Assembly (NCBI GenBank): GCA_047975285.1
Contig: JBKEDG010000061.1
Coordinates: forward strand, 8,808-72,807
Direction of reading: 5' to 3'
Length of the DNA: 64,000 bases
Source: Bacilli bacterium
Lineage (GTDB): Bacteria > Bacillota_I > Bacilli_A > JBKEDG01
Part shown: one piece after another, positions 1 through 64,000 of the stretch
Numbering within the stretch: position 1 is the first letter of the stretch
Layout of the letters: every line of letters starts with the position of its first letter
Notes under the pieces: generated by a model
Database searches by the model: none
Told to the model about the DNA's origin: nothing
What the model saw: the letters and a program-made list of their open reading frames with translations, nothing else
Position numbers and translations under genes: made by a program

Positions 1-903
1 TTTTAATTTGTATGCTTCAAAATCTACATAGTTTACTTCTCCGCATATAATACTAACACACACATTATATATGTTACTTTGATATAGTTCTACTGCATAG
101 TGTCCCATCGCTGTTGCAATACGTCGATCATAAGCAGATGGAACTCCACCACGTTGAATATGCCCTAATGTAACCTTATTAACTTTCATATTTGTATTTT
201 CAGTTATTATATCGCCAAGTAAATTGATATTCATAAAATTCTCACTTAAAATTACAATTGAGTGCGATTTATGTTTGTTCTCAGTCGCTGTTAACATTTT
301 AATAAATTTATTTTTATCAAATCCTGTTTCACAAGTAATCACAACTTCAGCACCACATGCCAATCCAGAACTAAGAGCAATATCACCATTATATCTACCC
401 ATCACTTCAATAACACTTGCTCTTCTGTGTGAAGTAGAAGTATCTCTTATTTTATCAATTGCTTCTACTGCAGTATTAATTGCAGTATCATAACCAATTG
501 TATAATCAGTTCCCAAAATATCATTATCAATTGTTCCTGGTATATTTATAACTTTTACTCCTAATTTTGAAAGTAGCATTCCACCTTGATAACTTCCGTT
601 CCCTCCAATTACAAATAAAACATCTATACCAAGAATTTGTAAATTTTTTGCAGCTATTTTAGCATACCTTTCATCACAAAATTCAGGAAATCGTGCTGAT
701 TTTAAAATAGTACCACCTCTATTAATAATTTCTGCAACGTTTTTTCTAGTTAAACTTCTGATTTTATTATTACATAGCCCATAGAACCCTTCATAAACAC
801 CATATATTTCATACTCATCATGCAAAGCTTTTCGTACAATTGCTCTTAAGCATGCATTCATTCCTGGTGAATCTCCTCCACTAGTTAAAACTGCCATTTT
901 CAT
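1..903 (-). CDS. pfkA: ATP-dependent 6-phosphofructokinase, N-terminal ~301 codons; C-terminus runs off the window edge
   Basis: Minus-strand ATG at 903-901 preceded by AGGAGG; translation MKMAVLTSGGDSPGMNACLRA... carries the PFK GGDSPGMNA signature; frame stays open to position 1 (...GEVNYVDFEAYKLK). Absent from the ORF track because there is no in-window stop. dnaE-pfkA order is conserved in Firmicutes. Confidence 0.85.
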   Translation of the reverse strand, partial: MKMAVLTSGGDSPGMNACLRAIVRKALHDEYEIYGVYEGFYGLCNNKIRSLTRKNVAEIINRGGTILKSARFPEFCDERYAKIAAKNLQILGIDVLFVIGGNGSYQGGMLLSKLGVKVINIPGTIDNDILGTDYTIGYDTAINTAVEAIDKIRDTSTSHRRASVIEVMGRYNGDIALSSGLACGAEVVITCETGFDKNKFIKMLTATENKHKSHSIVILSENFMNINLLGDIITENTNMKVNKVTLGHIQRGGVPSAYDRRIATAMGHYAVELYQSNIYNVCVSIICGEVNYVDFEAYKLK

Positions 904-905
904 AA

Positions 906-3890
906 TTACTCCTCCTTTACTTTAAAATTATTTATAATTAGTTGAAGATTATCATTTCTAACTTCTACTTTACCATCTGCGTATATTAATGTACCAATTT
1001 CCACATTTAAACTATTATAGGCTTTTGGGAATAACACGCATTCAATTGTTCCATACATATCACTGCAATTTAAAAAAGCCATATTTTCACCCCTTTTAGT
1101 TTTAATTTCACGGTAACTTTCTATATATAAAATCATTTTTACATTACGTCTCTCATTACTACTAATATTGAGTGTATTAACTTCTAACAGTTCAGCGTAG
1201 GCGCTAGTTGGATGAGTACTAAAATTAAATCCTAATACCTTTCTTTCATTTAAAACTAACTCACTTTTTTTAAATTCATCTCTAGAAATAAAATACATTT
1301 CATCTGAGAGACCATTTTCTAGATAATCTGGAAACGAATTAACAACATCTATTATACCACTTATTGAATGAATTTGTACACTCTTATAGTTGAAATCAAT
1401 ACTTTCAAACGCACAAGCATAGATTAAATTCTCAATTACATTTTCCCTAATTCCTTTTTTTGCAGTTCTGACAATAAAATCTTTTAAACTTGTGTAATTG
1501 CCAGATTTTCTTTCCTCTACAATTATGTTGCTCAACTTCTCATTTATCCCCTTTACAATAGTTAAGGGTAAAATAACTTCATTTTTTTTCAAACAAAAGT
1601 TGCTCTCACTTCTATTAATATCAATCCCAATCACATTTAAATTATTTCTTCTACATTCATTAATATATTCAAACACCTTATGATTACTAGAAATAGCACT
1701 ATTTAGTAACACACACATAAAATACTTAAAGAAATACGTTTTTAAATATGCAAGTGAAAATCCAATGTGACTGTAACTAACTGAATGAGCTTTATTAAAC
1801 CCATAATCTGCAAATTTTAATATTAAGTTGTATATTTCCTCAACAATATTATAATCATAACCTAATTCAACTGCAGATTTAATAAAATCATCTTTTAAAT
1901 ATAACAGTTTTTCGTAATTCTTTTTAGCCATAGCACTTCTCATTATATCGGCTTTAGCATAAGAAAATCCGGCAATTTTCCTTGCTATCTCCATTATTTG
2001 TTCTTGATATACAATTATCCCATAAGTTTCTTCTAAAATATTTTTCAAATCATCATGAATGTATGAAAATTTCTTTCCATTTCTACGTAATATATATTCA
2101 TCAATATTATCCATAGGTCCTGGTCTATGAAGAGCGTTTGCAACAACTAAATCATTGAAACTATTAGGCTTCAAATTTCTTAATAGTTTCTTCATACCTT
2201 CACTTTCAAACTGAAAAATCCCTAGAGTATTACCTTCACAAAATAATTTAAGCACATTTTTATCGTCTAAATTTATTTTGTTAAAATCAACAACTTCTCC
2301 TTCATTCTCACAAATAATTTCAACTGTCGATTTTAATATTGATAAATTTCTTAATCCTAGAAAATCCATCTTAATTAACCCTATTCTTTCAAGATAATCC
2401 ATACTACTAGAAATTGTAACAACATTCCCATTTTCAATATAACCAATTGTTTGACTTAGATTGTTAGAAGAAATTACAATTCCTGCTGGGTGTACACTTT
2501 CATGCCTTATTAGACCTTCTAATTTTAATGCATATTTGTATATTCTTTCATTATCAACATCAGAATTTACAAGCATTTTAAATTTATCATTTTTTTTATA
2601 ATTATCAATTAATGATAAATTTGAATCTAAATGTTCTGAAAAGTATTTAATGTCTGCGCTGTTTTTACCGAATGCTTTTGCGCAATCTCTTATTACTTGT
2701 TTGCTTTTAAAAGTAACAAAAGTTGCTATTGCTCCAACATTTTCTTCACCATATTTTTTCACAACATGCTTGACAACTTCATCTCTTTTCACATCTTCAA
2801 AATCAACATCAATATCTGGCCATGAAATACGTTCAGGATTCAAAAAACGTTCAAATATTAGGTTGTATTTAAGTGGATCAATATCCGTAATCCCCAGCAC
2901 ATAGGAAACGAGACTTCCAGCCGCACTTCCTCTGCCTGGACCTACAGCAATATTATTATTTTTAGCATACTTAACATAATCGAATACAATTAAAAAGTAG
3001 TCTAAAAAGCCCATATTGTTAATAATAGATAATTCATATTTTAAACGATCAACATATTTATCATCAAAGTTTGGCACTCTAATTGATAAACCTTTTTTAC
3101 ATAAAGAACTAAGATAATCATAACTATCATAATTTGCAGAATAAATTGGAACAGTTTTATCAGAAGGAATTTTTATGTCACACATTGCAATGAGCATTTT
3201 ATTATTTTCAATGTATTCAGCCTTCATTTCATGCTTAAAATCATCAAATTTAAACCCACAGTATTCTATACCACGCTCAGTACGTAGGTATTTCTCTTTA
3301 TTCCTAATTGAACAAAGCAAATTATAATACTTTTGATTATTAATTCCATTGTATCTTATTTCATTTCCATAAAGTTTCTTCAAATTAAACTTCAAGCAAA
3401 ACTCATTTGTTGATGTATTATTGTAATTACTTATAAAAAATATTTCTCCAAAATAATTTTTTAAATTATCAATAAATTCCGTACAATCATTATAACTACA
3501 AAAACTATCATAAACTTTGCTACTTTCATTTAAAATACAAATTAAGTTCCTTGAATTTTTAAATAACGTTTTATATGTTAATTCGTTTTTATTAACTAAT
3601 GTTGTAAGAAAGAAAATGTTTTTTAATCCATCGTAGTTCTTTGCATATAAAATATACGAGTCATTAAGAAAATTTAACTCAACACCAAGAAGTGGTTTAA
3701 GTCTTCCTGCTTTAAAATATAGTTCCGTCAATCCATATGTAGAGTTTTTATCACACAAAGCAACAGCGCTAAAATTATTATCAATTGAAAATTCAATAAT
3801 ATCTTCAATTGATAATAAACTTCTTAAAAAAGTGTAATGACTTTTAATGTTTAAATATGCATATTCCATAAAACCTTCCTTATTAAACAA
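906..3890 (-). CDS. dnaE: DNA polymerase III alpha subunit (DnaE-type); true start may be the internal MEYAYLNIKSHYTF methionine
   Basis: 994 aa; PHP-domain N-terminus (NIKSHYTFLRS...ALCD) and polymerase core motif GPGRGSAAGSLVSYVLGITDIDPL...PDIDVDFE. Confidence 0.9.
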   Translation of the reverse strand: MFNKEGFMEYAYLNIKSHYTFLRSLLSIEDIIEFSIDNNFSAVALCDKNSTYGLTELYFKAGRLKPLLGVELNFLNDSYILYAKNYDGLKNIFFLTTLVNKNELTYKTLFKNSRNLICILNESSKVYDSFCSYNDCTEFIDNLKNYFGEIFFISNYNNTSTNEFCLKFNLKKLYGNEIRYNGINNQKYYNLLCSIRNKEKYLRTERGIEYCGFKFDDFKHEMKAEYIENNKMLIAMCDIKIPSDKTVPIYSANYDSYDYLSSLCKKGLSIRVPNFDDKYVDRLKYELSIINNMGFLDYFLIVFDYVKYAKNNNIAVGPGRGSAAGSLVSYVLGITDIDPLKYNLIFERFLNPERISWPDIDVDFEDVKRDEVVKHVVKKYGEENVGAIATFVTFKSKQVIRDCAKAFGKNSADIKYFSEHLDSNLSLIDNYKKNDKFKMLVNSDVDNERIYKYALKLEGLIRHESVHPAGIVISSNNLSQTIGYIENGNVVTISSSMDYLERIGLIKMDFLGLRNLSILKSTVEIICENEGEVVDFNKINLDDKNVLKLFCEGNTLGIFQFESEGMKKLLRNLKPNSFNDLVVANALHRPGPMDNIDEYILRRNGKKFSYIHDDLKNILEETYGIIVYQEQIMEIARKIAGFSYAKADIMRSAMAKKNYEKLLYLKDDFIKSAVELGYDYNIVEEIYNLILKFADYGFNKAHSVSYSHIGFSLAYLKTYFFKYFMCVLLNSAISSNHKVFEYINECRRNNLNVIGIDINRSESNFCLKKNEVILPLTIVKGINEKLSNIIVEERKSGNYTSLKDFIVRTAKKGIRENVIENLIYACAFESIDFNYKSVQIHSISGIIDVVNSFPDYLENGLSDEMYFISRDEFKKSELVLNERKVLGFNFSTHPTSAYAELLEVNTLNISSNERRNVKMILYIESYREIKTKRGENMAFLNCSDMYGTIECVLFPKAYNSLNVEIGTLIYADGKVEVRNDNLQLIINNFKVKEE

Positions 3891-3899
3891 AAGAAAAGT

Positions 3900-5993
3900 C
3901 TAAGACTTTTCTTGAACAATTGCTTCTTTAACCATAGCTGATTTCTTACTTAAATCTATACGTCCTCTATCGTCTATTTTAATTACTTTTGCACTAAATA
4001 CATCACCAATTTTGACAACTTTTTCAACTTTTTCAACACGTTTATGCGCAAGTTGAGAAATATGAACCATTCCTTCACAACCATCCCAAAGTCTAACAAA
4101 AGCACCAAATTTCTCAATTCGTATAACCTCTACATCATAGAATTCTCCAACATTCGCAGTTCGAGTTAGGTTTTCAATTATTTCAACAGCTTTATTAATT
4201 GATTCATAGTTAGTATGATAGATAATAACTCTTCCATCATCTTCTATATCAATTTTAACATCATCACAATTTTCAATAATTTTTGTAATTGTTTCTCCTC
4301 CACGACCAATAACATCTTTAATTTTATCAATAGGTATCATAATTTGTCTAATTTTAGGTGCAAATTTACTCAATTCTTCTTTAGGATCAGAAATTGCACC
4401 TACCATATTATCAAGAATTTCAAGTCTACCAGTTTTAGCTTGTAAAAGTGCTTGAGATAAAATCTCTCTGCTTAATCCCATGATTTTTATATCCATTTGT
4501 AATGCAACAATACCATTCTTTGTCCCAGCAACTTTAAAATCCATATCACCTAAATGATCTTCCAAACCTTGTATATCGCTAAGAACACGATGTTTATTTC
4601 CATCACTAATCAAACCCATAGCAATACCTGCAACTGGTGCTTTGATGGGAACTCCCGCCGCCATAAGCGACATACATCCAGCACATATACTTGCTTGAGA
4701 AGTACTACCATTACTTTCAAGTATTTCACTAACTACTCTAATTGTGTATGGAAATTCTTCTTCTGATGGTAGAATTTGCAATAATGCACGTTCACCTAGT
4801 GCCCCATGGCCGACTTCTCTTCTTCCTGGTGCTCCATATCTCCCAGTCTCTCCTACACTAAATGCAGGAAAATTATAATGTAACATAAATCTTTTTTGGT
4901 CTTCCACACCAAGTCCATCAATAATTTGATATTCTCTAAGTGTTCCTAGTGTTGTAATACTCAAACATTGCGTTTGACCTCTTGTAAATAATGAACTACC
5001 ATGAACCCTAGGAAGGATATCTATTTGTGAATCTAAGTTACGGATTTCATTTAATTTTCTACCATCAACTCTTACTGATTCTTCTAAAACTTTTCTTCTC
5101 ATTTCATCCTTAACTAAATTATCGATAATTTTTTGAATATCAGAATGAAAATCAGCCTCGTAATTAGTTAAAACTCTAACTTTTAAATCATTAATATTAT
5201 TATTTCTAGTTTCTTTATCAAATTCTTTTAAAATATCTTTTACTTCTTCCAGAACACTTGCACTTAGTTTTTTTTCCAATTCAGCGTCAATCGTATTAAC
5301 ACAATATTCCATTTTATCTACAATGTTGTCAGAAATTATTTTTTCTTGGAATTCAATCAAAGTCTTGATAGCTTCATGACCAAACATAATTGCATCTAAC
5401 ATAATATCTTCTGTAACTTCTTTTGCTCCTGCTTCAACCATATTTATAGCTTCCTTAGTCCCAGCTACTGTCAAGTCAATCTCACTTTTTTCCAACTGAG
5501 CCGGTGTGGGATTGATAATAAAATTCCCATCTACAAGTCCAACAACAACCCCTGCAATTGGTCCTAAAAATGGTAATGGGGACAACATAAGTGCTAAACT
5601 TGAGCCAAACATTGCTGACATTTCAGGACTGTGATCAGTATCCACACTCATTACAGTACTTACAACTTGCACATCATATTTAAATCCCTTGGGAAATAAC
5701 GGACGGATTGGTCTGTCAATTAATCTAGCTGTAAGCGTAGCATTTTCACTAGGTCTACCCTCACGCTTTATAAACCCTCCTGGAATTTTACCAGCAGAAT
5801 ACAATTTTTCTTGATATAATACCATCAAAGGAAAGAAATCTACAGTAGCAGGAGAAGAAGAAGAGGCACCAACACTTAATACAGCAGTATCCCCATATCT
5901 AATAAAAGCACTACCAGCTGCCTGCTTAGCCATTTCACCTAACTCAACAACTAATTTCTTTCCATAAAATTCTAATTCATACGTTTTCTTCAT
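3900..5993 (-). CDS. pnp: polynucleotide phosphorylase
   Basis: 697 aa; two RNase PH-like domains followed by KH and C-terminal S1 ([19 protein letters not shown]); typical PNPase length. Confidence 0.93.
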
Positions 5994-6099
5994 TATATAC
6001 CTCTTTTCTATATTATTTTACCATAATTTGAGTGCAAATAAAATACATACAATAATATATTTTCTACAAACAATTAAAAGTTTCGTAATTTAAGTGACA

Positions 6100-6123
6100 A
6101 AATAAAAAGAGTGTATAACACTC
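6100..6123 (-). terminator. intrinsic terminator downstream of mntP (end of tkt-yneF-tauE-mntP transcription unit)
   Basis: Plus strand gagtgt-ata-acactc (6109-6123) preceded by an A-run; on the minus strand this reads as a 6-bp GC-containing stem followed by UUUUUAUUUU; the mntP stop lies immediately upstream at 6128. Confidence 0.5.
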
Positions 6124-6127
6124 CAGA

Positions 6128-6721
6128 TTATATAAATGACTTAATAGCAAGTAATATTAAAATCACTCCTCCTAATAATTCAAATTTTTTTTCAAAGCCT
6201 CTTTTTACTAAAGAACCCGAGTTTACGCCTAACAACGACAATATAAATGTTATTAAACCTATTAATATAATCGTATATAAAAAATCAATATTCAAACTTT
6301 TAATGATCAACCCTGCACATAAAGCATCAATGCTAGTAGCAATAGAAAATTTAAGCAAAAGTCTATTACTTAAAACTCTACTCTTACCTGTTCTTTTACA
6401 AATTTTATTATTACAAGTTCCATCACATACAATATTTTCACATTGATTAGGAGCATTTGAAAATGAGTCATAAATCATTTTACAACCTAATAACATTAAA
6501 AATAATGTTCCAAGTATATTAATGACAAGACTATATTTTTTTACAAATGGTAAAATCAAAGTTCCACCAATAAGTGGCATTAAAAATTGAAAAAAACCAA
6601 AAGAAATAGCAACCTTAAATCTATCATATTTTGAAGTTACAGTAGAAGATAATCCCAAAGTAACTGATGTTGTAAAAGCGTCCATAGCTAAAGAAATAGC
6701 TAAAATTATTGAGTATCCCAA
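6128..6721 (-). CDS. mntP: manganese efflux pump MntP (DUF204) with a Cys-rich central loop
   Basis: 197 aa; AMDAFTTSV..., FLMPLIGG..., ATSIDALCAGL..., FELLGGVILILLAIKSF align with E. coli MntP motifs (SMDAFAAS / TPLIGWG / ATSLDAMAVG / AEILGGLVLIGIG); central loop is CENIVCDGTCNNKICKRTGK. Confidence 0.8.
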   Translation of the reverse strand: MGYSIILAISLAMDAFTTSVTLGLSSTVTSKYDRFKVAISFGFFQFLMPLIGGTLILPFVKKYSLVINILGTLFLMLLGCKMIYDSFSNAPNQCENIVCDGTCNNKICKRTGKSRVLSNRLLLKFSIATSIDALCAGLIIKSLNIDFLYTIILIGLITFILSLLGVNSGSLVKRGFEKKFELLGGVILILLAIKSFI

Positions 6722-6739
6722 ATTATGCCCTCCAAATAT

Positions 6740-7489
6740 TTATGATGTTATAGCATAAATAATTATTAGTAAAACACCAGCAACCTTTTTTGACAAAGGT
6801 AAGCTAGCCTTTGCTACAAATTTGGCCGCAAAATACGCACCAACTATCGAAAAGATTCCACTTAACATAATTGCTTTAATTGGTATGAGATCCATATGTG
6901 GAAAATGTGAAATAGCACCAGATAATGCAGTGAAAGTCATAATAAAAACACTTGTTCCAACCGCTTCTTTCATATCATATTTTAATATAATCATTAGAAT
7001 CGCAAGAATTATCATTCCTCCGCCAGCACCTATATAACCACATATACATCCAATTATAAAACCTAGAATAATTTTAATAATAAGCTCATTTTTACTAGTT
7101 GAACCACTACTAACATCTTTGGGAGCATCTTCAGCTGTCCAAAGAAATCTAATTCCAATAACAAGTGTAACAATTACACTTATTGATGATAAAGTATTTC
7201 CTTCAACAAAACTTGCCATATAACTACCTAAAACACTCCCGAGAGAAGCGAAGATTACCATGGGAATAGCTGACTTTACTCTAATAAGTTTATTTTTAGC
7301 ATAAGTGAATGCACTAATACTTGAAGCAAAGACATCTGTAGCCAGCGCAATAGAAATAGCAGTATAATCATCCATTCCAAGCGCTGTTACAAAAATTGGT
7401 GTAATTACAACTGCTGCACTCGCAACTACAAGTCCAGTAACAACACCTGCTAAAATTCCACCTATAATTATTGTAATAATTTCTTGCAT
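6740..7489 (-). CDS. TauE/SafE-family (sulfite exporter-like) membrane permease
   Basis: 249 aa, about 8 predicted TM helices, internally duplicated Gly-rich helices (GGILAGVVTGL... / GYIGAGGGMIIL) typical of the TSUP/TauE family; RBS TAGGAGG before the ATG at 7489. Confidence 0.7.
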   Translation of the reverse strand: MQEIITIIIGGILAGVVTGLVVASAAVVITPIFVTALGMDDYTAISIALATDVFASSISAFTYAKNKLIRVKSAIPMVIFASLGSVLGSYMASFVEGNTLSSISVIVTLVIGIRFLWTAEDAPKDVSSGSTSKNELIIKIILGFIIGCICGYIGAGGGMIILAILMIILKYDMKEAVGTSVFIMTFTALSGAISHFPHMDLIPIKAIMLSGIFSIVGAYFAAKFVAKASLPLSKKVAGVLLIIIYAITS

Positions 7490-7501
7490 TTTAACCTCCT
7501 A

Positions 7502-7537
7502 GAATCAATATAAATAGTTATCTATTTATATTGATTC
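7502..7537. repeat. perfect 16-bp inverted repeat with 4-nt spacer (gaatcaatataaatag ttat ctatttatattgattc) spanning the yneF stop codon, directly upstream of the tauE RBS
   Basis: Read directly: the 7502-7517 arm is the exact reverse complement of 7522-7537; the right arm encodes the last yneF codons and its TAG stop; on the minus-strand mRNA the hairpin is followed by UAGGAGGUUAAAAUG rather than a U-tract. Confidence 0.8.
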
Positions 7538-7734
7538 ATTGATTTCATAATTTGTTTTACATGTTTTTGAGAAGCCGGTCTTCCCATTTGTCTGAGCATC
7601 GCTTTAATCATCTCTTCGTTAACAGGCGGATTATCTTTTAATTGTTTCTCAAATAATTTCTTTGAAACAATAAATCCAATAATTAATCCTACGATTAAGG
7701 CAACACCCATAAAAATATACGCTTGTACACTCAT
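7522..7734 (-). CDS. yneF: UPF0154-family small membrane protein (YneF-like); start taken at the MSVQAYIF methionine
   Basis: MSVQAYIFMGVALIVGLIIGFIVSKKLFEKQLKDNPPVNEEMIKAMLRQMGRPASQKHVKQIMKSMNQYK closely parallels B. subtilis YneF (single TM, NPPINEQM...QMG.KPSQKK). tkt-yneF adjacency is conserved near lexA in Bacilli. The ORF-track N-terminal extension would overlap tkt. Confidence 0.7.
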   Translation of the reverse strand: MSVQAYIFMGVALIVGLIIGFIVSKKLFEKQLKDNPPVNEEMIKAMLRQMGRPASQKHVKQIMKSMNQYK

Positions 7735-7735
7735 T

Positions 7736-9709
7736 CTATTCACAACCCTTTCTATCACACGTTTTTATAATTTCATATGTAATGCTATCTTTATCAAAGC
7801 CAAAATGATTAATCACATCTTTTGCTGGACCACTTAAGCCAAAATTATCAATTGAGAATATAAGTCCATCTAATCCAACATATTGATGATAACTATATGC
7901 AGATGACATCTCAATTGAAACTCTTTTCCTGCAATCTGGCAATAAAATACTATCAATATATTCTTTTGACTGTGAATTAAATATTTCCATGCATAACATA
8001 CTGACAACATTATACTTAATATTAGATTCGTCTAATTTATCACTAACATCAATAGCTAAACTAAGCTCTGAGCCACTTGAAATTATTATTCCATCAGGAT
8101 TTTCATAAGATTTTACCAAATATGCACCCTTTGTAGCATTTCCATAACTAGTATATTCTTCAAGGTTAGGTAAATCTTGCCTAGATAAAATAATTGCAGA
8201 CGGATTTTGCTTATTTAATGCTAATTTATAACTAGCAATAACTTCTTTTAAGTCTGCTGGTCTAAACACATCAATATTTGGTGTACTTCTTAACATAATT
8301 AATTGCTCTACAGGCTCATGAGTTGGTCCATCTTCTCCAACCGCAATACTATCATGTGTAAATGTATAGATAGTAGGTATATTCATTAAAGCAGACATTC
8401 TAATAGCAGGTTTTAAGTAGTCACTGAAAACAAAAAATCCTGATACAATTGCATTAAATCCACTGTGAAGAACTATTCCATTGGCAATTGCTCCCATGGC
8501 ATGCTCTCGCACACCAAATTTTAAATTTCTTCCTTCTCGATTTTCCATAGAAAAATCGCCGTCATTACCAATCACCTTAGTACTTCCGCTAAGATCAGCA
8601 CTACCTGCAAAAACATTTAACATATTATAACTTATTTCTGTAAGAACTTTCCCACCAAGAACTCTTGAAGCAGATTTATCATAGTCTCTATACTTGTTAT
8701 AAATCCCTTCAAAATCACACTCGTAATTATGAGAAATATAATTTAACAAGTTCACATATGTATCTTCATCTTCCCTTTTCATTGTATCTAAATGTTCATT
8801 CCAAACCATGTATTTATTTATACTACGTTCTCTAAATGTATCTTTAAAATGAAAATAAACATCTTCATCAACTTCGAACCTAGCTAGATTATACCCAAGT
8901 TTATTCATTGCTGTAACTGAGTCTTCAACTCCAAAAGGAGCTCCATGAGCAGCACATTGACCTTCATATTTTGATTTATATCCTATTCTTGTTTTAATTT
9001 CAATTATTGTGGGCTTAGAAGTTTCTGATTTCGCTTGGTTTATAGCTTCATCTATACTTTCAACACAATTACCATCATTTACAAGAAGATATTGCCAGTT
9101 CATTGCCTCATATTTAGTACGAGTACACTCTTTATTAACAAGACTCACTTCACTATCTAACTGAATATCATTTGAATCATACAGCACAATTAAGGAACCT
9201 AATTGTTGCACACCAGCAAATGAAATCGCTTCTTGCGTCACTCCCTCTTGCAAGTCACCATCACCACACAAAACATAAGTATGATGATTTATTACACGAT
9301 TTTTTTTTCTTAAAAACTCTTCAGCAACTGCCATCCCAACTCCCATAGCTATTCCTTGACCAAGTGGTCCACTAGTAGCATCAACACCAGGTGTATGTAA
9401 GTACTCTGGATGCCCTGGAGTCTTTGATTTTAGTTGTCTAAAATTCTTCAAATCATCAATAGATAAATTGTAACCCACTAAATGCAACATCGCATAATAA
9501 AGAGCAGAACCATGACCAGCAGCCATAATAAATCTATCTCTATTCACCCAAAACAAATCATCTACATTGGCATGAAGATGCCTTGAATAAAGTGTATACA
9601 TTATTGGAGCAGCACCAAGAACAATTCCAGGATGACCACTCTTTGCTTCATCAATCATTGCTAACCCTAAAGATCGCATTGTATTTATACTTTTATTTTC
9701 TATAGTCAT
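7736..9709 (-). CDS. tkt: transketolase
   Basis: 657 aa; TPP-binding N-terminus (GHPG...GHGS) and GDG...DGxxxEG motif (VLCGDGDLQEGVTQEA); AGGAGG RBS before the ATG at 9709. Confidence 0.93.
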   Translation of the reverse strand: MTIENKSINTMRSLGLAMIDEAKSGHPGIVLGAAPIMYTLYSRHLHANVDDLFWVNRDRFIMAAGHGSALYYAMLHLVGYNLSIDDLKNFRQLKSKTPGHPEYLHTPGVDATSGPLGQGIAMGVGMAVAEEFLRKKNRVINHHTYVLCGDGDLQEGVTQEAISFAGVQQLGSLIVLYDSNDIQLDSEVSLVNKECTRTKYEAMNWQYLLVNDGNCVESIDEAINQAKSETSKPTIIEIKTRIGYKSKYEGQCAAHGAPFGVEDSVTAMNKLGYNLARFEVDEDVYFHFKDTFRERSINKYMVWNEHLDTMKREDEDTYVNLLNYISHNYECDFEGIYNKYRDYDKSASRVLGGKVLTEISYNMLNVFAGSADLSGSTKVIGNDGDFSMENREGRNLKFGVREHAMGAIANGIVLHSGFNAIVSGFFVFSDYLKPAIRMSALMNIPTIYTFTHDSIAVGEDGPTHEPVEQLIMLRSTPNIDVFRPADLKEVIASYKLALNKQNPSAIILSRQDLPNLEEYTSYGNATKGAYLVKSYENPDGIIISSGSELSLAIDVSDKLDESNIKYNVVSMLCMEIFNSQSKEYIDSILLPDCRKRVSIEMSSAYSYHQYVGLDGLIFSIDNFGLSGPAKDVINHFGFDKDSITYEIIKTCDRKGCE

Positions 9710-10027
9710 ATTTACCTCCTACTATAATATTATACCATAATTAAATAATTTTTAGAATACATCTATTTATATAGAGTATACAAATTTTGTTAGGGTAAAT
9801 ATATTAGACTTAAATTTGATAATAATTATCTACATCAATTGAATATCAGGCATTACGCTTGTAAATAGTGTAGCTATTTTTCATCAAAATGTAATTAATA
9901 GTAAATAAATTTACAAGCATTTTAAACATTTTTATCCTTTAATTACATCAAATAAATGATTGGACTGAGACTCTCCCTCAATGAACCTAATCTTGTTTGA
10001 CTTACTTCATTTTTTGTTACAAATATT

Positions 10028-10201
10028 CTAGTCATTAAAATTTAAATTTGATAATTCAATATTTGAGTCATCGCGATAGTCACTTAATGTCATTCCCCTA
10101 CTTTTTAAATCCTGAAAGCTTACTAGCAAAATCCCAATAACAACAATACATATAAACATACTACACACAATTGATTCTTCACTTATTTTTTTAAAACTCA
10201 T
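10028..10201 (-). CDS. small single-TM protein under LexA control (candidate SOS cell-division inhibitor of the SosA/YneA type); start taken at the ATG at 10201
   Basis: 57 aa MSFKKISEESIVCSMFICIVVIGILLVSFQDLKSRGMTLSDYRDDSNIELSNLNFND with GAGGTGA RBS; its -35/-10 promoter has a Cheo box inside the spacer; divergent from lexA as in B. subtilis (yneA) and S. aureus (sosA). The track's longer 67-aa form starts at a TTG. Confidence 0.5.
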   Translation of the reverse strand: MSFKKISEESIVCSMFICIVVIGILLVSFQDLKSRGMTLSDYRDDSNIELSNLNFND

Positions 10202-10219
10202 TTCTATCACCTCAACACC

Positions 10220-10248
10220 ATAATAACACAAACAAATGTTCGTGTAAA
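10220..10248 (-). promoter_or_regulatory. sigma-A-type promoter of the small SOS gene: -35 TTTACA (10243-10248), 17-nt spacer containing LexA box 1, -10 TATTAT (10220-10225)
   Basis: Read on the minus strand: TTTACA-cgaacatttgtttgtgt-TATTAT, followed by GAGGTGA RBS and ATG. Confidence 0.55.
10229..10242. promoter_or_regulatory. LexA operator (Cheo box) 1: caaacaaatgttcg (reverse complement CGAACATTTGTTTG)
   Basis: Matches Firmicute LexA consensus CGAACnnnnGTTCG with one mismatch; an identical 14-mer in opposite orientation lies 28 bp away. Confidence 0.7.
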
Positions 10249-10256
10249 GTATTCTG

Positions 10257-10270
10257 CGAACATTTGTTTG
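10257..10270. promoter_or_regulatory. LexA operator (Cheo box) 2: CGAACATTTGTTTG, overlapping the lexA -35
   Basis: Same 14-mer as box 1, inverted; overlaps TTGATT -35 (10268-10273) of the lexA promoter, with -10 TATAAT at 10291-10296 and AAGGAG RBS. Confidence 0.7.
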
Positions 10271-10316
10271 ATTTTATTAAATTTTTGTAGTATAATAAAT
10301 TTAAGGAGTTGATATA

Positions 10317-10937
10317 ATGAAAGCATTAACAGCAAAACAAAAACCAATCTATGAATTTATCAAAGAATATATAGAAAAAAAATCGTATCCACCTACTGTT
10401 AGAGAAATTGCGAAAGGAGTAAATTTATCTTCCACTTCTACTGTACATACTCACTTAAAAAATTTAGTAGCATTAGGATATATAAAAATGAACTCTTCAA
10501 AGAATAGAACTATTGAGATAGTTGAACAAAATTCTTCAGAAAAACTACCACTAAATAATATAGTTACTGTTCCTATTTTAGGAGTTGTAACAGCAGGGAA
10601 TCCTATTGAAGCAATAGAGAACCCTGACGACTATATTGATTTACCAAGTTATTTAATACCTAATAAATCTGAAGTTTTTACATTAAATGTAAAGGGAGAT
10701 AGTATGATCAATATAGGTGTATTTGATGGAGATATTGCAATTATAGAAAAAACTTCTAATGTACGTAATGGTGATCATGTTGTAGCAATGACTTCAGATT
10801 TTGAGGTTACTCTTAAAACATTTTATAAAGAAAAAAAGCACTTTCGTTTACAACCACAAAACGATTCTCTAGATCCAATTATATTATCTGAAGTTCAAGT
10901 TATTGGAAAATTAATTGGACTTTATAGAAAATACTAA
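10317..10937 (+). CDS. lexA: LexA repressor
   Basis: 206 aa; N-terminal wHTH (PPTVREIAKGVNLSSTSTVHTHLKNLVALGYI), Ala-Gly cleavage site (VTAGNPIEA), S24 peptidase Ser/Lys (GDSMINIG ... LKTFYKE). Confidence 0.95.
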   Translation: MKALTAKQKPIYEFIKEYIEKKSYPPTVREIAKGVNLSSTSTVHTHLKNLVALGYIKMNSSKNRTIEIVEQNSSEKLPLNNIVTVPILGVVTAGNPIEAIENPDDYIDLPSYLIPNKSEVFTLNVKGDSMINIGVFDGDIAIIEKTSNVRNGDHVVAMTSDFEVTLKTFYKEKKHFRLQPQNDSLDPIILSEVQVIGKLIGLYRKY

Positions 10938-10993
10938 TGAAAATATTTAACTAATTATTAATTTATGTTAATATATTAACAGGGGGAATTAAT

Positions 10994-11359
10994 ATGATTA
11001 AAGAATTTAAAGAGTTTATCAATCGCGGTAATGTTGTTGATCTTGCTATTGCATTTATAATGGGAGGTAGTTTTAGCCTTATTATTACTTCATTAGTAAA
11101 TGATATTGTAATGCCAATTGTTTCATTAATATTTGGAGGGTTTGATTTTTCAACTCTTATTATTAAAATTAATGGAGCAACTATAAACATTGGTCTGTTT
11201 ATACAAAATATTGTAAATTTTATAATAATTGCATTTATCATGTTTCTACTTGTCAGACAAATTAATTCAAGAAAGAAGTCTGAAGTTAGTGATGATGTTT
11301 TGGAAATTGATCCACAGGTAAAATTACTTGAAGAAATAAAAGACTTGTTAAAAAAATAA
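10994..11359 (+). CDS. mscL: large-conductance mechanosensitive channel
   Basis: 121 aa; MIKEFKEFINRGNVVDLAIAFIMGGSFSLIITSLVNDIVMP is the canonical MscL N-terminus and TM1. Confidence 0.9.
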   Translation: MIKEFKEFINRGNVVDLAIAFIMGGSFSLIITSLVNDIVMPIVSLIFGGFDFSTLIIKINGATINIGLFIQNIVNFIIIAFIMFLLVRQINSRKKSEVSDDVLEIDPQVKLLEEIKDLLKK

Positions 11360-11407
11360 AAATATTTATTTTATAACGTAACAAATCCTATAGATTATAC
11401 TGTATAT

Positions 11408-11447
11408 AAAAAAAATGATTAAAAATTGATATTGTAATCATTTTTTT
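11408..11447. terminator. bidirectional intrinsic terminator between mscL (+) and glmS (-)
   Basis: A8 - aatgatta (11414-11421) - 13-nt loop - taatcatt (11435-11442) - T7; flanked by A-run and T-run so it can act in both orientations; AT-rich stem, moderate strength. Confidence 0.5.
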
Positions 11448-11453
11448 ATAATT

Positions 11454-13235
11454 TTATTCAACAGTAACAGATTTAGCTAAGTTCCTTGGCATATCAATAT
11501 CTTTTTCAAGATATAGAGATGTATAATAAGAAATTAATTGCATATATACAACAGAAACTAATGGCGCTAATTCGTCACAAACTTCTGGGAATACTAAGTC
11601 ATCTCCATCTTTAGCATACTTACCATTAACAATAGTAATTACATTTGCTCCTCTTGATTCAACTTCCATTATATTACTTCTAGTATTTAAAGCTAAATCA
11701 CCTTGAGTAATCAAAAATATTGTAGGTGTACCTTCCTCAATCAACGCTATTGTACCATGCTTCAATTCTCCTGAACTCATTCCTTCAGTATGAATATATG
11801 AAATTTCTTTTAATTTAAGCGCACCTTCTAAAGACGTTTTGTAATCAACTCCTCTACCAAGTACAAAACAATGTTCGCAAGTTAGCAAAGACTTTTTTAC
11901 AATTTGTGAAACTTGTTCCTTATTCTCTAAAACACTTTCTATTACGGAAGCCACTTTGCTAAGTTGCGAATATAAATCAAACTCTCTATTACTTAAACTA
12001 TATCCTAATATTGCAAGTGTTGTAACTTGTGCAATAAACGCTTTTGTTGAAGCAACGGCAATCTCTCTTCCAGCATACAGAAATAAAGTTTTTTCTGTTT
12101 CTCTTGATAAAGTTGAACCTTCAACATTTGTAATAGTAACTGTTTTTAAGCCTTGTTCCTTTACTTTAACAAGCGCAGCGCGTAAATCTGCAGTTTCACC
12201 ACTTTGTGAAATAAAGATACACAAATCATCCTTATCAAGCAGTGGCATATCATATGTGAACTCACTTGCAATATGAACTAATACACTTTTTTTAATAAAT
12301 TTTTCTAACAATGATTGGTTAACTAACCCTGAATAATAGGATGTTCCTGCTGCAATTATTCTAATAGCTTTAGCGTTTTTAACCATTTCAATGATTTCTT
12401 GATCGATATTAACTTTACCATTAGGTAAATATTTAGCAATTAACCCTCTTATTACTGATGACTGATCATGGATTTCCTTCAACATATAATGATCATAAAT
12501 TCCCTTTTCACTTTCACTTGCATCAATAGAAATACTGAATTTTTCACGTTTAACTTCAGTACCATTTTTGTCATATAAAACAACATCATCTTTTGTGATA
12601 ACACCATATTCTTTATCATTAATTTCTAAAACATTAGATGTTTTAGCGTACATAGCAAGCGCATCAGAACCAAGCATATTAAATCCATCTCCAATTCCCA
12701 CCAAAATGGGACTTTTATTCTTTGCAACATATAATTTATTATCATAGTCTTTATTGACTACTGCTAAAGCATAACTTCCATCAACTACATCAATAAGTTT
12801 TTCTAAAGAGTCCTCCATGCTTAATCCTGATTCAATAAATTTTTCCATAAGATTTGATAAAACTTCTGTGTCAGTTTGACTATAAAATTTACAATCTTGT
12901 AAATACTTATCTTTAATTTCATTATAGTTTTCAATAACTCCATTATGCACTAATACAATCTGTTTATTTTGACCATGATGTGGATGTGAATTACATTCAT
13001 TTGGAACTCCATGAGTAGCCCATCTTGTATGACCTATAACAAGATTCGATTTTTGATCATTTATTTTTTTCTCTAAGTTCAATATCTTACCAACGCTTTT
13101 AATTATGTTAACATCACCATTTTTAAAATAAGCAATTCCTGCAGAATCATAACCTCTGTACTCCAACTTTTTTAAGCCATTTATTACAATTTCTGTTGCA
13201 TTATCATTTCCAATATATCCAACAATTCCACACAT
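11454..13235 (-). CDS. glmS: glutamine--fructose-6-phosphate aminotransferase
   Basis: 593 aa; N-terminal MCGIVGYIG (Ntn Cys1) and two SIS domains; ATG lies 1 nt after the glmM stop, with the RBS inside glmM. Confidence 0.95.
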   Translation of the reverse strand: MCGIVGYIGNDNATEIVINGLKKLEYRGYDSAGIAYFKNGDVNIIKSVGKILNLEKKINDQKSNLVIGHTRWATHGVPNECNSHPHHGQNKQIVLVHNGVIENYNEIKDKYLQDCKFYSQTDTEVLSNLMEKFIESGLSMEDSLEKLIDVVDGSYALAVVNKDYDNKLYVAKNKSPILVGIGDGFNMLGSDALAMYAKTSNVLEINDKEYGVITKDDVVLYDKNGTEVKREKFSISIDASESEKGIYDHYMLKEIHDQSSVIRGLIAKYLPNGKVNIDQEIIEMVKNAKAIRIIAAGTSYYSGLVNQSLLEKFIKKSVLVHIASEFTYDMPLLDKDDLCIFISQSGETADLRAALVKVKEQGLKTVTITNVEGSTLSRETEKTLFLYAGREIAVASTKAFIAQVTTLAILGYSLSNREFDLYSQLSKVASVIESVLENKEQVSQIVKKSLLTCEHCFVLGRGVDYKTSLEGALKLKEISYIHTEGMSSGELKHGTIALIEEGTPTIFLITQGDLALNTRSNIMEVESRGANVITIVNGKYAKDGDDLVFPEVCDELAPLVSVVYMQLISYYTSLYLEKDIDMPRNLAKSVTVE

Positions 13236-13236
13236 T

Positions 13237-14574
13237 TTAATTCACCTTCTCGTTTAATTCTCTAATCGTCTCTGAAATGGAATTAGAATACTCAATACAA
13301 TTTTTTCCATCTTCACACTCAACTAAAACTCTTATCATTTGTTCAGTTCCACTTGCACGAACAAGAACTCTTCCAGAATCTTCTAAAATATTTTCAACTC
13401 TTCTAATCTCTTCTAACACAGATCTATGATTAAGAGAATAGTCTTTATCTATAACTTTAACATTGACTAACACACTTGGATATTTATTTATCGATTTTAT
13501 TAAATTTTGCAAAGAATTCCCAGATTTTTTAAAATAGTCAAGTACTTGTAAAGCAACTAAAATTCCATCTCCACTTGGGGCATAATCTTTCAAAATAATA
13601 TGTCCACTCGTTTCTCCACCAAGATTTAAATTGTATTTGTCCAATGCATGGCTGACATATTTATCTCCCACATCAGTAATTTTAACATCAACATTTAATT
13701 CATTTTTCAAATTATTTATAACACCTAAGTTTGACATGGTAGTTAACGCAATAGCATTGTTAACTAATTTATTCTCATCTAAATACTTTTTAACAAGGAT
13801 ATAAATTATATAATCTCCATCAATATCATTCCCATCTCCATCAACAAAAATTATGCGATCAGCATCTCCATCAAAAGCAATACCAAAATGTGCTTTTTCT
13901 TCAACAACAACTTCCGAAAGATTCTTTGTATTTGTCGATCCACATCGGTCATTAATATTTAGACCGTTGGGTTCATTATTAATGTAAATAACATCTTTCA
14001 TAAAGGTATTAAATACAATTGGAGCCACGTAACTAGATGCACCATTAGCACAATCAATAACTACCTTAAAGTCAAAACTATCTACACTAACAGTATCTAC
14101 AAGCATTTCAATATAATCGCTTTTTGCAACTTCAAGGTCATACACTCTTCCAATTCTACCAGCGATCTTACGACTTATTTCTATTTCTCCATCAATAAAT
14201 TTTTCAATTTTTTCTTCTAACTCGCTACTAATTTTTTTCCCATCACTATCAACTACCTTAATTCCATTATCTATTACAGGGTTATGACTTGCAGAAATTA
14301 CTATTCCATAATCTGCGTTATGTTTCTTTACAATATAATTTACTGCCGGAGTAGGTAAAACACCAACTCTATAAACATCTCCACCCGATGCAGTAATCCC
14401 TGCTACAACAGCAGATTCCAACATATCTCCAGATATTCTAGAATCTTTACCAATAACTACCTTCTTTTTCAAATCAGAAGTTTCTCCAATTACTCTTCCT
14501 AATTCAAAAGCTATTTCAGGAGTTAGCATTTCATTAGCAACTCCCCTAATTCCATCTGTTCCAAAATATTTCAT
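13237..14574 (-). CDS. glmM: phosphoglucosamine mutase
   Basis: 445 aa; MKYFGTDGIRGVAN N-terminus and active-site SASHNP (phosphoserine loop). Confidence 0.95.
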   Translation of the reverse strand: MKYFGTDGIRGVANEMLTPEIAFELGRVIGETSDLKKKVVIGKDSRISGDMLESAVVAGITASGGDVYRVGVLPTPAVNYIVKKHNADYGIVISASHNPVIDNGIKVVDSDGKKISSELEEKIEKFIDGEIEISRKIAGRIGRVYDLEVAKSDYIEMLVDTVSVDSFDFKVVIDCANGASSYVAPIVFNTFMKDVIYINNEPNGLNINDRCGSTNTKNLSEVVVEEKAHFGIAFDGDADRIIFVDGDGNDIDGDYIIYILVKKYLDENKLVNNAIALTTMSNLGVINNLKNELNVDVKITDVGDKYVSHALDKYNLNLGGETSGHIILKDYAPSGDGILVALQVLDYFKKSGNSLQNLIKSINKYPSVLVNVKVIDKDYSLNHRSVLEEIRRVENILEDSGRVLVRASGTEQMIRVLVECEDGKNCIEYSNSISETIRELNEKVN

Positions 14575-14589
14575 ACTTATATTCCACCT

Positions 14590-15951
14590 CTACGACTTTG
14601 ATAATTCAACTATCACTTTCTCTTTACTCAGGCTATATTTAACCCTACTGTCTAACCCCGAGACTTTTACTTTTACTGAGTGTTTACCAGAAGTTAAATC
14701 AATCAAATCAACTTCTAACATAATATCTTCAGCATCAATTTCCCTTAATACAGAGTCAGCTCCGCTCAATTCAACCGATAAAAGCAACTCACCATCAGGC
14801 GACTGTACCGAGTATCCATTTGGAGCATTGATAGACTGTACAGGAACATTTTTTATTGTTTTCTTGCTAGTCTTATCATAAGTTAATTTAACAGTTACCT
14901 TTGTCTCAGAAAGTGAAATGACATCGTCTGGTTTAGGGATAGTTAATGTAATTGAATTAGTAGACTTAACATCCCCTAAATCTACGTCAATTTTCAATTC
15001 ATTTATTGAGTTTAAACTGTCTTTATCGCCATAGATATACACTTCCTCAGTGCTAAGTTCGTATGAACTTACACTCTGCCCATCAGGCAAATCACCCATA
15101 AAATTGACAACAATAGGCACTGACTTCCCATAATCAGTAGCAACTACAGTCGCTTTTTTCTCTTTAACACTTACATCTACATTTACAGTTTCTCCAGTTA
15201 CATTATAAGCACGATAAGTAATTGCATCTTTGCCCAATTCAACAGTACCAGGTGATGAAATAGATTCTACATTTACAAGTGCCTTTAGACTGGCCACGCT
15301 CTCAACTTTTTCTCTACTTCCACTAATTTGTGCTCCGCCTGATAATGAAATACTCTCAACAGTAAGATTGTTACCCATTTTATCAACGTTCACTGCTTCA
15401 ACGTCTATTTTTAAATCATCTCTAACAACCTTTTTATGGGCTACAATTTTAAAACTTGAAGGCGAAGAACTAATAACGATATTATCTCCAACATTTTCTA
15501 CAGAAACTTGCATATCTTTTGATTCTCCATCTTTAACAGCAGATGTATCAATAAAGAATTTATTTTCCTTATTATTAATCATCTTAATTACTTCATTTCT
15601 AGGTCCTTTGACAATTAAGTCAGCATAAATAATATCACTACTAAGTTGTTTATTAGTTTGATCAAAAACTTCAATAACCTTCGCCTTATCATTATTTACT
15701 ATTTCAATCTTTACATTTTCTAAAGTTCGAGTTTCTAAATTTTTTAATTCTAATTGACTTGGTAAGTCAATTACATATATATATAAAAGACTTGCTGAAA
15801 TAATTGAAATAATAACTAGCATAATATTCTTTGAAAATAACAAATCTATCATCCCACCAATTGATCTAAAAAACCTTGTAAAAAAATTAAATTTAATTAT
15901 TTTTTTTGATTTGTTTATAGGATCTTTTGACTTCTTACTCATCATTATCAC
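14590..15951 (-). CDS. cdaR: CdaA regulatory protein CdaR (YbbR-like repeats)
   Basis: 453 aa; N-terminal TM anchor then repeated YbbR-like beta-rich modules; sits between cdaA and glmM as in the conserved cdaA-cdaR-glmM operon. Confidence 0.8.
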   Translation of the reverse strand: MIMMSKKSKDPINKSKKIIKFNFFTRFFRSIGGMIDLLFSKNIMLVIISIISASLLYIYVIDLPSQLELKNLETRTLENVKIEIVNNDKAKVIEVFDQTNKQLSSDIIYADLIVKGPRNEVIKMINNKENKFFIDTSAVKDGESKDMQVSVENVGDNIVISSSPSSFKIVAHKKVVRDDLKIDVEAVNVDKMGNNLTVESISLSGGAQISGSREKVESVASLKALVNVESISSPGTVELGKDAITYRAYNVTGETVNVDVSVKEKKATVVATDYGKSVPIVVNFMGDLPDGQSVSSYELSTEEVYIYGDKDSLNSINELKIDVDLGDVKSTNSITLTIPKPDDVISLSETKVTVKLTYDKTSKKTIKNVPVQSINAPNGYSVQSPDGELLLSVELSGADSVLREIDAEDIMLEVDLIDLTSGKHSVKVKVSGLDSRVKYSLSKEKVIVELSKS

Positions 15952-16882
15952 TTCCCCCTACAATCTTATCAATATCATCGAAATCGTCGTTTGGAAAACT
16001 CGAGATTATCATATCATTATCCTTTTGATTTAAATCATATTCACTCTCATAATTTTCTTCATGAATACTAATTAGTTTTTCTTCTTCTACATACTCATTG
16101 GACACTTCACCATCCAAATATAATTCTCGTAATTTCTCTTCCATTTCATTTAATGTTAAATCATAGAATATAACTCCTAAGTGTGTTACTGAAATAGTAC
16201 CAGTTTCTTCACTTACGACTAAAGTAATACAATCACTTATTTCACTTATTCCAATACTTGCACGATGTCTTGTACCAAAACTTTCTCCAACAAGCGGATT
16301 ATGCGTTATAGGATAATATGCCTTAGCGCAGGCAATTTTATTACCTTGAATAATAACAGCCCCATCGTGTAAAGGTGAATCAGTAATAAACATGGAAATC
16401 AAAATCTCTGAAGTTACATCAGAAAACAAGTGATGACCTTTCGAAATAAACTCATATAAACTTTCATTTTGTTCTAAAGTTATAATTGCACCGATTTTCT
16501 TTGAAGAAAGTAAATTAACTGTCTGTTTTAATTCCTTAACAATTTTATCACGATCTGTCAAACTAAGGTCTCGATGTTTACCAAAGAACAATTTGTTTCT
16601 TCCAAGTTGTTCTAGTGCTTGACGTATTTCTGGATGGAAAATAATTATTACAATTATAAATCCATTTGCTAAAATATAACTAAGCAAATATTCGATTGTC
16701 GTAAGCTGTAAAACTTTAGCTACTTTCTGAAGTAATAAAACAACAATTATTCCTTTAAACAGCAACATCATTCTAGCATTGTTTTTTATCAATCTCAGTA
16801 ATAAATATATACCAATTGCAACAATTGACAAATCTAAAATTATTCTAATTATATCCCAAACTACAATTAAACTATCTGACAT
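15935..16882 (-). CDS. cdaA: diadenylate cyclase CdaA (c-di-AMP synthase) with an acidic C-terminal tail
   Basis: 315 aa; three N-terminal TM helices, DAC domain motifs DGAVII and RHRASIGISE; C-terminal ~60 aa are unusually acidic (EENYESEYDL...DDFDDID...DNDE). Confidence 0.9.
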   Translation of the reverse strand: MSDSLIVVWDIIRIILDLSIVAIGIYLLLRLIKNNARMMLLFKGIIVVLLLQKVAKVLQLTTIEYLLSYILANGFIIVIIIFHPEIRQALEQLGRNKLFFGKHRDLSLTDRDKIVKELKQTVNLLSSKKIGAIITLEQNESLYEFISKGHHLFSDVTSEILISMFITDSPLHDGAVIIQGNKIACAKAYYPITHNPLVGESFGTRHRASIGISEISDCITLVVSEETGTISVTHLGVIFYDLTLNEMEEKLRELYLDGEVSNEYVEEEKLISIHEENYESEYDLNQKDNDMIISSFPNDDFDDIDKIVGGSDNDE

Positions 16883-16894
16883 AAACTCACTCCT

Positions 16895-17452
16895 TTAAAT
16901 TATTTCTTCAAAATCAAAAATTGTATATAACTCTGTTTCATCAAGTTCTTTTAAAGCATCATATTCAGAAATAATTTGCGCAACTCTAGTACTTGCAGCT
17001 GCTGCAATTGCACCAACGATATCATCCAGAAACGTTGTACAGCGTTCATCACTTTGATCTATTTCTTTGATAATCCCCGGTTTGTTAACATCAATATCTC
17101 CAAAATTTGTTTCACCAATAACACCATAAATTCCAGCAATTGCTATTCCAAATATTTCATCCAATCCAAAAACACCCAGATCACTTTTAATAATCGTTTG
17201 AACTGGTTGTGATAGAATGTTTTCATTTGCTAAACGATCTAATTCTAATCCGACTTGAACAATATGAAAAATATCTCTAAGTGAAAGAACTTTATATACA
17301 CTTTCAAGACAAGTATCAAAACTAATATCTGCATTATACTTACTTTGCTGATTAAATGCAATTTTTGCAATATCTTCAGGAACAACTCCACATTTTCTTA
17401 ATGCCTTTACATTTAAACTAGTCATCTCCGAACGTGAAAATAAGTTTTTCAT
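16895..17452 (-). CDS. PgpA-family phosphatidylglycerophosphatase A-like protein (B. subtilis YutG homologue)
   Basis: 185 aa; PEDIAKIAFNQQSKY, GVFGLDEIFGIAIAGIYGVIGETNFG and TFLDDIVGAIAAAASTRVA track B. subtilis YutG (LEDIAELVYFLQSKY ... TFLDDIVGAISAAASSRLA) nearly position for position; AAGGAG RBS. Confidence 0.75.
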   Translation of the reverse strand: MKNLFSRSEMTSLNVKALRKCGVVPEDIAKIAFNQQSKYNADISFDTCLESVYKVLSLRDIFHIVQVGLELDRLANENILSQPVQTIIKSDLGVFGLDEIFGIAIAGIYGVIGETNFGDIDVNKPGIIKEIDQSDERCTTFLDDIVGAIAAAASTRVAQIISEYDALKELDETELYTIFDFEEII

Positions 17453-17522
17453 ATGTTTCTCCTTACTTAAATATATCTAAACTATAAATGTTTGTCTTTT
17501 GTATAAATTTGTATACTACCGT

Positions 17523-17551
17523 ATTATAACAAAAATTAACATAAAAGACAA
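17523..17551 (-). promoter_or_regulatory. sigma-A-type promoter for the pgpA-like/cdaA/cdaR/glmM/glmS operon: -35 TTGTCT (17546-17551), 17-nt spacer, -10 TATAAT (17523-17528)
   Basis: Minus strand reads TTGTCT-tttatgttaatttttgt-TATAAT, about 70 nt upstream of the ATG at 17452. Confidence 0.5.
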
Positions 17552-17648
17552 GTTTCTACATATCAATATTAATTCAAAGTTGAATTAGCCATCTGCATAA
17601 CATTTTATTAAACAATAATTGTAAAAAGTGAATTATGTGAATTATAAT

Positions 17649-17681
17649 AAAAAAGAACTTTCTATTATAATTAGAAAGTCC
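17649..17681 (-). terminator. intrinsic terminator after the HAL-like gene pair
   Basis: Plus strand aaaaaa-gaactttcta-ttataat-tagaaagtcc; on the minus strand a 9/10-bp stem followed by UUUUUU; 44 nt downstream of the stop at 17725. Confidence 0.6.
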
Positions 17682-17724
17682 TAAACTAATAATATCATTT
17701 AATCATATTTGATTATCGATACAT

Positions 17725-19140
17725 TTAATTAGACATAATATCAAGTAAAGCTTTTGACTTTAAAAAACTACTACTATCATCTTTTATCTTCTTTGTATAT
17801 AAATTATAAACTTGCTTTACATTATCACCTAAAGTATTATCACTTAAGCTTATTAACTTACAAGCAATATTCAATTCATTTTCCATGATGTTAAATAAAT
17901 TTCTCACAATTTTTGTTGTTTTTGTTGCCACATACTGAGTATTATTACCACGATCCTCTATATCACCTGCCACTGCAATAAAATCAAGCGACCCTGGGTT
18001 AGATAAAAATCTAATTTCATTATACAATTTTGAATTCATCATTTCTACTGATTCTAAAACATTAGCTTCTGCTTCTAATTCAATACTGCGATAACAAGAA
18101 AGTTTTGCTACATGATTCAATAATTGTCCCAATTCTTCTAATGCAAGTACCCAATTTATTGTTTCAAAATTACAACATGAAATTATGCGTCTCTCCTCTA
18201 ATAACAAACAAGGATTATCATCGCTAGAGTTTAATTGTATTGTCAATAATTCTTCCAAATTATTTAGAGCATCAATTGCAGCAGCATTAACACTTAACCC
18301 ATTCTTAAAAGCAAACGGAAGATTGGTTTTTGAACTACTCGACAACAACTCCCTATTAGCTAGATGTTTCTTAACATCTGTAGCATAATTGTAAGTACCA
18401 TAATTACCCTGATTAGTTAAAAGCATATCAATTTCCAAATTTGAACAGTTATATCCATCAAAAGAGGTTGCTAAAAGTAAAGAAGAAATTTTAAGTAAAT
18501 CTTTCGCTTCTTTTAACATTAAAGCAGCTAGTCCAGCCCCAAAAGCATTAGAACTAATTATAGCAAGTCCATCTTTAGGTCCAAGATCAACTATTTTCAA
18601 TCCTGATTTATAAATTGCATCTTTTGCAAGCATAACTTCACCATTATAATATACCTCACCTCTTCCAAGCATCGCAAGCCCAATGTGAGGAATATTAGTA
18701 ATATCACCAACCCCAACACTACCACTTCTAGGAATCAAAGGCGAAATTCCTTTGTTAATAAAGTCTACATATGCATCGATGACATCTAAACTTGCTCCAG
18801 TACATCCTGATAAGAATCCTCCCAATCTACACAACATTACCGCTCTAACTTCTATATCATTTAAAACTTCACCTGCACAAACACAGTGTGATAAAACCAT
18901 TTGTGTATTATATTCTTGAAAATATTCTTCAAAAATATCTTGATCTTTATTCCAACCAACCCCAGTATTAAATCCATATATTTGCACACCTTCATCAACT
19001 AAATCAAAAACAAGTTGTCTTGCTTCAACAAGTTTTTGGCGGGTATTTGAATCAATTTCTACTTTAACACTATGATCATGTGCAATTCTTGAAACCAATT
19101 CAATAGTAAGATTTTTCCCATCTAAAGTTACTATACTCAT
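17725..19140 (-). CDS. aromatic-amino-acid-lyase-fold (HAL/PAL family) protein lacking the MIO-forming Ala-Ser-Gly triad; candidate trimethylamine-lyase (ergothionase-like)
   Basis: 471 aa; HAL-like N-terminus (MSIVTLDGKNLTIELVSRI..., IYGFNTGVG); at the MIO position reads RSGSVG-VGDITNIPHIGLAMLGRGE versus HAL [23 protein letters not shown] (Ala deleted, Ser->Val); AGGAGGTG RBS; 1-nt gap after upstream paralogue. Confidence 0.7.
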   Translation of the reverse strand: MSIVTLDGKNLTIELVSRIAHDHSVKVEIDSNTRQKLVEARQLVFDLVDEGVQIYGFNTGVGWNKDQDIFEEYFQEYNTQMVLSHCVCAGEVLNDIEVRAVMLCRLGGFLSGCTGASLDVIDAYVDFINKGISPLIPRSGSVGVGDITNIPHIGLAMLGRGEVYYNGEVMLAKDAIYKSGLKIVDLGPKDGLAIISSNAFGAGLAALMLKEAKDLLKISSLLLATSFDGYNCSNLEIDMLLTNQGNYGTYNYATDVKKHLANRELLSSSSKTNLPFAFKNGLSVNAAAIDALNNLEELLTIQLNSSDDNPCLLLEERRIISCCNFETINWVLALEELGQLLNHVAKLSCYRSIELEAEANVLESVEMMNSKLYNEIRFLSNPGSLDFIAVAGDIEDRGNNTQYVATKTTKIVRNLFNIMENELNIACKLISLSDNTLGDNVKQVYNLYTKKIKDDSSSFLKSKALLDIMSN

Positions 19141-19141
19141 C

Positions 19142-20548
19142 TTAACACACCTCCTTTATTAATATCTTTGATTTCACTAAACTATACATTTTTTCTATAT
19201 CACTTGTTAAATTACGATCAGCATCATAAAATGGTAGTACATCTCTAACTTTATCATAAACTATACTTGTTCTTTCTCCTAATTTAATATTGTCTCTTAA
19301 ATCAATTGCCTGACAAGAACACATTAGCTCAACTCCAAATACATACGCTAATTTTTCTAAAATTTCATTAACTTTCATAGTAACTTGTCTCGAATTGCAA
19401 TCATAGTCATCATATTTTGATTTATACGAGAAAAAATCAGAATTTGAAGGGTTAGCCAGGTGACGAATTTCAGCATCAAGTCCTGAAACACAGTTTGGTA
19501 CAATTGCAAATGCGTGTACTTCATTATCTGGTGAAAGATATCTATTTAAACCTGTAAATCTAGTATCAGACAATTTTATGGTTCTAAAAACACTTGATTT
19601 AGACATATGAGAAAAAATTTGACCTAGCATTTCAACATTTATTGTCCAAGCTATTGAATCATTAGTAGTACTATAATAACCATCCTTATCAATAATTATA
19701 TGAGGAACATAATTTAATCCCATACATACTTTTTTTTCTAAATTATTTAGAATATGTCTTGCTGATCCATGAATATGCGTAATGTCACGATAACTTAGTG
19801 GATCTTGCAAAGCGATTTTTTCGCTAGTGTAAATATAACTACCTTTTAAAATATTATTCATGTTTTTTGCAACCACTAAATTTTCTTCAAATGGACGATG
19901 TTTATAAATTGATTCATCAAGTGGTGTAACATTACCATTTAACCCTTCTAAAGATATAGCTGATATTAAATCTATTGTCTCTAAAAAATCTTTTGAGTTT
20001 TTTACTAAAATACTTACAAGTGCAATATCAAAAACACTTGAATTTTGAATACTGTAAGTATCAATAGAATCAAGTTCCAATATTTGCAGCCTTGATTTTC
20101 TAAAAGCCTCTTTTGCGTCAACAATATCATTTTCATAATTAACTTTACCTACCCCATTCATCGCAAGACACAATGCACATAAATTGTCATGATTACTTTT
20201 ATTCTCGTCTAATACTGGAGTTATTTTATAATTAATCATATTCTCTAAAATTTCAACAGTTTTTCGCGAAATACCTACATTACTATTTATAAGTGAATTA
20301 AGTAATACGACCATAACACTTCTTACATCTAGAGTAGAAATTTTTTTGGAACTCCAATCAAGTTCCACATAACTAGCACCATAATCTTTCATAACTTTGC
20401 TTACATCAAACTTTTTTAGAAATTCTTTTCTTTTTTTCTCTAATCTAATGAATACATTTTCATCAACCTCTAATATAGCTTGATTATTAGCAATTAAATT
20501 CAAATCGTCTACATTTAACATTGTACCATCTAAAATAATTTTCTTCAT
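19142..20548 (-). CDS. second, more divergent HAL/PAL-fold paralogue, also without the Ala-Ser-Gly triad
   Basis: 468 aa; HAL-like N-terminus (MKKIILDGTMLNVDDLNLIANNQAILEV), QDPLSYR and ANPSNSD motifs retained; MIO region reads ENKSNHDNLCALCLAMNGVGKV (no ASG); AGGAGG RBS. Confidence 0.6.
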   Translation of the reverse strand: MKKIILDGTMLNVDDLNLIANNQAILEVDENVFIRLEKKRKEFLKKFDVSKVMKDYGASYVELDWSSKKISTLDVRSVMVVLLNSLINSNVGISRKTVEILENMINYKITPVLDENKSNHDNLCALCLAMNGVGKVNYENDIVDAKEAFRKSRLQILELDSIDTYSIQNSSVFDIALVSILVKNSKDFLETIDLISAISLEGLNGNVTPLDESIYKHRPFEENLVVAKNMNNILKGSYIYTSEKIALQDPLSYRDITHIHGSARHILNNLEKKVCMGLNYVPHIIIDKDGYYSTTNDSIAWTINVEMLGQIFSHMSKSSVFRTIKLSDTRFTGLNRYLSPDNEVHAFAIVPNCVSGLDAEIRHLANPSNSDFFSYKSKYDDYDCNSRQVTMKVNEILEKLAYVFGVELMCSCQAIDLRDNIKLGERTSIVYDKVRDVLPFYDADRNLTSDIEKMYSLVKSKILIKEVC

Positions 20549-20718
20549 AATAACCTCCTACTTTATATACTATACTATTATTATACATCATATATCTCTA
20601 AATTTTGCTTGTTTTGGAAACTATATTGAAATATTGACAGATATTTTTGATAAAGTATAGATAAATACCCTATTTTATGGTAAATTTGTATTATAATATA
20701 TATAAGGGGGGATTTTTT

Positions 20719-22329
20719 ATGAAGAGGATTAATAAAATTGTGTTCGTCCCATCAATAATAATTCTTGGTGGTGCCGCAATACTTGGACTTGTAGACGGTG
20801 AAAGGTTTGGCGAAATAAGTCATGGTGCATTTAGTTTTATCTTATCTAGTTTTGGATGGTTATTTCAAATTGCAGTTATGGCATCAGTATTTGTAGTGCT
20901 ATTTCTTTTTATTTCAAAGGGTAAAATTAGGTTTGGAGGTAAAAATGCTAAACCTAAATTTAGTTTCATGTCTTGGTTTGCCATGTCTCTTACAGGAGGT
21001 ATTGCAACAGGACTAGTTCTTTATGGTGTAAACGAGCCAATTGTTTATGTTGGTAATGTATATGGAGAGATGTCTCATTACGGTATTGCAACAGGAACAA
21101 CTGAAAGTGCAATTTTTGCAATGGGAAGAGTATTCTATAACTGGACATTTCTACCATACGCTACTTACGCACTAGCAGGTGCACTAATGGCTTACCTTTA
21201 TTTTAATAAAGGAACAAAGCTTGCTGTGTCTGAAACACTTAGACCAATTGTTGGTAAACTTGCAGATAATAATTATTTTAACTCTATTGTAAATACTTTA
21301 TCACTTTTGGCAATTGCCTTAGGTCTTGCATCTTCACTTGGTGGTGGACTTACATTTGTAGGTAGTGCTATAGAATTCAAGTATGGAATTTCACAAGGAT
21401 ATGTTCTTTGGGGAGTTATCGCTGCTGTAATTACAATAATCTTTACCTTTGCATCTTACAAAGGTGTAGAAAAAGGAATTAAGATTTTGGCTGATTTTAA
21501 TACAAGAATGTACTTTTTAATTTTACTTATTTTATTTATTGTTGGTCCAACAATTTATATGTTATCACTTTCTTCAACTGGAATGGGTTATTGGCTTGAT
21601 AATTTCTTCTCATGGGGACTTGATTCTGGAAACGTATTTAGTGCAAAAGAAATGACTGCAGGACTAGATGCATCACTTGGTGGAGACGCACTTGTTCAGT
21701 GGTGGACACTATATGACTGGGCTATGTGGATAGCATATGCACCTTTGATGTCAATATTCTTAGCAATGATTGCGTATGGAAGAACAATTAGAGAGTTTTT
21801 AATTGTTAACTGGATTTTACCAGCTACATTTGGAGTAGTATGGTTCACTATCTGGGGAGCAACTGCTATATACTGGCAAAATACAGGCGAAGTTGATTTA
21901 GTAAGTGTTATTAACGAAGGTGGTGCTCTTGCTGCTATGTGGGCATTTGTTGATAATATAAACATTGCAGGATTCAACATTGGAATGATTATTATCCCAA
22001 TAATGATTATTTGCTTAATTGTTTCATTTGCTACTGCTGCCGATGCAATGACTACATCAATTGCCACACTTTGTTCAAAAGATTTAAAGCAAGGTGAAGA
22101 ACCTTCAAGTTTCTTAAAGATTATTTGGGGTGTTATCATCGGAGCTATAGCATTTGTACTAGTTGCAAGCGTTGGTGGTGATCAAGGAGTTGATGGTGTA
22201 AAATATATGGCTGCTGTTGGTGGAGGATTTGTATTAATCATTTTCCTTGTACAAATAATCTCAGCAATCAAAACATTTTTTATGGAAGAATTAACCGAAC
22301 CAGAAGAACCATTAATGCATAATGAGTAA
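20719..22329 (+). CDS. BCCT-family (betaine/carnitine/choline-type) quaternary-amine transporter; start taken at MKRINK (ATG 20719)
   Basis: 12 TM; BCCT signature segment WTLYDWAMWIAYAPLMSIFLAMIAYGRTIREF (compare [32 protein letters not shown]); strong RBS AAGGGGGG 8 nt before the ATG; the track's longer form adds an improbable 14-aa leader. Confidence 0.85.
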   Translation: MKRINKIVFVPSIIILGGAAILGLVDGERFGEISHGAFSFILSSFGWLFQIAVMASVFVVLFLFISKGKIRFGGKNAKPKFSFMSWFAMSLTGGIATGLVLYGVNEPIVYVGNVYGEMSHYGIATGTTESAIFAMGRVFYNWTFLPYATYALAGALMAYLYFNKGTKLAVSETLRPIVGKLADNNYFNSIVNTLSLLAIALGLASSLGGGLTFVGSAIEFKYGISQGYVLWGVIAAVITIIFTFASYKGVEKGIKILADFNTRMYFLILLILFIVGPTIYMLSLSSTGMGYWLDNFFSWGLDSGNVFSAKEMTAGLDASLGGDALVQWWTLYDWAMWIAYAPLMSIFLAMIAYGRTIREFLIVNWILPATFGVVWFTIWGATAIYWQNTGEVDLVSVINEGGALAAMWAFVDNINIAGFNIGMIIIPIMIICLIVSFATAADAMTTSIATLCSKDLKQGEEPSSFLKIIWGVIIGAIAFVLVASVGGDQGVDGVKYMAAVGGGFVLIIFLVQIISAIKTFFMEELTEPEEPLMHNE

Positions 22330-22573
22330 TAAACAAGGTGTTACAATTGACTATAAAAAGTTGTTACTATCTAAACCAGATGGACTATTTGAATTATTTG
22401 CACTTGTATTTTTAATTGCATGCACTTTTGCGTTTTATTTTGCACCACTTACATTTAGCAAAATAGAACCAACAAAAGCAATTATGATGTCAATAGTACC
22501 AGCTTTTATTAGCGGATGGGGACTTTTTACGCTCGTTAGATTAGTAAGATACAAAAAAAAATATACTAAATAA
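22322..22573 (+). CDS. small two-TM membrane protein; ATG overlaps the BCCT stop (ATGAGTAA)
   Basis: 83 aa; two hydrophobic helices (LFELFALVFLIACTFAFYFAPL / IMMSIVPAFISGWGLFTLVRLV), basic C-terminus; no obvious SD; start-stop overlap is compatible with translational coupling. Confidence 0.35.
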   Translation: MSNKQGVTIDYKKLLLSKPDGLFELFALVFLIACTFAFYFAPLTFSKIEPTKAIMMSIVPAFISGWGLFTLVRLVRYKKKYTK

Positions 22574-22734
22574 TAAAAAATAGTCATATATAATTCATAT
22601 GATAAAAAATGATAAAAAGAGGAATATTATGATAACATCAAAATATAATTTATTTTTTAAAAATTGGAACAATTTTACTCAAACCATAATAGTTTGATCT
22701 TTTGTTCTGATAGTTTATAATGTTATTATACTAT

Positions 22735-22774
22735 AACACTTCATAGCTATTTACAGAGCTATGAAGTGTTTTTA
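22735..22774 (+). terminator. perfect 14-bp stem / 8-nt loop hairpin plus T-run in the leader of the APC permease (terminator or attenuator)
   Basis: aacacttcatagct (22735-22748) - atttacag - agctatgaagtgtt (22757-22770) then ttttta; arms are exact reverse complements; lies after a TTGATC-16-TATAAT promoter-like element (22694-22721) and 20 nt before the RBS TAGGAGG. Confidence 0.6.
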
Positions 22775-22792
22775 TATATATAGGAGGTAAAT

Positions 22793-24139
22793 ATGAAAGA
22801 AAACAAAGCAGGTTTGCCACTTGCAGTATCTATGGTTATAGGTATTGTAGTTGGGTCAGGAATATTTTTTAAAAGTGATGATGTTTTATCTAAAGTCAAC
22901 GGTAATTTTTCCCTAGCTATAATTGCTTGGATTATAGGTGCAGTTGCTATGATTTTTGGAGCATTAGTAATTGGAACTTATGCAAGCAAGATAAGTCACG
23001 CAAATGGAATAATTGATTACTATGAATATACATTTGGAAAAAAGAATAAAAAATTAGGCGAATTATTTGGGTATATGATTGGTTCTTATAGCGCAATACT
23101 ATTTTATCCTGCATTAGCAGCAGTCATTAGTTGGGTTGCGGGAATGTACACCACTAGCCTATTCTATAATGGTGATGTATCTAATCACAAATTAACGTGG
23201 ATACTAGCCACTTCATATCTTTTAATCATTTTTTTAATCGCCACATTATCAAAACTACTTAGCGAATATATACAAGTATCTTCCACTATTTTAAAACTAG
23301 TACCAATTACTATTATAGTAATATTTGGAATAATTATAGGTTTTGATAATATTGATAACTTCTCAGCATCAATTAGTAAAAATAGTTCATATAGTTTTTC
23401 ATTTACTGGAGCAGTTATTGCAACTGCATTCTCTTTTGATGGATGGATTATCGCTACTACAATAAATGATCGTCTTAAACATCCAAAGAAAGATTTACCC
23501 CGTGCATTATTAATTGGTACAATATTAATTTTCGCTATGTACATTCTTTATTTTATTGGAATAACTTCAATAGTAGGTGTGCATTCAATTATTAATATAA
23601 AAGATAATGCTGTAGCACTAGCTTTTACTAATATACTAGGAAAAAGTGGTTCTACACTGATACTCATCTTCATAATAATATCTTGTCTAGGCACTGTAAA
23701 TGGATTAATTATTGCAACATCCAGGATATATTATCAGCTTGCAATACGTGGGCACGGTCTATTTCCACACTTAATAAGTAAAATTAATCCTCACACTAAA
23801 ACGCCAGTAATTTCATCACTTATTGGCTTTATAATTTCTCTATTTATGTTATTTGTTTGGTATAGTAATTATAATCCAAATATATTAATAAATAAATTTG
23901 TTGATATAAGTTCATTACCAATTGTATTAAATTATATCTCATTTTCAGTTTTATATATAGCTGCGATGTTCCAATTTAAAGACTTGTCATTAACAAGAAG
24001 ATTTGTATTTCCAATCCTAGCATTATTAGGTGCTAGCATAATTATTTACGGCGGATTTTTAGACGAGTCAATATTTTTATACCTAATAATATCTTTTATA
24101 ATTATATTAACAACGTTGATTTTTTTCAAAAAGACTTAG
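22793..24139 (+). CDS. APC-superfamily amino-acid permease
   Basis: 448 aa, about 12 TM; N-terminal GLPLAVSMVIGIVVGSGIFFKSDDV is the typical APC/AAT helix-1 Gly-rich motif; TAGGAGG RBS. Confidence 0.75.
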   Translation: MKENKAGLPLAVSMVIGIVVGSGIFFKSDDVLSKVNGNFSLAIIAWIIGAVAMIFGALVIGTYASKISHANGIIDYYEYTFGKKNKKLGELFGYMIGSYSAILFYPALAAVISWVAGMYTTSLFYNGDVSNHKLTWILATSYLLIIFLIATLSKLLSEYIQVSSTILKLVPITIIVIFGIIIGFDNIDNFSASISKNSSYSFSFTGAVIATAFSFDGWIIATTINDRLKHPKKDLPRALLIGTILIFAMYILYFIGITSIVGVHSIINIKDNAVALAFTNILGKSGSTLILIFIIISCLGTVNGLIIATSRIYYQLAIRGHGLFPHLISKINPHTKTPVISSLIGFIISLFMLFVWYSNYNPNILINKFVDISSLPIVLNYISFSVLYIAAMFQFKDLSLTRRFVFPILALLGASIIIYGGFLDESIFLYLIISFIIILTTLIFFKKT

Positions 24140-24164
24140 ATTGAAGTATACTTCAATCTTTTTA
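24138..24164 (+). terminator. intrinsic terminator of the permease gene
   Basis: agattgaag-tata-cttcaatct followed by ttttta; 9-bp perfect stem. Confidence 0.6.
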
Positions 24165-24190
24165 TAAAAAAATAACGTCAAATGACGTTA
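24165..24190 (-). terminator. intrinsic terminator of the fab operon, hairpin includes the fabZ stop codon
   Basis: Minus strand AACGUC-AUUU-GACGUU followed by AUUUUUUUAU (plus strand aaaaaaataacgtcaaatgacgtta). Confidence 0.55.
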
Positions 24191-24619
24191 CATAACTGTA
24201 AAAGTAATTAATGCACTAAAGACTTTGTCTCCATCTTTATTCACGGCATTTACTTCTCCTTTTCCAATGCCCATCTTCATTTTAATAAACGTAACTGTAA
24301 TATGTAGTTCGTCATTAGGCATCATTTTTTTTCTAAACTTCACTTTATCAATTCCAGTAAAATATCCTATTTTTCCTTTATTCTCTGCTTTTGACAATAA
24401 TGCAGTTGCTCCTACTTGTGCAGCAGCTTCAACTTGTAAAACTCCCGGCATCACAGGCTCATTTGGAAAGTGTCCTGCAAAAAACCATTTCGAATCATCT
24501 AGATAGACAGTTCCCTTGGCAACGGTCTCAGAAATAATTTCAACCTCATCAATTAACAACATTTCATAGCGATGGGGAATTATATTTTTTATTTGTTCTC
24601 TATTAAGTTTACTCATCAT
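24188..24619 (-). CDS. fabZ: 3-hydroxyacyl-ACP dehydratase
   Basis: 143 aa hot-dog fold; HRYEMLLID ... FFAGHFPNEPVMPGVLQVEAAAQ active-site motif. Confidence 0.92.
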   Translation of the reverse strand: MMSKLNREQIKNIIPHRYEMLLIDEVEIISETVAKGTVYLDDSKWFFAGHFPNEPVMPGVLQVEAAAQVGATALLSKAENKGKIGYFTGIDKVKFRKKMMPNDELHITVTFIKMKMGIGKGEVNAVNKDGDKVFSALITFTVM

Positions 24620-25838
24620 TCCATCTCCTTAATATTATTGAAGCGTTGTGACCACCAAACCCTAATGAATTACTCATTACATACTCTAAATTTGATTTAC
24701 GTGCGATATTGGGTACGTAATCTAGGTCTAATTCTTCATCATTAACTTTATAATTAATAGTAGGAGGAATAAGCTGATCTTGAAGCGATTTTACACATAT
24801 AAGTGCTTCTAAAGCTCCTGCTCCACCAAGCAAATGTCCAGTCATTGATTTAGTACTGCTTACTGGAACTTTTGTATCTGTTCCAAACACTTCCTTTATA
24901 GCTAGAGTTTCATTTAAATCATTTGGACCAGTTGAAGTTCCATGTGCATTTATATAATCAATATCTTTTACATTTAACCCACTTGTTGTAATCGCTTCGC
25001 TCATACATCTTGCTCCACCATTATAATCTGGTGAAGTTATATGAAAGGCGTCACATGTAGAACCATATCCAACTATTTCAGCATAAATCTTAGCATCACG
25101 ATTTTTTGCGTGATCCAAATCTTCTAAAATAAGTGTCACCGCACCTTCTCCAGCTACAAATCCACTTCGTTCTTTATCAAAAGGTATGCTCGCTCGGTTT
25201 GGATCAGTACTAGTGGATAATGCTGTCATATTCATAAAACCACCAATACCGCACTTAGTAATTGGAGCCTCACTACCACCAACAATTGCAATATCAGCAC
25301 GATTGTCCATAATTATACGAAACCCATCAATAACTGCATGAGTACCTGCAGCACACGCTGTTGTAGTTGCAGTACAACTACCTTTTGCACCAAGTAGAAT
25401 TGCAATATTACCTGCAGCCATATTTGAAATTGAAGTTGGTATAAATAGTGGAGAAATTCTCTTAACACCTTTTTCATAGGATTTAATAATATTATCTTCC
25501 ATTGTTTTTAGCCCACCAATACCAGATCCATAAACTGTAGCCAACCTAGTTTCATCGTATTTCGTAAGCCCACTATCCTCAAAAGCCTGCGCTGAAGCAT
25601 ATAAAGCGTAAACAGAAAATAGATCATATCGTTTTAATGTTTTATAATCCAAGTATCTTTTCGGATCAAATTCTTTAACTTCCGCTGCTAATTTTACCTT
25701 AAAATCTTCTGTATCAAATCTAGTTATAGCACCAATTCCATTTACTCCCTCACTAATATTTTTCCAAATTGTATCTACATCATTGCCAACTGGAGTCACT
25801 CCTCCAAGTCCAGTAATAACTACTCTTCTTTTTTTCAT
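24609..25838 (-). CDS. fabF: 3-oxoacyl-ACP synthase II
   Basis: 409 aa; MKKRRVVITGLGGVTPVGN N-terminus, active-site Cys in TTACAAGTHA, His-His (HITSP / GHLLGGAG), C-terminal GFGGHN. Confidence 0.93.
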   Translation of the reverse strand: MKKRRVVITGLGGVTPVGNDVDTIWKNISEGVNGIGAITRFDTEDFKVKLAAEVKEFDPKRYLDYKTLKRYDLFSVYALYASAQAFEDSGLTKYDETRLATVYGSGIGGLKTMEDNIIKSYEKGVKRISPLFIPTSISNMAAGNIAILLGAKGSCTATTTACAAGTHAVIDGFRIIMDNRADIAIVGGSEAPITKCGIGGFMNMTALSTSTDPNRASIPFDKERSGFVAGEGAVTLILEDLDHAKNRDAKIYAEIVGYGSTCDAFHITSPDYNGGARCMSEAITTSGLNVKDIDYINAHGTSTGPNDLNETLAIKEVFGTDTKVPVSSTKSMTGHLLGGAGALEALICVKSLQDQLIPPTINYKVNDEELDLDYVPNIARKSNLEYVMSNSLGFGGHNASIILRRWNDE

Positions 25839-26588
25839 CTACATCACCATTCCACCATCAACATTTATTGCTTGTCCTGTTATATATTTACTCAAGTCAC
25901 TAGCTAAAAATAGTGCTAGGTTTGCAACATCATCAATGCTACCATACTTTTTCATTGGTACAACTGACAAAATACTTTTTTTAACGTCATCTGTTAAAAC
26001 ATCTGTCATATTTGTTTCAATAAACCCAGGACAAATAGCATTACACCTTACTCCTCTACCACCTAATTCTTTTGCAATCGACTTTGTCATCCCTAATATT
26101 CCTGCTTTACTCGCAGAATAATTAACTTGTCCTGCATTTCCAATTTTACCAATCACTGAACTCAAATTTATAATTGAACCTGATCTAGCTTTTGCCATTA
26201 TTGGGTAAACGGATTTAATCATATTAAAACTACCCGTAAGATTTATATTTAATACATCACTAAAATCCTTGGTAGACATTTTTCTAACTAATTTATCATT
26301 TGTAATTCCTGCATTATTAATTAAAATATCAATTTTCCCAAATTCATCAATGGTTTTAGCAATAATTTGTTCACAGTCATCAAATTTACTCACATCTCCC
26401 ATTACTATAATTGCTTTATTTCCAAGTTCCTCAACTTCTTTAGCTAATTCCCTGCATTGTACTTCTTGAGATTCATTAAAATAATTAATAACAACATCAC
26501 TACCATTGCTTGCTAATTTAAGAACAATTCCTCTACCAATACCAGTAGCAGCTCCCGTTACAATGCTAACTTTATTTTTTAACATCAC
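25839..26588 (-). CDS. fabG: 3-oxoacyl-ACP reductase (SDR)
   Basis: 249 aa; TGAATGIGRGI NAD(P)-binding motif, NNAG, catalytic YSASKAG. Confidence 0.92.
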   Translation of the reverse strand: MMLKNKVSIVTGAATGIGRGIVLKLASNGSDVVINYFNESQEVQCRELAKEVEELGNKAIIVMGDVSKFDDCEQIIAKTIDEFGKIDILINNAGITNDKLVRKMSTKDFSDVLNINLTGSFNMIKSVYPIMAKARSGSIINLSSVIGKIGNAGQVNYSASKAGILGMTKSIAKELGGRGVRCNAICPGFIETNMTDVLTDDVKKSILSVVPMKKYGSIDDVANLALFLASDLSKYITGQAINVDGGMVM

Positions 26589-27495
26589 TAACCTCCAACT
26601 TTTCTAATGTTTTATTTAATGATTTTATATCTTCAACATTTAAAACAATCGGTTTAACTTTAAGTTCTCTTCCAATTGTTTTTATAAATGATGAAATAAC
26701 TTTACCTGGCCCAAATTCAATGAAAGTATTGTATCCATCATCTAATAATTGTTTTATATTTTCATAAAATCTAACCGTATTATTCATTTGTTTAACCAAA
26801 ATATCTTTATCTATTTTACCGTAATAATTTCCAGTGTAATTTGACATTACTTTAGTAGCAGGCTCTTTAAATTCATAACAATCTATAACTTTTTTAAACT
26901 CCAGACTTGCATTATCTAAGACCGAAGAATGGAACGCTCCACTTACATTTAATTCCACTAATTTTGCTTCACTTGGAAATCTTTTAACTACTTCTTTAAG
27001 CTTGTTTCTTGCACCACCTATAACAATTTGTGTTTTAGTGTTATAATTACAAATTTCTACATCATCACTAATAATATCTCTAACTTGGTCATAATTTAAA
27101 CCGATTACTGCGTACATTGTACTATCTATATCTTTTACAGCATCATTCATTAAAACTGCACGTTTTTCTACCAAGTTTAGGCAATCTTCAAAAGAAATCG
27201 CACCACTAATAACTAATGCACTATACTCACCTAGTGAAAAACCAAGTGTAGTTTCTGCTTCAATTCCAAATTTTTGCAAAACTAAACAACTAGCAATACT
27301 ATGTGCTAGTATTGCTGGTTGTGTGTTAATAGTTGTGCTTAAGCTATTTTCTGGTCCATTAAAACATAGATTTAATATATTTTTATCAAGTTTATCAAAA
27401 ACTGTCTTGGCACAGTCATAATTTTCGTATAATTCTTTTCCCATTCCAACATACTGAGACCCTTGACCTGAAAAAACAAAAGCAATTTTATTCAT
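26572..27495 (-). CDS. fabD: malonyl-CoA:ACP transacylase; start taken at MNKIAFVFSGQGSQY
   Basis: FSGQGSQY and GFSLGEYSAL (active-site Ser) motifs; ATG at 27495 sits 1 nt after the acpP stop; the track's 6-codon N-terminal extension starts at a TTG. Confidence 0.9.
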   Translation of the reverse strand: MNKIAFVFSGQGSQYVGMGKELYENYDCAKTVFDKLDKNILNLCFNGPENSLSTTINTQPAILAHSIASCLVLQKFGIEAETTLGFSLGEYSALVISGAISFEDCLNLVEKRAVLMNDAVKDIDSTMYAVIGLNYDQVRDIISDDVEICNYNTKTQIVIGGARNKLKEVVKRFPSEAKLVELNVSGAFHSSVLDNASLEFKKVIDCYEFKEPATKVMSNYTGNYYGKIDKDILVKQMNNTVRFYENIKQLLDDGYNTFIEFGPGKVISSFIKTIGRELKVKPIVLNVEDIKSLNKTLEKLEVSDVKK

Positions 27496-27496
27496 T

Positions 27497-27730
27497 TTAC
27501 AATTTACCCTCAATAAATGTTACTACATCGCCTACAGTCTTCAATGTTTTAATTGCCTCTTCTTCAACTTCAACATCGTACTCTTCTTCTAAATTCATTA
27601 CAACTTCCATAACACTTAATGAATCAGCATCAAGGTCTTCAATGATATTTGACTCTAACTTTACATCATTTGCCTCGCACCCTAATTCCTCTACTAAAAT
27701 TTCTGTAACTTTTTCTAATACATTTGTCAT
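27497..27730 (-). CDS. acpP: acyl carrier protein
   Basis: 77 aa, acidic; phosphopantetheine attachment LDADSLSVME (DSL motif). Confidence 0.93.
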   Translation of the reverse strand: MTNVLEKVTEILVEELGCEANDVKLESNIIEDLDADSLSVMEVVMNLEEEYDVEVEEEAIKTLKTVGDVVTFIEGKL

Positions 27731-27741
27731 AATTTCTCCTC

Positions 27742-28692
27742 CTAAAATTTAAAGATTGTTGATCCCCATGTCAACCCTGCACCAAATCCTACAAACATAA
27801 TTTTATCATTACGTTTTATTATGCCTTTTTTTACTGCTTCACTAAAAGCAATCGGAATTGAAGCACTTGATGTGTTTCCATATGAATCAATATTTAAATA
27901 AAATTTATTGAGAGGGATTTTCTTTCCCTTACTCACATTCTTAATAATACGCTCATTCGCTTGATGAGGTACTATGTAAGAGACGTCATCTAATGTTAGT
28001 TTACTTTGTATAAGTGCGTTTTCGATTCCATCACTTACAGCTTTAGTTGCAAATTTAAAAACCTTAGTCCCATCCATTTTTACAACTTGATTACTGACAT
28101 CTCCTTTTTTCATGAAGTTTGAATTTTCAACTCCATCTACATACAAACTATTATCTATATCATCTATGCTATTTGTATAAATACTGTAGAACTTTGCTTC
28201 ATCACTTTTTTCTAAAACCATTGCTCCAGCACCATCTCCAAATAAAACACATGTGCTTCTGTCTTTCCAGTCTAAAACCTTACTTATTACTTCACTACCG
28301 ACAACTAAGGCTTTTTTATGTAAACCTATTTGAAGCATAGAGAGTGCGACTTTAAGTGCATAAATATATCCTGTACAACCAACATTTAAATCTAAACATG
28401 TACTAGCATTAATCCCTAATTTTTTCTTTAAAATCGCTGCCGAATGAGGCGCTAATTTATCTGGAGTAAATGAAGCAAAAACAATCAAATCTACATCTTC
28501 TAAATCAAGATCTTTTACCGCTTTATAAGCTAAATCAGTTGTGTTTTCTTCTAATGAAATTCTTCTATTCTTTATACCAGTTCTTGTATAAATCCATTCA
28601 TCATTTGTATCTACATATTTTTCTAAGTCAATGTTACTTACTACATTATCTGGTACATAATGTCCAACATCACTAATTTTTACATTAAACAT
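27742..28692 (-). CDS. fabH: 3-oxoacyl-ACP synthase III
   Basis: 316 aa; active-site Cys in NVGCTGYIYAL, HQAN and GFGAGLTWGS motifs. Confidence 0.92.
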   Translation of the reverse strand: MFNVKISDVGHYVPDNVVSNIDLEKYVDTNDEWIYTRTGIKNRRISLEENTTDLAYKAVKDLDLEDVDLIVFASFTPDKLAPHSAAILKKKLGINASTCLDLNVGCTGYIYALKVALSMLQIGLHKKALVVGSEVISKVLDWKDRSTCVLFGDGAGAMVLEKSDEAKFYSIYTNSIDDIDNSLYVDGVENSNFMKKGDVSNQVVKMDGTKVFKFATKAVSDGIENALIQSKLTLDDVSYIVPHQANERIIKNVSKGKKIPLNKFYLNIDSYGNTSSASIPIAFSEAVKKGIIKRNDKIMFVGFGAGLTWGSTIFKF

Positions 28693-28700
28693 ATACCCTC

Positions 28701-29636
28701 CTAATAATTTCTAAAACGCTTATATCTATTAGCTACTAAAGATCTTTTAGAAACCTTAGCTAACTCATTAACCTTACTAACTAAAACATGTTTCACATCA
28801 GCAAATACCATTTCTTCATTGTTTTGAACTCCACCAGTTGGCTCAAATATAATTTCATCAACTATATTAAGTTTCAACAAATCAGTTGCAGTTAACTTCA
28901 TTTTATCACTTGCAAGTTTTGCTTTAGAGGCATCTTTCCATAGAATTGTTGCAAAACCCTCAGGAGATAATATAGAATACACAGCATACTCTAATATGTA
29001 AACATAATCAGCAACAGCAAGTCCTAGCGCTCCACCACTTCCACCTTCACCAATAATAATAGTTATAATTGGCACACTAACATTACTAAGTTCCATTAAA
29101 TTTCTAGCAATTGCTTCTCCTTGACCACGTTCTTCTGCCTCTATACCGGGATATGCACCTGGTGTATCTACAAAAATTATTACTGGACGATTGAATTTTT
29201 CAGCTTGTTTAATTAACCTTAGTGCTTTTCTATATCCTTCTGGATGTGGCATACCAAAATTATGAAATATTTTCCCATCAGTACCCGTGCCTTTCTCCTG
29301 AGCAATCACTGTAACACTTCGCCCATTAAGAGTAGCAATACCACCAATAATACTCTTATCATCTCGGTAAAGTCTATCTCCTGCAAGTTCAATAAAGTCA
29401 TCGAAAACATTTTCAATGTACTTAGTAGCAGTAGGACGATTTTTTATTCTAGCAATTTGAATTTTATCCCATGCTGTAAGTTTTGTACTACTACTATCTA
29501 TACTATTCAATAATTCTCTCAATTGAATAATTTTTTCCCTATGCTCTGGTAACTTCTCATTTAATAAAAATAATTTTTGCATTTCATCCTTAATTTCTTT
29601 AATCTTATTTTCTTTATTTAAATTCATTGTTATCAC
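28701..29636 (-). CDS. accA: acetyl-CoA carboxylase carboxyltransferase alpha subunit
   Basis: 311 aa; FVDTPGAYPGIEAEERGQGEAIARNL and IIIGEGGSGGALG motifs. Confidence 0.9.
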   Translation of the reverse strand: MITMNLNKENKIKEIKDEMQKLFLLNEKLPEHREKIIQLRELLNSIDSSSTKLTAWDKIQIARIKNRPTATKYIENVFDDFIELAGDRLYRDDKSIIGGIATLNGRSVTVIAQEKGTGTDGKIFHNFGMPHPEGYRKALRLIKQAEKFNRPVIIFVDTPGAYPGIEAEERGQGEAIARNLMELSNVSVPIITIIIGEGGSGGALGLAVADYVYILEYAVYSILSPEGFATILWKDASKAKLASDKMKLTATDLLKLNIVDEIIFEPTGGVQNNEEMVFADVKHVLVSKVNELAKVSKRSLVANRYKRFRNY

Positions 29637-30510
29637 CGTGCACTTTCAATAACTTATACAAAACGTTTCTCATTTCATTTCGTTCTACAACAATATCTAT
29701 AAACCCACACTCTTTCATAAATTCTGCTCTTTGAAAACCTTCTGGAAGTTTTTGTTTAATGGTTTGTTCAATTACACGCGGTCCTGCAAATCCAATCAAA
29801 GCATTGTTTTCAGCAATTATTATATCTCCTAAACTAGCAAATGATGCTGTTACACCTCCAGTAGTCGGATCTGTCAAAACACTTATGTATAAAAGTTTCT
29901 TTTTATTGTGCTTAACAAGAGCAGCACTAGTTTTAGCCATTTGCATTAAACTAACAATACCTTCTTGCATTCTAGCTCCTCCACTTGTTGAAACAATTAT
30001 TAAAGGATATTCTAAAACTGTAGCTTTTTCTATTGCTTTAGTAATCTTTTCTCCAACAACACTTCCCATACTACCCATTAAGAAATAGGAATCCATAATA
30101 GCTATAACACAAGGATAACTGCCAATTTTAGCATATCCTGTAATAACTGCTTCATCCAATTTTGTCTTATTTTGAAGTTCTATAATTTTTTCATCATATC
30201 TTTCAAATTTAAGAGGATTTTTATGTTTACTCTTAATTGAAAATTCTTTAAAAGAGTACTTATCAATTAATAAATCTAGTCTTTCATATGCCCTTAATCT
30301 AAAATTATGATTACAATTTGGACACCTAAATAAATTTTCTTTAACCTTTTCAGTTGTGACAGTTGACTTACAATTTGAACATAGTTCATATAATCCCTCT
30401 GGAATTTCAGGTCTTACATGTTTTGCGTCACGACGAGACATTGAATTCTTACGCATAATTTTTATTTGATTGTTTATAATGGTTTTAGCATTTAATTTAC
30501 TCATTATCAA
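29614..30510 (-). CDS. accD: acetyl-CoA carboxylase carboxyltransferase beta subunit (N-terminal Zn ribbon)
   Basis: 298 aa; C4 zinc ribbon CSNCKS...CPNCNHNF, then MDSYFLMGSMGSVVGEKI carboxyltransferase motif; likely true start a few codons inside the ORF. Confidence 0.9.
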   Translation of the reverse strand: MIMSKLNAKTIINNQIKIMRKNSMSRRDAKHVRPEIPEGLYELCSNCKSTVTTEKVKENLFRCPNCNHNFRLRAYERLDLLIDKYSFKEFSIKSKHKNPLKFERYDEKIIELQNKTKLDEAVITGYAKIGSYPCVIAIMDSYFLMGSMGSVVGEKITKAIEKATVLEYPLIIVSTSGGARMQEGIVSLMQMAKTSAALVKHNKKKLLYISVLTDPTTGGVTASFASLGDIIIAENNALIGFAGPRVIEQTIKQKLPEGFQRAEFMKECGFIDIVVERNEMRNVLYKLLKVHGDNNEFK

Positions 30511-31840
30511 TTAACCTTTCTAATGTCTTAGTATGATATTTACCATTTGCAAATTCTTCTCTTTCTAAAATCTCATATAAAAATTCTATATTCGTAGGGA
30601 TAGGTTCAATCACAAGTTCACAAAGTGCTTGTTTCATTTTATTTATCGCCTCTAGACGAGAATTTCCTTTTACAATTACTTTCAAAATCATGCTATCATA
30701 ATATTTACTTATTGTACATCCTTGATAAATAAATGTATCGACTCTTACACCATTGCCACCAGGAATATTAATATGGTCTATTTGACCAGGTACTGGCATA
30801 AACCCTCTAGATATATCTTCACAAGTAACGCGACACTCAATTGAATGATTTTTAAGTTCAATATCTTCTTGAGTAAAAGCAAGTTTTTCCCCGTTAGCTA
30901 TCAACAATTGCCATGCAACTAAATCAACATTAGAAACTTCTTCACTTATTGGATGTTCTACTTGTATTCTTGTATTCATCTCAATAAAATAAAAATTTTC
31001 ATTTTCATCCATAACATACTCAATTGTTCCTGCACCAATATACCCAATTTCTTTTGCTAAATTAGCACTAACATCAAACAATTTATTCCTAGTTTTATCA
31101 CTAAGTAATTTGCAAGGTGTTTCTTCAATAACTTTCTGATTTCTTCTTTGCATACTACAATCACGTTCACCTAGAGTTACAACATTTCCAAATTTGTCTG
31201 CTAATATTTGAACTTCTATATGCTTTGGATTAATTACAAACTGCTCAATATAAACATCACCATTACCAAATGCATTCTTTGCTTCATTAACACAAGTGTT
31301 ATAAGATATTTCTAAATCACATTCATCATATACAATCCTCATTCCTCTTCCACCACCACCATGAGTAGCTTTGATAAGAACTGGATATCCAATTTTATTC
31401 ATTTCCCTTTGTAAATGAGCAAAATCTTTAATAATACCTTTGCTCCCTTTTACTACAGGTACACCAGATTTAATTGCTGCGTCTCTAGCATTAGCTTTAT
31501 TTCCCATTAGTGTTATAGTTTCACTTTTTGGTCCAATAAATTCAATTCCACATTTTTCGCACAAATTAGCAAACTGATCATTTTCACTTAAAAATCCATA
31601 TCCTGGGTGGATAGCATCAGCTTCTGAAACAATCGCAGCACTAATAATTCGTTCCATATTTAAATAGCTTTCATTTAATTTATGATCCCCAATACAAACA
31701 CTTTCATCAGCCATTGTAACATGTAAACTCTCAGCATCAACTGTTGAATAAACTGCCACTGTTGTAAATCCTTCTTGATGGCAAGCTCTAATAATTCTTA
31801 CTGCAATTTCTCCTCGATTTGCAATTAATATTTTTTTCAT
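30497..31840 (-). CDS. accC: acetyl-CoA carboxylase biotin carboxylase subunit
   Basis: 447 aa ATP-grasp; MKKILIANRGEIAVRIIRAC, KATHGGGGRGMRIV, EMNTRIQVEHP motifs. Confidence 0.93.
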   Translation of the reverse strand: MKKILIANRGEIAVRIIRACHQEGFTTVAVYSTVDAESLHVTMADESVCIGDHKLNESYLNMERIISAAIVSEADAIHPGYGFLSENDQFANLCEKCGIEFIGPKSETITLMGNKANARDAAIKSGVPVVKGSKGIIKDFAHLQREMNKIGYPVLIKATHGGGGRGMRIVYDECDLEISYNTCVNEAKNAFGNGDVYIEQFVINPKHIEVQILADKFGNVVTLGERDCSMQRRNQKVIEETPCKLLSDKTRNKLFDVSANLAKEIGYIGAGTIEYVMDENENFYFIEMNTRIQVEHPISEEVSNVDLVAWQLLIANGEKLAFTQEDIELKNHSIECRVTCEDISRGFMPVPGQIDHINIPGGNGVRVDTFIYQGCTISKYYDSMILKVIVKGNSRLEAINKMKQALCELVIEPIPTNIEFLYEILEREEFANGKYHTKTLERLIDNE

Positions 31841-31848
31841 AAAATAAC

Positions 31849-32289
31849 CTATTTAATTTTAAAGATTGCTTGATTAAATTCTAAAGCATCTCCATCATTA
31901 ACCAATATTTCTGCAATAGTTCCTTCGCAGGGACATTCAATTTCATTCATCACTTTCATCGCTTCAACAATACAAAGAACTTGGCCTTTACTTACTTTAT
32001 CTCCAACTTTAACAAAGGCAGGCTTTTCAGGTGCTGGGCTTTTATAGAAAGTTCCTACTATTGGGCTAGAAACTATTTCCCCTAGCAATTCTTCCTGAAC
32101 ACTTTCAATTATAGGTTTTGGACTATTTGTTTCACTTATAATTTTGGGACTATTGTCAACTGCGATATCAACAGACTTCTTTAACTTTAAAGAATAATCG
32201 GAATCACTGTATTCAAAACTAATTAACTCAGTATTTTCAAACAAGGCAATTAATTCTTTTGTATATTCAATTCTTTCATTTTTATTCAT
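31849..32289 (-). CDS. accB: biotin carboxyl carrier protein
   Basis: 146 aa; biotinyl-lysine motif [12 protein letters not shown]. Confidence 0.92.
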
Positions 32290-32503
32290 TTATTTCACCT
32301 CTTTATAATTATATCATTTTTATATGTAAATTACTCATATACTTTTAAAATATATTCTATTTTACATTATTTATTAATAAATTACAATAAAATTTTGATG
32401 CAAAACGCTATAATTACGATTATTTTTTATAATAATCATAAAAATATTTTATACGTGTAGAATTATTTTCCAAATTACATTATAATAGATAGGAGGTGAT
32501 AAT

Positions 32504-33652
32504 ATGTTTATAAAAGAAACAATTAAAGCAAATGTAAGTTTAAAAGCTCATCCAGTAGGATTAAAGAATAAAATGAAACATTATTTTGAGGAATTAGAAG
32601 ATAAAGAAAATATTGATGGTGCCAAAAACGTTTTAATTATTGGTGGAAGTAGTGGGTATGGTCTTGCTACTAGGATTGTTGCGTCATCTAAGATGAATGC
32701 TAACACAATTAATGTTTGTTATGAAACTCCTCCAAAACTTAAAAAAACAGGAACAGCAGGTTATTGGAATATGAAATTTTTCAATGAATGTTCTAACACA
32801 AAGTCAATTGATTATAATATTGATGCTTTTGCAGATGAATCAATTAAAAAAGTAGTTAACAAGTTAAATGCTGAAAATATTAAAATAGATTTGGTAGTAT
32901 TCTCTTTAGCTGCAGGAGCAAAAATTACTAAAAATGGTCTTGTGACATCATCATTAAAACCAATCGGCAAAGACATTACTGGTAAAACTATTGACATTGC
33001 CAAAAATTGTATAAAAACAATAGAAATAAAACAAGCAAATCAACAAGAAATCGATGATACAGTTTTTGTGATGGGAGGACTAGACTGGTACAACTGGATA
33101 AAGCATTTAGTAAATAATAATTGCTTGACTTCAGATTGTAAAACCATTAGTTACACATATATTGGTTCTGACCCAACAAAGGACATTTATAGAAATGGAA
33201 CAATTGGAAAAGCTAAAGATGATTTAGAAAAAACTGTAGACAAAATTAATACTGATTTTAATGTTGACGCAAGTGTTGTTAGTGCTAAGGCAATTGCTTC
33301 AAAAGCAAGTGTATTTATTCCTAGTATGTCTATTTATGCAGGATGTCTATATGAAGTAATGCAAAATAACGGTACTCACGAAACAATTACTCAACATATT
33401 TATAGATTATTTAATGAATTAATCTATTCAAAAACTACTATTAAAGATGATAAGAATAGAATTAGACTTGATTCTTTTGAAATTGATAAAGATGTTCAAC
33501 AAAAAACACTTGATTTGATGAATAATTTGTCTGATGAGGAACTATTAAATTTAAAAGGTACTAAAGATTTCATTAAAGAATTTTATAATATAAATGGTTT
33601 TAGAGTCGATGGTATTGACTATGAATTAGAAGTGGATTTAAATTATTTATAA
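32504..33652 (+). CDS. fabV: trans-2-enoyl-ACP/CoA reductase, FabV family
   Basis: 382 aa; AHPVGLKNKMKHYFEE, VLIIGGSSGYGLATRIV, YRNGTIGKAKDDLE and C-terminal GFRVDGIDYELEVDL parallel FabV landmarks (AHPTGC..., VLVIGASTGYGLA, YWNGSIGAAKKDLD, GFGIDGVDYDADV); divergent from the acc/fab operon; TAGGAGGTGA RBS. Confidence 0.85.
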   Translation: MFIKETIKANVSLKAHPVGLKNKMKHYFEELEDKENIDGAKNVLIIGGSSGYGLATRIVASSKMNANTINVCYETPPKLKKTGTAGYWNMKFFNECSNTKSIDYNIDAFADESIKKVVNKLNAENIKIDLVVFSLAAGAKITKNGLVTSSLKPIGKDITGKTIDIAKNCIKTIEIKQANQQEIDDTVFVMGGLDWYNWIKHLVNNNCLTSDCKTISYTYIGSDPTKDIYRNGTIGKAKDDLEKTVDKINTDFNVDASVVSAKAIASKASVFIPSMSIYAGCLYEVMQNNGTHETITQHIYRLFNELIYSKTTIKDDKNRIRLDSFEIDKDVQQKTLDLMNNLSDEELLNLKGTKDFIKEFYNINGFRVDGIDYELEVDLNYL

Positions 33653-33727
33653 GATTTTTAACTTGAAAAATATTATTTTTTCTGATATACTAAAGTATGT
33701 ATATCATTAGAGTTTAGGAGGTATACT

Positions 33728-34942
33728 ATGCAAAAAAAATTTGAAGTCGTTTTACTAGGAAGTGATATGAATGTATATGGCATGGCAAGATCACTACATG
33801 AACAATACGGTATTATATCTCATTCTATTGGTAAAATGGAACTTGATTATATAAAATACAGTAAAATATTAAAGCACAATATTATACCTGACTTAGAAGA
33901 TGATTCTACTTTCGCTAATTATTTACTTGAATTTCATAAAAAATTAGACACAGATAAAGTTATTCTAGTCGCATGTGGTGATACATATGTTGATAAAATA
34001 ATTACTAATAAAAAAGATTTATCTGAAAAATATATTGTACCTTATATTGACCAAGATTTATCACTACGATTACAAAATAAAAAATCATTCTATAAAATAT
34101 GTGACCAATATGGTTTGAAATATCCAAAAACTCAGATAGTAAACGCTGAAAATTATCAAAACTTTACCCTTGAATTATCCTACCCAATTGTACTAAAACC
34201 CGCTAATACTGTAATGTACTGGCTTACGACTATTAAAGAAAGAAAAAAGGCGTACTTGGTTCATGACAACAAACAATTAGATCACATACTTTATAATATT
34301 TACTCTTCTGATTATAATGATGATTTTATCTTACAGGAATATCTTGATGGCGATGATTCAAGTATTGCTGTTGTTAATTGCTATTCAACGAGTGATGGAG
34401 AAGTTGTTATGCAAACATTTGGCAACGTTTTATTGGAAGATCACGCTCCTAATGGAATTGGTAGTCATATGGCAATAATAAGTAGTACTGAGCCTGAATT
34501 ATTAAAACAAATTAAATTATTTTTAGAAGATATAAATTATATTGGATTTTCTAACTTCGACTTGAAGTATGACTTTAGAGATAATACTTATAAATTTTTT
34601 GAAATTAATTTAAGGCAAGGTAGAAGTAGCTATTATGTAACTAATGCTGGATGTAATTTAGGAAAGTATCTTGTTGAGGAGTATATATTTAATAATACTT
34701 TAACCTATGAAACAGGAAAACCTAATAAACTATGGTCTGTAATACCAAAGTCAATTATTATGAAATATGTGAAGAATCGAGAGATGAAGTCAAAGTTTTT
34801 AAAAATATATAATGAATCTAAATATTGTAACTCATTAATATATGCTAAAGACTTATCTTTTAAAAGGTTGTTAATGCAGACTAAAAATTTTCATTTACAA
34901 AAACTAAGATATTTGAAACATTTTAGCGACAAGGAGTTATAA
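33728..34942 (+). CDS. ATP-grasp carboxylate-amine ligase (candidate D-aspartate ligase of the Asl type)
   Basis: 404 aa; pre-ATP-grasp plus ATP-grasp architecture (VVLLGSDMNVYGMARSL ... YPIVLKPAN ... ILQEYLDGDD ... FSNFDLKYDFRDNTYKFFEINLRQGRSSYY); TAGGAGG RBS; followed immediately by a racemase and an AsnB-type amidotransferase. Confidence 0.6.
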   Translation: MQKKFEVVLLGSDMNVYGMARSLHEQYGIISHSIGKMELDYIKYSKILKHNIIPDLEDDSTFANYLLEFHKKLDTDKVILVACGDTYVDKIITNKKDLSEKYIVPYIDQDLSLRLQNKKSFYKICDQYGLKYPKTQIVNAENYQNFTLELSYPIVLKPANTVMYWLTTIKERKKAYLVHDNKQLDHILYNIYSSDYNDDFILQEYLDGDDSSIAVVNCYSTSDGEVVMQTFGNVLLEDHAPNGIGSHMAIISSTEPELLKQIKLFLEDINYIGFSNFDLKYDFRDNTYKFFEINLRQGRSSYYVTNAGCNLGKYLVEEYIFNNTLTYETGKPNKLWSVIPKSIIMKYVKNREMKSKFLKIYNESKYCNSLIYAKDLSFKRLLMQTKNFHLQKLRYLKHFSDKEL

Positions 34943-35611
34943 ATGAAACTAGGAATTATTGGTGGACTTGGACCGCTAGCAGGATATGATTTTGGAAGAC
35001 GTTTAACAAAAGCATCAAAAGTAAAAAGTGATCAAGAGCATATTGAAACAATATTATTAAGCGATACAAAAGTGCCTGATCGTACTGATTATATCCTAAA
35101 AAAAAGTTGTTGTAGTCCCTTACCAAAATTAAAAAATGATGTAGCTATATTAAACCAGTTAAAGGTTGATTATATTGCTATAATATGTAATACTGCTCAT
35201 TATTTTTATGAAGAACTTGCAAAAAATTCAAATGCAGTTATTTATAATATGATAGAAATTGCAATTTCAAAGTATTTTAACAAAAAAATCGGACTAATTT
35301 CAACCAAAGGAACACGCGATAGTAAAATATATGAAATTTATGCTAATAAATACAATGTTGAATTAATTACACTTGATGATTATCATCAACAAATTGCAAC
35401 AGAAATAATATATTCTCAAGTTAAAAAAAACTTGCCTATTTGTGAAAAAGATTTTAGAACAATATGTGACTATCTATTTTCAAAAGGATGTGTAAAAATT
35501 ATTCTTGGTTGCACTGAACTTTCAACTGCTAAGGCAGAATTCTTATTAAGTGAATTATATATTGACCCTGTTGAAAAATTGATAATAAAAATAATAGGTG
35601 ACTTTTACTAA
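34943..35611 (+). CDS. Asp/Glu/hydantoin-family racemase, aspartate-racemase-like
   Basis: 222 aa; two catalytic Cys contexts ICNTAHYF and LGCTELS typical of aspartate racemases (RacD type); ATG directly abuts the ATP-grasp stop. Confidence 0.7.
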   Translation: MKLGIIGGLGPLAGYDFGRRLTKASKVKSDQEHIETILLSDTKVPDRTDYILKKSCCSPLPKLKNDVAILNQLKVDYIAIICNTAHYFYEELAKNSNAVIYNMIEIAISKYFNKKIGLISTKGTRDSKIYEIYANKYNVELITLDDYHQQIATEIIYSQVKKNLPICEKDFRTICDYLFSKGCVKIILGCTELSTAKAEFLLSELYIDPVEKLIIKIIGDFY

Positions 35612-35626
35612 AAAGAAAGGAATAAT

Positions 35627-37435
35627 ATGTGTGGATTTGTAGGATACAAAGGAAATATAAATGATAATCAAGTAATTAAAGACATGTGTGATGCAATCAT
35701 TCATCGTGGGTCAGAACATAATACATATGCTGATAATAATATAACTATGGGGTTTCAAAGGCTTAGTATTGTTGGAGATAATACTGGCACTCAACCGATG
35801 CACGATTATACAAATAGATACGTCTTAATGTTTAATGGTGAAATTTATAATCACGAATTCTTAAGAAATGAACTTGAACAGTTAGGATTTAAATTCAAAA
35901 CTTCTTCAGATTCAGAGGTTATACTAAATTTATATGCAAAATATCAAGAAAAATGTTTAAATAAATTGCGTGGTATGTTCGCTTTTATAATTTATGATAA
36001 GCAAGAAAACACAATTTTTGGGGCAAGAGATCAATTTGGTATAAAGCCTTTTTATTACTATACTAAAGACGACAATTTTATGTTTGGATCTGAAATAAAA
36101 TCACTATTAAAGCATCCTAATTTTATTAAGGAGTTTAACAAAGATGCGTTAAATCCCTATTTGATTTTTCAAACAAATATGCTTGAAGAGACATTTTTTA
36201 AAAACGTTTTTAAACTTTTACCTGGACATTTTTTTGTTTATAAAAATAATACCCTAATTGTTGAAAAATACTATAAATACTCTTTTACAAAAGAAATTAA
36301 AGATAAAGAATATGCACAAAAGTTATTAGATAAAGCCTTAACTAACTCAATAACGATGCATTCTAACTCTAATAAAAAGATTTGTACATTTTTATCTAGT
36401 GGAATAGATTCTAGTATAATTACTGCAAAATTATTACCTAACAAAGCCTATAGTGCTGGCTTTGATTCTATGTTTAACGAAACTAAAGATGCACATGCGT
36501 TATGTAATATAATTGAAGTGGATTTTGAAAAAGTTATTATTTCAGAGCAAGATGTATTTAATAATCTTGATACAATATTATATCATTTAGATGAACCTCA
36601 TGCAAATCCATCACTTGTTCCACTCTATTTTTTGAGTAAAAAAGCAAGTGAAGATTATGAAATTGTTTTAACTGGAGAGGGGGCTGATGAATTATTTGGT
36701 GGTTATTACTTATATGATTTAAATTTGAAATTTGAAAAATATGATAAATTACCTCTAAAAATTAGAACCGTGCTTTCAAAAATTTTTGAAAATTTGAAGT
36801 TTTTGCCTAAATCAAAATTTTTTATAGATGGTAATAAGTCTTTAGAAGAAAGATTTATTGGACACGCGAAGATTTTTGACGAAAATGAACTAAAAAAATT
36901 TAGTAGAATTAAATCGAAATATAGTCTAAAAAGTATCTTAACGCCGTTTTACAAAGATACTAAAAATGATGATTATTTAACTAAAATGCAATATCTAGAC
37001 TTGAATCTTTGGCAACCAAATGATATTTTACTAAAAGCTGATAAAATGACTATGGCTCATACAATTGAAAGCAGAGTACCTTTTTTAGATTTAGACGTAT
37101 TTGATATAGCAAGAAAACTGGACTCAAATTTACTAATAGAAAACCATCAAGGTAAAAAAATCCTTAGAGATATTTCTTTAAAAGTCTTACCTTCTGAATG
37201 GGCAAAACGAAAAAAAATGGGTTTTCCTGTTCCTGTTAAAGACTGGTTTAGAAATGAATTAGGCTATAATTATGCAAAAAATATATTTAACCAACCTTGG
37301 GTTGGTGAGTTCTTTGAAAAAAAATTTATAAATGATTTGCTTGATAGTCATTACAACAAAGAAGTTACAGAACAAAGAAAAATTTGGACAATACTAGTAT
37401 TTTGTGTATGGTATCAAAAATTCTTTATTAACTAA
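35627..37435 (+). CDS. asparagine synthetase B-type glutamine amidotransferase (candidate D-Asp cross-bridge amidotransferase, AsnH-like)
   Basis: 602 aa; Ntn Cys2 (MCGFVGYKG), GATase class II domain, PP-loop SSGIDSS in the synthetase domain. Confidence 0.75.
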   Translation: MCGFVGYKGNINDNQVIKDMCDAIIHRGSEHNTYADNNITMGFQRLSIVGDNTGTQPMHDYTNRYVLMFNGEIYNHEFLRNELEQLGFKFKTSSDSEVILNLYAKYQEKCLNKLRGMFAFIIYDKQENTIFGARDQFGIKPFYYYTKDDNFMFGSEIKSLLKHPNFIKEFNKDALNPYLIFQTNMLEETFFKNVFKLLPGHFFVYKNNTLIVEKYYKYSFTKEIKDKEYAQKLLDKALTNSITMHSNSNKKICTFLSSGIDSSIITAKLLPNKAYSAGFDSMFNETKDAHALCNIIEVDFEKVIISEQDVFNNLDTILYHLDEPHANPSLVPLYFLSKKASEDYEIVLTGEGADELFGGYYLYDLNLKFEKYDKLPLKIRTVLSKIFENLKFLPKSKFFIDGNKSLEERFIGHAKIFDENELKKFSRIKSKYSLKSILTPFYKDTKNDDYLTKMQYLDLNLWQPNDILLKADKMTMAHTIESRVPFLDLDVFDIARKLDSNLLIENHQGKKILRDISLKVLPSEWAKRKKMGFPVPVKDWFRNELGYNYAKNIFNQPWVGEFFEKKFINDLLDSHYNKEVTEQRKIWTILVFCVWYQKFFIN

Positions 37436-37440
37436 AAAAG

Positions 37441-37474
37441 CCCTAAAACTTTTAAAGTTTTAGGATTTTTTTTA
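37441..37474. terminator. bidirectional intrinsic terminator between the AsnB-like gene (+) and the OFOR gamma gene (-)
   Basis: aaaaag-cctaaaact (37442-37450)-tttaa-agttttagg (37456-37464)-a-tttttttt; 9-bp perfect stem with A-run and T-run on either side. Confidence 0.65.
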
Positions 37475-38020
37475 TTTTTGAGTTTTTACAGCTTCAATTC
37501 CTCTTTTAACTGCTTCCATATTGGCAGGAATAAATTTTTCTTTTCCGCCAGTAAATTTTTCTTTAAATGCAGCTTCAACATTATCAATTGTAAACTGTTG
37601 CTTTGCTTCAGTTATTGCACCTAACATTACCATATTTTGAAATTTTGCTGATCCAATTTCAGTTGCAATATCTGTTGCATTAATATAATAGACTTCCAAA
37701 TCTTCCCTTTCAATCTTACTTTTTACAACTGAACTATTAACAACAACCAGACCACCTTTAATTATGCGATCTACAAATTTATCAATAGAAGGTTGATTCA
37801 TTGCAACGAGAATTGAAATATCATTGTTAATAAGCGGAGATCCTATCATATCATCAGAATAGACTACACTACAATTTGCAGTCCCACCTCGCATTTCCGC
37901 ACCATATGCTGGAATCCATGTTACATGTTTATCATTATGCATATTAACTAGTGATAGAATTTGACCTAACGATAAAACACCTTGTCCACCAAATCCAGAA
38001 CAAATTACTTTTTCAATCAT
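37472..38020 (-). CDS. 2-oxoacid:ferredoxin oxidoreductase gamma subunit; start taken at MIEKVICSGFGGQG
   Basis: Gamma-subunit fold motif GFGGQGV; GAGGAGG RBS; ATG 1 nt after the beta subunit stop. Confidence 0.8.
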   Translation of the reverse strand: MIEKVICSGFGGQGVLSLGQILSLVNMHNDKHVTWIPAYGAEMRGGTANCSVVYSDDMIGSPLINNDISILVAMNQPSIDKFVDRIIKGGLVVVNSSVVKSKIEREDLEVYYINATDIATEIGSAKFQNMVMLGAITEAKQQFTIDNVEAAFKEKFTGGKEKFIPANMEAVKRGIEAVKTQK

Positions 38021-38021
38021 A

Positions 38022-38768
38022 TTATAGTGCCTCCTCATCTTTATATACACCAAGTGGGTAATACGCAATCATATGCTCTCTTAACCAATCCATTGAGTCA
38101 ACTGCACTCATTCCCCAACCAATGTTACAAGTTCCCAGTACTTCAACTAAACTAAAACCTTTGCCTGCCAATTGATTCTCAAACGCTTTCTTAATCGCTT
38201 TTTTAGCTTTTCTAACGTTAGCAGGTCCATCAGCACTTACACGCTCAATATATCTAGCTCCTGGAATTGTAGCAAGCATTTCACTTATTTTAAGTGGTAA
38301 TCCTGCCTCACTTACAGATCTACCATATGGAGAAGTAGTAGTAACTTGTCCCTCAAGAGTAGTTGGAGCCATTTGCCCACCAGTCATTCCATAAATTGCG
38401 TTATTTACAAAAATCACAGTGATATTTTCGCTTCTATGCGCTGCATGGACTATTTCAGCAGCACCTATTGATGCTAAATCTCCATCTCCTTGATAAGTAA
38501 AAATAACTTTTTCTGGATGAATTCTCTTTAAACCAGTTGCTACAGCTGGTGCTCTACCATGTGCTGAACTTATTCCATCACAATTAAAGAATTCATTACA
38601 AAAAACACTACAACCAACACTTGCAACACTTATTGTATTATCTAAAACTCCTAATTCTACTAGTACTTCAGCAACTAATTTATGCACAATACCATGTGTA
38701 CATCCTGGACAATAAGACAATTCTTTATTAGTAAGCCCACTTGACTTTTCAAATATCATATTACTCAT
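38022..38768 (-). CDS. 2-oxoacid:ferredoxin oxidoreductase beta subunit (TPP-binding)
   Basis: 248 aa; CPGCTHGIV and GDGDLASIG TPP-binding motifs. Confidence 0.85.
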   Translation of the reverse strand: MSNMIFEKSSGLTNKELSYCPGCTHGIVHKLVAEVLVELGVLDNTISVASVGCSVFCNEFFNCDGISSAHGRAPAVATGLKRIHPEKVIFTYQGDGDLASIGAAEIVHAAHRSENITVIFVNNAIYGMTGGQMAPTTLEGQVTTTSPYGRSVSEAGLPLKISEMLATIPGARYIERVSADGPANVRKAKKAIKKAFENQLAGKGFSLVEVLGTCNIGWGMSAVDSMDWLREHMIAYYPLGVYKDEEAL

Positions 38769-39843
38769 TAATACTCGCCCCCATATCTAATAAAATTTTA
38801 TCTTCAATTTCTTCAACTGTAAACATATTACCACCAGTTCTTCCATAGAAAGAAACTGCTCTTTTACCGTTATTAGCAATTTTTACATCATCTATCATTT
38901 GCCCACAACTATATTCAGCAACAAGAAGTTTTTCAACATTATCACTTAACTGATCAAATGCAACTTGTGGAAATGGTTTTAATGTAATCGGGCGAATTAA
39001 TCCTACTTTAATTCCTTTATTTCTTAAATTATCTACAGCGTTACGAACAACTCGTGAAGCTGATCCATACGAAACAACTACTAATTGTGCATCATCACAT
39101 AAATAAGATTCATGTAATTGTTCAGAATTCATCTTTGCATACTTTTTTTGTAAATGCATGTTATGTGCTTCTAATTCGTTTACATCTAAATGTAGTGAAC
39201 TTACAATATGTTGCTCACGATTTTTTGTACCTTCTTCTAAACTCCAAGATCTATTATCAATATTCTCATACGGAGAATCATTAATTTCAACTGGTTCCAT
39301 CATTTGACACAGCATTCCATCAGCTAAAACAATTGAAGGTGTACGATACTTTTCAGCCAAGTAAAATGCCTTTTGTGTTAAATCAGCTAACTCTTGCAAA
39401 TTAGAAGGTGCTAGTACTAGACACTGATAATCTCCGTTTCCTCCTCCTCTTGTCGCTTGAAAATAATCAGATTGTGATGGTAAAATCCCACCTAACCCAG
39501 GTCCACTTCTAGATATTGATGCAATAACACAAGGTAATTCAGCTGCAGCTAAATATGAGATACCTTCCTGCTTTAAAGCAATTCCTGGTGATGATGATGA
39601 AGTCATAACGCGTTTACCAGTAGCTGCTCCACCATAGACCATGTTAATTGCAGCAACTTCACTCTCAGACTGAACAAACACTCCACCAATTTTTGGTAAT
39701 TCACGAGACATATATTCTGGAACTTCATTTTGTGGTGTTATCGGATAACCAAAGAAGTATTTACATTCTGCCTTTATTGCTGCTTCACATAAAACTTCTG
39801 CACCTTTCATTAACTTTCTAGCCATTCTTTTCACCTCTTTCAA
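38761..39843 (-). CDS. 2-oxoacid:ferredoxin oxidoreductase alpha subunit
   Basis: 360 aa; pyruvate-flavodoxin oxidoreductase core domain (FGYPITPQNEV..., transketolase-like C-terminal domain). Confidence 0.85.
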   Translation of the reverse strand: MKEVKRMARKLMKGAEVLCEAAIKAECKYFFGYPITPQNEVPEYMSRELPKIGGVFVQSESEVAAINMVYGGAATGKRVMTSSSSPGIALKQEGISYLAAAELPCVIASISRSGPGLGGILPSQSDYFQATRGGGNGDYQCLVLAPSNLQELADLTQKAFYLAEKYRTPSIVLADGMLCQMMEPVEINDSPYENIDNRSWSLEEGTKNREQHIVSSLHLDVNELEAHNMHLQKKYAKMNSEQLHESYLCDDAQLVVVSYGSASRVVRNAVDNLRNKGIKVGLIRPITLKPFPQVAFDQLSDNVEKLLVAEYSCGQMIDDVKIANNGKRAVSFYGRTGGNMFTVEEIEDKILLDMGASINE

Positions 39844-40060
39844 TTGTGATCACACTATCTGGACACATAATAGCACAGTTAGAACATCCAATACATTTTT
39901 CTGGTTCCACTATTTCTGCAGGATTATAACCTTTTACATTAACCGTACTTTTGTCAAGTGCTAAAATGTTAACTGGACAAGCCACAATACATAACTCACA
40001 CCCTTTACATTTCTCAATTTCAAAAAACAATTTTCCTTTTGCCATACTTTCTCCTCTCAA
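39818..40060 (-). CDS. 2-oxoacid:ferredoxin oxidoreductase delta subunit (2x[4Fe-4S] ferredoxin)
   Basis: 80 aa; two CxxCxxCxxxCP motifs (CKGCELCIVACP / CIGCSNCAIMCP). Confidence 0.85.
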   Translation of the reverse strand: MRGESMAKGKLFFEIEKCKGCELCIVACPVNILALDKSTVNVKGYNPAEIVEPEKCIGCSNCAIMCPDSVITIERGEKNG

Positions 40061-40722
40061 TTTTTATCTTTTTCTAATAAAAATTCAAAAACTTCTATCC
40101 TCTTACCTTCAAGACCATTACATTGTAATTTACTATCAAGTAAGTAATATTCAATATTGAGATCATACTTAGAATTTAAAACAATTTGTTGTGCACGTAT
40201 CATATCATCACAATTTGAATATTGCATTAGATGACTATTGTTGACAATACCAGTTATTTGGAGTTTACTATAGTTATTAATGTATCCAATTTTGCTATTG
40301 AAACTCTCTACATCCATATTTCCTTCACGATTAGCATTGATTACATAAAGAAAATTGTAAACCCCATTATTTCTATCAACTAAATCTTCTAAAAATGATG
40401 GTATCATTCTTAATCCCACTTCACTTCCAGCAAGATCTAAGATTAAATGATTATTTTCATCATTAATTGCATTATAAAAATTAGGAGCAAAATGTGGTAC
40501 ATCTGTATTAGCATTTGATCCTAATATGTTACCAAGCAATTCAATTCCATAATCATTAAGCGTTTTCTCTCTTTCTCTAGATCTAAAATATACATTTACT
40601 ACATCTAAATCAGCAACGTAAATTTTTTTATCTGTATTCTTACTCAAATATAAAGCATACTGCAACGTAAACTCACTCTTACCACTTCCGTATAAGCCAG
40701 TTATAATTGTAATTTGGGCCAT
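40057..40722 (-). CDS. uncharacterised P-loop NTPase (Walker A GLYGSGKS, DxxG-type Walker B LILDLAGSE), first gene of the OFOR operon
   Basis: 221 aa; MAQITIITGLYGSGKSEFTLQYALYL ... HLILDLAGSEVG; stop overlaps the delta subunit start; own terminator-bounded transcription unit start upstream. Confidence 0.55.
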   Translation of the reverse strand: MAQITIITGLYGSGKSEFTLQYALYLSKNTDKKIYVADLDVVNVYFRSREREKTLNDYGIELLGNILGSNANTDVPHFAPNFYNAINDENNHLILDLAGSEVGLRMIPSFLEDLVDRNNGVYNFLYVINANREGNMDVESFNSKIGYINNYSKLQITGIVNNSHLMQYSNCDDMIRAQQIVLNSKYDLNIEYYLLDSKLQCNGLEGKRIEVFEFLLEKDKN

Positions 40723-40793
40723 TAAATACCACCTCTATACTTATTATACCATATAGAAAGTAAATTTGTTAAGTTAATATTTCAAATACAACT

Positions 40794-40820
40794 GAAAAAA
40801 GCGTGAAAATAATCACGCTT
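40794..40820 (-). terminator. intrinsic terminator after miaA
   Basis: Minus strand AGCGUGA-UUAUUU-UCACGCU followed by UUUUUUC (plus aaaaaagcgtgaaaataatcacgct). Confidence 0.65.
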
Positions 40821-40828
40821 CCATAACT

Positions 40829-41671
40829 TTAACCTTTTTTATCACCATTGTAATCAAGAATATCAATCCATCTTGCATCCATCTGATTTTTAAACCATGT
40901 ATATTGTTTTTTTGCATATCTTCTTGAATTACGCTTTACTAATCTTACTGCCTCAACTAAATCTATATCTCCATTCAAATATTGTTCAAACTCCTTATAT
41001 CCTATTGCTTTCATCGATTGCATTGAAAAGTTTGCACCTTGATTAATAAGACTTCTAATCTCATCTAATAATCCTGCTTCTAGCATTCTATCAACTCTTT
41101 GATTAATTCTATCATAAAGAAAAGTTCTTTCCATTGTTAAGACATAAATATCGCAATCATACAGCAAATCTCCAATCGGTTTAATTTTATCTCCACTTTC
41201 AATTGCCCTTATCAACCTAATACGATTATTAATATGAATATTCTTCGCACGTTCTTTATCAATTCCTTTTAATACTTCCATAAGTTCCTCATTAGAATAA
41301 TTTGAGAAATCTTTATGTTCAATCTCACAAAAGTTATAATCATATAGAATTGTTTTTAAATAGTAGCCACTACCACCAACGAGAATTGCCACCTTACCCT
41401 TATCATTAATTTCTTTAATCTTATCTCTTGCAAGTTTTTGATATGTTGCTACACTTAATTCTTGATTAAAATCTAAAAATGAAAATAAATGATGCTCAAT
41501 TCCAGACATTTCATCCCTACTAATCTTAGCCGATCCAATATTTAATTGCTTATATACTTGATAAGCATCGCCATTAATTATTTCACCATTAACTTTTTTG
41601 GCCAATTGGATACTAAAATCTGTTTTACCAACACCAGTCGGACCTGCTACTACAATTAACTTCTTCATCAT
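40829..41671 (-). CDS. miaA: tRNA dimethylallyltransferase
   Basis: 280 aa; P-loop VVAGPTGVGKTDFSIQLA and MiaA core. Confidence 0.9.
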   Translation of the reverse strand: MMKKLIVVAGPTGVGKTDFSIQLAKKVNGEIINGDAYQVYKQLNIGSAKISRDEMSGIEHHLFSFLDFNQELSVATYQKLARDKIKEINDKGKVAILVGGSGYYLKTILYDYNFCEIEHKDFSNYSNEELMEVLKGIDKERAKNIHINNRIRLIRAIESGDKIKPIGDLLYDCDIYVLTMERTFLYDRINQRVDRMLEAGLLDEIRSLINQGANFSMQSMKAIGYKEFEQYLNGDIDLVEAVRLVKRNSRRYAKKQYTWFKNQMDARWIDILDYNGDKKG

Positions 41672-43404
41672 ATTACCCTCATAAACATTTTTTCTATTTC
41701 TTGAATTGAAAGTGTTACAATAATTGGCCTCCCGTGAGGACAGTGATATGGATTATTACACTCAAAAAGTTTGTCAATTATATGTTCCATTTCTTGAAGT
41801 GAAAGCATCGTATTAGCTTTCAAACTCTCTTTACAGCTCATAAGTTCAATTAGTTCATCTTTAATATCAAGTAGCTCAATTGGTTCTGATTTTAAAATTT
41901 TCTCAATAATCAACTCAATAGTTTCTTTTTCAAAATCGGTTTCAATCCACGACGGCACACAACGAACAATAAAATCATTATTACCAAACTCTTTAATGTC
42001 AATTTTAAGTTCTTTAAGTTTATGAATATTATCTTTAATAACTAAAGACTCTTCTAGAGACAATGTTATAACTACTGGAATAACTAGTTCGCTTAACTTA
42101 ACTTTTGACTCTATAAATATCATTTGGTTTTTTTCATAGTTTATTCTTTCCATTGCAGCGTGCTGATCAATTAAAACCAGTTCTGAATCGTTTTGTGCTA
42201 AAATATAAGTTTTAAAAAACTGGCCAATCGGTTCATATAATTTTTTAGAGTGTTTTACATTTTTTTTCTCATCATATGTTTCAGTTGGTTCAAGGATAAT
42301 ATTATTTATTAATTTTTTTTTCATTTTCTCTTCAATAATTTCGCTATAATTATAATCAATATCTCTAATTAAATTAAGAGGTTGCATTTCCTTATTTTTT
42401 TGAACATACTCAATTTTATGAGAGTTTTTACCAAGAAATTCTCTTAAAAGTTTTTCGATACTAATCTTTATTTCATCTTCTTTTGAAAATTTAATCTCAT
42501 ATTTATTTGGATGAATATTTACATCAATAAGCTCTGGCTCAATTCCAATATTTATAATACAAAATGGGTACCTATTTTTTGGTAAAAAATCTTTGAAACT
42601 TTCAAGGATTACTTTTTCAATAATGTTAGAGTTTATTACTCTTTTATTTACAAAAATATTTATATAACTCTTACTAGCTCGTTGAAAACTGGGTTTAGCT
42701 ACAATTATATTTAAATTGAAATCATTTTCACAAACACTTAATTCTTGTAATTCTCTAGCAATTTCAATTGAGTACAAGTCACGAATAGTCTTTATTATAT
42801 TTCCACTACCACTTGTTTCTAGTAAACTTTTACTATCATTACTAAGTTTAAAAACTATGCTAGGATTAGCTAAAGCACTTTTTCTAATATATTCTACGAT
42901 TTTTGCAGTTTCCATATATAGATTTTTAATGTATTTTAATCTAGCTGGCGTATTATAAAAAAGTTTAGTAATATTAATGGCAGTTCCCTTCCTAAATTCA
43001 CCCCTAATATTTTTAAGTACTTTTCCTGATTCTATTTCCAAGCAACTACTTTCTTTCCCATCACAAGTTTCTATGACAAGTTTGCTAACTTCTGCAATAG
43101 AACTTAGTGCTTCACCTCTAAAACCCAATGTAGCAATTTTATACAACATTTCATCACTTGTTAATTTACTACTCGCATGTCTTTTTGTACACATTAGAAC
43201 ATCATTATTATCCATACCATCGCCATCATCAACTACACTTATATAGTCAATACCACCATTTTTTAATGCAATATAAATTTTTTTACTATTTGCATCAATA
43301 CTGTTCTCAACCAATTCTTTAACTACACTTAACGGTCTTTCAACTACCTCGCCAGCAGCAATTTTATTAGCTAGGCTATCACTCATTATTTTTATTTGTC
43401 CCAT
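41668..43404 (-). CDS. mutL: DNA mismatch repair protein MutL (endonuclease type)
   Basis: 578 aa; GHKL ATPase N-terminus (ANKIAAGEVVERPLSVVKELVENSIDA), endonuclease motif DQHAAMERINYE, C-terminal CPHGRP. Confidence 0.9.
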   Translation of the reverse strand: MGQIKIMSDSLANKIAAGEVVERPLSVVKELVENSIDANSKKIYIALKNGGIDYISVVDDGDGMDNNDVLMCTKRHASSKLTSDEMLYKIATLGFRGEALSSIAEVSKLVIETCDGKESSCLEIESGKVLKNIRGEFRKGTAINITKLFYNTPARLKYIKNLYMETAKIVEYIRKSALANPSIVFKLSNDSKSLLETSGSGNIIKTIRDLYSIEIARELQELSVCENDFNLNIIVAKPSFQRASKSYINIFVNKRVINSNIIEKVILESFKDFLPKNRYPFCIINIGIEPELIDVNIHPNKYEIKFSKEDEIKISIEKLLREFLGKNSHKIEYVQKNKEMQPLNLIRDIDYNYSEIIEEKMKKKLINNIILEPTETYDEKKNVKHSKKLYEPIGQFFKTYILAQNDSELVLIDQHAAMERINYEKNQMIFIESKVKLSELVIPVVITLSLEESLVIKDNIHKLKELKIDIKEFGNNDFIVRCVPSWIETDFEKETIELIIEKILKSEPIELLDIKDELIELMSCKESLKANTMLSLQEMEHIIDKLFECNNPYHCPHGRPIIVTLSIQEIEKMFMRVI

Positions 43405-43446
43405 ATTAATCTCCTTACAAAAAAATAACTAGCAAGACTAATTATT

Positions 43447-43959
43447 TTAAATTTTCTTATAATATCCTAAAGCAATCTCATCAGAAAATGGAAAAACATT
43501 TTTTTTATACAAATTAATTACATAATCTAAAGTTTCAAAGGCAATTTTTTCTATTTTTCTGGAATATTCCATAGAAAACTTATGGCAATAAAATTCATTT
43601 ATATCCATAATTTTGTATTTACCATTTTTGAAAGTTTTAAGATCTAAATCATAATCAATATATTTTATCGCTCCATTATCAAACACGCATGGACTACTTA
43701 TATTTGTATAGTAATATACTCCATCATTTCTAAGCATTGCAATTACATTGAACCATTCCTTATAAAAGAAATATAGTATTGCAGGTTCCTTTGTATACCA
43801 TACCCGTTTCGTAGATTCAACAACCTTAGTATTTTTAGTACAAACAACAATCTTTTTATCATCAACCTCAATAACTTTAGCATTTTTCCATATACGATGG
43901 ATATTTCCATTGTGCTTAAATGACATTATTTTTACTATATCATCTTTTTTAATGTTCAC
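43447..43959 (-). CDS. DUF402-family protein (B. subtilis YgaC / nucleoside tri- and diphosphatase Ntdp-like)
   Basis: 170 aa; KEPAILYFFYKEWFNVIAMLRND and YIDYDLDLK parallel YgaC ([22 protein letters not shown] ... YIDYDLDVK); start codon is GTG or an internal ATG. Confidence 0.65.
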   Translation of the reverse strand: MNIKKDDIVKIMSFKHNGNIHRIWKNAKVIEVDDKKIVVCTKNTKVVESTKRVWYTKEPAILYFFYKEWFNVIAMLRNDGVYYYTNISSPCVFDNGAIKYIDYDLDLKTFKNGKYKIMDINEFYCHKFSMEYSRKIEKIAFETLDYVINLYKKNVFPFSDEIALGYYKKI

Positions 43960-44272
43960 AAAAAATCACATCCTATTTAATTGTACCACATTTTTTATCA
44001 GATATCTAATAAATCATTTAAAAAATCAAGTAAAAAGTAAAAAATAAAGAAATAATTTTACCATAATTTATTTTTTTATCCACGAAATAGGAAAGATTTC
44101 ATATCGATGCTTATTGATTATACTATTTTAACCTAATAACCCAAACTGCACATTATCGTGTAAATTATATCCAAAATAAATAAAATATATCATAGGAAAT
44201 TATTTTAATTTAAAAGGCAGCCTATATTAAGTGTATAAATTTATATAACAAACTTTTATAAAATAACATATT

Positions 44273-44304
44273 AAAAAGACCATCGATTTGTTTATCGACA
44301 GTCT
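44273..44304 (-). terminator. intrinsic terminator after the PFOR gene
   Basis: Minus strand AGAC-UG-UCGAU-AAACAA-AUCGA-UG-GUCU followed by UUUUU (plus aaaaagaccatcgatttgtttatcgacagtct). Confidence 0.5.
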
Positions 44305-44321
44305 AATCTAACTTCTTTTTA

Positions 44322-47300
44322 TTAATACTCAAGTGATGCTAAACGCATATAATAATTGTAACGTTTCTTAGCTTCTTTCATATTAGCCTCTAACAACATT
44401 TCTACTTTATCAGGATTAATTGTATTTAAAGCAGCATATCTATTCTCACTTAATAAATGATCTTTATATACAGCCCAGTTTGGTTCTTTACAATCAAGAA
44501 CTAGTGGGTTTTTACCTTCTTCTTCAAGAGCAGGATTATATCTAAATGTTAACCAATATCCAGCATCAACTGCCTGTTTTTCTTGAGAGATAGAATTACC
44601 CAGTCCACCTTTAATTTGATGTGCTATACAAGGAGAATAAGCAATTACAATTGAAGGTCCTTTATGCTCCTCAGCCTCTTTAATCGCTTTTAAGAACTGA
44701 TTTTGATTATGACCAATTGCACATTGAGCAACATAAACATGTCCATAACTCATAGCAATTGCTGCTAAATCTTTTTTCTTGCCATTTTTACCTGCAGCAG
44801 TAAAGGCAGCAATTGAACCAGTCTGAGAAGATTTTGAACTTTGTCCTCCTGTATTTGAATACACTTCTGTATCCAGAACAAGAATATTAATATCCATATT
44901 ATTGGCAATAACATGATCTAAACCACCGTAACCAATGTCGTAAGCCCATCCGTCTCCACCAAAAGCCCAAACAGATTTCTTAACAATTTGATCTTCATGT
45001 TCTAGAATAGAATTTGCCCACGTTGAACCGTTTTCTTTAAGTAATCTTACTAACTCAGGTCTAACTTTTAATGTAGTTTCTGCATCATTTCTATTGTTAA
45101 TCCACTCTTTCATAACAACTTGTAAATCATTACTTGCACTTGACATATTTTCTTCCATAAATCTATGTATTTTATTTCTTAATGTTTCACTTGCAACTGC
45201 CATCCCAAATCCAAACTCAGCGTTATCTTCAAATAAAGAATTTGCCCACGCTGGTCCATGACCATCATGATTTGTTGTATAAGGAGTAACCGGAGCACTA
45301 CCACCATATATAGAAGAACATCCCGTAGCATTTGCAATAATCATTCTATCACCAAATAACTGTGTAACAGCTTTAATATATGGAGTTTCTCCACAACCTG
45401 CACAAGCACCTGAGAATTCAAATAATGGCTTAGCAAACTGTGATCCTTTTACGCTATTTAAACCATAAACATCTGTTTTAACACTTACATTATTAGTATC
45501 GAATAAATAATCCGTATTTACAATTTCATGTTTTTCTTCATCAATTGGAGTCATTTCAAGCGCTTTAACACCTTTCTTCCCAGGACAAACATTAACACAA
45601 ACTTTACATCCTGTACAATCTAGTGTTGAAACTTGAATTCTGTATTGTAAATCAGCAGCATCTTTACCTATTGCATTTAGTGTTGCAAATTCTTGTGGTG
45701 CGTTTTTCACTTCTTCAGGTGTTAAAAGCACAGGACGAATAACTGCATGCGGACAAACATACGCACATTGATTACATTGAATACAATTATCCTCTATCCA
45801 ATTTGGAACAAAGTCAGCAATACCACGTTTTTCATAAGCAGTTGTACCTACCTCAAATGTACCATTTTCATATCCTTCAAAAACACTTACTGGTAAATCA
45901 TACCCCTTAATTGCATTTACAGGATCAACAATGTTTTTAACAAAATTAGGACGGTTACTATCAACAACAATCTGCTCATCTTCTAAATTAGCCCATGCTG
46001 GATCAATTTTTACTTCAACTAATTTTGAAGCGCCTGACTCAATAGCTTTTATGTTAAGTTCAACGACACTTTTCCCTTTTCTTCCATACAACTTTTCAAC
46101 GTAATCTTTCATATGTTTTTCTGCATCATTATACGGCATTATCTGTTCATTTAACTTAAAGAAGGCACTTTGCATAATCGTATTTGTTCTATTTCCTAGA
46201 CCAATTTCAAGTGCTAAATTTACAGCATCTATAATATAAAACTTAGCTTCTTTATCTGCTAATTGACGTTTTACACTATTAGGCATAAATTCAACAATTT
46301 CTTCTGGACTTTTTATAGTGTTTAAAAGGAAAGTCCCACCTTTTCTTAATCCACCAATCATATCATATTTTGCTAAATAAGCATCTCTAGAACACGACAC
46401 AAAACTTGGATGATTAACTAAATATGTACTTCTAATTGGATTATCACCAAATCTTAAATGCGAACGTGTAACACCACCTGATTTCTTTGAATCATATGCA
46501 AAATAAGCTTGCGCATATAAATCTGTTTTTTCTCCAATTATTTTAATCGTATTCTTGTTTGCACCAATAGTACCATCACTTCCAAGACCAAAGAATAAAC
46601 ATTCAGTAACATCTTTATCTGTAGCATTAAATGATTTATCTACATCTAAGCTTAGATTAGTAACATCGTCAATAATACCAACTGTAAATGGATGTTTCAT
46701 TTCTTTAGCCAAGTTATCATAAACAGCCTTCATTTGTGCTGGTGTTGTATCTTTTGAACTTAACCCGTATCTTCCACCAATTATTTGTGGTTTTGAAGTT
46801 TCTCCATTGTATAAAGCAACAATATCCAGATACAGTGGTTCTCCTAAAGAACCTGGTTCCTTAGTACGATCAAGTACAGCAATTTTATTTACAGTACTTG
46901 GAAGCGCCTTAAAGAAGTATTCCTTACTAAATGGACGGTATAAATGAACTGATAGCAATCCAACTTTACGCCCTTCTTTAGTAAGAACGTCAATTGTTTC
47001 TTTAATCGCCTCAGTAACAGACCCCATCGCTACAATAACATCCGTAGCATCTTTTTCACCATAGTATACAAATGGTGCATACTCTCTACCTGTAACTTTT
47101 GATATTTCATTCATGTAATTTGCAACAATATCAGGTACAGCATTATAATATTTGTTAGAAACTTCTCTAGTTTGGAAGTAAATATCATCGTTTTGAGCTG
47201 ACCCTCTCATAACTGGATGTTCTGGATTAAGTGCATTTGCACGATATCTCTTAACAGCATCCCAATCAAGTAAATTACGATAAACCTCATAATCCATAAC

Positions 47301-47852
47301 TTCTATTTTTTGAATCTCGTGTGAAGTTCTAAATCCGTCAAAGAAATGCATAAAAGGTACACGCCCCTTAATTGCACTTAAATGAGCAACTCCACCTAAA
47401 TCCATTGCCTCTTGAACTGAACCAGAAGCAAGCATAGCATATCCAGTCATTCTAGCAGCATAAATATCTTGGTGATCACCAAAAATTGATAGAGCTTGTG
47501 CTGCTATACTACGTGCTGAAACATGAATAACACTCGGAAGTAATTCTCCTGCCATTTTAAACATATTAGGTACTTTTAACAGTAACCCTTGTGATGCCGT
47601 GTAAGTAGTTGTAAGAGCACCAGCTTGTAAGGAACCATGAACTGTACCTGCAGCTCCCGCCTCTGATTGCATTTCAACAACATTTACAACCGAACCAAAT
47701 AAATTCTTCATTCCTTGAGAAGCCCAAACATCAACTTTTTCTGCCATTGGGCTTGAAGGTGTAATAGGATAAATACCTGCAACTTCAGTAAACGCGTACG
47801 AAGTATGAGCAGCCGCTTCATTCCCATCCATAGATCTAAATACTTTTTTCAT
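44322..47852 (-). CDS. nifJ: pyruvate:ferredoxin (flavodoxin) oxidoreductase, single-chain PFOR
   Basis: 1176 aa; fused alpha/gamma/delta/beta domains, two [4Fe-4S] ferredoxin motifs (CIQCNQCAYVCPHA / CTGCKVCVNVCPG), TPP motif GGDGWAYDIG. Confidence 0.93.
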   Translation of the reverse strand: MKKVFRSMDGNEAAAHTSYAFTEVAGIYPITPSSPMAEKVDVWASQGMKNLFGSVVNVVEMQSEAGAAGTVHGSLQAGALTTTYTASQGLLLKVPNMFKMAGELLPSVIHVSARSIAAQALSIFGDHQDIYAARMTGYAMLASGSVQEAMDLGGVAHLSAIKGRVPFMHFFDGFRTSHEIQKIEVMDYEVYRNLLDWDAVKRYRANALNPEHPVMRGSAQNDDIYFQTREVSNKYYNAVPDIVANYMNEISKVTGREYAPFVYYGEKDATDVIVAMGSVTEAIKETIDVLTKEGRKVGLLSVHLYRPFSKEYFFKALPSTVNKIAVLDRTKEPGSLGEPLYLDIVALYNGETSKPQIIGGRYGLSSKDTTPAQMKAVYDNLAKEMKHPFTVGIIDDVTNLSLDVDKSFNATDKDVTECLFFGLGSDGTIGANKNTIKIIGEKTDLYAQAYFAYDSKKSGGVTRSHLRFGDNPIRSTYLVNHPSFVSCSRDAYLAKYDMIGGLRKGGTFLLNTIKSPEEIVEFMPNSVKRQLADKEAKFYIIDAVNLALEIGLGNRTNTIMQSAFFKLNEQIMPYNDAEKHMKDYVEKLYGRKGKSVVELNIKAIESGASKLVEVKIDPAWANLEDEQIVVDSNRPNFVKNIVDPVNAIKGYDLPVSVFEGYENGTFEVGTTAYEKRGIADFVPNWIEDNCIQCNQCAYVCPHAVIRPVLLTPEEVKNAPQEFATLNAIGKDAADLQYRIQVSTLDCTGCKVCVNVCPGKKGVKALEMTPIDEEKHEIVNTDYLFDTNNVSVKTDVYGLNSVKGSQFAKPLFEFSGACAGCGETPYIKAVTQLFGDRMIIANATGCSSIYGGSAPVTPYTTNHDGHGPAWANSLFEDNAEFGFGMAVASETLRNKIHRFMEENMSSASNDLQVVMKEWINNRNDAETTLKVRPELVRLLKENGSTWANSILEHEDQIVKKSVWAFGGDGWAYDIGYGGLDHVIANNMDINILVLDTEVYSNTGGQSSKSSQTGSIAAFTAAGKNGKKKDLAAIAMSYGHVYVAQCAIGHNQNQFLKAIKEAEEHKGPSIVIAYSPCIAHQIKGGLGNSISQEKQAVDAGYWLTFRYNPALEEEGKNPLVLDCKEPNWAVYKDHLLSENRYAALNTINPDKVEMLLEANMKEAKKRYNYYMRLASLEY

Positions 47853-47945
47853 CTGTGTAGCCTCCTTTATATTCTGCTTCTAAATTATAACATATTATAC
47901 ATTAAAAATAAATACCAATGCTAACAATTGAAGTAAAAACGAAGA

Positions 47946-48869
47946 TTAATTCCTACTTATATAGTTATATTCATCTAAACTAATTTGCAACTTATATATT
48001 TCATTACTTTTTTCACCAACATACCTAAAATGTCCCCGTTCTTCATACTTAAAAATTGCAGAATATTCTTTCTTGAAACGCAAAATAAAACCATATTTAC
48101 TACCTATTTTTTCTATTGTACTATCATGCTCTTCTTTATAATCTAAATCAATTGCTAGTCCTGTTGCATGTTCATCGTACAAATCACCTTTATCTAAAGT
48201 CTTAACAATTGTGTATTTTATATTAAAACTATCAAGTTCATCAAAAAATTTTTCTAGGTCATTGCACATTTTATTATTGTATACGCTGAATCCATAACAA
48301 TAAGTCCAATTTCTGTTAGCACTATTTAACTTATTATATTTATTAACAATACTAAGTTCATTAACTTCATAAATAGTATTATAGTTATCATATGCACTTA
48401 AATCATAATCTAAATTTACATTTAAAATAGCATCTTCTCCTTTATAATCTAAATACCTTTCTGTCCTTGATTCTATAAAATACTCATCGCCAAATAATTT
48501 CCTAAATTTTCTATTATTGGATTTATTTATTAATTTGTAATCAAATTCTATTTCAACCATCTTTATTATGTCATCTATACTATAATATTTAGTTAAATGA
48601 TTAATTTTATCTAAATTCACATCACAATTTCTAATTTTTTTATAGATGCCAATGTTATTTACATCAAAATCGTCTTTTAATATATTACAATCAATATATT
48701 CATAATATCGATCTAATTCTATCTCTAACTCTTGAATCTTTTGATATGAATTATTATTGTATTTATATAAATTTTCTTCGATAACAAAGTCATTTGCTGG
48801 ATTATAATTCATATAAATCACAAAAATTATAAATATTGAAATAATAAAAAAAGGAATATACGTTTTCAT
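47946..48869 (-). CDS. membrane-anchored M15B (VanY-like) D-Ala-D-Ala carboxypeptidase family protein
   Basis: 307 aa; N-terminal TM; catalytic motifs EHATGLAIDL (SxHxxGxAxD-like) and EERGHFRY (EPWHxRYVG-like) in the C-terminal ~110 aa. Confidence 0.6.
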   Translation of the reverse strand: MKTYIPFFIISIFIIFVIYMNYNPANDFVIEENLYKYNNNSYQKIQELEIELDRYYEYIDCNILKDDFDVNNIGIYKKIRNCDVNLDKINHLTKYYSIDDIIKMVEIEFDYKLINKSNNRKFRKLFGDEYFIESRTERYLDYKGEDAILNVNLDYDLSAYDNYNTIYEVNELSIVNKYNKLNSANRNWTYCYGFSVYNNKMCNDLEKFFDELDSFNIKYTIVKTLDKGDLYDEHATGLAIDLDYKEEHDSTIEKIGSKYGFILRFKKEYSAIFKYEERGHFRYVGEKSNEIYKLQISLDEYNYISRN

Positions 48870-48912
48870 AAATCACCTCAAACTTATATTCCATAAAACT
48901 ATTTATTTTCAT

Positions 48913-51024
48913 TTATTTTACAAGATCAGTTATAACTTCTCTTGGCTTACTTCCATTTTGTGGACCAATAATTCCATTCATTTCTAAGTCATCAATCAAT
49001 CGCGAAGCACGATTGTATCCTATTCTAAATTTTCTTTGTAAAAGAGAGGTTGATGCACTCCCATTTTCCAAAACAAATTCCAAAACATCTTCATAAAGAT
49101 CATCCTCACTTTTTGATTGCTCTTTAGGTTTATTAATACTCATCATCTCTTCATCAAACTTAGCTAATTGTTGCTTAGAACAATAGTAAACAACATTTTC
49201 AACTTCCTCTTCACTTAAAAACGCTCCTTGAATTCTAAGTGGATGGTTCTGTCCCATTGGTAAAAATAACATATCTCCTTTACCTAGCAACTTTTCTGCA
49301 CCTATACTATCTAAAATTGTTCTTGAATCAATACTACTACTCACTCCAAATGCTATTCTTGATGGAATATTAGACTTAATCACACCTGTGATTATGTCTG
49401 TTGAAGGGCGTTGAGTTGCAACTATCAGATGAATCCCTGCAGCCCTTGCCATTTGTGTAATTCTCATAATCGAATCTTCAACATCTTTGCAAGCTACAAG
49501 CATTAAATCTGCAAGTTCATCTACAATAACTACAATATAAGGAATTTTAGCTTCAACCAACCCACTTTCTTCCATTTTTTGATTATATGATTCAAAATTT
49601 TTACACCCTTTATCACTAAACAAGTCATACCTTCTCTCCATTTCAGCAACAATTTTTTGAAGTGCCATTGATGCTTTTCTTGGATCAGTAACAACTGGAG
49701 AAAGCAAATGTGGCAAGCCATTATACCCACTCAACTCAACTTTTTTAGGATCAATCATTAACATTTTTACTTCACTTGGCGTTGCACGCATTGCTAAAGA
49801 AATTATAATTGAATTAATGCACACACTTTTACCACTACCAGTAGCACCCGCAACTAGTAAATGTGGCATTTTACTTAATGTTGTATAAACAGGTTTACCC
49901 ATAATATCTTTACCTAGTACAAAAACAGTTTTATTTGCTTCACTTTTAGGTATAGTATCTAAAATTTCTTTTAGCGTTACTATACTTGCTTGGTCATTAG
50001 GAATTTCTATTCCAACAGTATTCTTTTGAGGAATAGGCGCTTGGATTCTAACATCCTTAGCGGCAAGGGCAAGGGCAAGTTCCCCACTAAGATTTCTAAC
50101 TTTTGAAAGCTTCGTTCCAATTTGTAGTTCAATTTCAAATTGAGTAACAGTTGGTCCTACATTAGTAGCAACAACACAACAATTTACACCAAATTGAGCA
50201 AATGTATTAACCAAGATATCAGCCTTGCTCTTAAGTTGTTCTTTAGAAATTGTTTTATTTTTTATACCATTTGCTAGTAGTGCATTAGGTGGTAATTCAT
50301 ATTTACCAGATGTACTTATTTCCATAGTAGAGGCTTTTTGAATATTACGTGAAGTCTCTACTTTCTCAGCCCTGTCATTATTAACATTTTCTTCAAAATC
50401 ATAAATTTTCATCTTTCTATTGTTATTTTTAATTTTAGTAATTAAAGGTTTCTTGACTTTATTGATTTTTACCTTATTTTTTTTCTTTTCTTTTTTTAAA
50501 AAAGAAAGCAATGGTTTTTGAAAAAACAAGAGCAAAGAAACAACTACTAAAGCAGAAAATACTATAATAGTTCCAACTAAGTTAAATAACTTTATAGATA
50601 TTGTCGCTAGCGTATATCCTAATATACCACCAGAAAAATTGCTTAAATCATTAGATTTTATATACTTTGAAATACTATCAAATAAAACGTCCACATATCT
50701 AAGAAATTCGCTATTTTTTTCCACACTAAGAAGTGATGTAAATACAAGTAAACTAACTAACCCCAAAATCAATGCCATAAACTTATAAAACTTAACACCC
50801 TTAATTTCTTTGGATAATATTGCAGTAATTGCATATACAAAAGCCAGTGCATAAATAATGAAAGAATTATTACCAAAAAAGAATATTAAAAAGGCACCAC
50901 ACAGTCTACTAAACGTTCCTATTCCAAAAAATAATAAAATTGAAACTGCAAGTAGAGAAACTCCAATAATCTCTGTCTTAACAACTGAATTAATTTCTTT
51001 CTTTTTTTTATCTTTTTTAGCCAT
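48913..51024 (-). CDS. ftsK: DNA translocase FtsK/SpoIIIE
   Basis: 703 aa; N-terminal TM segments, motor domain Walker A LVAGATGSGKS, Walker B, C-terminal winged-helix gamma domain (LLQRKFRIGYNRASRLIDDLE). Confidence 0.92.
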   Translation of the reverse strand: MAKKDKKKKEINSVVKTEIIGVSLLAVSILLFFGIGTFSRLCGAFLIFFFGNNSFIIYALAFVYAITAILSKEIKGVKFYKFMALILGLVSLLVFTSLLSVEKNSEFLRYVDVLFDSISKYIKSNDLSNFSGGILGYTLATISIKLFNLVGTIIVFSALVVVSLLLFFQKPLLSFLKKEKKKNKVKINKVKKPLITKIKNNNRKMKIYDFEENVNNDRAEKVETSRNIQKASTMEISTSGKYELPPNALLANGIKNKTISKEQLKSKADILVNTFAQFGVNCCVVATNVGPTVTQFEIELQIGTKLSKVRNLSGELALALAAKDVRIQAPIPQKNTVGIEIPNDQASIVTLKEILDTIPKSEANKTVFVLGKDIMGKPVYTTLSKMPHLLVAGATGSGKSVCINSIIISLAMRATPSEVKMLMIDPKKVELSGYNGLPHLLSPVVTDPRKASMALQKIVAEMERRYDLFSDKGCKNFESYNQKMEESGLVEAKIPYIVVIVDELADLMLVACKDVEDSIMRITQMARAAGIHLIVATQRPSTDIITGVIKSNIPSRIAFGVSSSIDSRTILDSIGAEKLLGKGDMLFLPMGQNHPLRIQGAFLSEEEVENVVYYCSKQQLAKFDEEMMSINKPKEQSKSEDDLYEDVLEFVLENGSASTSLLQRKFRIGYNRASRLIDDLEMNGIIGPQNGSKPREVITDLVK

Positions 51025-51032
51025 ATTCTCCC

Positions 51033-52703
51033 CTATAATGTTTGAAGCATTGTTATAATCATTGGTCTTCTACCCTTTTCATCATATATGTATAATGAAA
51101 GTTGTTCTCTTACAGCCTTTTGAATTTCATTATAAGTAGCCGATTCATCAAGAGCCGTAGTAATAATTTTTTTACTTTCATTTTTTAATAACTCAATGTA
51201 CTCTCTATTTTCTTGTATGTGAATGAAACCCCTAGTAACAACTTCAGGACCTGCAACAATTTTTTTATTTTTAAAATTCAAAGCACAACTAACAATAATT
51301 ATTCCATTTTCCTTTAAAAGTTCACGATCCTTTAAAACAACTTCTCCTTCGCTTATTGTATTCCCATCAACCAAAACGTCGCCAACTTTAATATCTGCCC
51401 CAAGGCTAAACTTTTTATTTTCAAAAACAGCGACATTACCATTGTCTAACATCAAAATATTATTTTCATCATACATTGCTGAAATTGCAGCTTTTTTTAC
51501 ATATGTCTGATGTCTATATTCTCCTTTAATTGGAATTAAATATTTAGGTTTAAGTAACTCAAGCATTAAAAGTACATCTTCTTTTGAAGCATGATTACCT
51601 CTTACTTGTTTTTTGCCAACTTCAATAACACTAGCTCCAGTACGATATATATCATCAGTAATCTTGGTAGCCTCCAACTCTGTATTTGGCACAGGACTTG
51701 CAGCAATTAAAACACTATCATCACTTGTCAATTTAAGATGGTTGTCATTTCCCTTAACAATTTTGTCCATTCCACTAAATGGTCTATCTCGTTCACCAGA
51801 AACAATAATTGTCAAGTCTTCATCAATATGTTTGTCAAGATTAAATATTGAAACCAAATCTTTTTTATCAAAATTAAATACCTTAGTTTTAATACCATTA
51901 TTAACTATTTCAGTTAGCCTTTTCCCATATATAACAACTTTTCTATTAGCAGATTTTGACTCAGTCAAAACTTCTTGTATTCGATAATAATTAGAACTAT
52001 ATATCATAACAAATGCTCTTCTACCAGCACTTTCAAAATATTCTGATAATATATCATTAATACGATGTTCTGGTGAAGTATGCCCAGATTTTTGTGCTTG
52101 TAACGATTCTGTTAATAAACATAGTACTCCTTGCTTACCAAGATAAGCTATTTTTCCAATATCAGTAGAATAATTGAATGATGCACTATGGTCAAAAATA
52201 TAATCCGTTGCATAGAAAATAATCCCTTGTTTAGTATTCACTGCATATCCAAAATTTCCTGGAGCAGAATGTGTAAGAGGAATCGCAAAAACGCTATACT
52301 TTCCAAATGAAACATTTTCAAAACGGTCAATAATTTTCATGTTATTACTTTTGAGATTTGACTCCTCAAGCACATAGTTGACCATACTTATGGTAGTTGA
52401 AGATCCATGGATAGTTACGTTTGGAAAGAGAGTAACAAAATCATTTATAGCTCCTACATTATCCATATGTCCGTGAGAAATAAATATTCCCTTTATTCTC
52501 TCCTTATTCTCCTTTAAATATGTAAAATCAGGAACAACCGTATCTATTCCATACATATTTTCATCAGGATACTTGAACCCCGCATCAAATAATATAATAT
52601 CATTACCTATTTCAACACCATACATATTTTTCCCATTTTCACCCATACCACCAAGTGCAAATATTTTAATTTTACTCATAATCGTCCTCCAGTTATATAA
52701 CAT
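51033..52703 (-). CDS. rnj: ribonuclease J (true start probably MSKIKIFALGG)
   Basis: 556 aa; metallo-beta-lactamase plus beta-CASP architecture, motifs IFISHGHMDNVGAI and TDYIFDH; KIKIFALGGMGENGKN N-terminus typical of RNase J. Confidence 0.88.
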   Translation of the reverse strand: MLYNWRTIMSKIKIFALGGMGENGKNMYGVEIGNDIILFDAGFKYPDENMYGIDTVVPDFTYLKENKERIKGIFISHGHMDNVGAINDFVTLFPNVTIHGSSTTISMVNYVLEESNLKSNNMKIIDRFENVSFGKYSVFAIPLTHSAPGNFGYAVNTKQGIIFYATDYIFDHSASFNYSTDIGKIAYLGKQGVLCLLTESLQAQKSGHTSPEHRINDILSEYFESAGRRAFVMIYSSNYYRIQEVLTESKSANRKVVIYGKRLTEIVNNGIKTKVFNFDKKDLVSIFNLDKHIDEDLTIIVSGERDRPFSGMDKIVKGNDNHLKLTSDDSVLIAASPVPNTELEATKITDDIYRTGASVIEVGKKQVRGNHASKEDVLLMLELLKPKYLIPIKGEYRHQTYVKKAAISAMYDENNILMLDNGNVAVFENKKFSLGADIKVGDVLVDGNTISEGEVVLKDRELLKENGIIIVSCALNFKNKKIVAGPEVVTRGFIHIQENREYIELLKNESKKIITTALDESATYNEIQKAVREQLSLYIYDEKGRRPMIITMLQTL

Positions 52704-52760
52704 TTATATATTATAACACATTTTTACACAAAATTATAGAGTTTAATGTTAATAAACTAA

Positions 52761-52798
52761 TATAAAAAGTACAGAAGTAATCTAACTTCTATACTTTT
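52761..52798 (-). terminator. intrinsic terminator at the end of the hut operon
   Basis: Minus strand AAAAGUAUAGAAG-UUAGAUUA-CUUCUGUACUUUU (13-bp stem including one G.U) ending in a U-run; 22 nt after the cyclodeaminase stop. Confidence 0.6.
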
Positions 52799-52819
52799 AA
52801 ATTCCAAACTATTACCTTA

Positions 52820-53461
52820 TTATAAATAACTATTTACCTTTTCTTGATACACATTTAAAAATTCTGTTGACTCTTTAGAAATCTCTAAACATTTTGATTT
52901 ATAATAACTTACTAAATCTACATCACTTAACCCCGGCAAATTAATTTTTACATTTAAAATAGCCCCTTCAATTCCTGCCGATAAAAGCAATGCAGCAACA
53001 CCAACATCTGTAATAGCATTTTTATTTCCAAATTCAATAATGCTTGTCAATAGTTTAAGTGCTTTCAAACTTTCTGTAGCAATCTCATAAGGAACCTTAA
53101 TTATTTCTTTTGTAGCTTCTTCCATTTGTTCAAGACGAAATTGCTTTTCCTCTTCACTATCTTTTGGTAATTTTAATGCTTTCATGAAAATTCCAAATGA
53201 TCTTGTATCTTCATCAACTAAAAACTCAAGACTATCTTGGTGCGCTTTTAACTTAGAAAATGACTCACTAAATAAATCCTTATCTTTTTCATCAAGAGCT
53301 TCATACTTCTTCTTACCAAAAGTTAAATGCCCCACCATTCTAGCAAGTGCACAACCAACAGCTGCAGCAACACTACTAACACTACCACCACCTGGAGCTG
53401 GTGAATCAGAATCAACTTCCTTCACAAATTCTTTTACTGTCAAATCAATTAAATTACCCAC
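52820..53461 (-). CDS. formiminotetrahydrofolate cyclodeaminase / methenyl-THF cyclohydrolase-family protein (FTCD C-domain); start re-assigned to a GTG at 53461
   Basis: SPAPGGGSVSSVAAAVGCAL motif about 20 residues from the N-terminus, as in cyclodeaminases; GTG overlaps the hutI stop (GTGGGTAA) and has GGAGGA 7 nt upstream; the track's longer ORF (to 53563, TTG start) would overlap hutI by about 110 nt. Confidence 0.7.
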   Translation of the reverse strand: MGNLIDLTVKEFVKEVDSDSPAPGGGSVSSVAAAVGCALARMVGHLTFGKKKYEALDEKDKDLFSESFSKLKAHQDSLEFLVDEDTRSFGIFMKALKLPKDSEEEKQFRLEQMEEATKEIIKVPYEIATESLKALKLLTSIIEFGNKNAITDVGVAALLLSAGIEGAILNVKINLPGLSDVDLVSYYKSKCLEISKESTEFLNVYQEKVNSYL

Positions 53462-54743
53462 AACTACATCCTCCACAACCACTTGATTTTTCTTTATATA
53501 TTTCGCCGTTAGCAACAACAAGTTTACCATCTTTAAAGACGTGTTTAACATGGCTTTTACCAAAATTATAGAATAAATAATTTAAATTATCAGTATTATA
53601 AACTACAAAGTCAGCATTTTTACCTATTTCAATACTACCTACTTCTTTCTCTAATCCAACTGCCTTTGCAGCATTTATTGTCGTAGCACTAAGAACTTCC
53701 TCAGGTAGCATTCTAACTTTACTCGCTGCCAAATACATTGCAAAAGGTAAACTTTCACTAGGACAACTACCTGGATTATAGTCAGTTGAAACTGCAACAC
53801 AACAGCCAGCATCAATCATATCACGACCTTTTGCAAAATCTTTGTTTAAATTAAATGATGTTGCAACAAGTAAATTAGCTACGATATCACTATTTGCCAT
53901 AGCATCTATCCCTTCTTTACCAGTAGCCATTAAATGATCCGCACTAACACAGCCTAATTCACAAGCTAGTTTTGCTCCACCTAAATCGACAATTTCATCA
54001 GCATGAATTTTCGCTTTAAAACCTTTTGCAACAGCATGTGATAAAATATCTCTCGATTCTTTTGGATTAAATACTGCATCTTCACAGAAAATATCAACAA
54101 ATCTAGCTAAGTCTTTATCAGCCAAATAATCAATCATTTCTTTAACAAGTTTGATATATCCCGCCTTGTTTTCCTTATATTCAGGTGGAACAGCATGAGC
54201 ACCCATAAATGTTGAAACCACTGATATAGGATGTAACTCATTTAACCTTTTGGCCACCTCAAGTTGTTTAAGTTCTGTTTCAAGATTTAAACCATATCCA
54301 CTTTTTGCTTCAACTGTAGTAACACCATATTTTAGCATTGTGTTTAAGCTATCATATGCTTTTTGAAGTAATGAATCAGCACTTGCATTTTTTGTCGCCT
54401 CAACAGTACTTAGTATCCCACCACCAGCTTTTAAAATATCAAGGTAGGGAACACCTTCTAATTTCATCTTTAGTTCATGCTCACGACTTCCACCATGTAC
54501 TAAGTGAGTGTGGGCATCGACCAAACCAGGTGTAACTAGAAATTTATCAGCATCTAAAATAAGCGTATTTTCATCAACCAAGCTTTCATCATATTCACCA
54601 GTTCCTACATGGGAAAATTTCCCCTTTGTTACAGCAAACCAACCATTATCAATTGCTCCAACTTCCTTCATTTCACTACCACGTCTTGGACCTCCATCCA
54701 TTGTAATCAATGTTGAAGTATTATATACTATTAAATCAGCCAT
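53454..54743 (-). CDS. hutI: imidazolonepropionase
   Basis: 429 aa amidohydrolase; metal-binding HTHLV near the N-terminus, KIHADE and D-loop motifs; C-terminal CGGCSCG tail coincides with the downstream gene's SD. Confidence 0.9.
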   Translation of the reverse strand: MADLIVYNTSTLITMDGGPRRGSEMKEVGAIDNGWFAVTKGKFSHVGTGEYDESLVDENTLILDADKFLVTPGLVDAHTHLVHGGSREHELKMKLEGVPYLDILKAGGGILSTVEATKNASADSLLQKAYDSLNTMLKYGVTTVEAKSGYGLNLETELKQLEVAKRLNELHPISVVSTFMGAHAVPPEYKENKAGYIKLVKEMIDYLADKDLARFVDIFCEDAVFNPKESRDILSHAVAKGFKAKIHADEIVDLGGAKLACELGCVSADHLMATGKEGIDAMANSDIVANLLVATSFNLNKDFAKGRDMIDAGCCVAVSTDYNPGSCPSESLPFAMYLAASKVRMLPEEVLSATTINAAKAVGLEKEVGSIEIGKNADFVVYNTDNLNYLFYNFGKSHVKHVFKDGKLVVANGEIYKEKSSGCGGCSCG

Positions 54744-55636
54744 TATAATAAACTATTCTCCAAAACCATATCCATATTAAACCCTTCAACTTTCAAGTAG
54801 AAACTTGCACAATCAGTAAGTGCCTCCATTGGAAGTGAGCCAATAATCTCGCTACCAATTACATTAACACCATACCTAGCAGCTTCAAATTTAACTGTTT
54901 CAAAAACTCTATATATACTTGTTTTTCTATAATCAAGGATATTCATAGAAACTTGTACAATTCCACGCTCTGTTAGTTCCATTGGTCCAGCTTGTACAAA
55001 ACGAAACCCACCACTACTAAATCTAATTGCCTTAGAAATCGATGCTGCAATATCTACATTATCTGTATCTAAATTAATATTAAAAGCAATAAGTGGAACA
55101 CGAGCACCCACAGCAGTACATCCAGCGGTCGGATGTTTTTTTGCGTTCCCATAGTCAGGAGCCCAATTTTCTTCTTTAATTTTATCATCAAATCCTTCAA
55201 ATTCACCTTTTCTTATTGTTGGTAATTTAATACGATCTGGTTTATTAGCCGCTTCTGCATACATATAAATAGGTAAATCATACTTGCTTGCCAATTCTTT
55301 TCCAAGTTCATTTGCAACTTCAACACACTCTTCCATTGTAATATTTTTAAGTGGAATAAATGGAATAACATCTGTTGCCCCCATTCTCTTATGTTCTCCT
55401 GAATGGTTATTTAAGTCGATTAGTTCTGTAGTTTTTCCAACTAAGTCAATTAACGCACTCTTAATTGCATCAATATCTCCAAGTAAAGTTACAACTGTTC
55501 TGTTGTGATCTGGATCTGGCAAATAACTTACTAGTTTAAAACCTTTACGGTCCTTTAATACACTTACAATTTTTTCAACTTTATCTAAATCCCTACCTTC
55601 TGAAAAGTTAGGTACACATTGAACTATTCTATTCAT
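54743..55636 (-). CDS. ftcD: glutamate formimidoyltransferase (formiminotransferase domain only)
   Basis: 297 aa; MNRIVQCVPNFSEGRD N-terminus is the hallmark of the FTCD transferase domain. Confidence 0.85.
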   Translation of the reverse strand: MNRIVQCVPNFSEGRDLDKVEKIVSVLKDRKGFKLVSYLPDPDHNRTVVTLLGDIDAIKSALIDLVGKTTELIDLNNHSGEHKRMGATDVIPFIPLKNITMEECVEVANELGKELASKYDLPIYMYAEAANKPDRIKLPTIRKGEFEGFDDKIKEENWAPDYGNAKKHPTAGCTAVGARVPLIAFNINLDTDNVDIAASISKAIRFSSGGFRFVQAGPMELTERGIVQVSMNILDYRKTSIYRVFETVKFEAARYGVNVIGSEIIGSLPMEALTDCASFYLKVEGFNMDMVLENSLL

Positions 55637-55645
55637 AATCTCTCC

Positions 55646-57304
55646 TTAAAATAATCCGTCGATTTTCCCATCGTCGGAAATTGTCATTCTATTTGCTGCA
55701 GGTACTTTTGGTAACCCCGGCATTCTCATTACACTACCAAGGATTGCAACAACAAATCCTGCTCCTGTATTTACAATAAAATCTCTAACAGTTACATCAA
55801 AACCACTTGGTGCTCCGATTTTTTTAGCATCGTCACTAAATGAGTATTGTGTCTTTGCAACACAGATTGGAAAATTACCAAACCCACCTTTTTCAATTTT
55901 CTCTAATGATTCTTTTGCCTCTTCTGTCAAAATAACGTTTTTTGCACCATATATTTCAGTAGCAATTTTATTCATTTTTGCTTCTAGGCTCATATCTAAA
56001 TCATATAAATATTTAAAATCGTTTTTCTGTTCACAAATTTCAACAACTGCATTTGCTAAATCAACTGCTCCTTCTCCACCTTTTGCATGAACTTCAGTAA
56101 GTATTGCTTTTATTCCCAAATCTGCACACATTTTGGTAAGTAAATCAAATTCTGCCTTAGTGTCAGTTGGAAATGCATTAATTGCAACAACTGGAGTAAG
56201 TCCAAATTTCTTTACATTTATAATATGTTTTTCTAAGTTGCAAAAACCAGTTTTAACAGCTTCAAGATTTTCGCTTGCAAGGTCAGTTTTTTCAACACCA
56301 CCATGCATTTTTAATGCTCTAATCGTAGCCACTAAAACTACAGCAGAAGGTGTTAAATTACCGTATCTACACTTAATGTCTATAAACTTCTCAGCACCCA
56401 AATCTGCTCCAAACCCTGCCTCAGTAACAGTATAATCACTTAACTTAAGAGCTGTTTCTGTTGCAATAATTGAATTACATCCATGAGCAATATTTGCAAA
56501 TGGTCCACCATGAATAACAACTGGAGTGTGTTCAAGAGTTTGTACTAGATTAGGCTTCATAGCATCCTTTAAAAGCAAACAAACTGCGTGTGTTGCTTGG
56601 ATATCATTTACAGTTATTTTTTCACCTTTTGTTGAATAAGCAATGATAATTCTTCCAACTCGTTTTTTTAAGTCTCCGATATCTGTAGCAAGACATAATA
56701 TTGCCATTATCTCACTTGCAACAGTAATATCAAATCCATCTTTTCTAGTCATTTGATCATATTTACCATCTATTCCAACAACAACTCTTCTTAACGCACG
56801 ATCATTTAAATCTACACAGCGCTTCCAAGTAATATTTTCAATATCAACATCTAAATTGTTACCTTGAAAAATATGATTATCTAACATAGTAGCAATTAAA
56901 TTATTAGCAGAAGTAATAGCATGAAAATCACCCGTAAAGTGAAGATTTATATCTTCCATAGGAACAACTTGTGCTTCTCCACCACCTGCGGCTCCACCTT
57001 TAATACCAAAGATTGGGCCAAGACTAGGTTCTCTAAGAGCACTAATTGCACTCTTACCAATCTTATTAAGTCCCATTGACAATCCAATATTAACGGTTGT
57101 TTTTCCTTCACCTGCAGGTGTAGGACTAATAGCTGTAACTAAAATCAATTTACCTTTTTTATCTGATTTTATTTTAGAAATATCAATCTTTGCTTTATAT
57201 TTACCATATAATTCTAAACTATCTTCATTTAACCCTAATTTTTCTCCAACTTTTAAAATATGTTGCATCTCACAACTTTGTGCTATTTCAATATCTGATC
57301 TCAT
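55646..57304 (-). CDS. fhs: formate--tetrahydrofolate ligase
   Basis: 552 aa; SDIEIAQ..., P-loop [10 protein letters not shown], and conserved FTHS core. Confidence 0.92.
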
Positions 57305-59326
57305 TTATTTTCCTCCCTTGATATAATTTTTATTTACAAGATCACTAACTAAATTAGAATCTGACACTACAGGAACTGTAATATATGAGTTCATTTCATC
57401 TAGTTCATTATATTCTTCCACAGTAGAAATTGAATTGTCATTACATGCCCAAGCTCTTCTTCCAACACCCATCATTACGTCAAAAGGCATTGCCGCACGC
57501 AGAATTTCATCAACTTTATCACTTCCATCAAGAAGCATTCCAAATCCACCATTAATTGATTTCCCAATACCTACTCCTCCACCATTGTGAAGTGCAACTA
57601 AACTCATCCCACGAGCAGCGTTTCCTGCATAAACATGAGTAGCCATATCTGCCATAATATTAGATCCATCTTTAATATTAGATGTCTCTCTAAATGGTGA
57701 ATCAGTTCCACCTGTATCGTGATGATCTCTTCCAAGCATGATTGGACCTACTTCACCTTTTCTCACCAAATCATTAAACTTCAAAGCAATTTTTAATCTA
57801 CCCAGTGCATCTTGGTATAAAATTCTTGCTTTAGTTCCTACAACTAATTTATTATTCTTTGCTTCTTTTATCCAAATATAATTATCTCGATCTTGGAAAC
57901 GACGATTTGGATCAATACAACTCATTGCTGCTTGATCTGTAGCATCCAGATCAGCATCACTGCCACTCAAACATACCCATCTAAATGGACCATACCCATA
58001 ATCAAATAATAATGGTCCTAAAATATCCTCTACATAGCTTGGCCATATAAATCCATCTAAATCATTTTTTCCATTCTTGCATATTTCAACTACTCCAGCA
58101 TCATATATTGCTTTCATAAAACTATTCCCATAATCAAAGAAATATGTTCCCTTACCAGTAAGTTTTTTAATTATTTCATAGTGTCTAATAAGGCCTTCAT
58201 TAGTCTTTTTTACAAACTCTTGCTTATTAGTCGCAAGTAAATTGGTTCTTTCCTCAAAACTCGTTCCAGCAGGACAATAACCACCATCATAAACGTTATG
58301 ACAAGATGTTTGATCACTTAATAAAGGAATTTCAATATCATTTTCAAACGCATACTCTAAAACATCCACAATATTACCATGATAAGCAATTGAAAGTTTT
58401 GTCTTGCTATCTAAATTTTCCTTTGCTTTTGCAAAACAATCCGCAAGATCCTTTGCAACGTACGTTACCCAACCTTGAGAGTGTCTTGTTTCAATTCTTG
58501 AATAATCAACCTCTGCAATAATACTAACTCCACCAGCAACTTCACAAGCACGACCTTGAGCTCCACTCATACCACCTAGACCACTTGAAACAAATAATAC
58601 TCCTGCTAAATCATCATTAGCACCAACGCCACAATGTGCTCTTGCTGCATTTAATACAGTTGAATAAGTTCCATGTACAATACCTTGTGGTCCAATATAC
58701 ATCCAGCCTCCAGCCGTCATTTGTCCATAATTAGCAACACCTAATGCTGCAGCACGGTTAAAGTTATCCAAATCATCATAAAGTCCTGTCATCAATCCAT
58801 TCGTAATCATTACTCGTGGATTCAACTCATGAGATTTATACAAACCAAGTGGATGTCCTGACATTATAACTAAAGTTTGCTTAGAATTCATTTCTTTTAG
58901 ATACTTTATTATAAGATGATATTGTAGCCAGTTTTGAAACACTTGTCCTGTCTCTCCATATGTTACTAACTCATATGGATAAAGAGCAATGTCAAAGCAA
59001 AGATTATTTGCTATCATAACTTGAAAAGCTTTAGCCTCAATAATATTACCTTCATATTCTTCAATACTCTTAGCACTCATATCACCAGTTGGTCTAAATC
59101 TATACGCATAAATTCTACCATAAGTAAGTAGTTCATCTAAAAATTCAGGTGCTAGCACTTCATGCCATTTTTGCGGCACATAACGCAAAGCATTCTTTAG
59201 TGCAAGTTCTGTTTCTTCTTTTGTTAATGTAAATTCTCTCTTTGGCGCTCTCCTTATCCCTTCTTGAAATTTAGGATAGTCTGGCAATTCATTAAAAATC
59301 GCCTCAATTGTAAAAACTTTATTCAT
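57305..59326 (-). CDS. hutU: urocanate hydratase, long (~670 aa) form
   Basis: 673 aa; NAD-binding and core motifs (GQMTAGGWMYIGPQGIVHGTY, GLGGMSGAQ); about 80-aa N-terminal extension relative to 550-aa bacterial urocanases. Confidence 0.9.
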   Translation of the reverse strand: MNKVFTIEAIFNELPDYPKFQEGIRRAPKREFTLTKEETELALKNALRYVPQKWHEVLAPEFLDELLTYGRIYAYRFRPTGDMSAKSIEEYEGNIIEAKAFQVMIANNLCFDIALYPYELVTYGETGQVFQNWLQYHLIIKYLKEMNSKQTLVIMSGHPLGLYKSHELNPRVMITNGLMTGLYDDLDNFNRAAALGVANYGQMTAGGWMYIGPQGIVHGTYSTVLNAARAHCGVGANDDLAGVLFVSSGLGGMSGAQGRACEVAGGVSIIAEVDYSRIETRHSQGWVTYVAKDLADCFAKAKENLDSKTKLSIAYHGNIVDVLEYAFENDIEIPLLSDQTSCHNVYDGGYCPAGTSFEERTNLLATNKQEFVKKTNEGLIRHYEIIKKLTGKGTYFFDYGNSFMKAIYDAGVVEICKNGKNDLDGFIWPSYVEDILGPLLFDYGYGPFRWVCLSGSDADLDATDQAAMSCIDPNRRFQDRDNYIWIKEAKNNKLVVGTKARILYQDALGRLKIALKFNDLVRKGEVGPIMLGRDHHDTGGTDSPFRETSNIKDGSNIMADMATHVYAGNAARGMSLVALHNGGGVGIGKSINGGFGMLLDGSDKVDEILRAAMPFDVMMGVGRRAWACNDNSISTVEEYNELDEMNSYITVPVVSDSNLVSDLVNKNYIKGGK

Positions 59327-59497
59327 AAAAACCCTCCTTTATAATATATAATAATTATATAAGTTTTGACACATCAAATGCATTAATATCAAAAAGGAAT
59401 AAATAAGATACATTTGTGAATAATGAACAATCATTTGATGAATACATCTATTTATTAGATTTACTCTAAAATTATTTTTACTTTACCAATCAACTAT

Positions 59498-59527
59498 TAT
59501 CTATAAGATACTAGTATCATATAGATA
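59498..59527. promoter_or_regulatory. 30-bp near-perfect palindrome (TATCTATAAGATACT|AGTATCATATAGATA, 14/15 arm matches) about 170 bp upstream of hutU; candidate operator
   Basis: Read directly; no adjacent T-run on either strand, so it does not look like an intrinsic terminator. Confidence 0.4.
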
Positions 59528-59647
59528 ATAATAAATATTAGTAAAATTACAGCAAAAAAGATACAAATTATACTTTTAATTTGTATTTCAAACAAAAACT
59601 ACCTAATAATAAAAAAACTCTAAAATTAGAAGTTTTTTATATTGAAT

Positions 59648-60691
59648 CTATTCCCAATCTAAAATGATTTTCCCACTATTTCCACTCGCCATAATTTCAA
59701 ATGCCTCTTGAAAGTCATCCACTTTAAATCTATGTGTAACTATTGGGTTAATATCTAAACCAGATTGTAAAAGTGCGCTCATTTTAAACCAAGTACGATA
59801 CATTTCTCTACCATAAATTCCTTTTATGAATAAACCTTTAAAAACAACTTTATTCCAGTCAATAGTTGCATCCTTTGGTAAAATTGCAAGCAACGAAATT
59901 TTACCTCCATTGGCCATATTATCAAGCATATCGTTAAATGCAATCTTTGACCCACTCATCTCAAGACCAACCCCAAATCCATTTTTTATTCCAATTTCAC
60001 AACATATATCAGTTAAAGAAACATTACTCGTATTATATGCATATTTAAGTCCCATTTTTTTAGCAAGATTAAGGCGATAATCATTTATATCTGTAATTAC
60101 AACTTTTCTTGCCCCTGCTTTTTTTGCTACAGCAGCTGCCATTATACCAATCGGCCCTGCCCCAGTAACCAAAACATCTTCTCCAACTAGATCATATGAT
60201 AAAGCAGTATGTACAGCATTTCCTAGGGGATCAAAAACTGAAAACAGTTCCTCATTGATTTCAGGATCACAATGCCATACATTTGAAGATGGAATAACTA
60301 AGTACTCAGCAAATGCTCCATCACGATTAACACCAACGCCATAAGTATTAGGGCATAAATGTTGCTGCTCATTTAAACAATGGTGGCATTCCCCGCATAC
60401 AATATGTCCCTCGCCAGAAACAATATCTCCTTTTTTTACATTGCTAACATTCTTACCAAAATCAACAATTTTCCCCACATATTCATGACCAATTGTCATA
60501 GGAGTTTTAATCGTATTTTGAGCCCAGTCATCCCAATTATAAATATGGATATCTGTTCCACAAATAGAAGTTTTCTTTATTTTAATCAATACTTCATTAT
60601 CACCAAATTCAGGCATATTTACATCTTCCATCCAAATTCCTTTTTCTGGATATTTTTTTACTAGTGCTTTCATAAAAACTCTCCTTTTCAA
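59648..60691 (-). CDS. tdh: L-threonine 3-dehydrogenase (Zn-dependent MDR family); start may be the MKALVKK methionine
   Basis: [67 protein letters not shown] is near-identical in pattern to E. coli Tdh ([50 protein letters not shown]...). Confidence 0.9.
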
Positions 60692-60770
60692 TTTCTAATT
60701 TATATATTAATTGTAACATTTAGAATAGATTTTGTCATTAAAAAAGAACTAGTATTAACTAATTCTATAG

Positions 60771-62237
60771 TTATTTTTTAATATAATAATTAATGTTATC
60801 TAAAACTTGAGTTTTTCCCAACAACCAAATGTTTTCAGCAAGTTCAACTCCATGCATTAAATGAGTAGCACTTATTCTAAGTGGCATAAAAAGTGATTTT
60901 CCTTTAGCTCCAGTAATAAACTTAGTTTTATTAATAACATCCTTAATATTATCTATTGTCCACTCGTCAACTAATGTTATCTGCTTTTTAAATTCACAAA
61001 TAGTATTTTCAATACCCTCTTTTTCCATAAATTCTATTGCATCTTTTTCTAAAGTTGGTTCTTTTAGAAAGCCTTCCAATAGTTCAATAATTTGATCTCC
61101 ATAATTTAATTGTTTTTTATATAAATTAACCATCACCTTTTGTTCTTCTAAACTATATTCATCTAATTTACTACCTATAAACTTCATGACAAATTGATAA
61201 TAAGCATCATCATCTAATTCATTGATATACTTACTATTTATCCACTTTAATTTTTCAATATCAAAAACAGATGGTGCCTTACTAATTCTCTCGATACTAA
61301 ACTTTTTTGTAAGTTCTTCCAAATTAAAAATTTCAATATTATCCTCTGGACTCCATCCTAATAGTGCTAAATAGTTAATAATAGCCTCAGGCAAAAAACC
61401 ACGTTTGCTTAAATCATTATAACTAGCATCGTTATTACGCTTAGACAACTTCTTACCATCTATATTAACAATTGATGGCAAATGTACATAAATTGGTTGT
61501 TCCCATCCAAAAGCATCGTAAAGTCTACAATACTTTGGAGTAGAAGTTAAATATTCATTACCACGAACAACATGAGTAATTTTCATTAAATAATCATCTA
61601 TAACATTTGCAAAATTATATGTAGGATAGCCATCACCTTTTATCAGAATTTGATCTTCTAATTCTTCATTATCAAATGATATTTTTCCATACACTAAATC
61701 ATTATAAACTGTCTTCCCAGTAGTTGGCATTGCCTGTCTTATAACATATTTTTCACTATTCTTTAACTTTTCATTAATCTCTATTTGACTCAAGTTCTTA
61801 CAGTGACCATCATATCTAAATGCTCTTTTGCTTATTTTTGCAGTCTTTCTTAAATTATCTAAACGTTCCTCACTACAAAAACAATAATAAGCCTGATTTT
61901 CATCCACAAGTTGCTTAGCATACTTTTCGTAATTACCACGCTCGCTTTGTATATACGGACCGTATTCGCCACCAATATCTGGACCTTCATCATGAATTAG
62001 ACCAGTTGCTTTTAAAGTGGCAAAAATCACATTAACGGCATCCTCAACATATCGTTCTCTATCCGTATCCTCAACTCTTAAAACAAAAGTTCCATTGCTA
62101 ATTTTTGCAATAAGATATGTATATAATGCACTTCTTAAATTACCAACATGCATATACCCTGTAGGACTCGGCGCAAATCTCGTTCTTGTTTCATTCATTA
62201 TATCACTCCTATACATTATAATTTTAACATAAAACAA
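60771..62237 (-). CDS. gltX: glutamate--tRNA ligase
   Basis: 488 aa class I aaRS; HIGH-region RFAPSPTGYMHVGNLRSALY and KMSKS-type KLSKR. Confidence 0.93.
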   Translation of the reverse strand: MFYVKIIMYRSDIMNETRTRFAPSPTGYMHVGNLRSALYTYLIAKISNGTFVLRVEDTDRERYVEDAVNVIFATLKATGLIHDEGPDIGGEYGPYIQSERGNYEKYAKQLVDENQAYYCFCSEERLDNLRKTAKISKRAFRYDGHCKNLSQIEINEKLKNSEKYVIRQAMPTTGKTVYNDLVYGKISFDNEELEDQILIKGDGYPTYNFANVIDDYLMKITHVVRGNEYLTSTPKYCRLYDAFGWEQPIYVHLPSIVNIDGKKLSKRNNDASYNDLSKRGFLPEAIINYLALLGWSPEDNIEIFNLEELTKKFSIERISKAPSVFDIEKLKWINSKYINELDDDAYYQFVMKFIGSKLDEYSLEEQKVMVNLYKKQLNYGDQIIELLEGFLKEPTLEKDAIEFMEKEGIENTICEFKKQITLVDEWTIDNIKDVINKTKFITGAKGKSLFMPLRISATHLMHGVELAENIWLLGKTQVLDNINYYIKK

Positions 62238-62306
62238 GTAAATAATGAAGTTTTTTCACAGTTTATCTTTCACAATTTTATTTTTATAACATATTCAAAT
62301 AAAAGT

Positions 62307-62335
62307 TTGAAAAAAATTAGAATTGATAGTATAAT
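62307..62335 (+). promoter_or_regulatory. sigma-A-type promoter of gap: TTGAAA (62307-62312) - 17 nt - TATAAT (62330-62335)
   Basis: Consensus hexamers with 17-nt spacing about 20 nt upstream of GGAGAGGTGA RBS. Confidence 0.6.
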
Positions 62336-62356
62336 ATATTATGGAGAGGTGATAAA

Positions 62357-63361
62357 ATGGCAATTAAAGTAGCAATTAACGGTTTTGGAAGAATAGGTAG
62401 ACTTGCATATAGAGTTATGCATGAAAGTAACGAGTTTGAAGTTGTTGCAATTAATGATTTAACTGATGCATCAACACTTGCACATCTGCTATCTTACGAT
62501 AGTGCTCAGGGACGATTTATTCCCGAAAAAATCTCGTCTGATAATGACAAAATTATTGTTGACGGTAAAAGTATTCAAATTTATGCAAAAAAAGATCCTG
62601 AAGATTTACCATGGAAAGACCTTAATATTGATTTAGTTCTTGAATGTACTGGTTTCTTCACTAGTGAAGAAAAAGCATCAAAACATTTAAAAGCCGGAGC
62701 TAAAAAAGTTTTAATTTCAGCACCAGCAACAGGTAACATTAAGAATATTGTTTACAGCGTAAACGAAAATTCGTTAACATCGAGTGATAACATTGTCTCT
62801 GGAGCTAGTTGTACAACAAACTGTCTAGCACCTATGGCTAATGTATTACACAATGAATATGGAATTGAAAGTGGATTTATGACAACTATTCATGCATACA
62901 CAAATGATCAAAATACTTTAGATGCACCACACTCAAAAGATTTAAGAAGAGCACGTGCTGCAGCTGCAAACATTGTACCAAATACTACTGGTGCTGCAAA
63001 AGCAATTGGGCTTGTTATACCTGAGTTAAAAGGAGTCCTTGATGGCGCTGCACAACGTGTACCTGTGATTACTGGTTCTTTGACTGAACTTGTTTCTGTT
63101 GTTAACAAAGACACTTCTGCAAAAGAAGTAAATGAAGCAATGAAATCTGCTGCAAATGAGTCATATGGTTACACAGAGGTACCATTAGTATCAAGCGATA
63201 TTATAGGAATAAGATTTGGATCATTATTTGATGCAACACAAACAAAAGTTACTAATCTTGGTAACGGAAAATCCCTTGTAAAAACTGTTTCATGGTATGA
63301 TAATGAAATGAGTTATACAGCTCAATTAATTAGAACAGCCAAGCACATAATAAAATTATAG
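62357..63361 (+). CDS. gap: glyceraldehyde-3-phosphate dehydrogenase
   Basis: 334 aa; [11 protein letters not shown]-binding, active-site [10 protein letters not shown]. Confidence 0.95.
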
Positions 63362-63373
63362 TAGATTAATATT

Positions 63374-63411
63374 AAACATCTCAAGAATAATATCTTGAGA
63401 TGTTTTTATTT
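63374..63411. terminator. intrinsic terminator after gap (13-bp perfect stem)
   Basis: aaacatctcaaga (63374-63386) - ataata - tcttgagatgttt (63393-63405) followed by ttatttat; also an A-run upstream, so possibly bidirectional for the converging minus-strand gene. Confidence 0.7.
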
Positions 63412-63418
63412 ATATTGA

Positions 63419-63754
63419 TTATAATTTTCTTATCAGTTCTATTCGAGCATGATTTCCATCAATTTCAACATTTAAATCATCAATACACATACCGATTAAG
63501 TTTAACTCTCCACTGCAATCATTTTCACCAAGAAGCTCCCATCCATACTCTTCCATCGATTCATCTCTTTCTTGGCTTAGCGTTTCCTCTAACATATCAA
63601 TAAGCTTACTACAGATAAAATCAAAGTTAAATATTAAATGCACTTCCTCTTCTGATTTTTTTATACTAATATCAATATTATTGCAATTTTTCTTTAGTAA
63701 GTATGTAGTCAACTCATCAATAATCTTTCCAATTTTTTTATCAAAGTGATTCAT
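63419..63754 (-). CDS. hypothetical acidic protein
   Basis: 111-aa ORF with no recognisable motif; tightly follows (4-nt gap) an upstream membrane-protein gene. Confidence 0.35.
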   Translation of the reverse strand: MNHFDKKIGKIIDELTTYLLKKNCNNIDISIKKSEEEVHLIFNFDFICSKLIDMLEETLSQERDESMEEYGWELLGENDCSGELNLIGMCIDDLNVEIDGNHARIELIRKL

Positions 63755-63757
63755 TAT

Positions 63758-64000
63758 TTACCCTCTTTTTCTAAAATATTTTTTTAAATTAATTGTATCT
63801 AATATGCTACCCATAATAGCAGCAACAAACCCTGATGCAAAACCATTATTATATAAATTCATTCCTCCTTGCCAATCAGAACTACTAGTAACAATACTAT
63901 AATGTAACCCTCCAGCAACCATACCAGCAACAAATCCAAAATCACCTGCTATTGGTGCAAGTGTTGTAGAAAACAACGCTGCCACAAGTATATCATTATT
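63758..64000 (-). CDS. hypothetical membrane protein, C-terminal fragment (gene continues beyond window end)
   Basis: Open frame with no upstream stop before position 64000; Gly/Ala-rich hydrophobic sequence (APIAGDFGFVAGMVAGG...ASGFVAAIMGSIL). Confidence 0.35.
   Translation of the reverse strand, partial: NNDILVAALFSTTLAPIAGDFGFVAGMVAGGLHYSIVTSSSDWQGGMNLYNNGFASGFVAAIMGSILDTINLKKYFRKRG

Follow-up and report, generated by a model that had tools for sequence, protein, structure and literature searches.

In this DNA, lexA and a gene for a predicted 57-aa membrane protein lie back to back, and each of the two divergent predicted promoters contains one copy of the same 14-mer. It is very likely that the two copies are LexA operators placed inside the two promoters; this is the regulatory part of our reading. 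The full reading, in which the genes form a LexA-repressed divergent pair and the small one encodes an SOS division effector of the SosA/YneA type, is a proposal to which we give an even chance. What is new is the protein sequence, which belongs to no known family; the arrangement of the regulatory elements and the functional class are both well established.

In the following, the window is the whole stretch of DNA that was analysed, 64 kb in length, and the slot is the position divergent from lexA. For comparison, 160 loci around LexA relatives were collected from genomes and metagenomes, and the 153 with enough upstream sequence were counted. The closest relative, L001, shares 73% identity in LexA with the window, compared to 53–60% for all others. 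A metagenome scan for closer relatives of this lexA found none above 59% identity, leaving L001 as the sole close relative.

Two predicted LexA operators within divergent promoters

The features of the lexA region are as follows.

lexA, 10317-10937, plus strand: 206 aa; TIGR00498 equivalog, 205.6 bits against a cutoff of 110.95; Pfam LexA_DNA_bind and Peptidase_S24
lexA promoter (predicted), 10268-10296, plus strand: -35 TTGATT at 10268-10273, 17-nt spacer, -10 TATAAT at 10291-10296; 10 of 12 matches; kept in L001
Cheo box 2, proximal LexA operator (predicted), 10257-10270, plus strand: CGAACATTTGTTTG; its last three bases overlap the first 3 nt of the lexA -35
Cheo box 1, distal LexA operator (predicted), 10229-10242, minus strand: CGAACATTTGTTTG on the minus strand, CAAACAAATGTTCG when read on the plus strand; takes up 14 nt of the 17-nt spacer in the small-gene promoter
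Small-gene promoter (predicted), 10248-10220, minus strand: -35 TTTACA at 10248-10243, box 1, TGT at 10228-10226, -10 TATTAT at 10225-10220; 10 of 12 matches, with a TG extended -10
Small-gene Shine-Dalgarno sequence GAGGTGA, 10213-10207, minus strand: separated from the ATG by 5 nt; identical in L001
Small gene, 10201-10028, minus strand: 57 aa and stop; ATG at 10201, stop TAG at 10030-10028; MSFKKISEE, then the transmembrane (TM) segment SIVCSMFICIVVIGILLVSF, then QDLKSRGMTLSDYRDDSNIELSNLNFND

The adjoining gene had been named lexA in the preliminary description of this DNA, and the TIGR00498 match (205.6 bits) agrees with that name. The translation contains the Ala-Gly cleavage site (VTAG), the GDSM serine and the LKTF lysine; with these motifs present, the protein should self-cleave like other LexA proteins.

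The 14-mer CGAACATTTGTTTG had been described as occurring twice in opposite orientation, 28 bp apart, and both copies are read at 10229-10242 and 10257-10270. The start-to-start distance is 28 bp, with 14 nt separating the arms of this inverted pair, which are 100% complementary. The LexA consensus for Bacillus subtilis and Staphylococcus aureus is CGAACN4GTTCG (PMC9578287), and GAACnnnnGTTT is a clostridial variant of the operator (PMC4234289). Each box agrees with the consensus at 9 of 10 specified positions and is an exact match to the clostridial variant, as expected from the early assignment of both to the Gram-positive LexA operator. The pattern CGAACN4GTTYG has two matches in the 64-kb window, which are the two boxes, and none elsewhere; in 100 dinucleotide shuffles of the window, the mean number of matches was 0.02 and none of the shuffles reached two. 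The looser core GAACN4GTTY is not enriched window-wide, with 5 sites found against 2.9 expected. Using an 8-of-10 criterion, no further SOS boxes of like quality were found in the window. The sites at 11864 and 17989, each matching 8 of 10 positions, were rejected as SOS boxes, being no more than shuffles give.

A consensus scan of 9700-11100 returned the lexA promoter and the small-gene promoter as the top two promoter-like sites. This bears out the original placement of box 2 on the lexA -35 and of box 1 in the spacer of a TTTACA/TATTAT promoter. The 17-nt spacer of the latter consists of box 1 plus TGT. In both the window and L001, the two boxes have GTTTG, not GTTCG, on the gene-facing half. 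This departure from the consensus may reflect promoter function, because that half supplies the TTG of the lexA -35 (GTTTGATT) and precedes the TG of the small-gene extended -10 (GTTTGTGTTATTAT).

The distance between the -10 and the ATG is 18 nt for the small gene (10202-10219) and 20 nt for lexA (10297-10316). Therefore, the two leaders would be about 12–14 nt in length, with the Shine-Dalgarno sequence at the extreme 5′ end. For the small gene, the distance is also 18 nt in L001; it is mostly 22–30 nt in the other relatives (range 21–52). The small-gene promoter of L001 reads TTGAAA, box, TGT, TAATAT. Between the window and L001, the boxes are identical at 14 of 14 positions and both the -35, -10 and Shine-Dalgarno elements are retained, whereas 5 of the 14 nt between the boxes differ. 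Compared to the small protein, the intergenic DNA is much better conserved.

A transcript of the twin operators (10229-10270) would fold into a 15-bp hairpin of -18.3 kcal/mol (z = -3.5), and a T-rich run comes next on the plus strand. The inverted repeat might thus be a bidirectional terminator or another RNA element, beside which the small ORF had arisen by chance. We rejected this explanation, which is highly improbable. Each arm taken singly is nearly palindromic and fits the LexA consensus; on neither side does a gene run towards the repeat, and transcription of both genes is predicted to start outside it. The small ORF is moreover conserved and under purifying selection, as described below. 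The relatives have two unlike boxes at spacings of 27 to 39 bp, so complementarity within a hairpin is not what is conserved; what the relatives keep is the match of each box to the LexA operator, not inter-box complementarity or spacing. The hairpin potential probably follows from having two identical operators in inverted orientation.

Sequence constraint on the small gene

The tiny gene had been characterized by the GAGGTGA motif, an ATG at 10201 and a 57-aa product, and all of these were recovered, together with the stop codon at 10030-10028. A TTG at 10231 would give a 67-aa ORF, but it precedes the -10 and was therefore rejected as the start. GenBank contains an identical 57-aa sequence, hypothetical protein ACK5NF_04370 (MAG: Bacilli bacterium), and the same ORF was called on a Logan contig from SRR30067258; two independent gene callers thus agree. 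The gene had been introduced as unannotated or novel. With the GenBank entry, the first term no longer applies; the second does, in that the sequence is new and without known family.

L001 has a homologue of 58 aa, with 31% identity and an E-value of 6e-8. The distances to lexA are alike in the two genomes (117 versus 116 nt). Directly after the TM segment, the two proteins have in common the motif FQDL..G.T..DY, which in the window protein comprises F29-Q-D-L, G36, T38 and D41-Y42. Among the small ORFs of related loci, 104 pairs of equal length have a median dN/dS of 0.17, and all of them are below 1. These values indicate that the small ORFs are translated and constrained; such purifying selection on the peptide also indicates that the protein itself matters. 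Judged by its sequence, with a homologue in L001, constrained positional counterparts and the agreement of two gene callers, the 57-aa ORF is a real gene.

Architecture and membrane topology of the 57-aa protein

The 57-aa protein starts with nine polar residues, continues with a hydrophobic stretch of 20 and ends in a tail of 28 residues, among them three Lys/Arg and six Asp/Glu. The hydropathy peak is 3.26 over residues 11–27, corresponding to a single membrane-spanning segment, as in the lexA-adjacent SOS division inhibitors. The AF2 single-sequence model contains one helix, residues 8–34, which extends past the membrane core; the mean pLDDT is 96 for residues 11–20 and 92 for residues 21–30. 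The tail was modelled with low confidence, with a tentative helix at residues 39–49.

The net charge of the window protein is 0 on both flanks of the TM segment. With the flank charges balanced in this way, its topology is unreadable from its own sequence. In L001, the N flank is +4 and the C flank is -1. For 75 unique slot proteins, the mean net charges of the N and C flanks are +1.25 and -0.35, respectively, and the N flank is higher than the C flank in 56 of the 75. The charges in L001 and the family-wide bias favour an N-in, C-out orientation, which has been shown experimentally for SosA (PMC6851548). The 28-residue acidic tail is probably extracellular. Position and topology were both first described as mirroring SosA and YneA; the divergent, lexA-adjacent position does so, whereas the topology is suggested by L001 and the family bias and not by the protein's own flank charges of 0/0.

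Homology searches

In Pfam (E ≤ 0.1), LysM included, there was no match for the 57-aa protein or for 38 slot proteins, and NCBIfam, PHROG and PDB sequence searches of the same proteins gave nothing meaningful. A word-indexed search of 5.8 billion proteins with the 57-aa protein retrieved itself alone. Apart from the protein itself, a phmmer search of 1.84 billion cluster representatives gave one 1335-aa match without an aligned stretch, which was rejected as spurious by BLASTP. The database searches (5.8 billion word-indexed proteins, phmmer against 1.84 billion, and NCBIfam for YneA) thus found no homology to SosA or YneA. The lack of LysM and of visible similarity to either inhibitor, noticed earlier by eye, persists at the scale of these databases. 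As neither YneA, SosA nor any known family is homologous to it, the function was assigned solely from the position of the gene, its predicted regulation and the build of the protein.

With a profile of the 38 slot proteins, 46 more short hypothetical proteins were retrieved, all of them unnamed and without a Pfam domain. An hhalign comparison of the window/L001 pair with the other 36 slot proteins detected no homology (probability 6%), and a single family for all slot proteins was rejected on this result. The slot occupants could therefore differ in function. The window protein thus corresponds to the other slot proteins in position and architecture, but kinship with them is not demonstrable, and it is in effect an orphan, known from two genomes.

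The slot opposite lexA in related genomes

The MAGs of the relatives are labelled Bacilli, Tenericutes, Mycoplasmatota and Erysipelotrichaceae; two named relatives are placed in 'Mycoplasmatota incertae sedis' and 'Bacilli incertae sedis'. A box was defined by at least 8 of 10 positions within 200 nt upstream of lexA. At least one box was found in 103 of the 153 related loci, compared to 0.65% of other 200-nt segments in the same loci. Two boxes, spaced by 27–39 bp, are present in 42 loci, and a box recurs at -55 to -70 from the lexA ATG.

Small ORFs were defined as divergent, 38–65 aa in size, starting with ATG, preceded by a Shine-Dalgarno sequence and encoding an N-terminal hydrophobic helix or single TM segment. 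A search of related genomes for such an ORF, as suggested at the outset, found one divergent from lexA at 86 of 153 loci; together with the L001 homologue, this argues against a random ORF. Boxes are present in 82 of the 86 loci with the small ORF and in 21 of the 67 without it. The odds ratio is 45 and the p-value is 4e-18, which overstates independence because the loci are phylogenetically related.

Alignment on the distal box showed a fixed design, TTGACA, CGAACnnnnGTTCG and TGnTAnnAT, followed typically by 18–30 nt, a Shine-Dalgarno sequence and the ATG. At 66 of the 86 small-ORF loci, the -35 (at least 5 of 6 positions) abuts the box and the -10 begins three bases past it; TG is present in 55 loci. 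In the literature searched, we found no description of a clade-wide 'SOS slot' with a rigid operator-in-spacer promoter. It is possible, at slightly less than even confidence, that uncultured Bacilli of gut and environmental origin, with small genomes of low GC content (MAGs labelled Bacilli, Tenericutes or Mycoplasmatota), have a fixed SOS slot with an invariant operator-in-spacer promoter, in which bitopic occupants of 43–58 aa have been replaced or have diverged beyond recognition, the window type occurring in two genomes only.

Two other arrangements of the slot were observed. About 100–320 nt upstream of lexA in L023 and L026, an SOS-type promoter (TTGACA plus Cheo box) first drives a 60–73 aa HTH-like ORF (..EYYTIKDIQLLTGYSKRKVYLLIKKLN..), and the small TM ORF comes second, 321 nt from lexA. 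The HTH-like ORF looks like an extra regulator inserted into the slot. In L046, L051, L058 and L075, the slot holds a protein of 226–227 aa with an N-terminal TM helix or signal (MKKNFRVLYLGLMVIVLL...TYAYLTASTSS...) and no small peptide; these four loci have the proximal box only.

Transketolase and the remainder of the window

Downstream of the small gene lies one conserved neighbour.

tkt (transketolase), 7736-9709, minus strand: on the small-gene strand, 318 nt downstream of the small gene

No terminator was found in between, and transcription of the small gene possibly reads through into tkt. The intervening gap (9710-10027) is 318 nt in length and 22% in GC content; in 23 relatives, it measures 41–120 nt. 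The gap contains no repeats and no Rfam family. Compared with L001, only the 45 nt adjoining tkt are conserved; otherwise, there is one weak match of 34 nt to L142 (85% identity, E = 3.5e-4).

This neighbourhood bears on another explanation of the small gene. The protein may have a different SOS-regulated role in the membrane, e.g. envelope or protease modulation, or the gene may be mainly the first cistron of a damage-inducible transcript that continues into tkt and boosts pentose-phosphate supply for repair. A transcript of this kind would fit the lack of a detected terminator and the position of tkt, which comes next on the small-gene strand both in the window and, after short gaps, in 23 relatives. 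It would also fit four relatives in which tkt itself is directly divergent from lexA; three of these (L005, L073 and L104) have one box upstream of lexA each, and L123 has none. However, in most loci with the small ORF, tkt does not come next, the ORF standing between lexA and tkt in only 23 of 86; the gap in the window is long and AT-rich (318 nt, 22% GC), and purifying selection acts on the peptide. We assign to this explanation a minor but appreciable likelihood, and retain the division effector as the preferred reading.

On the other side, mscL (10994-11359) begins 56 nt after lexA, and no terminator was detected between them. Nevertheless, mscL was rejected as part of the unit, being absent beside lexA in 160 of 160 related loci; its adjacency to lexA is therefore specific to this genome. 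Farther along, cdaA, cdaR (YbbR), glmM and glmS form one minus-strand string (11454-16882) that converges on the lexA side, and glmS starts 1 nt after glmM. In the 64-kb window, Rfam detected no glmS ribozyme, and no RNA family reached its gathering score.

The rest of the window, which is 30% in GC content, is ordinary chromosome with dnaE, pnp, FAS II, PFOR, mutL, ftsK, rnj, hut genes, gltX and gap. FtsK is present; no FtsW or PBP gene was found within the 64 kb. Beside ftsK, a 307-aa ORF (47946-48869) has a sub-threshold match to VanY, a D-Ala-D-Ala carboxypeptidase (E = 1.6e-4, 21.9 bits against a cutoff of 25). This VanY-like match, glmS and glmM are the only hint of peptidoglycan synthesis in the window. 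Two tandem aromatic-amino-acid-lyase (HutH-like) paralogues at 17725-20548, together with the urocanase, amidohydrolase, formiminotransferase, cyclodeaminase and formate-THF ligase at 52820-59326, constitute a split histidine-utilisation set. The ORFs 52820-53563 and 53454-54743 overlap by 110 nt, and owing to this overlap, the TTG start of the former was probably called too far upstream.

Proposed mechanism

The geometry suggests a repressed state in which LexA dimers would sit on the two identical operators. Box 2, located at the lexA -35, would mediate lexA autoregulation, and box 1 would fill the spacer of the divergent promoter. With the operators in these places, both promoters would be occluded. 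Upon DNA damage, LexA self-cleavage is stimulated by RecA, which frees the LexA-repressed promoters. Since the 14-mer is identical at both operators, derepression of the small gene should coincide with that of lexA. Its mRNA, with a leader of ~12 nt and a strong Shine-Dalgarno sequence, would then be translated into the 57-aa bitopic membrane protein. The product may be the SOS checkpoint effector of the organism, delaying division as SosA and YneA do. Docking might take place through the TM helix and the juxtamembrane FQDL..G.T..DY motif, on the late divisome or on a septal peptidoglycan synthase, i.e. a target of FtsW type.

Alternatively, the protein could be an SOS-induced membrane toxin of the TisB or DinQ kind, which would depolarise the membrane and promote dormancy after damage and would not act on the divisome. 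A small single-TM peptide under predicted LexA control, with no recognisable interaction domain, is consistent with a toxin, and so is its fast sequence turnover, 31% identity compared to 73% for LexA, as in many toxins. Type I toxin mRNAs have long structured leaders and are paired with antisense RNA. The small gene has 18 nt from -10 to ATG and a strong, unpaired Shine-Dalgarno sequence, and Rfam finds no RNA family in the window. Moreover, a 28-aa polar tail with a conserved juxtamembrane motif suggests a specific partner, and the lexA-adjacent slot is the slot of division inhibitors in Gram-positives (PMC6851548). A toxin is unlikely in our estimation, and the SosA/YneA-like division effector remains the reading that we prefer.

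Significance

If the slot proteins are division inhibitors, they would be the smallest SOS checkpoint effectors of Gram-positives, consisting of a TM helix and a tail of ~20–28 residues with no peptidoglycan-binding domain. They would add very small, LysM-free cases to the membrane-bound SOS division inhibitors, and would amount to a natural library of peptides that target FtsW or the divisome. Short natural peptides acting on FtsW would help to dissect or inhibit SEDS polymerases. The division-effector reading would also open a first way into the DNA-damage checkpoint of a large clade of uncultured Bacilli with reduced genomes, and the conserved design of TTGACA, Cheo box and TGnTAnnAT is a clean marker for such genes in metagenomes.

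Comparison with known systems

In Bacillus, Listeria, Staphylococcus, Mycobacterium and Corynebacterium, SOS division inhibitors are single-TM proteins of little mutual homology that are encoded divergently from lexA (PMC6851548). Like the members of this class, the window gene is located next to lexA, is divergent from it and encodes a protein with a single membrane span.

SosA of S. aureus is 77 aa in size and LexA-repressed (PMC6851548). Like the window gene, sosA is divergent from lexA, and it is under the Cheo-box control that is predicted for the window gene. The two proteins are also alike in having a short N-terminus, one TM segment at about residues 10–30, a C-terminal tail without LysM and conserved residues just after the TM segment. 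SosA requires its extracellular segment next to the membrane, and it is this part that the window and L001 proteins have conserved. Different from SosA, the window protein is 20 residues shorter and shows no similarity to it by exhaustive search; it comes from a MAG of uncultured low-GC Bacilli, and its topology and function are predictions from sequence.

The TM helix of YneA binds TM7 of FtsW, and SosA, ChiZ and SidA have been modelled likewise; YneA activity requires LysM (PMC13396833). YneA of B. subtilis and Listeria (~105 aa, TM plus LysM) resembles the window protein in its slot opposite lexA, in its control by a LexA box, which is predicted for the window gene, and in its N-terminal TM segment. 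Compared to YneA, the window protein contains no LysM or other peptidoglycan-binding domain, has no homology to it and possesses a 28-aa tail, and the yneB and ynzC partners are not seen. That it lacks the domain on which YneA activity depends counts against the division-effector reading. In B. subtilis, tkt is presumably located a few genes beyond yneA.

DivS of Corynebacterium glutamicum and SidA of Caulobacter (29 aa) are likewise SOS-induced small membrane division inhibitors without LysM, and SidA acts on FtsW. However, they belong to other phyla, have no sequence relation to the window protein and are controlled by other operators; the LexA operator of Caulobacter is GTTCN7GTTC (PMC9578287).

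The type I toxin–antitoxin system TisB/IstR-1 of Escherichia coli involves a LexA-repressed, small hydrophobic membrane peptide, as predicted for the window gene. TisB is almost all TM helix and is expressed with a long structured leader and an antisense RNA, whereas the window gene combines a ~12-nt leader and a strong Shine-Dalgarno sequence with a 28-aa polar tail.

Follow-up and report, generated by a model that had tools for sequence, protein, structure and literature searches.

Genes and features of the locus

Within the window (the whole 64-kb stretch of DNA that was analyzed), two co-oriented lyase genes face a gene for a BCCT-family carrier, and a Hut operon is located 35 kb from the lyase pair (Table 1). 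The sequence-only reading had described two minus-strand open reading frames separated by a 1-nt spacer, each with an AGGAGG motif, and all of these are found where it placed them; the terminator that it assigned to the pair at 17649-17681 was located at 17654-17682. Its "protein 1" is the product of the downstream gene (471 aa), here denoted subunit A, whose ATG follows the TAA stop of the upstream gene (subunit B) after a single nucleotide. This layout of the B/A junction (embedded ribosome-binding site, stop, 1 nt, ATG) is common to L001, L002 and L004, three of the four other lineages (L001, L002, L004 and L087) in which full-length orthologous pairs of 498+498 aa were found, and the B-then-A order, the 1-nt spacing and the embedded ribosome-binding site are kept in four full-length lineages. 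The pair in the window comes from a single MAG contig and was independently assembled in Logan.

Table 1. Coordinates of the lyase-carrier locus and of the Hut operon within the window
Feature	Position	Strand	Remarks
Intrinsic-terminator-like hairpin and T-run	17654..17682	-	End of the B-A operon
Lyase subunit A (A-type paralog), downstream gene	17725..19140	-	471 aa
AGGAGG ribosome-binding site for A	19150..19155	-	Within the last codons of B
Lyase subunit B (B-type paralog), upstream gene	19142..20548	-	468 aa
AGGAGG ribosome-binding site for B	20554..20559	-	
Divergent intergenic region, B to BCCT gene	20549..20718	.	170 bp, AT-rich
BCCT-family carrier	20719..22329	+	536 aa; PF02028
83-aa two-TM protein	22322..22573	+	Start overlaps BCCT stop (22322 vs 22329)
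Strong terminator-like hairpin	22735..22770	+	14 pairs; end of the BCCT/83-aa operon
APC permease gene	22793-24139		
Hut operon without hutH	52820..59326	-	Five genes, proposed urocanate sink
Cyclodeaminase-like gene	52820-53563	-	
hutI	53454-54743	-	
Glutamate formimidoyltransferase	54743-55636	-	
Formate-THF ligase	55646-57304	-	
hutU	57305-59326	-	

The carrier almost certainly starts at the ATG at 20719, downstream of AAGGGGGG at 20704-20711; the 536-aa product from this start is identical to the deposited protein and matches PF02028 (E 1.7e-104 over residues 22-533), in agreement with the earlier placement of a divergent BCCT carrier 170 bp away from the lyases. Both promoters are presumably located in the intergenic region, in which neither an Rfam element nor a convincing conserved operator was detected. 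Of the genes noted earlier behind the carrier, the overlapping 83-aa frame and the APC permease are both real, but a strong terminator precedes the permease, which, being thus separated from the BCCT/83-aa operon, is probably not part of the uptake-lyase unit.

The scores of the carrier fall below the cut-offs of the named NCBIfam models (288 vs 650 for betaine, 189 vs 541 for the carnitine antiporter, 176 vs 695 for BetT). Its genomic association with lyases, which had been proposed from the sequence, is apparent from both directions: a BCCT gene is found within 10 kb at 60 of the 80 genome loci sampled from the lyase side, and all five sampled BCCT relatives adjoin a lyase. These counts support the view that the subfamily of this carrier is typically encoded beside MIO-less HAL-fold lyases and is functionally linked to them. 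The arrangement had not been recognized as described, but the pairing is common, and the tandem pair is also found in five or more further metagenomic lineages; in several lineages, the 83-aa protein is a conserved third partner of the BCCT/lyase module. The carrier is presumed to import the trimethylammonium substrate, and the 83-aa protein would assist in this import.

Two lyases without the MIO triad

Both lyase proteins match PF00221 (E 1e-89 and 9e-60), and the top PDB match of A and B is the Treponema denticola ergothionase 6s7j (E 1.5e-84 and 1.5e-66), in both cases with an E-value at least 40 orders of magnitude below that of any HAL. AF2 predicts the fold of both proteins with confidence (pLDDT 88.9 for A; pLDDT 86.8 for B, where residues 57-59 and 374-380 are modeled less reliably), and the best Foldseek match of B is again 6s7j (TM 0.88). 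In the alignment, the Ala-Ser-Gly triad is absent from the MIO position, which reads GSVGVGDITN in A and NKS----NHDN in B; among the 112 family members examined, none carries the triad and all read GS[VI]G[EQ..][AG]D. The suggested comparison with ergothionases and HutH thus bears out the description of the pair as HAL-fold proteins devoid of the MIO triad, and the sequence evidence supports the assignment of A and B to the MIO-less ergothionase/trimethylammonia-lyase branch. Identity with HutH was considered and rejected, given the missing triad and the scores of about 220 and 168 bits against NCBIfam hutH (TIGR01225/NF006871), with a cut-off of 539.

Reciprocal loss of active-site parts

According to published descriptions of the HAL/PAL fold, three monomers contribute to each active site. 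In AvPAL, residues 83-94, 102, 218, 222, 360 and 446-455 serve the site of the same chain (own-center parts), and residues 268, 294, 306, 308-315, 397-403, 407, 494 and 533-534 reach the site of a neighbor, the chains being antiparallel (neighbor-completing parts). After motif-anchored renumbering, every listed AvPAL residue falls in the matching class of kept or lost segments in A and B, a chain assignment that rests on the text for a distant homolog and on offsets derived from motifs; the helix carrying Lys384 was assigned to the neighbor-completing class solely from its co-segregation with these segments at two loci.

Subunit A keeps the own-center parts, namely IYGFNTGVGWNKD (catalytic Tyr, Lys), SHC (His), GSVGVGDITN (the MIO-less loop), GPKDGLAIISSNAF, NSSDDNPC/CNFE and GDIEDRGNN (Glu). 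Among its neighbor-completing parts, the QD of the clamp is deleted and the Arg is replaced by Lys, the 12-aa lid loop and another 12 aa close to the C-terminus have been deleted as well, Lys384 is replaced by Met, and CQAIDLR reads CKLISL. In subunit B, the neighbor-completing parts are retained: the carboxylate clamp with its Gln and Arg (QDPLSYR), the lid loop FTGLNRYL, CQAIDLR and DR..DI at the C-terminus, with Asn in the Lys384 column. Its own-center parts are lost, namely the His helix and the region of the Tyr loop, together with the GSVG..DIT loop, GPKDGLAI and NSSDDNP; in place of IEDH, B reads YDDY, with Asp for Glu. The full set that TdETL holds in a single chain (Tyr54, the Gln/Arg clamp and Glu412) is complete only across A and B. 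The sequence-only reading had attributed the family landmarks to both proteins, but IYGFNTGVG and GSVG..D are found only in the 471-aa protein and QDPLSYR and ANPSNSD only in the 468-aa protein. It also regarded the latter as the more degenerate, possibly non-catalytic partner, whereas each of the two lacks different, complementary essential parts.

Two side observations concern the eroded regions. The DYGASY stretch of B could be a remnant of the Tyr under a different alignment, and the distal pole of A, with Lys rather than Arg at the clamp position, may not be wholly inactive.

The reciprocal degeneration, which goes beyond what had been noted from the sequence before, is evident in quantitative comparisons as well. 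Compared with full-length orthologs, A shows 74-84% identity in the own-center segments and 40-42% in the neighbor-completing segments, where 31 residues are deleted; B shows 34-36% and 70-77%, respectively. The loss profiles of A and B (the fraction of ortholog-invariant residues lost per 25-residue window) are anticorrelated (r = -0.87, p = 1e-6), and of the 190 positions that are invariant across six full-length orthologs, 6 are lost in both proteins vs 19.9 expected (Fisher p = 8e-7). The pattern recurs at a second metagenomic locus, L088 (one Logan contig), which encodes a 458+368-aa pair with the same segment boundaries and the roles of the paralogs swapped. The loss profiles of L088 and of the window correlate across loci at +0.84 and +0.78, and at -0.87 within the pair; in L088, the regions that match the eroded segments are mostly deleted (129 and 48 gapped positions).

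Both genes could in principle be decaying relics, that is, unitary pseudogenes that no longer encode an enzyme and whose frames, in a streamlined genome, are still open only by chance. Such a scenario is compatible with the shortening of A and B by about 30 residues each relative to their orthologs, the disappearance of conserved motifs, an A-B identity of 25% compared to about 50% between the paralogs elsewhere, and the presence of the eroded pair in one MAG alone. Random decay, however, does not predict complementary loss, and identity to the orthologs in the kept segments is 70-84%, as high as between the full-length orthologs themselves. About a dozen indel events are all in frame, stop codons are absent, and none of 1000 neutral-drift simulations left the eroded segments stop-free at the observed divergence. 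Even these segments show 34-42% identity to their own orthologs and resemble their own paralog type more than the other one. Taken together, the segment conservation, the simulations, the intact ribosome-binding sites and terminator and the confidently predicted folds indicate that both genes are under selection, and we regard the relic scenario as the least probable of the alternatives considered here.

A proposed heteromeric lyase with composite active sites

In this fold, each active site combines the own pole of one subunit with the distal pole of neighboring antiparallel subunits. The own pole contributes the Tyr loop with the catalytic Tyr, the His, Asn and Glu residues and the former MIO loop; the distal pole contributes the lid loop, parts of the C-terminus and the clamp that holds the carboxylate through Gln and Arg. 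A has kept the own-center pole alone and B the neighbor-completing pole alone, so that in a tetramer of two parallel A and two antiparallel B chains, owing to the reciprocal loss of the poles, both composite sites at one end would be intact and both sites at the opposite end dead. We therefore propose, with a probability of roughly 0.65, that B and A are the subunits of a MIO-less trimethylammonia-lyase of the ergothionase family that is an obligate heteromer, in the simplest case A2B2, likely acts on hercynine and is fed by the BCCT carrier. The two proteins are probably functional only as a mixed complex; that they assemble and which end is live we infer from the distribution of conserved segments. 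The heteromer that had been mentioned as one option from the sequence alone becomes the key point.

The other option offered there, a duplication for two substrate specificities, would entail two separate homotetramers, each active alone, for example on ergothioneine and on hercynine. Two specificities are plausible for the full-length pairs in L001, L002, L004 and L087, each of which carries all known catalytic motifs and has, at the position of Lys384, Lys in the A-type and Asn in the B-type protein. For the window, this appears highly improbable, only marginally less so than the relic scenario: the clamp Gln-Asp, the lid loop and Lys384 are missing from A, and B is without its Tyr loop and His as well as the GSVG..D loop, the DDNP motif and the Glu. 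Had the losses been independent, neither an anticorrelation of r = -0.87 nor the recurrence in L088 with the roles exchanged would be expected.

Alternatively, one or both eroded poles might have gained a new role, for instance in binding an allosteric or regulatory ligand or as the surface to which the BCCT carrier or the 83-aa protein docks. That the eroded segments remain open, are predicted to fold and retain the identity to their orthologs given above implies some constraint. A single sequence, however, defines no new conserved motif, and the deletion of most of the equivalent regions in L088 favors loss, so this alternative seems improbable, if less so than two independent homotetramers.

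Probable substrate and proposed urocanate pathway

Lys384 of the T. denticola ergothionase binds the thiolate and has been reported to be essential for activity on ergothioneine, whereas the Shewanella woodyi histidine-betaine lyase Swoo_3913 carries Asn in this column, and a Gln variant at the same column in S. oneidensis acts on N(pi)-methyl histidine betaine (10.1101/2025.08.13.670108; 10.64898/2026.04.22.720169). Lys is present in 99% of the outgroup members of the family but is replaced by Met in A and by Asn in B. The Asn is shared by all B-type orthologs; the full-length A-type proteins (L001, L002, L004 and L087) carry Lys. Of the features of Swoo_3913-type lyases, the Asn is thus found in B, and the remaining catalytic residues are present only when A and B are combined.

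Neither hutH nor a further HAL-fold gene was found within the 64-kb window, in accord with the earlier observation that the hutU operon has no hutH of its own. HutU scores 419 against a hutU cut-off of 375, and 290 against a thiourocanate hydratase cut-off of 930, that is, it is by sequence a canonical urocanase; HutI (435 vs 298) and FtcD (416 vs 221) exceed their cut-offs as well. Given that Lys384 is absent from both chains and that HutU is canonical, hercynine is the likelier substrate compared to ergothioneine. Of the two substrates suggested before, hercynine is accordingly the more probable one and ergothioneine the less probable one. On the sequence evidence, histidine betaine (hercynine) is most likely the substrate. 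The lyase would release trimethylamine and urocanate from imported histidine betaine, and HutU, HutI and FtcD would convert the urocanate to glutamate; the substrate and the direction of transport are our deductions.

We consider it unlikely, albeit the most serious of the alternatives, that the heteromer uses ergothioneine or some other histidine betaine that is 2-substituted or N-methylated. The characterized members of the family are mostly ergothionases, the Gln384 variant of S. oneidensis implies that a residue other than Lys does not prove hercynine as the substrate, and A-type proteins carry Arg in place of the usual His after Glu412-Asp, a position that varies in the family, where the Arg beside the catalytic Glu might bind an anionic substituent. 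Conversely, the essential Lys is missing from both subunits, the Asn matches the characterized histidine-betaine lyase, the urocanase lacks a thiourocanate hydratase signature, and the Mo-hydroxylase genes that are linked to the lyase pair elsewhere are missing here.

A more general hypothesis, which we put forward tentatively and to which we assign somewhat less than even odds, is that the tandem pair is everywhere an obligate heterotetramer with two chemically different types of sites, one end of which is then pruned in some lineages. The own center of A and the distal pole of B (Asn384) would make up a hercynine-type end, and the own center of B and the distal pole of A (Lys384) an ergothioneine-type end; the organism in the window would have kept the Asn384 end and L088 the Lys384 end. 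If so, this would be a natural, replicated case of subfunctionalization of single active sites within an oligomer rather than of whole genes.

Comparison with known systems

The ergothionases of T. denticola (PDB 6s7j/6s7q) and Burkholderia sp. HME13 share the fold and the MIO-less loop with A and B, and their chemistry, in which trimethylamine leaves by 1,2-elimination under acid/base catalysis, Tyr acting as the base, is of the same kind as that proposed here by analogy. These enzymes, however, are described as being encoded by one gene and having four equivalent sites, with all catalytic residues including Lys384 in each chain, whereas in the pair described here the residues are split and Lys384 is absent. 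The Shewanella lyases (Swoo_3913 and SO_3299) likewise lack the MIO, carry a neutral amino acid in the Lys384 column, like the B-type protein here, and yield urocanate that is used by the cell, but they are located in the periplasm, are each encoded by one gene and serve respiration through coupling to flavocytochrome urocanate reductases (10.1101/2025.08.13.670108; 10.64898/2026.04.22.720169). Unlike these, A and B start at the conserved N-terminal hairpin, with no visible leader. Their genes accompany that of a presumed importer, and their product would enter the cytoplasmic Hut pathway. HutH shares the fold with A and B and has active-site residues of the same kind (Tyr, His, Asn, Gln/Arg and Glu), and its product urocanate enters the Hut pathway, but it requires the MIO derived from Ala-Ser-Gly.

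Among the papers searched, descriptions of the HAL/PAL fold were homomeric alone, with no report of a pair of paralogs with complementary defects. In plant PAL heterotetramers, all isoforms are fully active. Closer parallels come from other folds and reactions: argininosuccinate lyase/delta-crystallin, with active sites built across subunits, shows intragenic complementation, albeit between mutant alleles rather than fixed paralogs, and the trypanosomatid deoxyhypusine synthase is a heteromer of impaired paralogs with shared active sites. By analogy with these two enzymes, the logic that the lyase pair would share is that defective chains rebuild some intact sites when mixed.

Family affiliation of the lyases and organization of the locus

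Both lyases of the window, encoded by the upstream gene B and the downstream gene A, match PF00221 and score far under the NCBIfam cut-offs of HutH and of all other named MIO enzymes. The closest solved structure for both is the ergothionase of Treponema denticola (PDB 6s7j; E-values of 1.5e-84 for A and 1.5e-66 for B), followed in the PDB by a HAL (1e-40 and 1e-30, respectively). The AF2 models are confident (pLDDT of 88.9 for A and 86.8 for B), and the model of B superposes best on 6s7j, with a TM-score of 0.88. The Ala-Ser-Gly triad is missing from A, B and 112 relatives. Given the best match to 6s7j, the lack of this triad and the failed HutH cut-offs, the assignment of both proteins to the MIO-less trimethylammonia-lyase branch, made in the sequence-only reading, is correct, and its coordinates for the two genes are exact by ORF call.

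The genes belong to a chromosomal stretch of an anaerobic Firmicute (GC content of ~30%) with flanking housekeeping genes (dnaE, pnp, tkt, lexA, glmS, glmM, cdaA/cdaR, fab genes, PFOR, mutL, ftsK). The spacer between B and A is 1 nt; the AGGAGG of A is embedded in the final codons of B, a second AGGAGG lies upstream of B, and a terminator-like hairpin is found 3' of A. The BCCT gene is divergent from B, with a spacer of 170 bp. The mechanical ORF call places its start at 20677; the true start is likely the alternative ATG at 20719, which is preceded by AAGGGGGG and yields a 536-aa protein in agreement with the deposited sequence and relatives. Neither alignment nor a search for inverted repeats in the divergent spacer yielded a convincing element, an Rfam search of the whole window gave no match, and the module has no neighbouring regulator gene in the window. 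The APC permease gene is unlikely to be part of the unit because a terminator precedes it and no counterpart is present at the related loci. Three ORFs elsewhere in the window have no Pfam match, the first of which is followed by genes for an Asp/Glu/hydantoin racemase and an asparagine synthase.

Coordinates of features in the window and at related loci on other contigs (L numbers)
Feature	Locus	Coordinates	Strand	Remarks
Lyase gene B	window	19142-20548	-	468 aa, ORF call
Lyase gene A	window	17725-19140	-	471 aa, ORF call
Small two-TM ORF	window	22322-22573	+	83 aa; overlaps BCCT stop codon
Strong terminator	window	22735-22770		after 83-aa ORF; APC permease gene further on
ORF without Pfam match	window	33728-34942	+	404 aa
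Racemase gene	window	34943-35611		Asp/Glu/hydantoin racemase
ORF without Pfam match	window	40057-40722	-	221 aa
ORF without Pfam match	window	47946-48869	-	307 aa
Small two-TM ORF	L087	4886-5137
Small two-TM ORF	L088	8398-8676		92 aa
Small two-TM ORF	L089	11607-11849
Small two-TM ORF	L093	8145-8387
Small two-TM ORF	L094	8160-8420
Tandem lyase genes	L088	599-3068	-	458 + 368 aa
Third MIO-less paralogue	L001	6689-8227	-
Third MIO-less paralogue	L002	5141-6667	+
Mo hydroxylase trio	L001	893-4428
Mo hydroxylase trio	L002	1471-5009
Mo hydroxylase trio	L088	3072-6620
Second MIO-less clade	L089	8339-9892	-
Second MIO-less clade	L093	6588-8141
Second MIO-less clade	L094	6607-8157
Sigma-54-dependent activator	L093	3017-4663
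Sigma-54-dependent activator	L094	3059-4726
Stand-alone family member	L092	136-1455		439 aa

Reciprocal erosion of the paralogues

The B-then-A tandem with a 1-nt junction is also found on contigs of other samples (L001, L002/3, L004-6 and L087). In the full-length pairs, every family motif is present in both paralogues, and the A-type and B-type proteins are ~50% identical to each other; A and B of the window share merely 25% identity. The nearest relatives of A (P0002-4, 58-64% identity) and of B (P0044, P0040 and P0066, 49-52% identity) are all 498 aa long. According to the alignment and a position tally, A has kept YGFNTGVGWNKD, SH, GSVGVGDITN, GPKDGLAI..SSNAF, NSSDDNPC/CNFE and IED, and has lost QDPLSxR (QD is deleted and the clamp Arg is replaced by Lys), the 12-residue FTGLPRFL loop, the helix with the column of Lys384, the thiolate-binding residue of the T. 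denticola enzyme, CQAIDLR and 12 C-terminal residues. Conversely, B has kept QDPLSYR, the FTGLNRYL lid loop, the Lys384-column helix, CQAIDLR and the C-terminal DR..DI, and has lost YGFNTGVGWNKD, SH, GSVG..DIT, GPKDGLAI and NSSDDNP, with IEDH changed to YDDY; under a different alignment, B may retain a remnant Tyr. We drew no conclusion on a compensating Arg at position 414 of the A-type proteins because this position varies across the family.

The six full-length orthologs share 190 invariant positions; both A and B have lost the invariant residue at only 6 of these, compared to 19.9 expected (Fisher p = 8e-7), and as few double losses occur in only 1.6% of circular shifts. The fractions of invariant residues lost from A and B in 25-residue windows are anticorrelated (Pearson -0.87, p = 1e-6). 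The two classes of segments interleave along the chain. In the segments that comprise the subunit's own catalytic centre (26-225, 301-350 and 401-425 in P0002 numbering), A is 74-84% identical to the orthologs and B 34-36%, with 30 residues deleted, against 78-79% among the orthologs themselves. In the segments that complete the site of a neighbour, i.e., the clamp, the lid loop and the C-terminal parts (226-300, 351-400 and 426-498), A drops to 40-42%, with 31 residues deleted, and B shows 70-77%, against 73-80% among the orthologs.

Decay into pseudogenes was rejected on the basis of the conservation of the kept segments, which equals that of the full-length orthologs, and of a simulation of neutral drift in which orthologous DNA taken to the observed divergence left stop-free eroded segments in 0 of 1000 runs for each gene. 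All indels in A and B are in frame, the eroded segments retain a predicted helical scaffold, and the low-confidence stretches of the B model are limited to the former active-site loops. Gene conversion from, or a chimera with, another paralogue was likewise rejected, given that the eroded segments are still nearest to their own paralogue type.

No closer relatives of the eroded pair were found in the JGI metagenomes with B alone or a B-type alignment as the query; the GTDB species representatives contain no close relative (best 45%), and a library of 50%-identity representatives nothing above 38% identity to B. The eroded pair of the window and that of L088 are each represented by one contig. 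Other short homologues were dismissed as degenerate partners, most of them resembling contig-end fragments. P0184, which stands alone, is short at its N-terminus and is not preceded by a lyase gene. The L092 protein begins past the Tyr-loop region and has no upstream lyase gene; either truncation or a wrongly called start could explain its length, and it is not a tandem partner.

A proposed composite active site and the replicate erosion in L088

Tetramers of the HAL fold contain four active sites, each built from three monomers, and in AvPAL the chains pack antiparallel (bioRxiv 10.1101/2021.06.06.447205, among other sources for the former). Residues 83-94, 102, 218, 222, 360 and 446-455 of an AvPAL chain contribute to its own site, and 268, 294, 306, 308-315 (with Tyr314), 397-403, 400, 407, 494 and 533-534 to that of a neighbour (bioRxiv 10.1101/2021.06.06.447205). 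Because the chains are antiparallel, residues remote from their own site come near the site of the neighbour. This preprint was the sole source of usable chain assignments. The renumbering relied on anchors that we take to be equivalent (Tyr loop, MIO, Asn, Y/R clamp, Phe and the Gln/Glu position) and used offsets between roughly -23 and -40. With these motif-derived offsets from a distant homolog, all own-site markers fall inside segments kept by A and lost by B, and all neighbour-site markers inside segments kept by B and lost by A.

These patterns suggest that A and B form a heteromer. In the simplest tetramer, the two A chains would run parallel to each other and the two B chains antiparallel to them. 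At one end, the clamps and lid loops of B would complete the catalytic centres of A, producing two live sites; at the other end, the eroded centres of B would face the eroded distal parts of A, leaving two dead sites. Of the two explanations of the duplication offered in the sequence-only reading, two specificities or a heteromer, it is the latter that we favor.

Two informative loci, L087 and L088, were identified via the closest relatives of the BCCT carrier of the window. L087 (BCCT 81% identical) has the architecture of the window, including the 83-aa ORF, yet its lyases are full-length (498 and 498 aa). In L088 (BCCT 67% identical), the tandem lyase genes share an operon with Mo-hydroxylase genes and are divergent from the BCCT gene and the small ORF. 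In the upstream B-type protein of L088, the own-centre segments are preserved (66-67% identity to B orthologs) and those that complete the site of a neighbour are lost (23%, 48 gapped positions); the downstream A-type protein shows the reverse, with preserved neighbour-completing segments (60-61% to A orthologs; QDPLSFR, FTKLPRFL and Lys384 are present) and lost own-centre ones (129 gapped positions). The loss profiles correlate at +0.84 between window A and the upstream L088 protein, at +0.78 between window B and the downstream one, and at -0.87 within the L088 pair. L088 is an independent replicate of the erosion, with equal boundaries and swapped paralogue roles, as predicted by a composite site with two poles. 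The independence follows from the full-length L087 pair being nearer to the window than L088.

L001 and L002 additionally encode a third MIO-less paralogue (508-512 aa, Lys384 kept, with HDPLSYR and MEDK variants) beside the BCCT gene, both being relatives with full-length B-A pairs; this paralogue has no counterpart in the window. The Mo hydroxylase trio (Fer2, FAD_binding_5, Ald_Xan_dh_C/MoCoBD) recurs in linkage with the lyase pair and the BCCT gene and is missing from the surroundings of the window pair; its substrate might be thiourocanate or a related imidazole acid, as part of an anaerobic route not yet described.

Predicted substrate and proposed link to the Hut pathway

In T. denticola ergothionase, Lys384 binds the thiolate and is essential; the same column is occupied by Asn in a characterized histidine-betaine lyase and by Gln in an N(pi)-methyl histidine-betaine lyase (Shewanella preprints, bioRxiv 10.1101/2025.08.13.670108 and 10.64898/2026.04.22.720169). 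We find Lys in 99% of the outgroup members, Asn in all B-type proteins and Met in A of the window. Since in both eroded pairs the helix with this column survives in the subunit whose neighbour-completing parts are kept, the residue is probably supplied by the neighbour chain. If so, the live sites of the window would carry Asn and be hercynine-type, and those of L088 would carry Lys and be ergothioneine-type; whichever chain contributes, the window pair has no Lys in this column. Full-length, apparently single-gene proteins with Asn in the column (P0146-P0154, e.g., one named from Oscillibacter sp.) also exist; they and the B-type proteins point to a broader hercynine-type subgroup within the ergothionase family.

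The window HutU scores above the urocanase equivalog cut-off and fails the models of thiourocanate hydratase, both HutI and FtcD are of the canonical type, and the report of a Hut operon without hutH is borne out, with no other HAL-fold gene in the 64 kb. Given these genes, the absence of Lys384 and the lack of Mo-hydroxylase genes nearby, we propose with moderate confidence that hercynine is split to urocanate and trimethylamine, the former entering the Hut pathway. Of the two substrates originally suggested, hercynine is accordingly favored, and ergothioneine is disfavored by the missing Lys384 and the canonical urocanase.

The BCCT carrier and its small partner

The BCCT carrier falls under every named NCBIfam specificity cut-off, and a literature search found no paper characterizing such a carrier. 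A BCCT gene lies within 10 kb of a family lyase, usually adjacent to it, in 60 of 80 species-representative genomes, and a PF00221 lyase adjoins all 5 sampled BCCT relatives (81-53% identity). Seen from both sides, the uptake-plus-lyase pairing is therefore the norm and by no means rare.

In several lineages, the small protein with two predicted TM helices is always accompanied by this BCCT subfamily and a MIO-less lyase, its ORF either overlapping the BCCT stop or lying directly 3' of the lyase gene. It is 80-92 aa long, has the conserved pattern YKK[IL]L..KP.G.FE ... W..F.L.RL.RY with no Pfam or NCBIfam match, and may serve the carrier as an accessory subunit.

In L093 and L094 (Clostridium-like contigs), a sigma-54-dependent activator is encoded directly 5' of the BCCT/lyase/small-ORF operon. 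A second MIO-less clade, nearest to true HALs (best PDB matches 7tqr and 1b8f), adjoins the same BCCT subfamily, in some cases with an ergothionase-type gene present as well, and occurs as a second lyase copy in L009, L013, L021, L028, L045, L053, L056, L069, L081 and L082. Its motifs are MYG[IV]TTGFG, GSVGYL.PEAH and QDALSLR, with Tyr in the Lys384 column; it is probably another trimethylammonia-lyase.

Implications and comparison with known systems

Checked for catalytic residues one protein at a time, A and B would be called inactive or miscalled histidine ammonia-lyase, and searches for gut or environmental trimethylamine producers that rely on single ergothionase-like genes would misjudge such loci. 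Two leads follow: the BCCT subfamily with its small conserved membrane partner as a candidate histidine-betaine importer, and a candidate route that brings hercynine into the ordinary Hut pathway of an anaerobic Firmicute, the examined 64 kb of which contain no hutH.

The chemistry and the family of ergothionase and histidine-betaine lyase are already known; our literature search found no description of active-site parts split over two tandem paralogues in the HAL/PAL fold. Confirmation would make this the first heteromeric member known to us of the HAL/PAL/ergothionase fold and an unusually clean natural case of a duplicated shared-site homo-oligomer becoming locked into an obligate heteromer, its two subunits having lost complementary halves, with the outcome arising twice in opposite polarity. 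Most closely analogous are argininosuccinate lyase, with its intragenic complementation, and heteromers formed by impaired paralogues, as in the deoxyhypusine synthase of trypanosomatids.

Follow-up and report, generated by a model that had tools for sequence, protein, structure and literature searches.

Known enzymes of the D-aspartate side chain

To our knowledge, studies of the aslA-racD-asnH pathway have been confined to lactic acid bacteria and enterococci. Two of its proteins, the ATP-grasp ligase AslA and the two-Cys aspartate-type racemase RacD, are encoded in that order in an operon of Lactococcus lactis (PMC4155827), and Aslfm and Racfm are their counterparts in Enterococcus faecium. 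The ligases (EC 6.3.1.12) join the beta-carboxyl of D-Asp to the epsilon-amine of Lys via an acyl phosphate. The third protein, AsnH of L. lactis and L. casei, amidates the alpha-carboxyl of D-Asp and is a cytoplasmic member of the AsnB/LtsA family that is predicted to act on precursors; it keeps Cys2, the glutaminase residues and the PP-loop, and the residues that bind free Asp are missing (PMC3885529, PMC4155827). Cell-wall extract, unlike Asp, stimulates the L. casei enzyme (PMC3885529). In the model organisms asnH lies apart from aslA-racD. The same subgroup contains the AsnB1, AsnB and LtsA proteins of L. plantarum, B. subtilis, Listeria and C. glutamicum, which amidate meso-diaminopimelate (mDAP); AsnBs that amidate peptidoglycan have lost the Asp-binding D and R and carry an extra insertion in the substrate region (PMC8554201).

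The operon described here lies in a 64,000-nucleotide stretch of a Bacilli genome (the window). It has the ligase-then-racemase order of aslA-racD, and the predicted chemistry of its ligase equals that of AslA and Aslfm. It differs from both systems in that the amidotransferase shares the operon, as its third gene. We estimate a probability of about 0.75 that the operon builds a peptidoglycan side chain with D-Asp and then tailors it to D-isoasparagine.

Organisation of the operon

The features of the locus are as follows.

33663-33691, plus strand: promoter-like site, TTGAAA-17-TATACT with TG before the -10 (consensus match only)
33728-34942, plus strand: ligase ORF, 404 aa, candidate Asl-type ATP-grasp D-aspartate ligase
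34943-35611, plus strand: racemase ORF, 222 aa, two-Cys aspartate type
35627-37435, plus strand: AsnB-family glutamine amidotransferase ORF, 602 aa, predicted to be AsnH-like
37442-37464, strand-neutral: hairpin terminator with a 10-bp stem and T-runs on both strands, 3' of the AsnB stop

The three ORFs have exactly the lengths, strand and coordinates given in an earlier note on this DNA, which had also described the last two genes as abutting. The reverse is the case. The stop codon of the ligase gene (TAA, 34940-34942) is followed with zero spacer by the ATG of the racemase gene at 34943, and an AAGGAG ribosome-binding site is located within the 3' end of the ligase gene; the racemase and AsnB genes are 15 nt apart, and AsnB has its own ribosome-binding site. 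The common terminator that had been proposed is present as a hairpin with a T-run, located between the AsnB stop and convergent genes for a 2-oxoacid:ferredoxin oxidoreductase. The ligase, racemase and AsnB genes most likely form one transcription unit.

Where does this unit begin? Between fabV and the ligase gene there are 75 nt, and the promoter-like site within this gap is suggestive of a promoter at this position, in a region where such sites are no more numerous than in shuffled sequence. Since this site falls in the gap after it, fabV was rejected as an operon member. Its membership is also contradicted by two other ligase-bearing genomes: fabV is not adjacent in G001, and in G002 it is on the opposite strand at a distance of about 5 kb.

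The ligase

The earlier note had named the first gene as an ATP-grasp ligase. Pfam is silent on this protein (zero families matched), and the NCBIfam matches are weak and go to carbamoyl-phosphate-synthase-like ATP-grasp models (best E 6.5e-11). The label is backed by these matches and by an AlphaFold2 model with a pLDDT of 88, for which the top Foldseek matches in the PDB are all ATP-grasp ligases: the L-amino-acid ligase 3vot (E 1.4e-16), PurK, PylC and carbamoyl-phosphate synthetase. The protein is thus confidently modelled as an ATP-grasp fold. The invariant residues in an alignment of the family are K157, E204, D278, E292, N294 and R296.

The likeness to AslA and Aslfm runs through homologues in Lysinibacillus and Lacticaseibacillus. 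The ligase is 44-45% identical to the proteins of six Lysinibacillus loci over residues 2-404, and 41% identical over its full length to the ligase of Lacticaseibacillus jixiensis; another homologue, 55% identical, carries the JGI name D-aspartate ligase. The wall type A4alpha L-Lys-D-Asp has been called 'characteristic of all Lysinibacillus species' (PMC11961540), while Lacticaseibacillus has Lys-D-Asp walls together with aslA, racD and asnH (PMC4155827). These comparisons support assigning the ligase to a family that occurs in genera whose Lys-D-Asp walls have been measured, and the candidate most likely acts as a D-aspartate ligase.

Clustering in other genomes

The linkage of the three genes was counted over 80 species-level loci of the ligase. 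The ligase-then-racemase order is found in 60 of them, and also in the four genomes of the class sample that carry the ligase, including G001, G002 and G038. All three genes are clustered in 33 of the 80 loci, 17 of which have the exact gene order of the window; the single-operon arrangement, which had been taken to be unusual, is therefore a recurrent one. At 10 loci the ligase-racemase pair adjoins a non-DNPR MurE paralogue on the same strand at a distance of 0-85 bp. Clustered asnB-asl-racD modules, with or without murE, occur in gut Clostridia, Planococcaceae and Patescibacteria and consist of the same three genes. The operon described here differs from them in belonging to a separate, small-genome family of Bacilli, in having one AsnB copy and not two, and in not being adjacent to murE. 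The ligase is present in all three sampled genomes of this family. One of its members, G002, has the ligase and racemase without AsnB; thus amidation is dispensable in this lineage.

Could the genes belong to a cassette for a small peptide or amino-acid conjugate, the alternative raised in the earlier note? The product would then have no connection with the wall, and the ATP-grasp enzyme would be a dipeptide synthetase of the L-amino-acid-ligase type. The L-amino-acid ligases 3vot and RizA are among the closest solved folds, which favours this reading, and a PDB sequence search with the ligase returned nothing at E values up to 1, so that no solved Asl structure is available for comparison. 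However, a check for a larger secondary-metabolite cluster in relatives, which the earlier note had named as a refuting finding, ranked the families of 137 flanking genes: the 25 commonest include no NRPS, PKS, exporter or immunity family, and Mur ligases rank second. Moreover, the ligase family tracks taxa with Lys-D-Asp walls, and the AsnB signature described below fits peptidoglycan-amidating enzymes. We consider a role outside the wall very improbable.

The racemase

The racemase matches PF01177 (94 bits, cut-off 31) and the aspartate racemase model TIGR00035 (146 bits, cut-off 93); its score against a cysteate-racemase model is 155 bits, which is under that model's cut-off of 190. No other asp_race-family gene in the genome scores above cut-off. 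The closest relative in the PDB is the Pyrococcus horikoshii aspartate racemase 1JFL (E 1.7e-30), which aligns from end to end. The CNTAH and GCTE motifs, both reported in the earlier note, fall on the positions of both catalytic Cys residues in 1JFL; in 2dx7 the first of these residues is changed to Ala (the chain reads ANTAH). Furthermore, the Arg of PDRT and the Lys of VK align with Arg48 and Lys164 of 1JFL, residues that we take to be involved in Asp binding; nothing on the residues with which the Pyrococcus racemase binds Asp was found in a literature search. The family also contains broad-specificity, non-Asp and cysteate racemases. The comparison supports an aspartate-racemase type, of which L-Asp would be the probable substrate.

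The amidotransferase

The third protein scores 471 bits against TIGR01536 (cut-off 267) and also matches PF00733 and PF13537. Its catalytic set was checked with a published list of glutaminase and synthetase residues (PMC3885529) and is kept, as in AsnH: MCG with Cys2, RLS, NGE and SDSE in the glutaminase domain, and LSSGIDSS in the PP-loop. The MCGF and LSSGIDSS motifs had already been pointed out. At 602 aa the protein is of the same length class as AsnH (625 aa), and it is 39% identical to the single homologue of L. jixiensis. When it is aligned with E. coli AsnB, the D and R that we presume to bind Asp in that enzyme are replaced by Q and K, and an insertion of about 90 columns appears. 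The loss of the Asp-binding residues is shared with AsnH, and loss together with an insertion is shared with the mDAP-amidating enzymes, from which the gene differs in being linked to a D-Asp ligase and not to murE. The enzyme is predicted from its sequence to amidate the alpha-carboxyl of D-Asp attached to a peptidoglycan precursor.

Alternatively, the protein might be the cell's glutamine-dependent asparagine synthetase, co-transcribed by chance with a ligase and racemase that still make the D-Asp branch. The genome has no second AsnB-family gene above cut-off, the protein passes an asparagine-synthase model (TIGR01536), and an E. coli Asn auxotroph can be complemented with B. subtilis homologues of this family (PMC8554201). 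Nor does phylogeny separate it from the AsnBs of Bacillaceae. In two trees the Bacillaceae homologues nest beside the Lysinibacillus copies, inside the ligase-associated group, while the long branch of the window's AsnB shifts position between the trees; an AsnH-specific clade was therefore dropped as a discriminator. Enzymes that amidate D-Asp and those that amidate mDAP are likewise not set apart in these trees. Against an asparagine synthetase, AsnA is present above cut-off and would cover the asparagine supply, neither the Asp-binding D nor the R is kept, and the protein has a peptidoglycan-type insertion. Linkage of AsnB to the ligase recurs in 41 of the 80 loci, in several gene orders and several phyla, whereas G002 manages without any such AsnB gene. 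Within the class sample, only ligase-bearing genomes have homologues that are at least 44% identical. An asparagine synthetase at this position is unlikely, and amidation of the D-Asp side chain is the reading that we prefer.

The acceptor residue and MurE

Which diamino acid would accept the D-Asp? DapA, DapF and LysA were not found in the genome, which is 99.5% complete, so mDAP cannot be made; DapF was likewise not found in G001, G002 or G038. FemAB was also not found in the 99.5%-complete genome, and with all four missing nothing was detected that could compete in supplying a position-3 diamino acid or a bridge. MurT_C was found, and D-Glu amidation would be covered by MurT.

The evidence from MurE is mixed. 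Lys-adding MurE enzymes have the motif D(D/N)P(N/A), whereas the MurE of this genome has EDPR, in which the Arg of the DNPR motif is kept, and scores 430 against the NCBIfam mDAP-ligase model NF001126 (cut-off 373). The Asp at motif position 2 recurs in the top-scoring MurE of Lysinibacillus, with the motif DDPR and a cited Lys-D-Asp wall, and in the DDPR enzymes of three related genera, for which the chemotype is our assumption. Among class-mates in which all MurE copies have Asp at this position, DapF is missing in 16 of 20 genomes; among those with Asn it is present in eight of nine. The presence of DapF was rejected as a marker of mDAP walls: Planomicrobium and Lacticaseibacillus, which we take to be of the Lys type, carry DapF. 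The absence of the whole DAP pathway, and not of DapF alone, is the sole informative sign. The earlier note had assigned the side chain to Lys. The missing mDAP route agrees with this, but a MurE that has the EDPR motif and passes the mDAP-ligase model makes the acceptor residue less clear-cut than was assumed there.

These features of MurE are also what an mDAP wall would account for. In that case the ligase might add D-Asp to mDAP in an A4gamma-like wall, or AsnB might amidate the epsilon-carboxyl of mDAP in the manner of AsnB1, LtsA and B. subtilis AsnB, the activity for which this AsnB subgroup is best documented (PMC8554201). In addition, Oscillospirales with the same ligase cluster carry a single DNSR MurE plus DapF, so the ligase family may not be limited to Lys-type walls. 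However, without the genes of the DAP pathway mDAP would have to be scavenged, and the Asp at motif position 2 groups this MurE with DapF-less genomes and with the DDPR enzymes of Lysinibacillus and its relatives. An mDAP wall therefore appears quite improbable. It is also doubtful that the EDPR MurE adds a residue other than Lys, for example ornithine or a scavenged diamino acid, or that the D-amino acid made and attached by the racemase and ligase is not D-Asp. If either were true, the result would be a stem or side-chain chemistry that is uncatalogued for Bacilli and is amidated by an AsnB homologue.

Proposed pathway and implications

The D-Asp/D-isoasparagine cross-bridge proposed in the earlier note is the reading on which the ligase family, the aslA-racD gene order, the racemase type, the AsnB signature and the lack of an mDAP route all agree. 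The analysis establishes the genes at family level, their catalytic residues, the layout of the operon, its genome context and the conserved linkage; we infer what each enzyme acts on, the sequence of reactions and the residue that accepts D-Asp, as follows. The racemase would convert L-Asp to D-Asp. The ATP-grasp ligase would then activate the beta-carboxyl of D-Asp as an acyl phosphate and join it to the epsilon-amine of Lys. Finally, the AsnB-type enzyme, using glutamine and ATP, would amidate the free alpha-carboxyl of the attached D-Asp to give D-isoasparagine. The predicted wall type is A4alpha, L-Lys-D-Asp/D-iAsn.

The operon is most likely an ordinary instance of the pathway known from lactic acid bacteria and enterococci, and it implies no new enzymology or mechanism. 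It has a bearing on annotation, where automated pipelines are likely to give this MurE the name of an mDAP ligase and to take the amidotransferase for an asparagine synthase; in this genome neither name is probably correct. It is further evidence that the aslA-racD-asnH pathway is widespread and, in gut Clostridia, Planococcaceae and Patescibacteria, often clustered. For an uncultured, reduced-genome lineage of Bacilli that is unable to make lysine or mDAP, it provides a testable prediction of wall chemistry, namely Lys-D-Asp/D-isoAsn.

Gene Organization

Three consecutive plus-strand ORFs claimed in an earlier note were found at exactly the coordinates it gave. Together with fabV, they form a plus-strand island, flanked by minus-strand acc/fab genes on one side and 2-oxoacid:ferredoxin oxidoreductase genes on the other.

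Genes of the plus-strand island
32504-33652, plus strand, fabV
33728-34942, plus strand, ligase, 404 aa
34943-35611, plus strand, racemase, 222 aa
35627-37435, plus strand, AsnB homologue, 602 aa

The ligase TAA (34940-34942) is followed immediately by the racemase ATG, and racemase and AsnB are 15 nt apart; the earlier note, which had the last two genes abutting, chose the wrong junction. The 75-nt gap downstream of fabV holds a promoter-like site (TTGAAA-17-TATACT, with TG upstream), and a hairpin with a T-run lies 3' of the AsnB stop. In both of the nearest relatives fabV is separated from the cluster, and the three genes are therefore treated as a unit of their own.

Ligase and Racemase

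Pfam has no match for the ligase. NCBIfam matches are weak (best E 6.5e-11) and point to carbamoyl-phosphate-synthase-like ATP-grasp models. The top PDB matches of its AlphaFold2 model (13 homologues as input; mean pLDDT 88) are all ATP-grasp carboxylate-amine ligases: the L-amino-acid ligase 3vot (E 1.4e-16), PurK, PylC, and carbamoyl-phosphate synthetase. PylC entries contain bound L-lysine-Ne-D-ornithine, a D-amino acid on the lysine epsilon-amine; this chemistry is close to that proposed for the ligase. The family is large (3254 clusters of 50% identity at E up to 0.001), and includes fused homologues of 649-1235 aa in which the ligase domain is C- or N-terminal (P0181, P0205, P0232, P0240, P0243, P0129, P0156).

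The racemase passes PF01177 and TIGR00035 (asp_race). When its residues 3-212 are aligned with 1JFL, the aspartate racemase of Pyrococcus horikoshii (E 1.7e-30), CNTAH and GCTE fall on the two catalytic cysteines.

Scanning species-representative genomes with the ligase gave at least 587 relatives, from which 80 loci were kept. Six are from Lysinibacillus (44-45% ligase identity), and A4alpha L-Lys-D-Asp peptidoglycan is 'characteristic of all Lysinibacillus species' (PMC11961540). Another is from Lacticaseibacillus jixiensis (41%), whose genus has Lys-D-Asp walls and aslA, racD, and asnH; the lactococcal aslA-racD operon has the same gene order as the ligase-racemase pair here (PMC4155827). 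In the ligase tree, the window's family and one MAG contig form a supported clade within a large branch that also holds Planococcaceae and Lacticaseibacillus.

That contig, L029, is the family's closest outside relative and carries a murE(EDPG)-ligase-racemase block (50% identity). It is labelled Cyclobacteriaceae; a Bacteroidota label is unexpected, and therefore the contig is either mis-binned or holds a transferred block. AsnB-ligase-racemase clusters also occur in 0.6-0.7 Mb candidate-phyla-radiation genomes (L078, a Saccharibacteria MAG; L087, a Patescibacteria MAG), whose ligases fall among Clostridia ligases in the tree.

The Amidotransferase

Is the AsnB homologue a housekeeping asparagine synthetase? 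It passes TIGR01536 (471 bits; cut-off 267), and the possibility arises because no other AsnB-family gene of this genome scores above cut-off. However, AsnA is present above its own cut-off. Alignment with E. coli AsnB shows the glutaminase residues and PP-loop conserved, but the D and R of the 'YD.CAR.ANK' segment, which we take to be the Asp-binding pair, are replaced by Q and K, and an insertion of about 90 columns lies ahead of them. Distant AsnB paralogues of other genomes retain the Arg. A signature of peptidoglycan-amidating AsnBs has been published: they have lost the Asp-binding D and R and carry an extra loop (PMC8554201). Cell-wall extract stimulates L. casei AsnH, whereas aspartate does not (PMC3885529). 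A further point against a housekeeping role is MurT_C, which is found in the genome; D-Glu amidation therefore has a separate enzyme. The D-Asp alpha-carboxyl is predicted to be the free carboxyl that is left for amidation.

Ligase-linked AsnBs form two clades, with the homologues of ligase-less class-mates outside both. Bacillaceae homologues, however, nest next to those of Lysinibacillus, and the long branch leading to the window's copy moves between trees. Phylogeny does not settle the predicted substrate.

Two AsnB paralogues of distinct clades flank the ligase-racemase pair in Anaeromassilibacillus senegalensis (L079), Neglectibacter caecimuris (L040), and eight more Oscillospirales loci. 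In both genomes checked, the sole MurE reads DNSR and DapF is present. Such species may build an mDAP-D-Asp wall and amidate it in two separate reactions.

The Acceptor Residue

Which residue receives D-Asp? This is the weakest point of the cross-bridge reading. The genome has one MurE, outside the window:

G000:C4:37354-38703, MurE, single copy, profile match NF001126

An mDAP-based wall is suggested by this match to the NCBIfam mDAP-ligase equivalog model and by the motif EDPR, which retains the Arg of DNPR. Against it, searches of the genome (99.5% complete) found no DapF, LysA, or DapA, nor was DapF found in G001 (same genus), G002 (sister genus), or G038 (another ligase-bearing genome). 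The top-scoring MurE of Lysinibacillus, Viridibacillus, Rummeliibacillus, and Ureibacillus reads DDPR, with a second copy reading DNPR (DSPR in Ureibacillus); the last three genera have the Lys-D-Asp chemotype. Among class-mates, 8/9 genomes whose MurE has Asn as the second motif residue carry DapF, and 16 of the 20 in which all fetched MurE copies have Asp there lack it. On both counts, EDPR groups with the non-mDAP type. The Thermotoga MurE (DDPR) adds lysine. We put the probability that L-Lys is the acceptor at roughly three in four. The organism must be a lysine auxotroph.

Lysinibacillus sphaericus (G041) has a DNPR MurE, and DapF was not found above cut-off; its use of meso-DAP dehydrogenase would explain the missing DapF.

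Distribution and Neighbours

Arrangement of the cluster at the 80 loci
ligase-racemase, 27
ligase-racemase-AsnB (order as in the window), 17
ligase alone, 12
AsnB-ligase-racemase-AsnB, 10
AsnB-ligase-racemase, 6
ligase-AsnB, 5
AsnB-ligase-AsnB, 2
AsnB-ligase, 1

AsnB is linked to the ligase in 41 loci and the trio is complete in 33, so that the single-operon arrangement, regarded earlier as out of the ordinary, is common. In the class sample, the ligase occurs in 3/3 genomes of the window's family and 1/37 others. G001 has the identical trio (68, 73, and 68% identity), and G038 a ligase-racemase pair with AsnB at a separate locus. G002 has ligase and racemase only, with no AsnB homologue anywhere in its 97%-complete genome.

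Membership of a larger secondary-metabolite cluster in relatives, which the earlier note held would count against a cross-bridge function, was looked for by Pfam scan of the genes next to the cluster on either side (137 genes at the 80 loci). None of the 25 commonest families is an NRPS, PKS, or other secondary-metabolite family. DEAD-box helicases are commonest (13 genes), followed by Mur ligases (11). Ten of the latter are paralogues of MurE in which EDPG or DNPD replaces DNPR. These lie on the same strand as the cluster, 0-85 bp away, mostly in Lachnospiraceae (L084, L089, L090, L092, L095, L096, L102, L107), plus L029 and L098, and independently tie the ligase family to stem-peptide position 3.

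Bariatricus massiliensis, which has such a paralogue, encodes a second MurE (DNPR) a few kb from the cluster. Genomes with an adjoining EDPG/DNPD MurE may encode two stem-peptide chemistries.

Every computational test run supports the D-Asp/D-isoAsn cross-bridge interpretation of the trio, its function being predicted, and the module is an ordinary instance of a known, widespread system. For the sister genus without AsnB (G002, locus L021), a non-amidated D-Asp bridge is predicted. A MurE that passes the mDAP-ligase model despite the missing DapA, DapF, and LysA is a likely source of misannotation in this lineage.

Follow-up and report, generated by a model that had tools for sequence, protein, structure and literature searches.

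The locus at 52820-59326 is very probably a standard folate-dependent histidine-utilisation (hut) operon, whose entry enzyme has moved to another locus in the source genus. The pathway is a known one, rearranged in a way specific to that genus, with no HutH-independent novelty: because an intact hutH lies on another contig, the locus is a quirk of gene order, not a new pathway.

A five-gene hut operon

An ORF check found five minus-strand genes packed within 52820-59326 of the window, the whole 64 kb stretch of DNA analysed. The operon and its flanking elements are as follows.

59327..59647, minus strand: hutU upstream region, with a conserved block at 59386-59443 and a TATAAT-like box (comparison of the source genome, G000, with its congener, G001)
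57305..59326, minus strand: hutU, long-form urocanate hydratase, 673 aa (TIGR01228)
55646..57304, minus strand: fhs, formate-tetrahydrofolate ligase, 552 aa (NF010030, PF01268)
54743..55636, minus strand: ftcD, glutamate formimidoyltransferase, 297 aa (TIGR02024, PF07837, PF02971)
53454..54743, minus strand: hutI, imidazolonepropionase, 429 aa (TIGR01224)
52820..53461, minus strand: FTCD_C-type formimidoyl-THF cyclodeaminase, 213 aa, GTG start (PF04961)
52765..52798, minus strand: terminator-like hairpin ending the operon, 14-bp stem (fold -15.9 kcal/mol, z -3.96)

We judged gene identities by the curated cut-offs of family profile models, which all five genes passed: hutU scored 419 bits against TIGR01228 (cut-off 375); fhs 890 bits against NF010030 (cut-off 652) and 876 bits against PF01268; ftcD 416 bits against TIGR02024 (cut-off 221), with matches to PF07837 and PF02971 too; hutI 435 bits against TIGR01224 (cut-off 298); and the cyclodeaminase 206 bits against PF04961 (FTCD_C; cut-off 24.5). 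With every ORF in place and above its cut-off, the five-gene operon outlined in a preliminary description of this DNA stands, as does its assignment to the folate pathway, running from formimino transfer to THF through the cyclodeaminase to Fhs. The cyclodeaminase gene, fchA in the gene orders below, fell short of the FchA cyclohydrolase model (138 bits, cut-off 275), and judging from context its product is probably a cyclodeaminase rather than a cyclohydrolase. Its GTG start has a Shine-Dalgarno sequence, GGAGGA, 8 nt upstream; a longer ORF starting at a TTG (to 53563) is unnecessary, as the Pfam match begins 8 residues past the GTG.

Junctions in gene order are 0, 9, -1 and -8 nt: the first base of fhs immediately follows the hutU stop, and hutI shares 1 nt with the stop of ftcD. 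The five genes presumably form, and are regulated as, one transcription unit. Each hut gene, like fhs, is present as a single copy in the 1.53 Mb genome (tblastn). The closing hairpin, earlier called a strong terminator, is real, as none of 200 shuffled sequences folds equally well and a U/A-rich tail follows, but “strong” is generous for a 14-bp stem with just 3 G-C pairs.

Upstream, the final ~130 nt 5' of hutU are conserved between the source genome and G001, despite a gene inserted further upstream in G001. The conserved block has no further copy in the genome and none before relatives' hut operons; sequence conservation suggests that it may have a role. A resemblance to a CodY box within it (10/15) was dropped, as the genome lacks CodY. 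The search for hut regulators that had been proposed returned no genome match for HutP (PF09021) or CodY (TIGR02787), and a best HutC score (TIGR02018) of 117 bits in the genome, below the cut-off of 220. No regulator is conserved beside relatives' hut operons, where flanking genes are unrelated; Rfam gave zero matches in the window at the gathering threshold; and comparison of the regions upstream of hutU, upstream of hutH and rny, and between the lyase and BCCT transporter genes described below revealed no shared operator. The hairpin 3' of tdh, at 59595-59650, is weak (-8.4 kcal/mol, z -1.5), so read-through from tdh may occur.

hutH on another contig

As previously noticed, hutH is missing from the operon and from the whole window, where the only HAL-fold genes are two paralogues without the MIO motif, situated in a separate island.

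17534..24157: 6.6 kb island encoding a BCCT and an APC transporter and a pair of ergothionase-like lyases that lack MIO
17725..19140 and 19142..20548: the MIO-less lyase paralogues, HAL fold

The whole-genome search suggested in the preliminary description located a canonical hutH between rny and ilvE on contig C47 (G000:C47:9274-10806), scoring 657 bits against TIGR01225 (cut-off 539) and carrying the MIO motif GSLGASGDL and all HAL catalytic motifs. The fallback offered there, that hutH is elsewhere, was thus the true answer, and the first half of the refuting condition set there, a canonical MIO-containing hutH at another place in the genome, has been observed. The inference it had preferred, that TMA-lyases supply urocanate or thiolurocanate instead of HutH, is not needed: hutH is intact, and G001 has the same split without the lyases.

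Gene order in relatives

We compared gene order with 13 genomes of the class that carry hutU but belong to other genera or families. In 12 of them hutH adjoins hutU, as it also does in an additional Acholeplasmataceae MAG. The congener G001 has the same hutH-less operon and the same rny-hutH-ilvE arrangement as the source genome, and rny has no hutH behind it in G002, G012 and G006. Among the genomes compared, the order hutU-fhs-ftcD-hutI-fchA with relocated hutH occurs only in the source genus. The same gene set, fhs included, occurs in four of those 12, the class-level relatives G002, G012, G026 and G040 (hutH-hutU-ftcD-hutI-fchA-fhs; HutU 67-69% identical). These relatives have hutH first and fhs last, after fchA, with hutG following fhs in G012; the operon of the source genus, in contrast, lacks hutH and hutG and has fhs shifted to second position. 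We conclude that hutU-fhs-ftcD-hutI-fchA is a genus-specific scramble of the hutH-hutU-ftcD-hutI-fchA-fhs(-hutG) type still seen in relatives. Quick trees of hutH and of the hutU block differed, the concatenated tree was an unresolved polytomy, and AU tests rejected neither grouping (p 0.30, 0.135); we therefore propose neither horizontal transfer nor a discordant history of hutH relative to the hutU block.

Two earlier points need toning down. To place hutH at the head of any hut operon as the norm goes too far: relatives in family f3 start with hutU (hutU-hutH-hutI-ftcD-fchA), and staphylococcal hutH is distant from hutUI (PMC8617998). Nor is a hut-linked fhs peculiar to this genome, as four relatives end their operon with it; the other nine of the 13 hut-bearing relatives have no such linkage.

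HutU scores as a urocanase

An active-site comparison, proposed earlier to tell urocanase from thiourocanate hydratase, comes down on the side of urocanase. HutU passes TIGR01228, its best PDB match is the Trypanosoma cruzi urocanase 6uek (557 bits), and in an alignment with the Pseudomonas putida urocanase it retains the catalytic residues Y52, Q131, T133, R362, D443 and R455. It falls below the models for thiourocanate hydratase (NF058530; 290 bits, cut-off 930) and S-methyl thiourocanate hydratase (NF058531; 335 bits, cut-off 880), and on these scores we rejected thiourocanate as a substrate for the operon. That the operon breaks down ergothioneine-derived thiourocanate rather than urocanate is accordingly highly improbable. 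Only the presence of the ergothionase-like genes, 33 kb distant, speaks for it; against it, neither of them has the equivalent of the ergothionase residue Lys384, and the genes downstream of hutU belong to the urocanate route.

The lyase island

The top PDB match of both paralogues is the ergothionase 6s7j (287 and 228 bits), and both have the ergothionase trait of a HAL fold without Ala-Ser-Gly. The thiolate-binding lysine by which ergothionases are also recognised (bioRxiv 10.1101/2025.08.13.670108 and 10.64898/2026.04.22.720169), Lys384 of Td_ETL, is missing, replaced by Met in the product of 17725-19140 and by Asn in that of 19142-20548. The latter resembles the characterised histidine-betaine lyase Swoo_3913, which has Asn at the position of Lys384 in the Treponema denticola ergothionase (bioRxiv 10.1101/2025.08.13.670108). 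A search of 40 relatives turned up no ergothionase-like gene, and G001 lacks the island: its contig C65 runs without a break through the site. Because G001 has the split but no island, the hutH split is independent of the lyases.

The operon could nevertheless serve as a common trunk for urocanate from two suppliers: HutH, from histidine, and the lyase pair with its BCCT importer, from histidine betaine (hercynine), releasing trimethylamine. The structural matches, the loss of Ala-Ser-Gly and the Swoo_3913-like Asn would fit this, as would the BCCT transporter divergently adjacent to the lyases and the status of HutU as the genome's only urocanase-family gene. We consider it unlikely, since the split operon of G001 leaves the island no part in explaining the missing hutH; each copy in the source genome has lost different active-site motifs relative to intact 498-aa orthologous pairs, making activity uncertain; those pairs elsewhere have a xanthine-dehydrogenase-like trio and one further, third lyase as neighbours rather than hut genes; and the lyase region and hutU have no common operator. 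Extra urocanate from histidine betaine is possible but unsupported. It seems quite improbable that uncoupling of hutH and embedding of the sole fhs created a substrate-neutral trunk, converting urocanate to glutamate, formate and ATP, and fed in this strain both by HutH and by an acquired island encoding a BCCT importer and a complementary heteromeric lyase for the release of trimethylamine from histidine betaine.

A predicted route and the fate of the C1 unit

We return to the operon as a standard folate-dependent system. Gene identities, copy numbers, hutH location and relatives' gene order were determined directly; from here on we infer the order of the pathway. The MIO-containing HutH encoded in the rny-hutH-ilvE locus would deaminate histidine; HutU would hydrate the resulting urocanate, and HutI would open the ring to give N-formimino-L-glutamate. 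FtcD would then transfer the formimino group to THF, releasing glutamate, and the FTCD_C protein would convert 5-formimino-THF to 5,10-methenyl-THF by deamination. FolD (folD is on contig C34) would make 10-formyl-THF; Fhs may then free THF with production of formate and ATP, or leave the C1 unit available to make purines and fMet. The direction of the Fhs reaction we can only infer. A HutG-like formimidoylglutamase on contig C75 (TIGR01227, 239 bits, cut-off 229) offers formiminoglutamate a folate-independent fate, so that flux need not run through FtcD and Fhs.

The placement of fhs might instead be no energy-conservation device: the sole Fhs of a purine-making genome could be mainly biosynthetic or balance the C1 pool, and sit in the operon through rearrangement. 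The single copy of fhs, the presence of purH, purN and fmt in the genome, and the missing hut-fhs linkage in most relatives with hut operons lend this some plausibility, and Fusobacterium nucleatum has been proposed to feed its C1 pool via Hut (PMC12288474). We nonetheless lean against it, as two families (f1, f11) show fhs linked to hut in two distinct positions, a pattern suggestive of selection for joint expression, and a genome search found no pyruvate formate-lyase as an internal formate source.

Significance

By itself the locus has little significance; the result keeps an ordinary operon from being taken as a sign of a HutH-independent route. The locus adds an uncultured, small-genome Bacilli lineage to those with folate-branch histidine fermentation, as predicted from sequence, and a case in which a seven-gene hut cluster is scattered to three loci within a single genus. 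Of modest use are two points: the genome's sole Fhs appears tied to histidine catabolism through a shared, putative transcription unit, and FtcD side by side with a HutG-like enzyme provides two possible fates for formiminoglutamate.

Comparison with known systems

Literature searches returned no explicit description of a hutU-fhs operon. The hut cluster of Streptococcus pyogenes presumably has a second fhs (fhs.2) among hutU, the cyclodeaminase gene and hutH, giving that species two fhs copies, versus one in the source genome. Gene names and locus numbers for S. pyogenes appear in PMC3364286 and PMC2843714.

One established example of folate-dependent Hut is that of F. nucleatum (PMC12288474), where FN1404-FN1407 similarly provide HutH, HutU, HutI, glutamate formimidoyltransferase and formimino-THF cyclodeaminase, and FolD and Fhs join the product to the C1 pool. 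There hutH is inside the cluster and fhs (FN2082) outside; in the source genome the positions are reversed, with hutH outside and fhs inside. Separation of hutH from a hutU-hutI operon is shared with staphylococci: in Staphylococcus xylosus hutH (SXYL_00008) is unlinked from hutUI (SXYL_00617-18), and both are co-induced (PMC8617998). The staphylococcal system differs in using HutG, and its operon lacks FtcD, cyclodeaminase and Fhs.

Operon architecture and enzyme identity

The window (G000:C43:8808-72807) belongs to genome G000 (1.53 Mb, 103 contigs, G+C about 30%, completeness 99.5%). It carries the five minus-strand genes of the preliminary description: ORF listing recovered them exactly, and Pfam and NCBIfam searches identified each above a curated cut-off.

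Genes of the operon (bit score / model cut-off)
57305-59326, minus strand, hutU (TIGR01228, 419 / 375)
55646-57304, minus strand, fhs (NF010030, 890 / 652)
54743-55636, minus strand, ftcD (TIGR02024, 416 / 221)
53454-54743, minus strand, hutI (TIGR01224, 435 / 298)
52820-53461, minus strand, FTCD_C cyclodeaminase (PF04961, 206 / 24.5)

The genes abut or overlap (junctions of 0, 9, -1 and -8 nt along the operon), and a hairpin at 52765-52798 (-15.9 kcal/mol, z -3.96) closes the operon. The cyclodeaminase, which did not reach the cut-off of the FchA cyclohydrolase model, starts at a GTG at 53461 with a Shine-Dalgarno GGAGGA 8 nt upstream. Unrelated housekeeping genes flank the operon (tdh and gltX upstream; rnj and ftsK downstream), and the hut genes and fhs are each single-copy in the genome. 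In the congener G001 ("Bacilli bacterium VLC_076", a MAG whose HutU is 92% identical) tdh is separated from hutU by a lipase/esterase-like gene (L037:12642-13982), and the cyclodeaminase from rnj by a TM2-domain gene (L037:3885-5189); G000 lacks both, so the flanks are indel-prone.

The suggestion that HutU might instead act on thiourocanate fell away: it scored 290 bits against a cut-off of 930 for thiourocanate hydratase, and 335 against 880 for S-methyl-thiourocanate hydratase. Its closest structural relative is the T. cruzi urocanase, its conserved residues include Y52, Q131, T133, R362, D443 and R455, and it is a predicted urocanase.

In this 99.5% complete class Bacilli genome we found no HutP or CodY and no HutC above cut-off, and the 64 kb window holds no Rfam element at gathering threshold. 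The last ~130 nt upstream of hutU, including a TATAAT-like box, are conserved between G000 and G001 despite the lipase-like gene inserted further upstream in the latter. Within this stretch, upstream of the promoter, both congeners share a 58-nt block (59386-59443) containing an imperfect inverted repeat, TTGTTCA-N3-TTCACAA. The block is unique in the genome and does not recur upstream of the hut operons of relatives.

hutH lies elsewhere, in an arrangement confined to one genus

A genome-wide search with the hutH equivalog model returned three HAL-fold genes, two of them the MIO-less paralogues in the window. The third, at C47:9274-10806 (657 bits, cut-off 539), has the MIO-forming motif GSLGASGDL and, aligned with the P. 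putida and T. cruzi histidases, matches at all catalytic motifs (YG.NTGFG, SH, NGTQ, QD.YSLRC, NFH, QEDHVSM). Preceded by an AGGAGG of its own, the gene is separated by 59 nt from the end of rny (RNase Y) and by 8 nt from the start of ilvE. The preliminary description had allowed that hutH might be elsewhere, which is borne out; a canonical MIO-bearing hutH is thus also the first half of what it had named as evidence against its favoured reading, in which TMA-lyases replace HutH.

Of 40 class-level relatives searched, 13 carry hutU; for these and for one Acholeplasmataceae MAG we compared the roughly 20 kb surrounding the gene. In this comparison hutH adjoins hutU in every genome outside the genus, in the order hutH-hutU-ftcD-hutI-fchA or, in family f3, hutU-hutH-hutI-ftcD-fchA; fhs directly follows fchA in four genomes (G002, of the same family, G012, G026 and G040). 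Only G000 and G001 have hutU-fhs-ftcD-hutI-fchA without hutH. These two also have rny-hutH-ilvE in common, and the genes after rny in G002, G012 and G006 are not hutH. The hutH-less order thus reflects a rearrangement that became fixed in a single genus, with the pathway unchanged. Trees gave no resolved evidence of differing histories for the hutU block and hutH.

The MIO-less lyases do not explain the missing hutH

Both MIO-less paralogues best match T. denticola ergothionase (6s7j), whose Lys384 binds the ergothioneine thiolate; the characterised histidine-betaine lyase Swoo_3913 has Asn there (bioRxiv 10.1101/2025.08.13.670108; 10.64898/2026.04.22.720169). At this position one paralogue has Met and the other Asn. 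Together with two transporters, its BCCT and an APC type, the pair makes up a 6.6 kb island (window 17534-24157), found in none of the 40 relatives searched. G001 lacks it: its contig C65 runs unbroken through the site, where the junction is 46 bp long. In other metagenome genomes the nearest homologues form intact tandem pairs (498+498 aa), with Asn in one partner and Lys in the other at the Lys384 site.

Homologous tandem lyase pairs
L070:5141-11497
L072:5047-11497
L073:8503-11497

Relative to these pairs, the G000 proteins are shorter by about 30 aa, and the motifs lost differ between the two, which points to either decay or a complementary heteromer.

Three results weaken the idea that the operon depends on TMA-lyases in place of HutH: G001 has the hutH-less operon without the island; the G000 copies are shortened, with differing motif losses relative to the intact pairs; and the homologous pairs do not adjoin hut genes, their frequent neighbours being a third MIO-less lyase, a BCCT transporter and a xanthine-dehydrogenase-like trio (Fer2/FAD/Mo). 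The island lyases might still feed in urocanate from hercynine, in addition to HutH, as the residue state shared by the Asn-bearing paralogue and Swoo_3913 would suggest, but we consider this unlikely. Hercynine-derived urocanate would in any case not account for the absence of hutH from the operon. If real, a two-entry urocanate trunk including a heteromeric hercynine lyase would be moderately interesting; we rate it as slightly less likely still.

Proposed pathway and comparison with known systems

Judged by gene identity, HutH (C47) would yield urocanate, which HutU would hydrate; HutI would produce formiminoglutamate, from which FtcD would move the formimino group onto THF, freeing glutamate; the cyclodeaminase would then give methenyl-THF and ammonia, and FolD (C34) 10-formyl-THF. 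Finally Fhs would release formate, ATP and THF, in a direction that we infer. Since purH, purN and fmt (purine and fMet synthesis) are present together with de novo purine genes, and no pyruvate formate-lyase is recognisable in the 99.5% complete genome, the sole Fhs probably has two roles, balancing the C1 pool and recycling THF when histidine is used in bulk. Across two families (f1, f11) fhs has entered hut operons at two different positions, an argument that co-expression is under selection.

A HutG-like formimidoylglutamase is encoded apart from the operon (neighbours hutG-yaiI-leuS).

HutG-like gene
G000:C75:44733-45650 (L075:6710-7690), minus strand, HutG-like formimidoylglutamase (TIGR01227, 239 bits / cut-off 229)

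G001 and all three f11 genomes carry members of this family too, and the G012 hut operon has hutG immediately after fhs (L046:15662-16690), so FtcD and HutG coexist. An ancestral order of hutH-hutU-ftcD-hutI-fchA-fhs-hutG is plausible, and a folate-independent bypass may thus be open to formiminoglutamate.

As a pathway, the folate branch of Hut belongs to textbook biochemistry. Linkage of fhs to hut recurs in the relatives G002, G012, G026 and G040 and apparently also in S. pyogenes. On its own the operon, a known pathway in a gene order peculiar to this genus, is of low interest. The folate branch has been described for F. nucleatum (PMC12288474), and in staphylococci hutH also lies apart from hutUI, an operon that is there induced together with it (PMC8617998).
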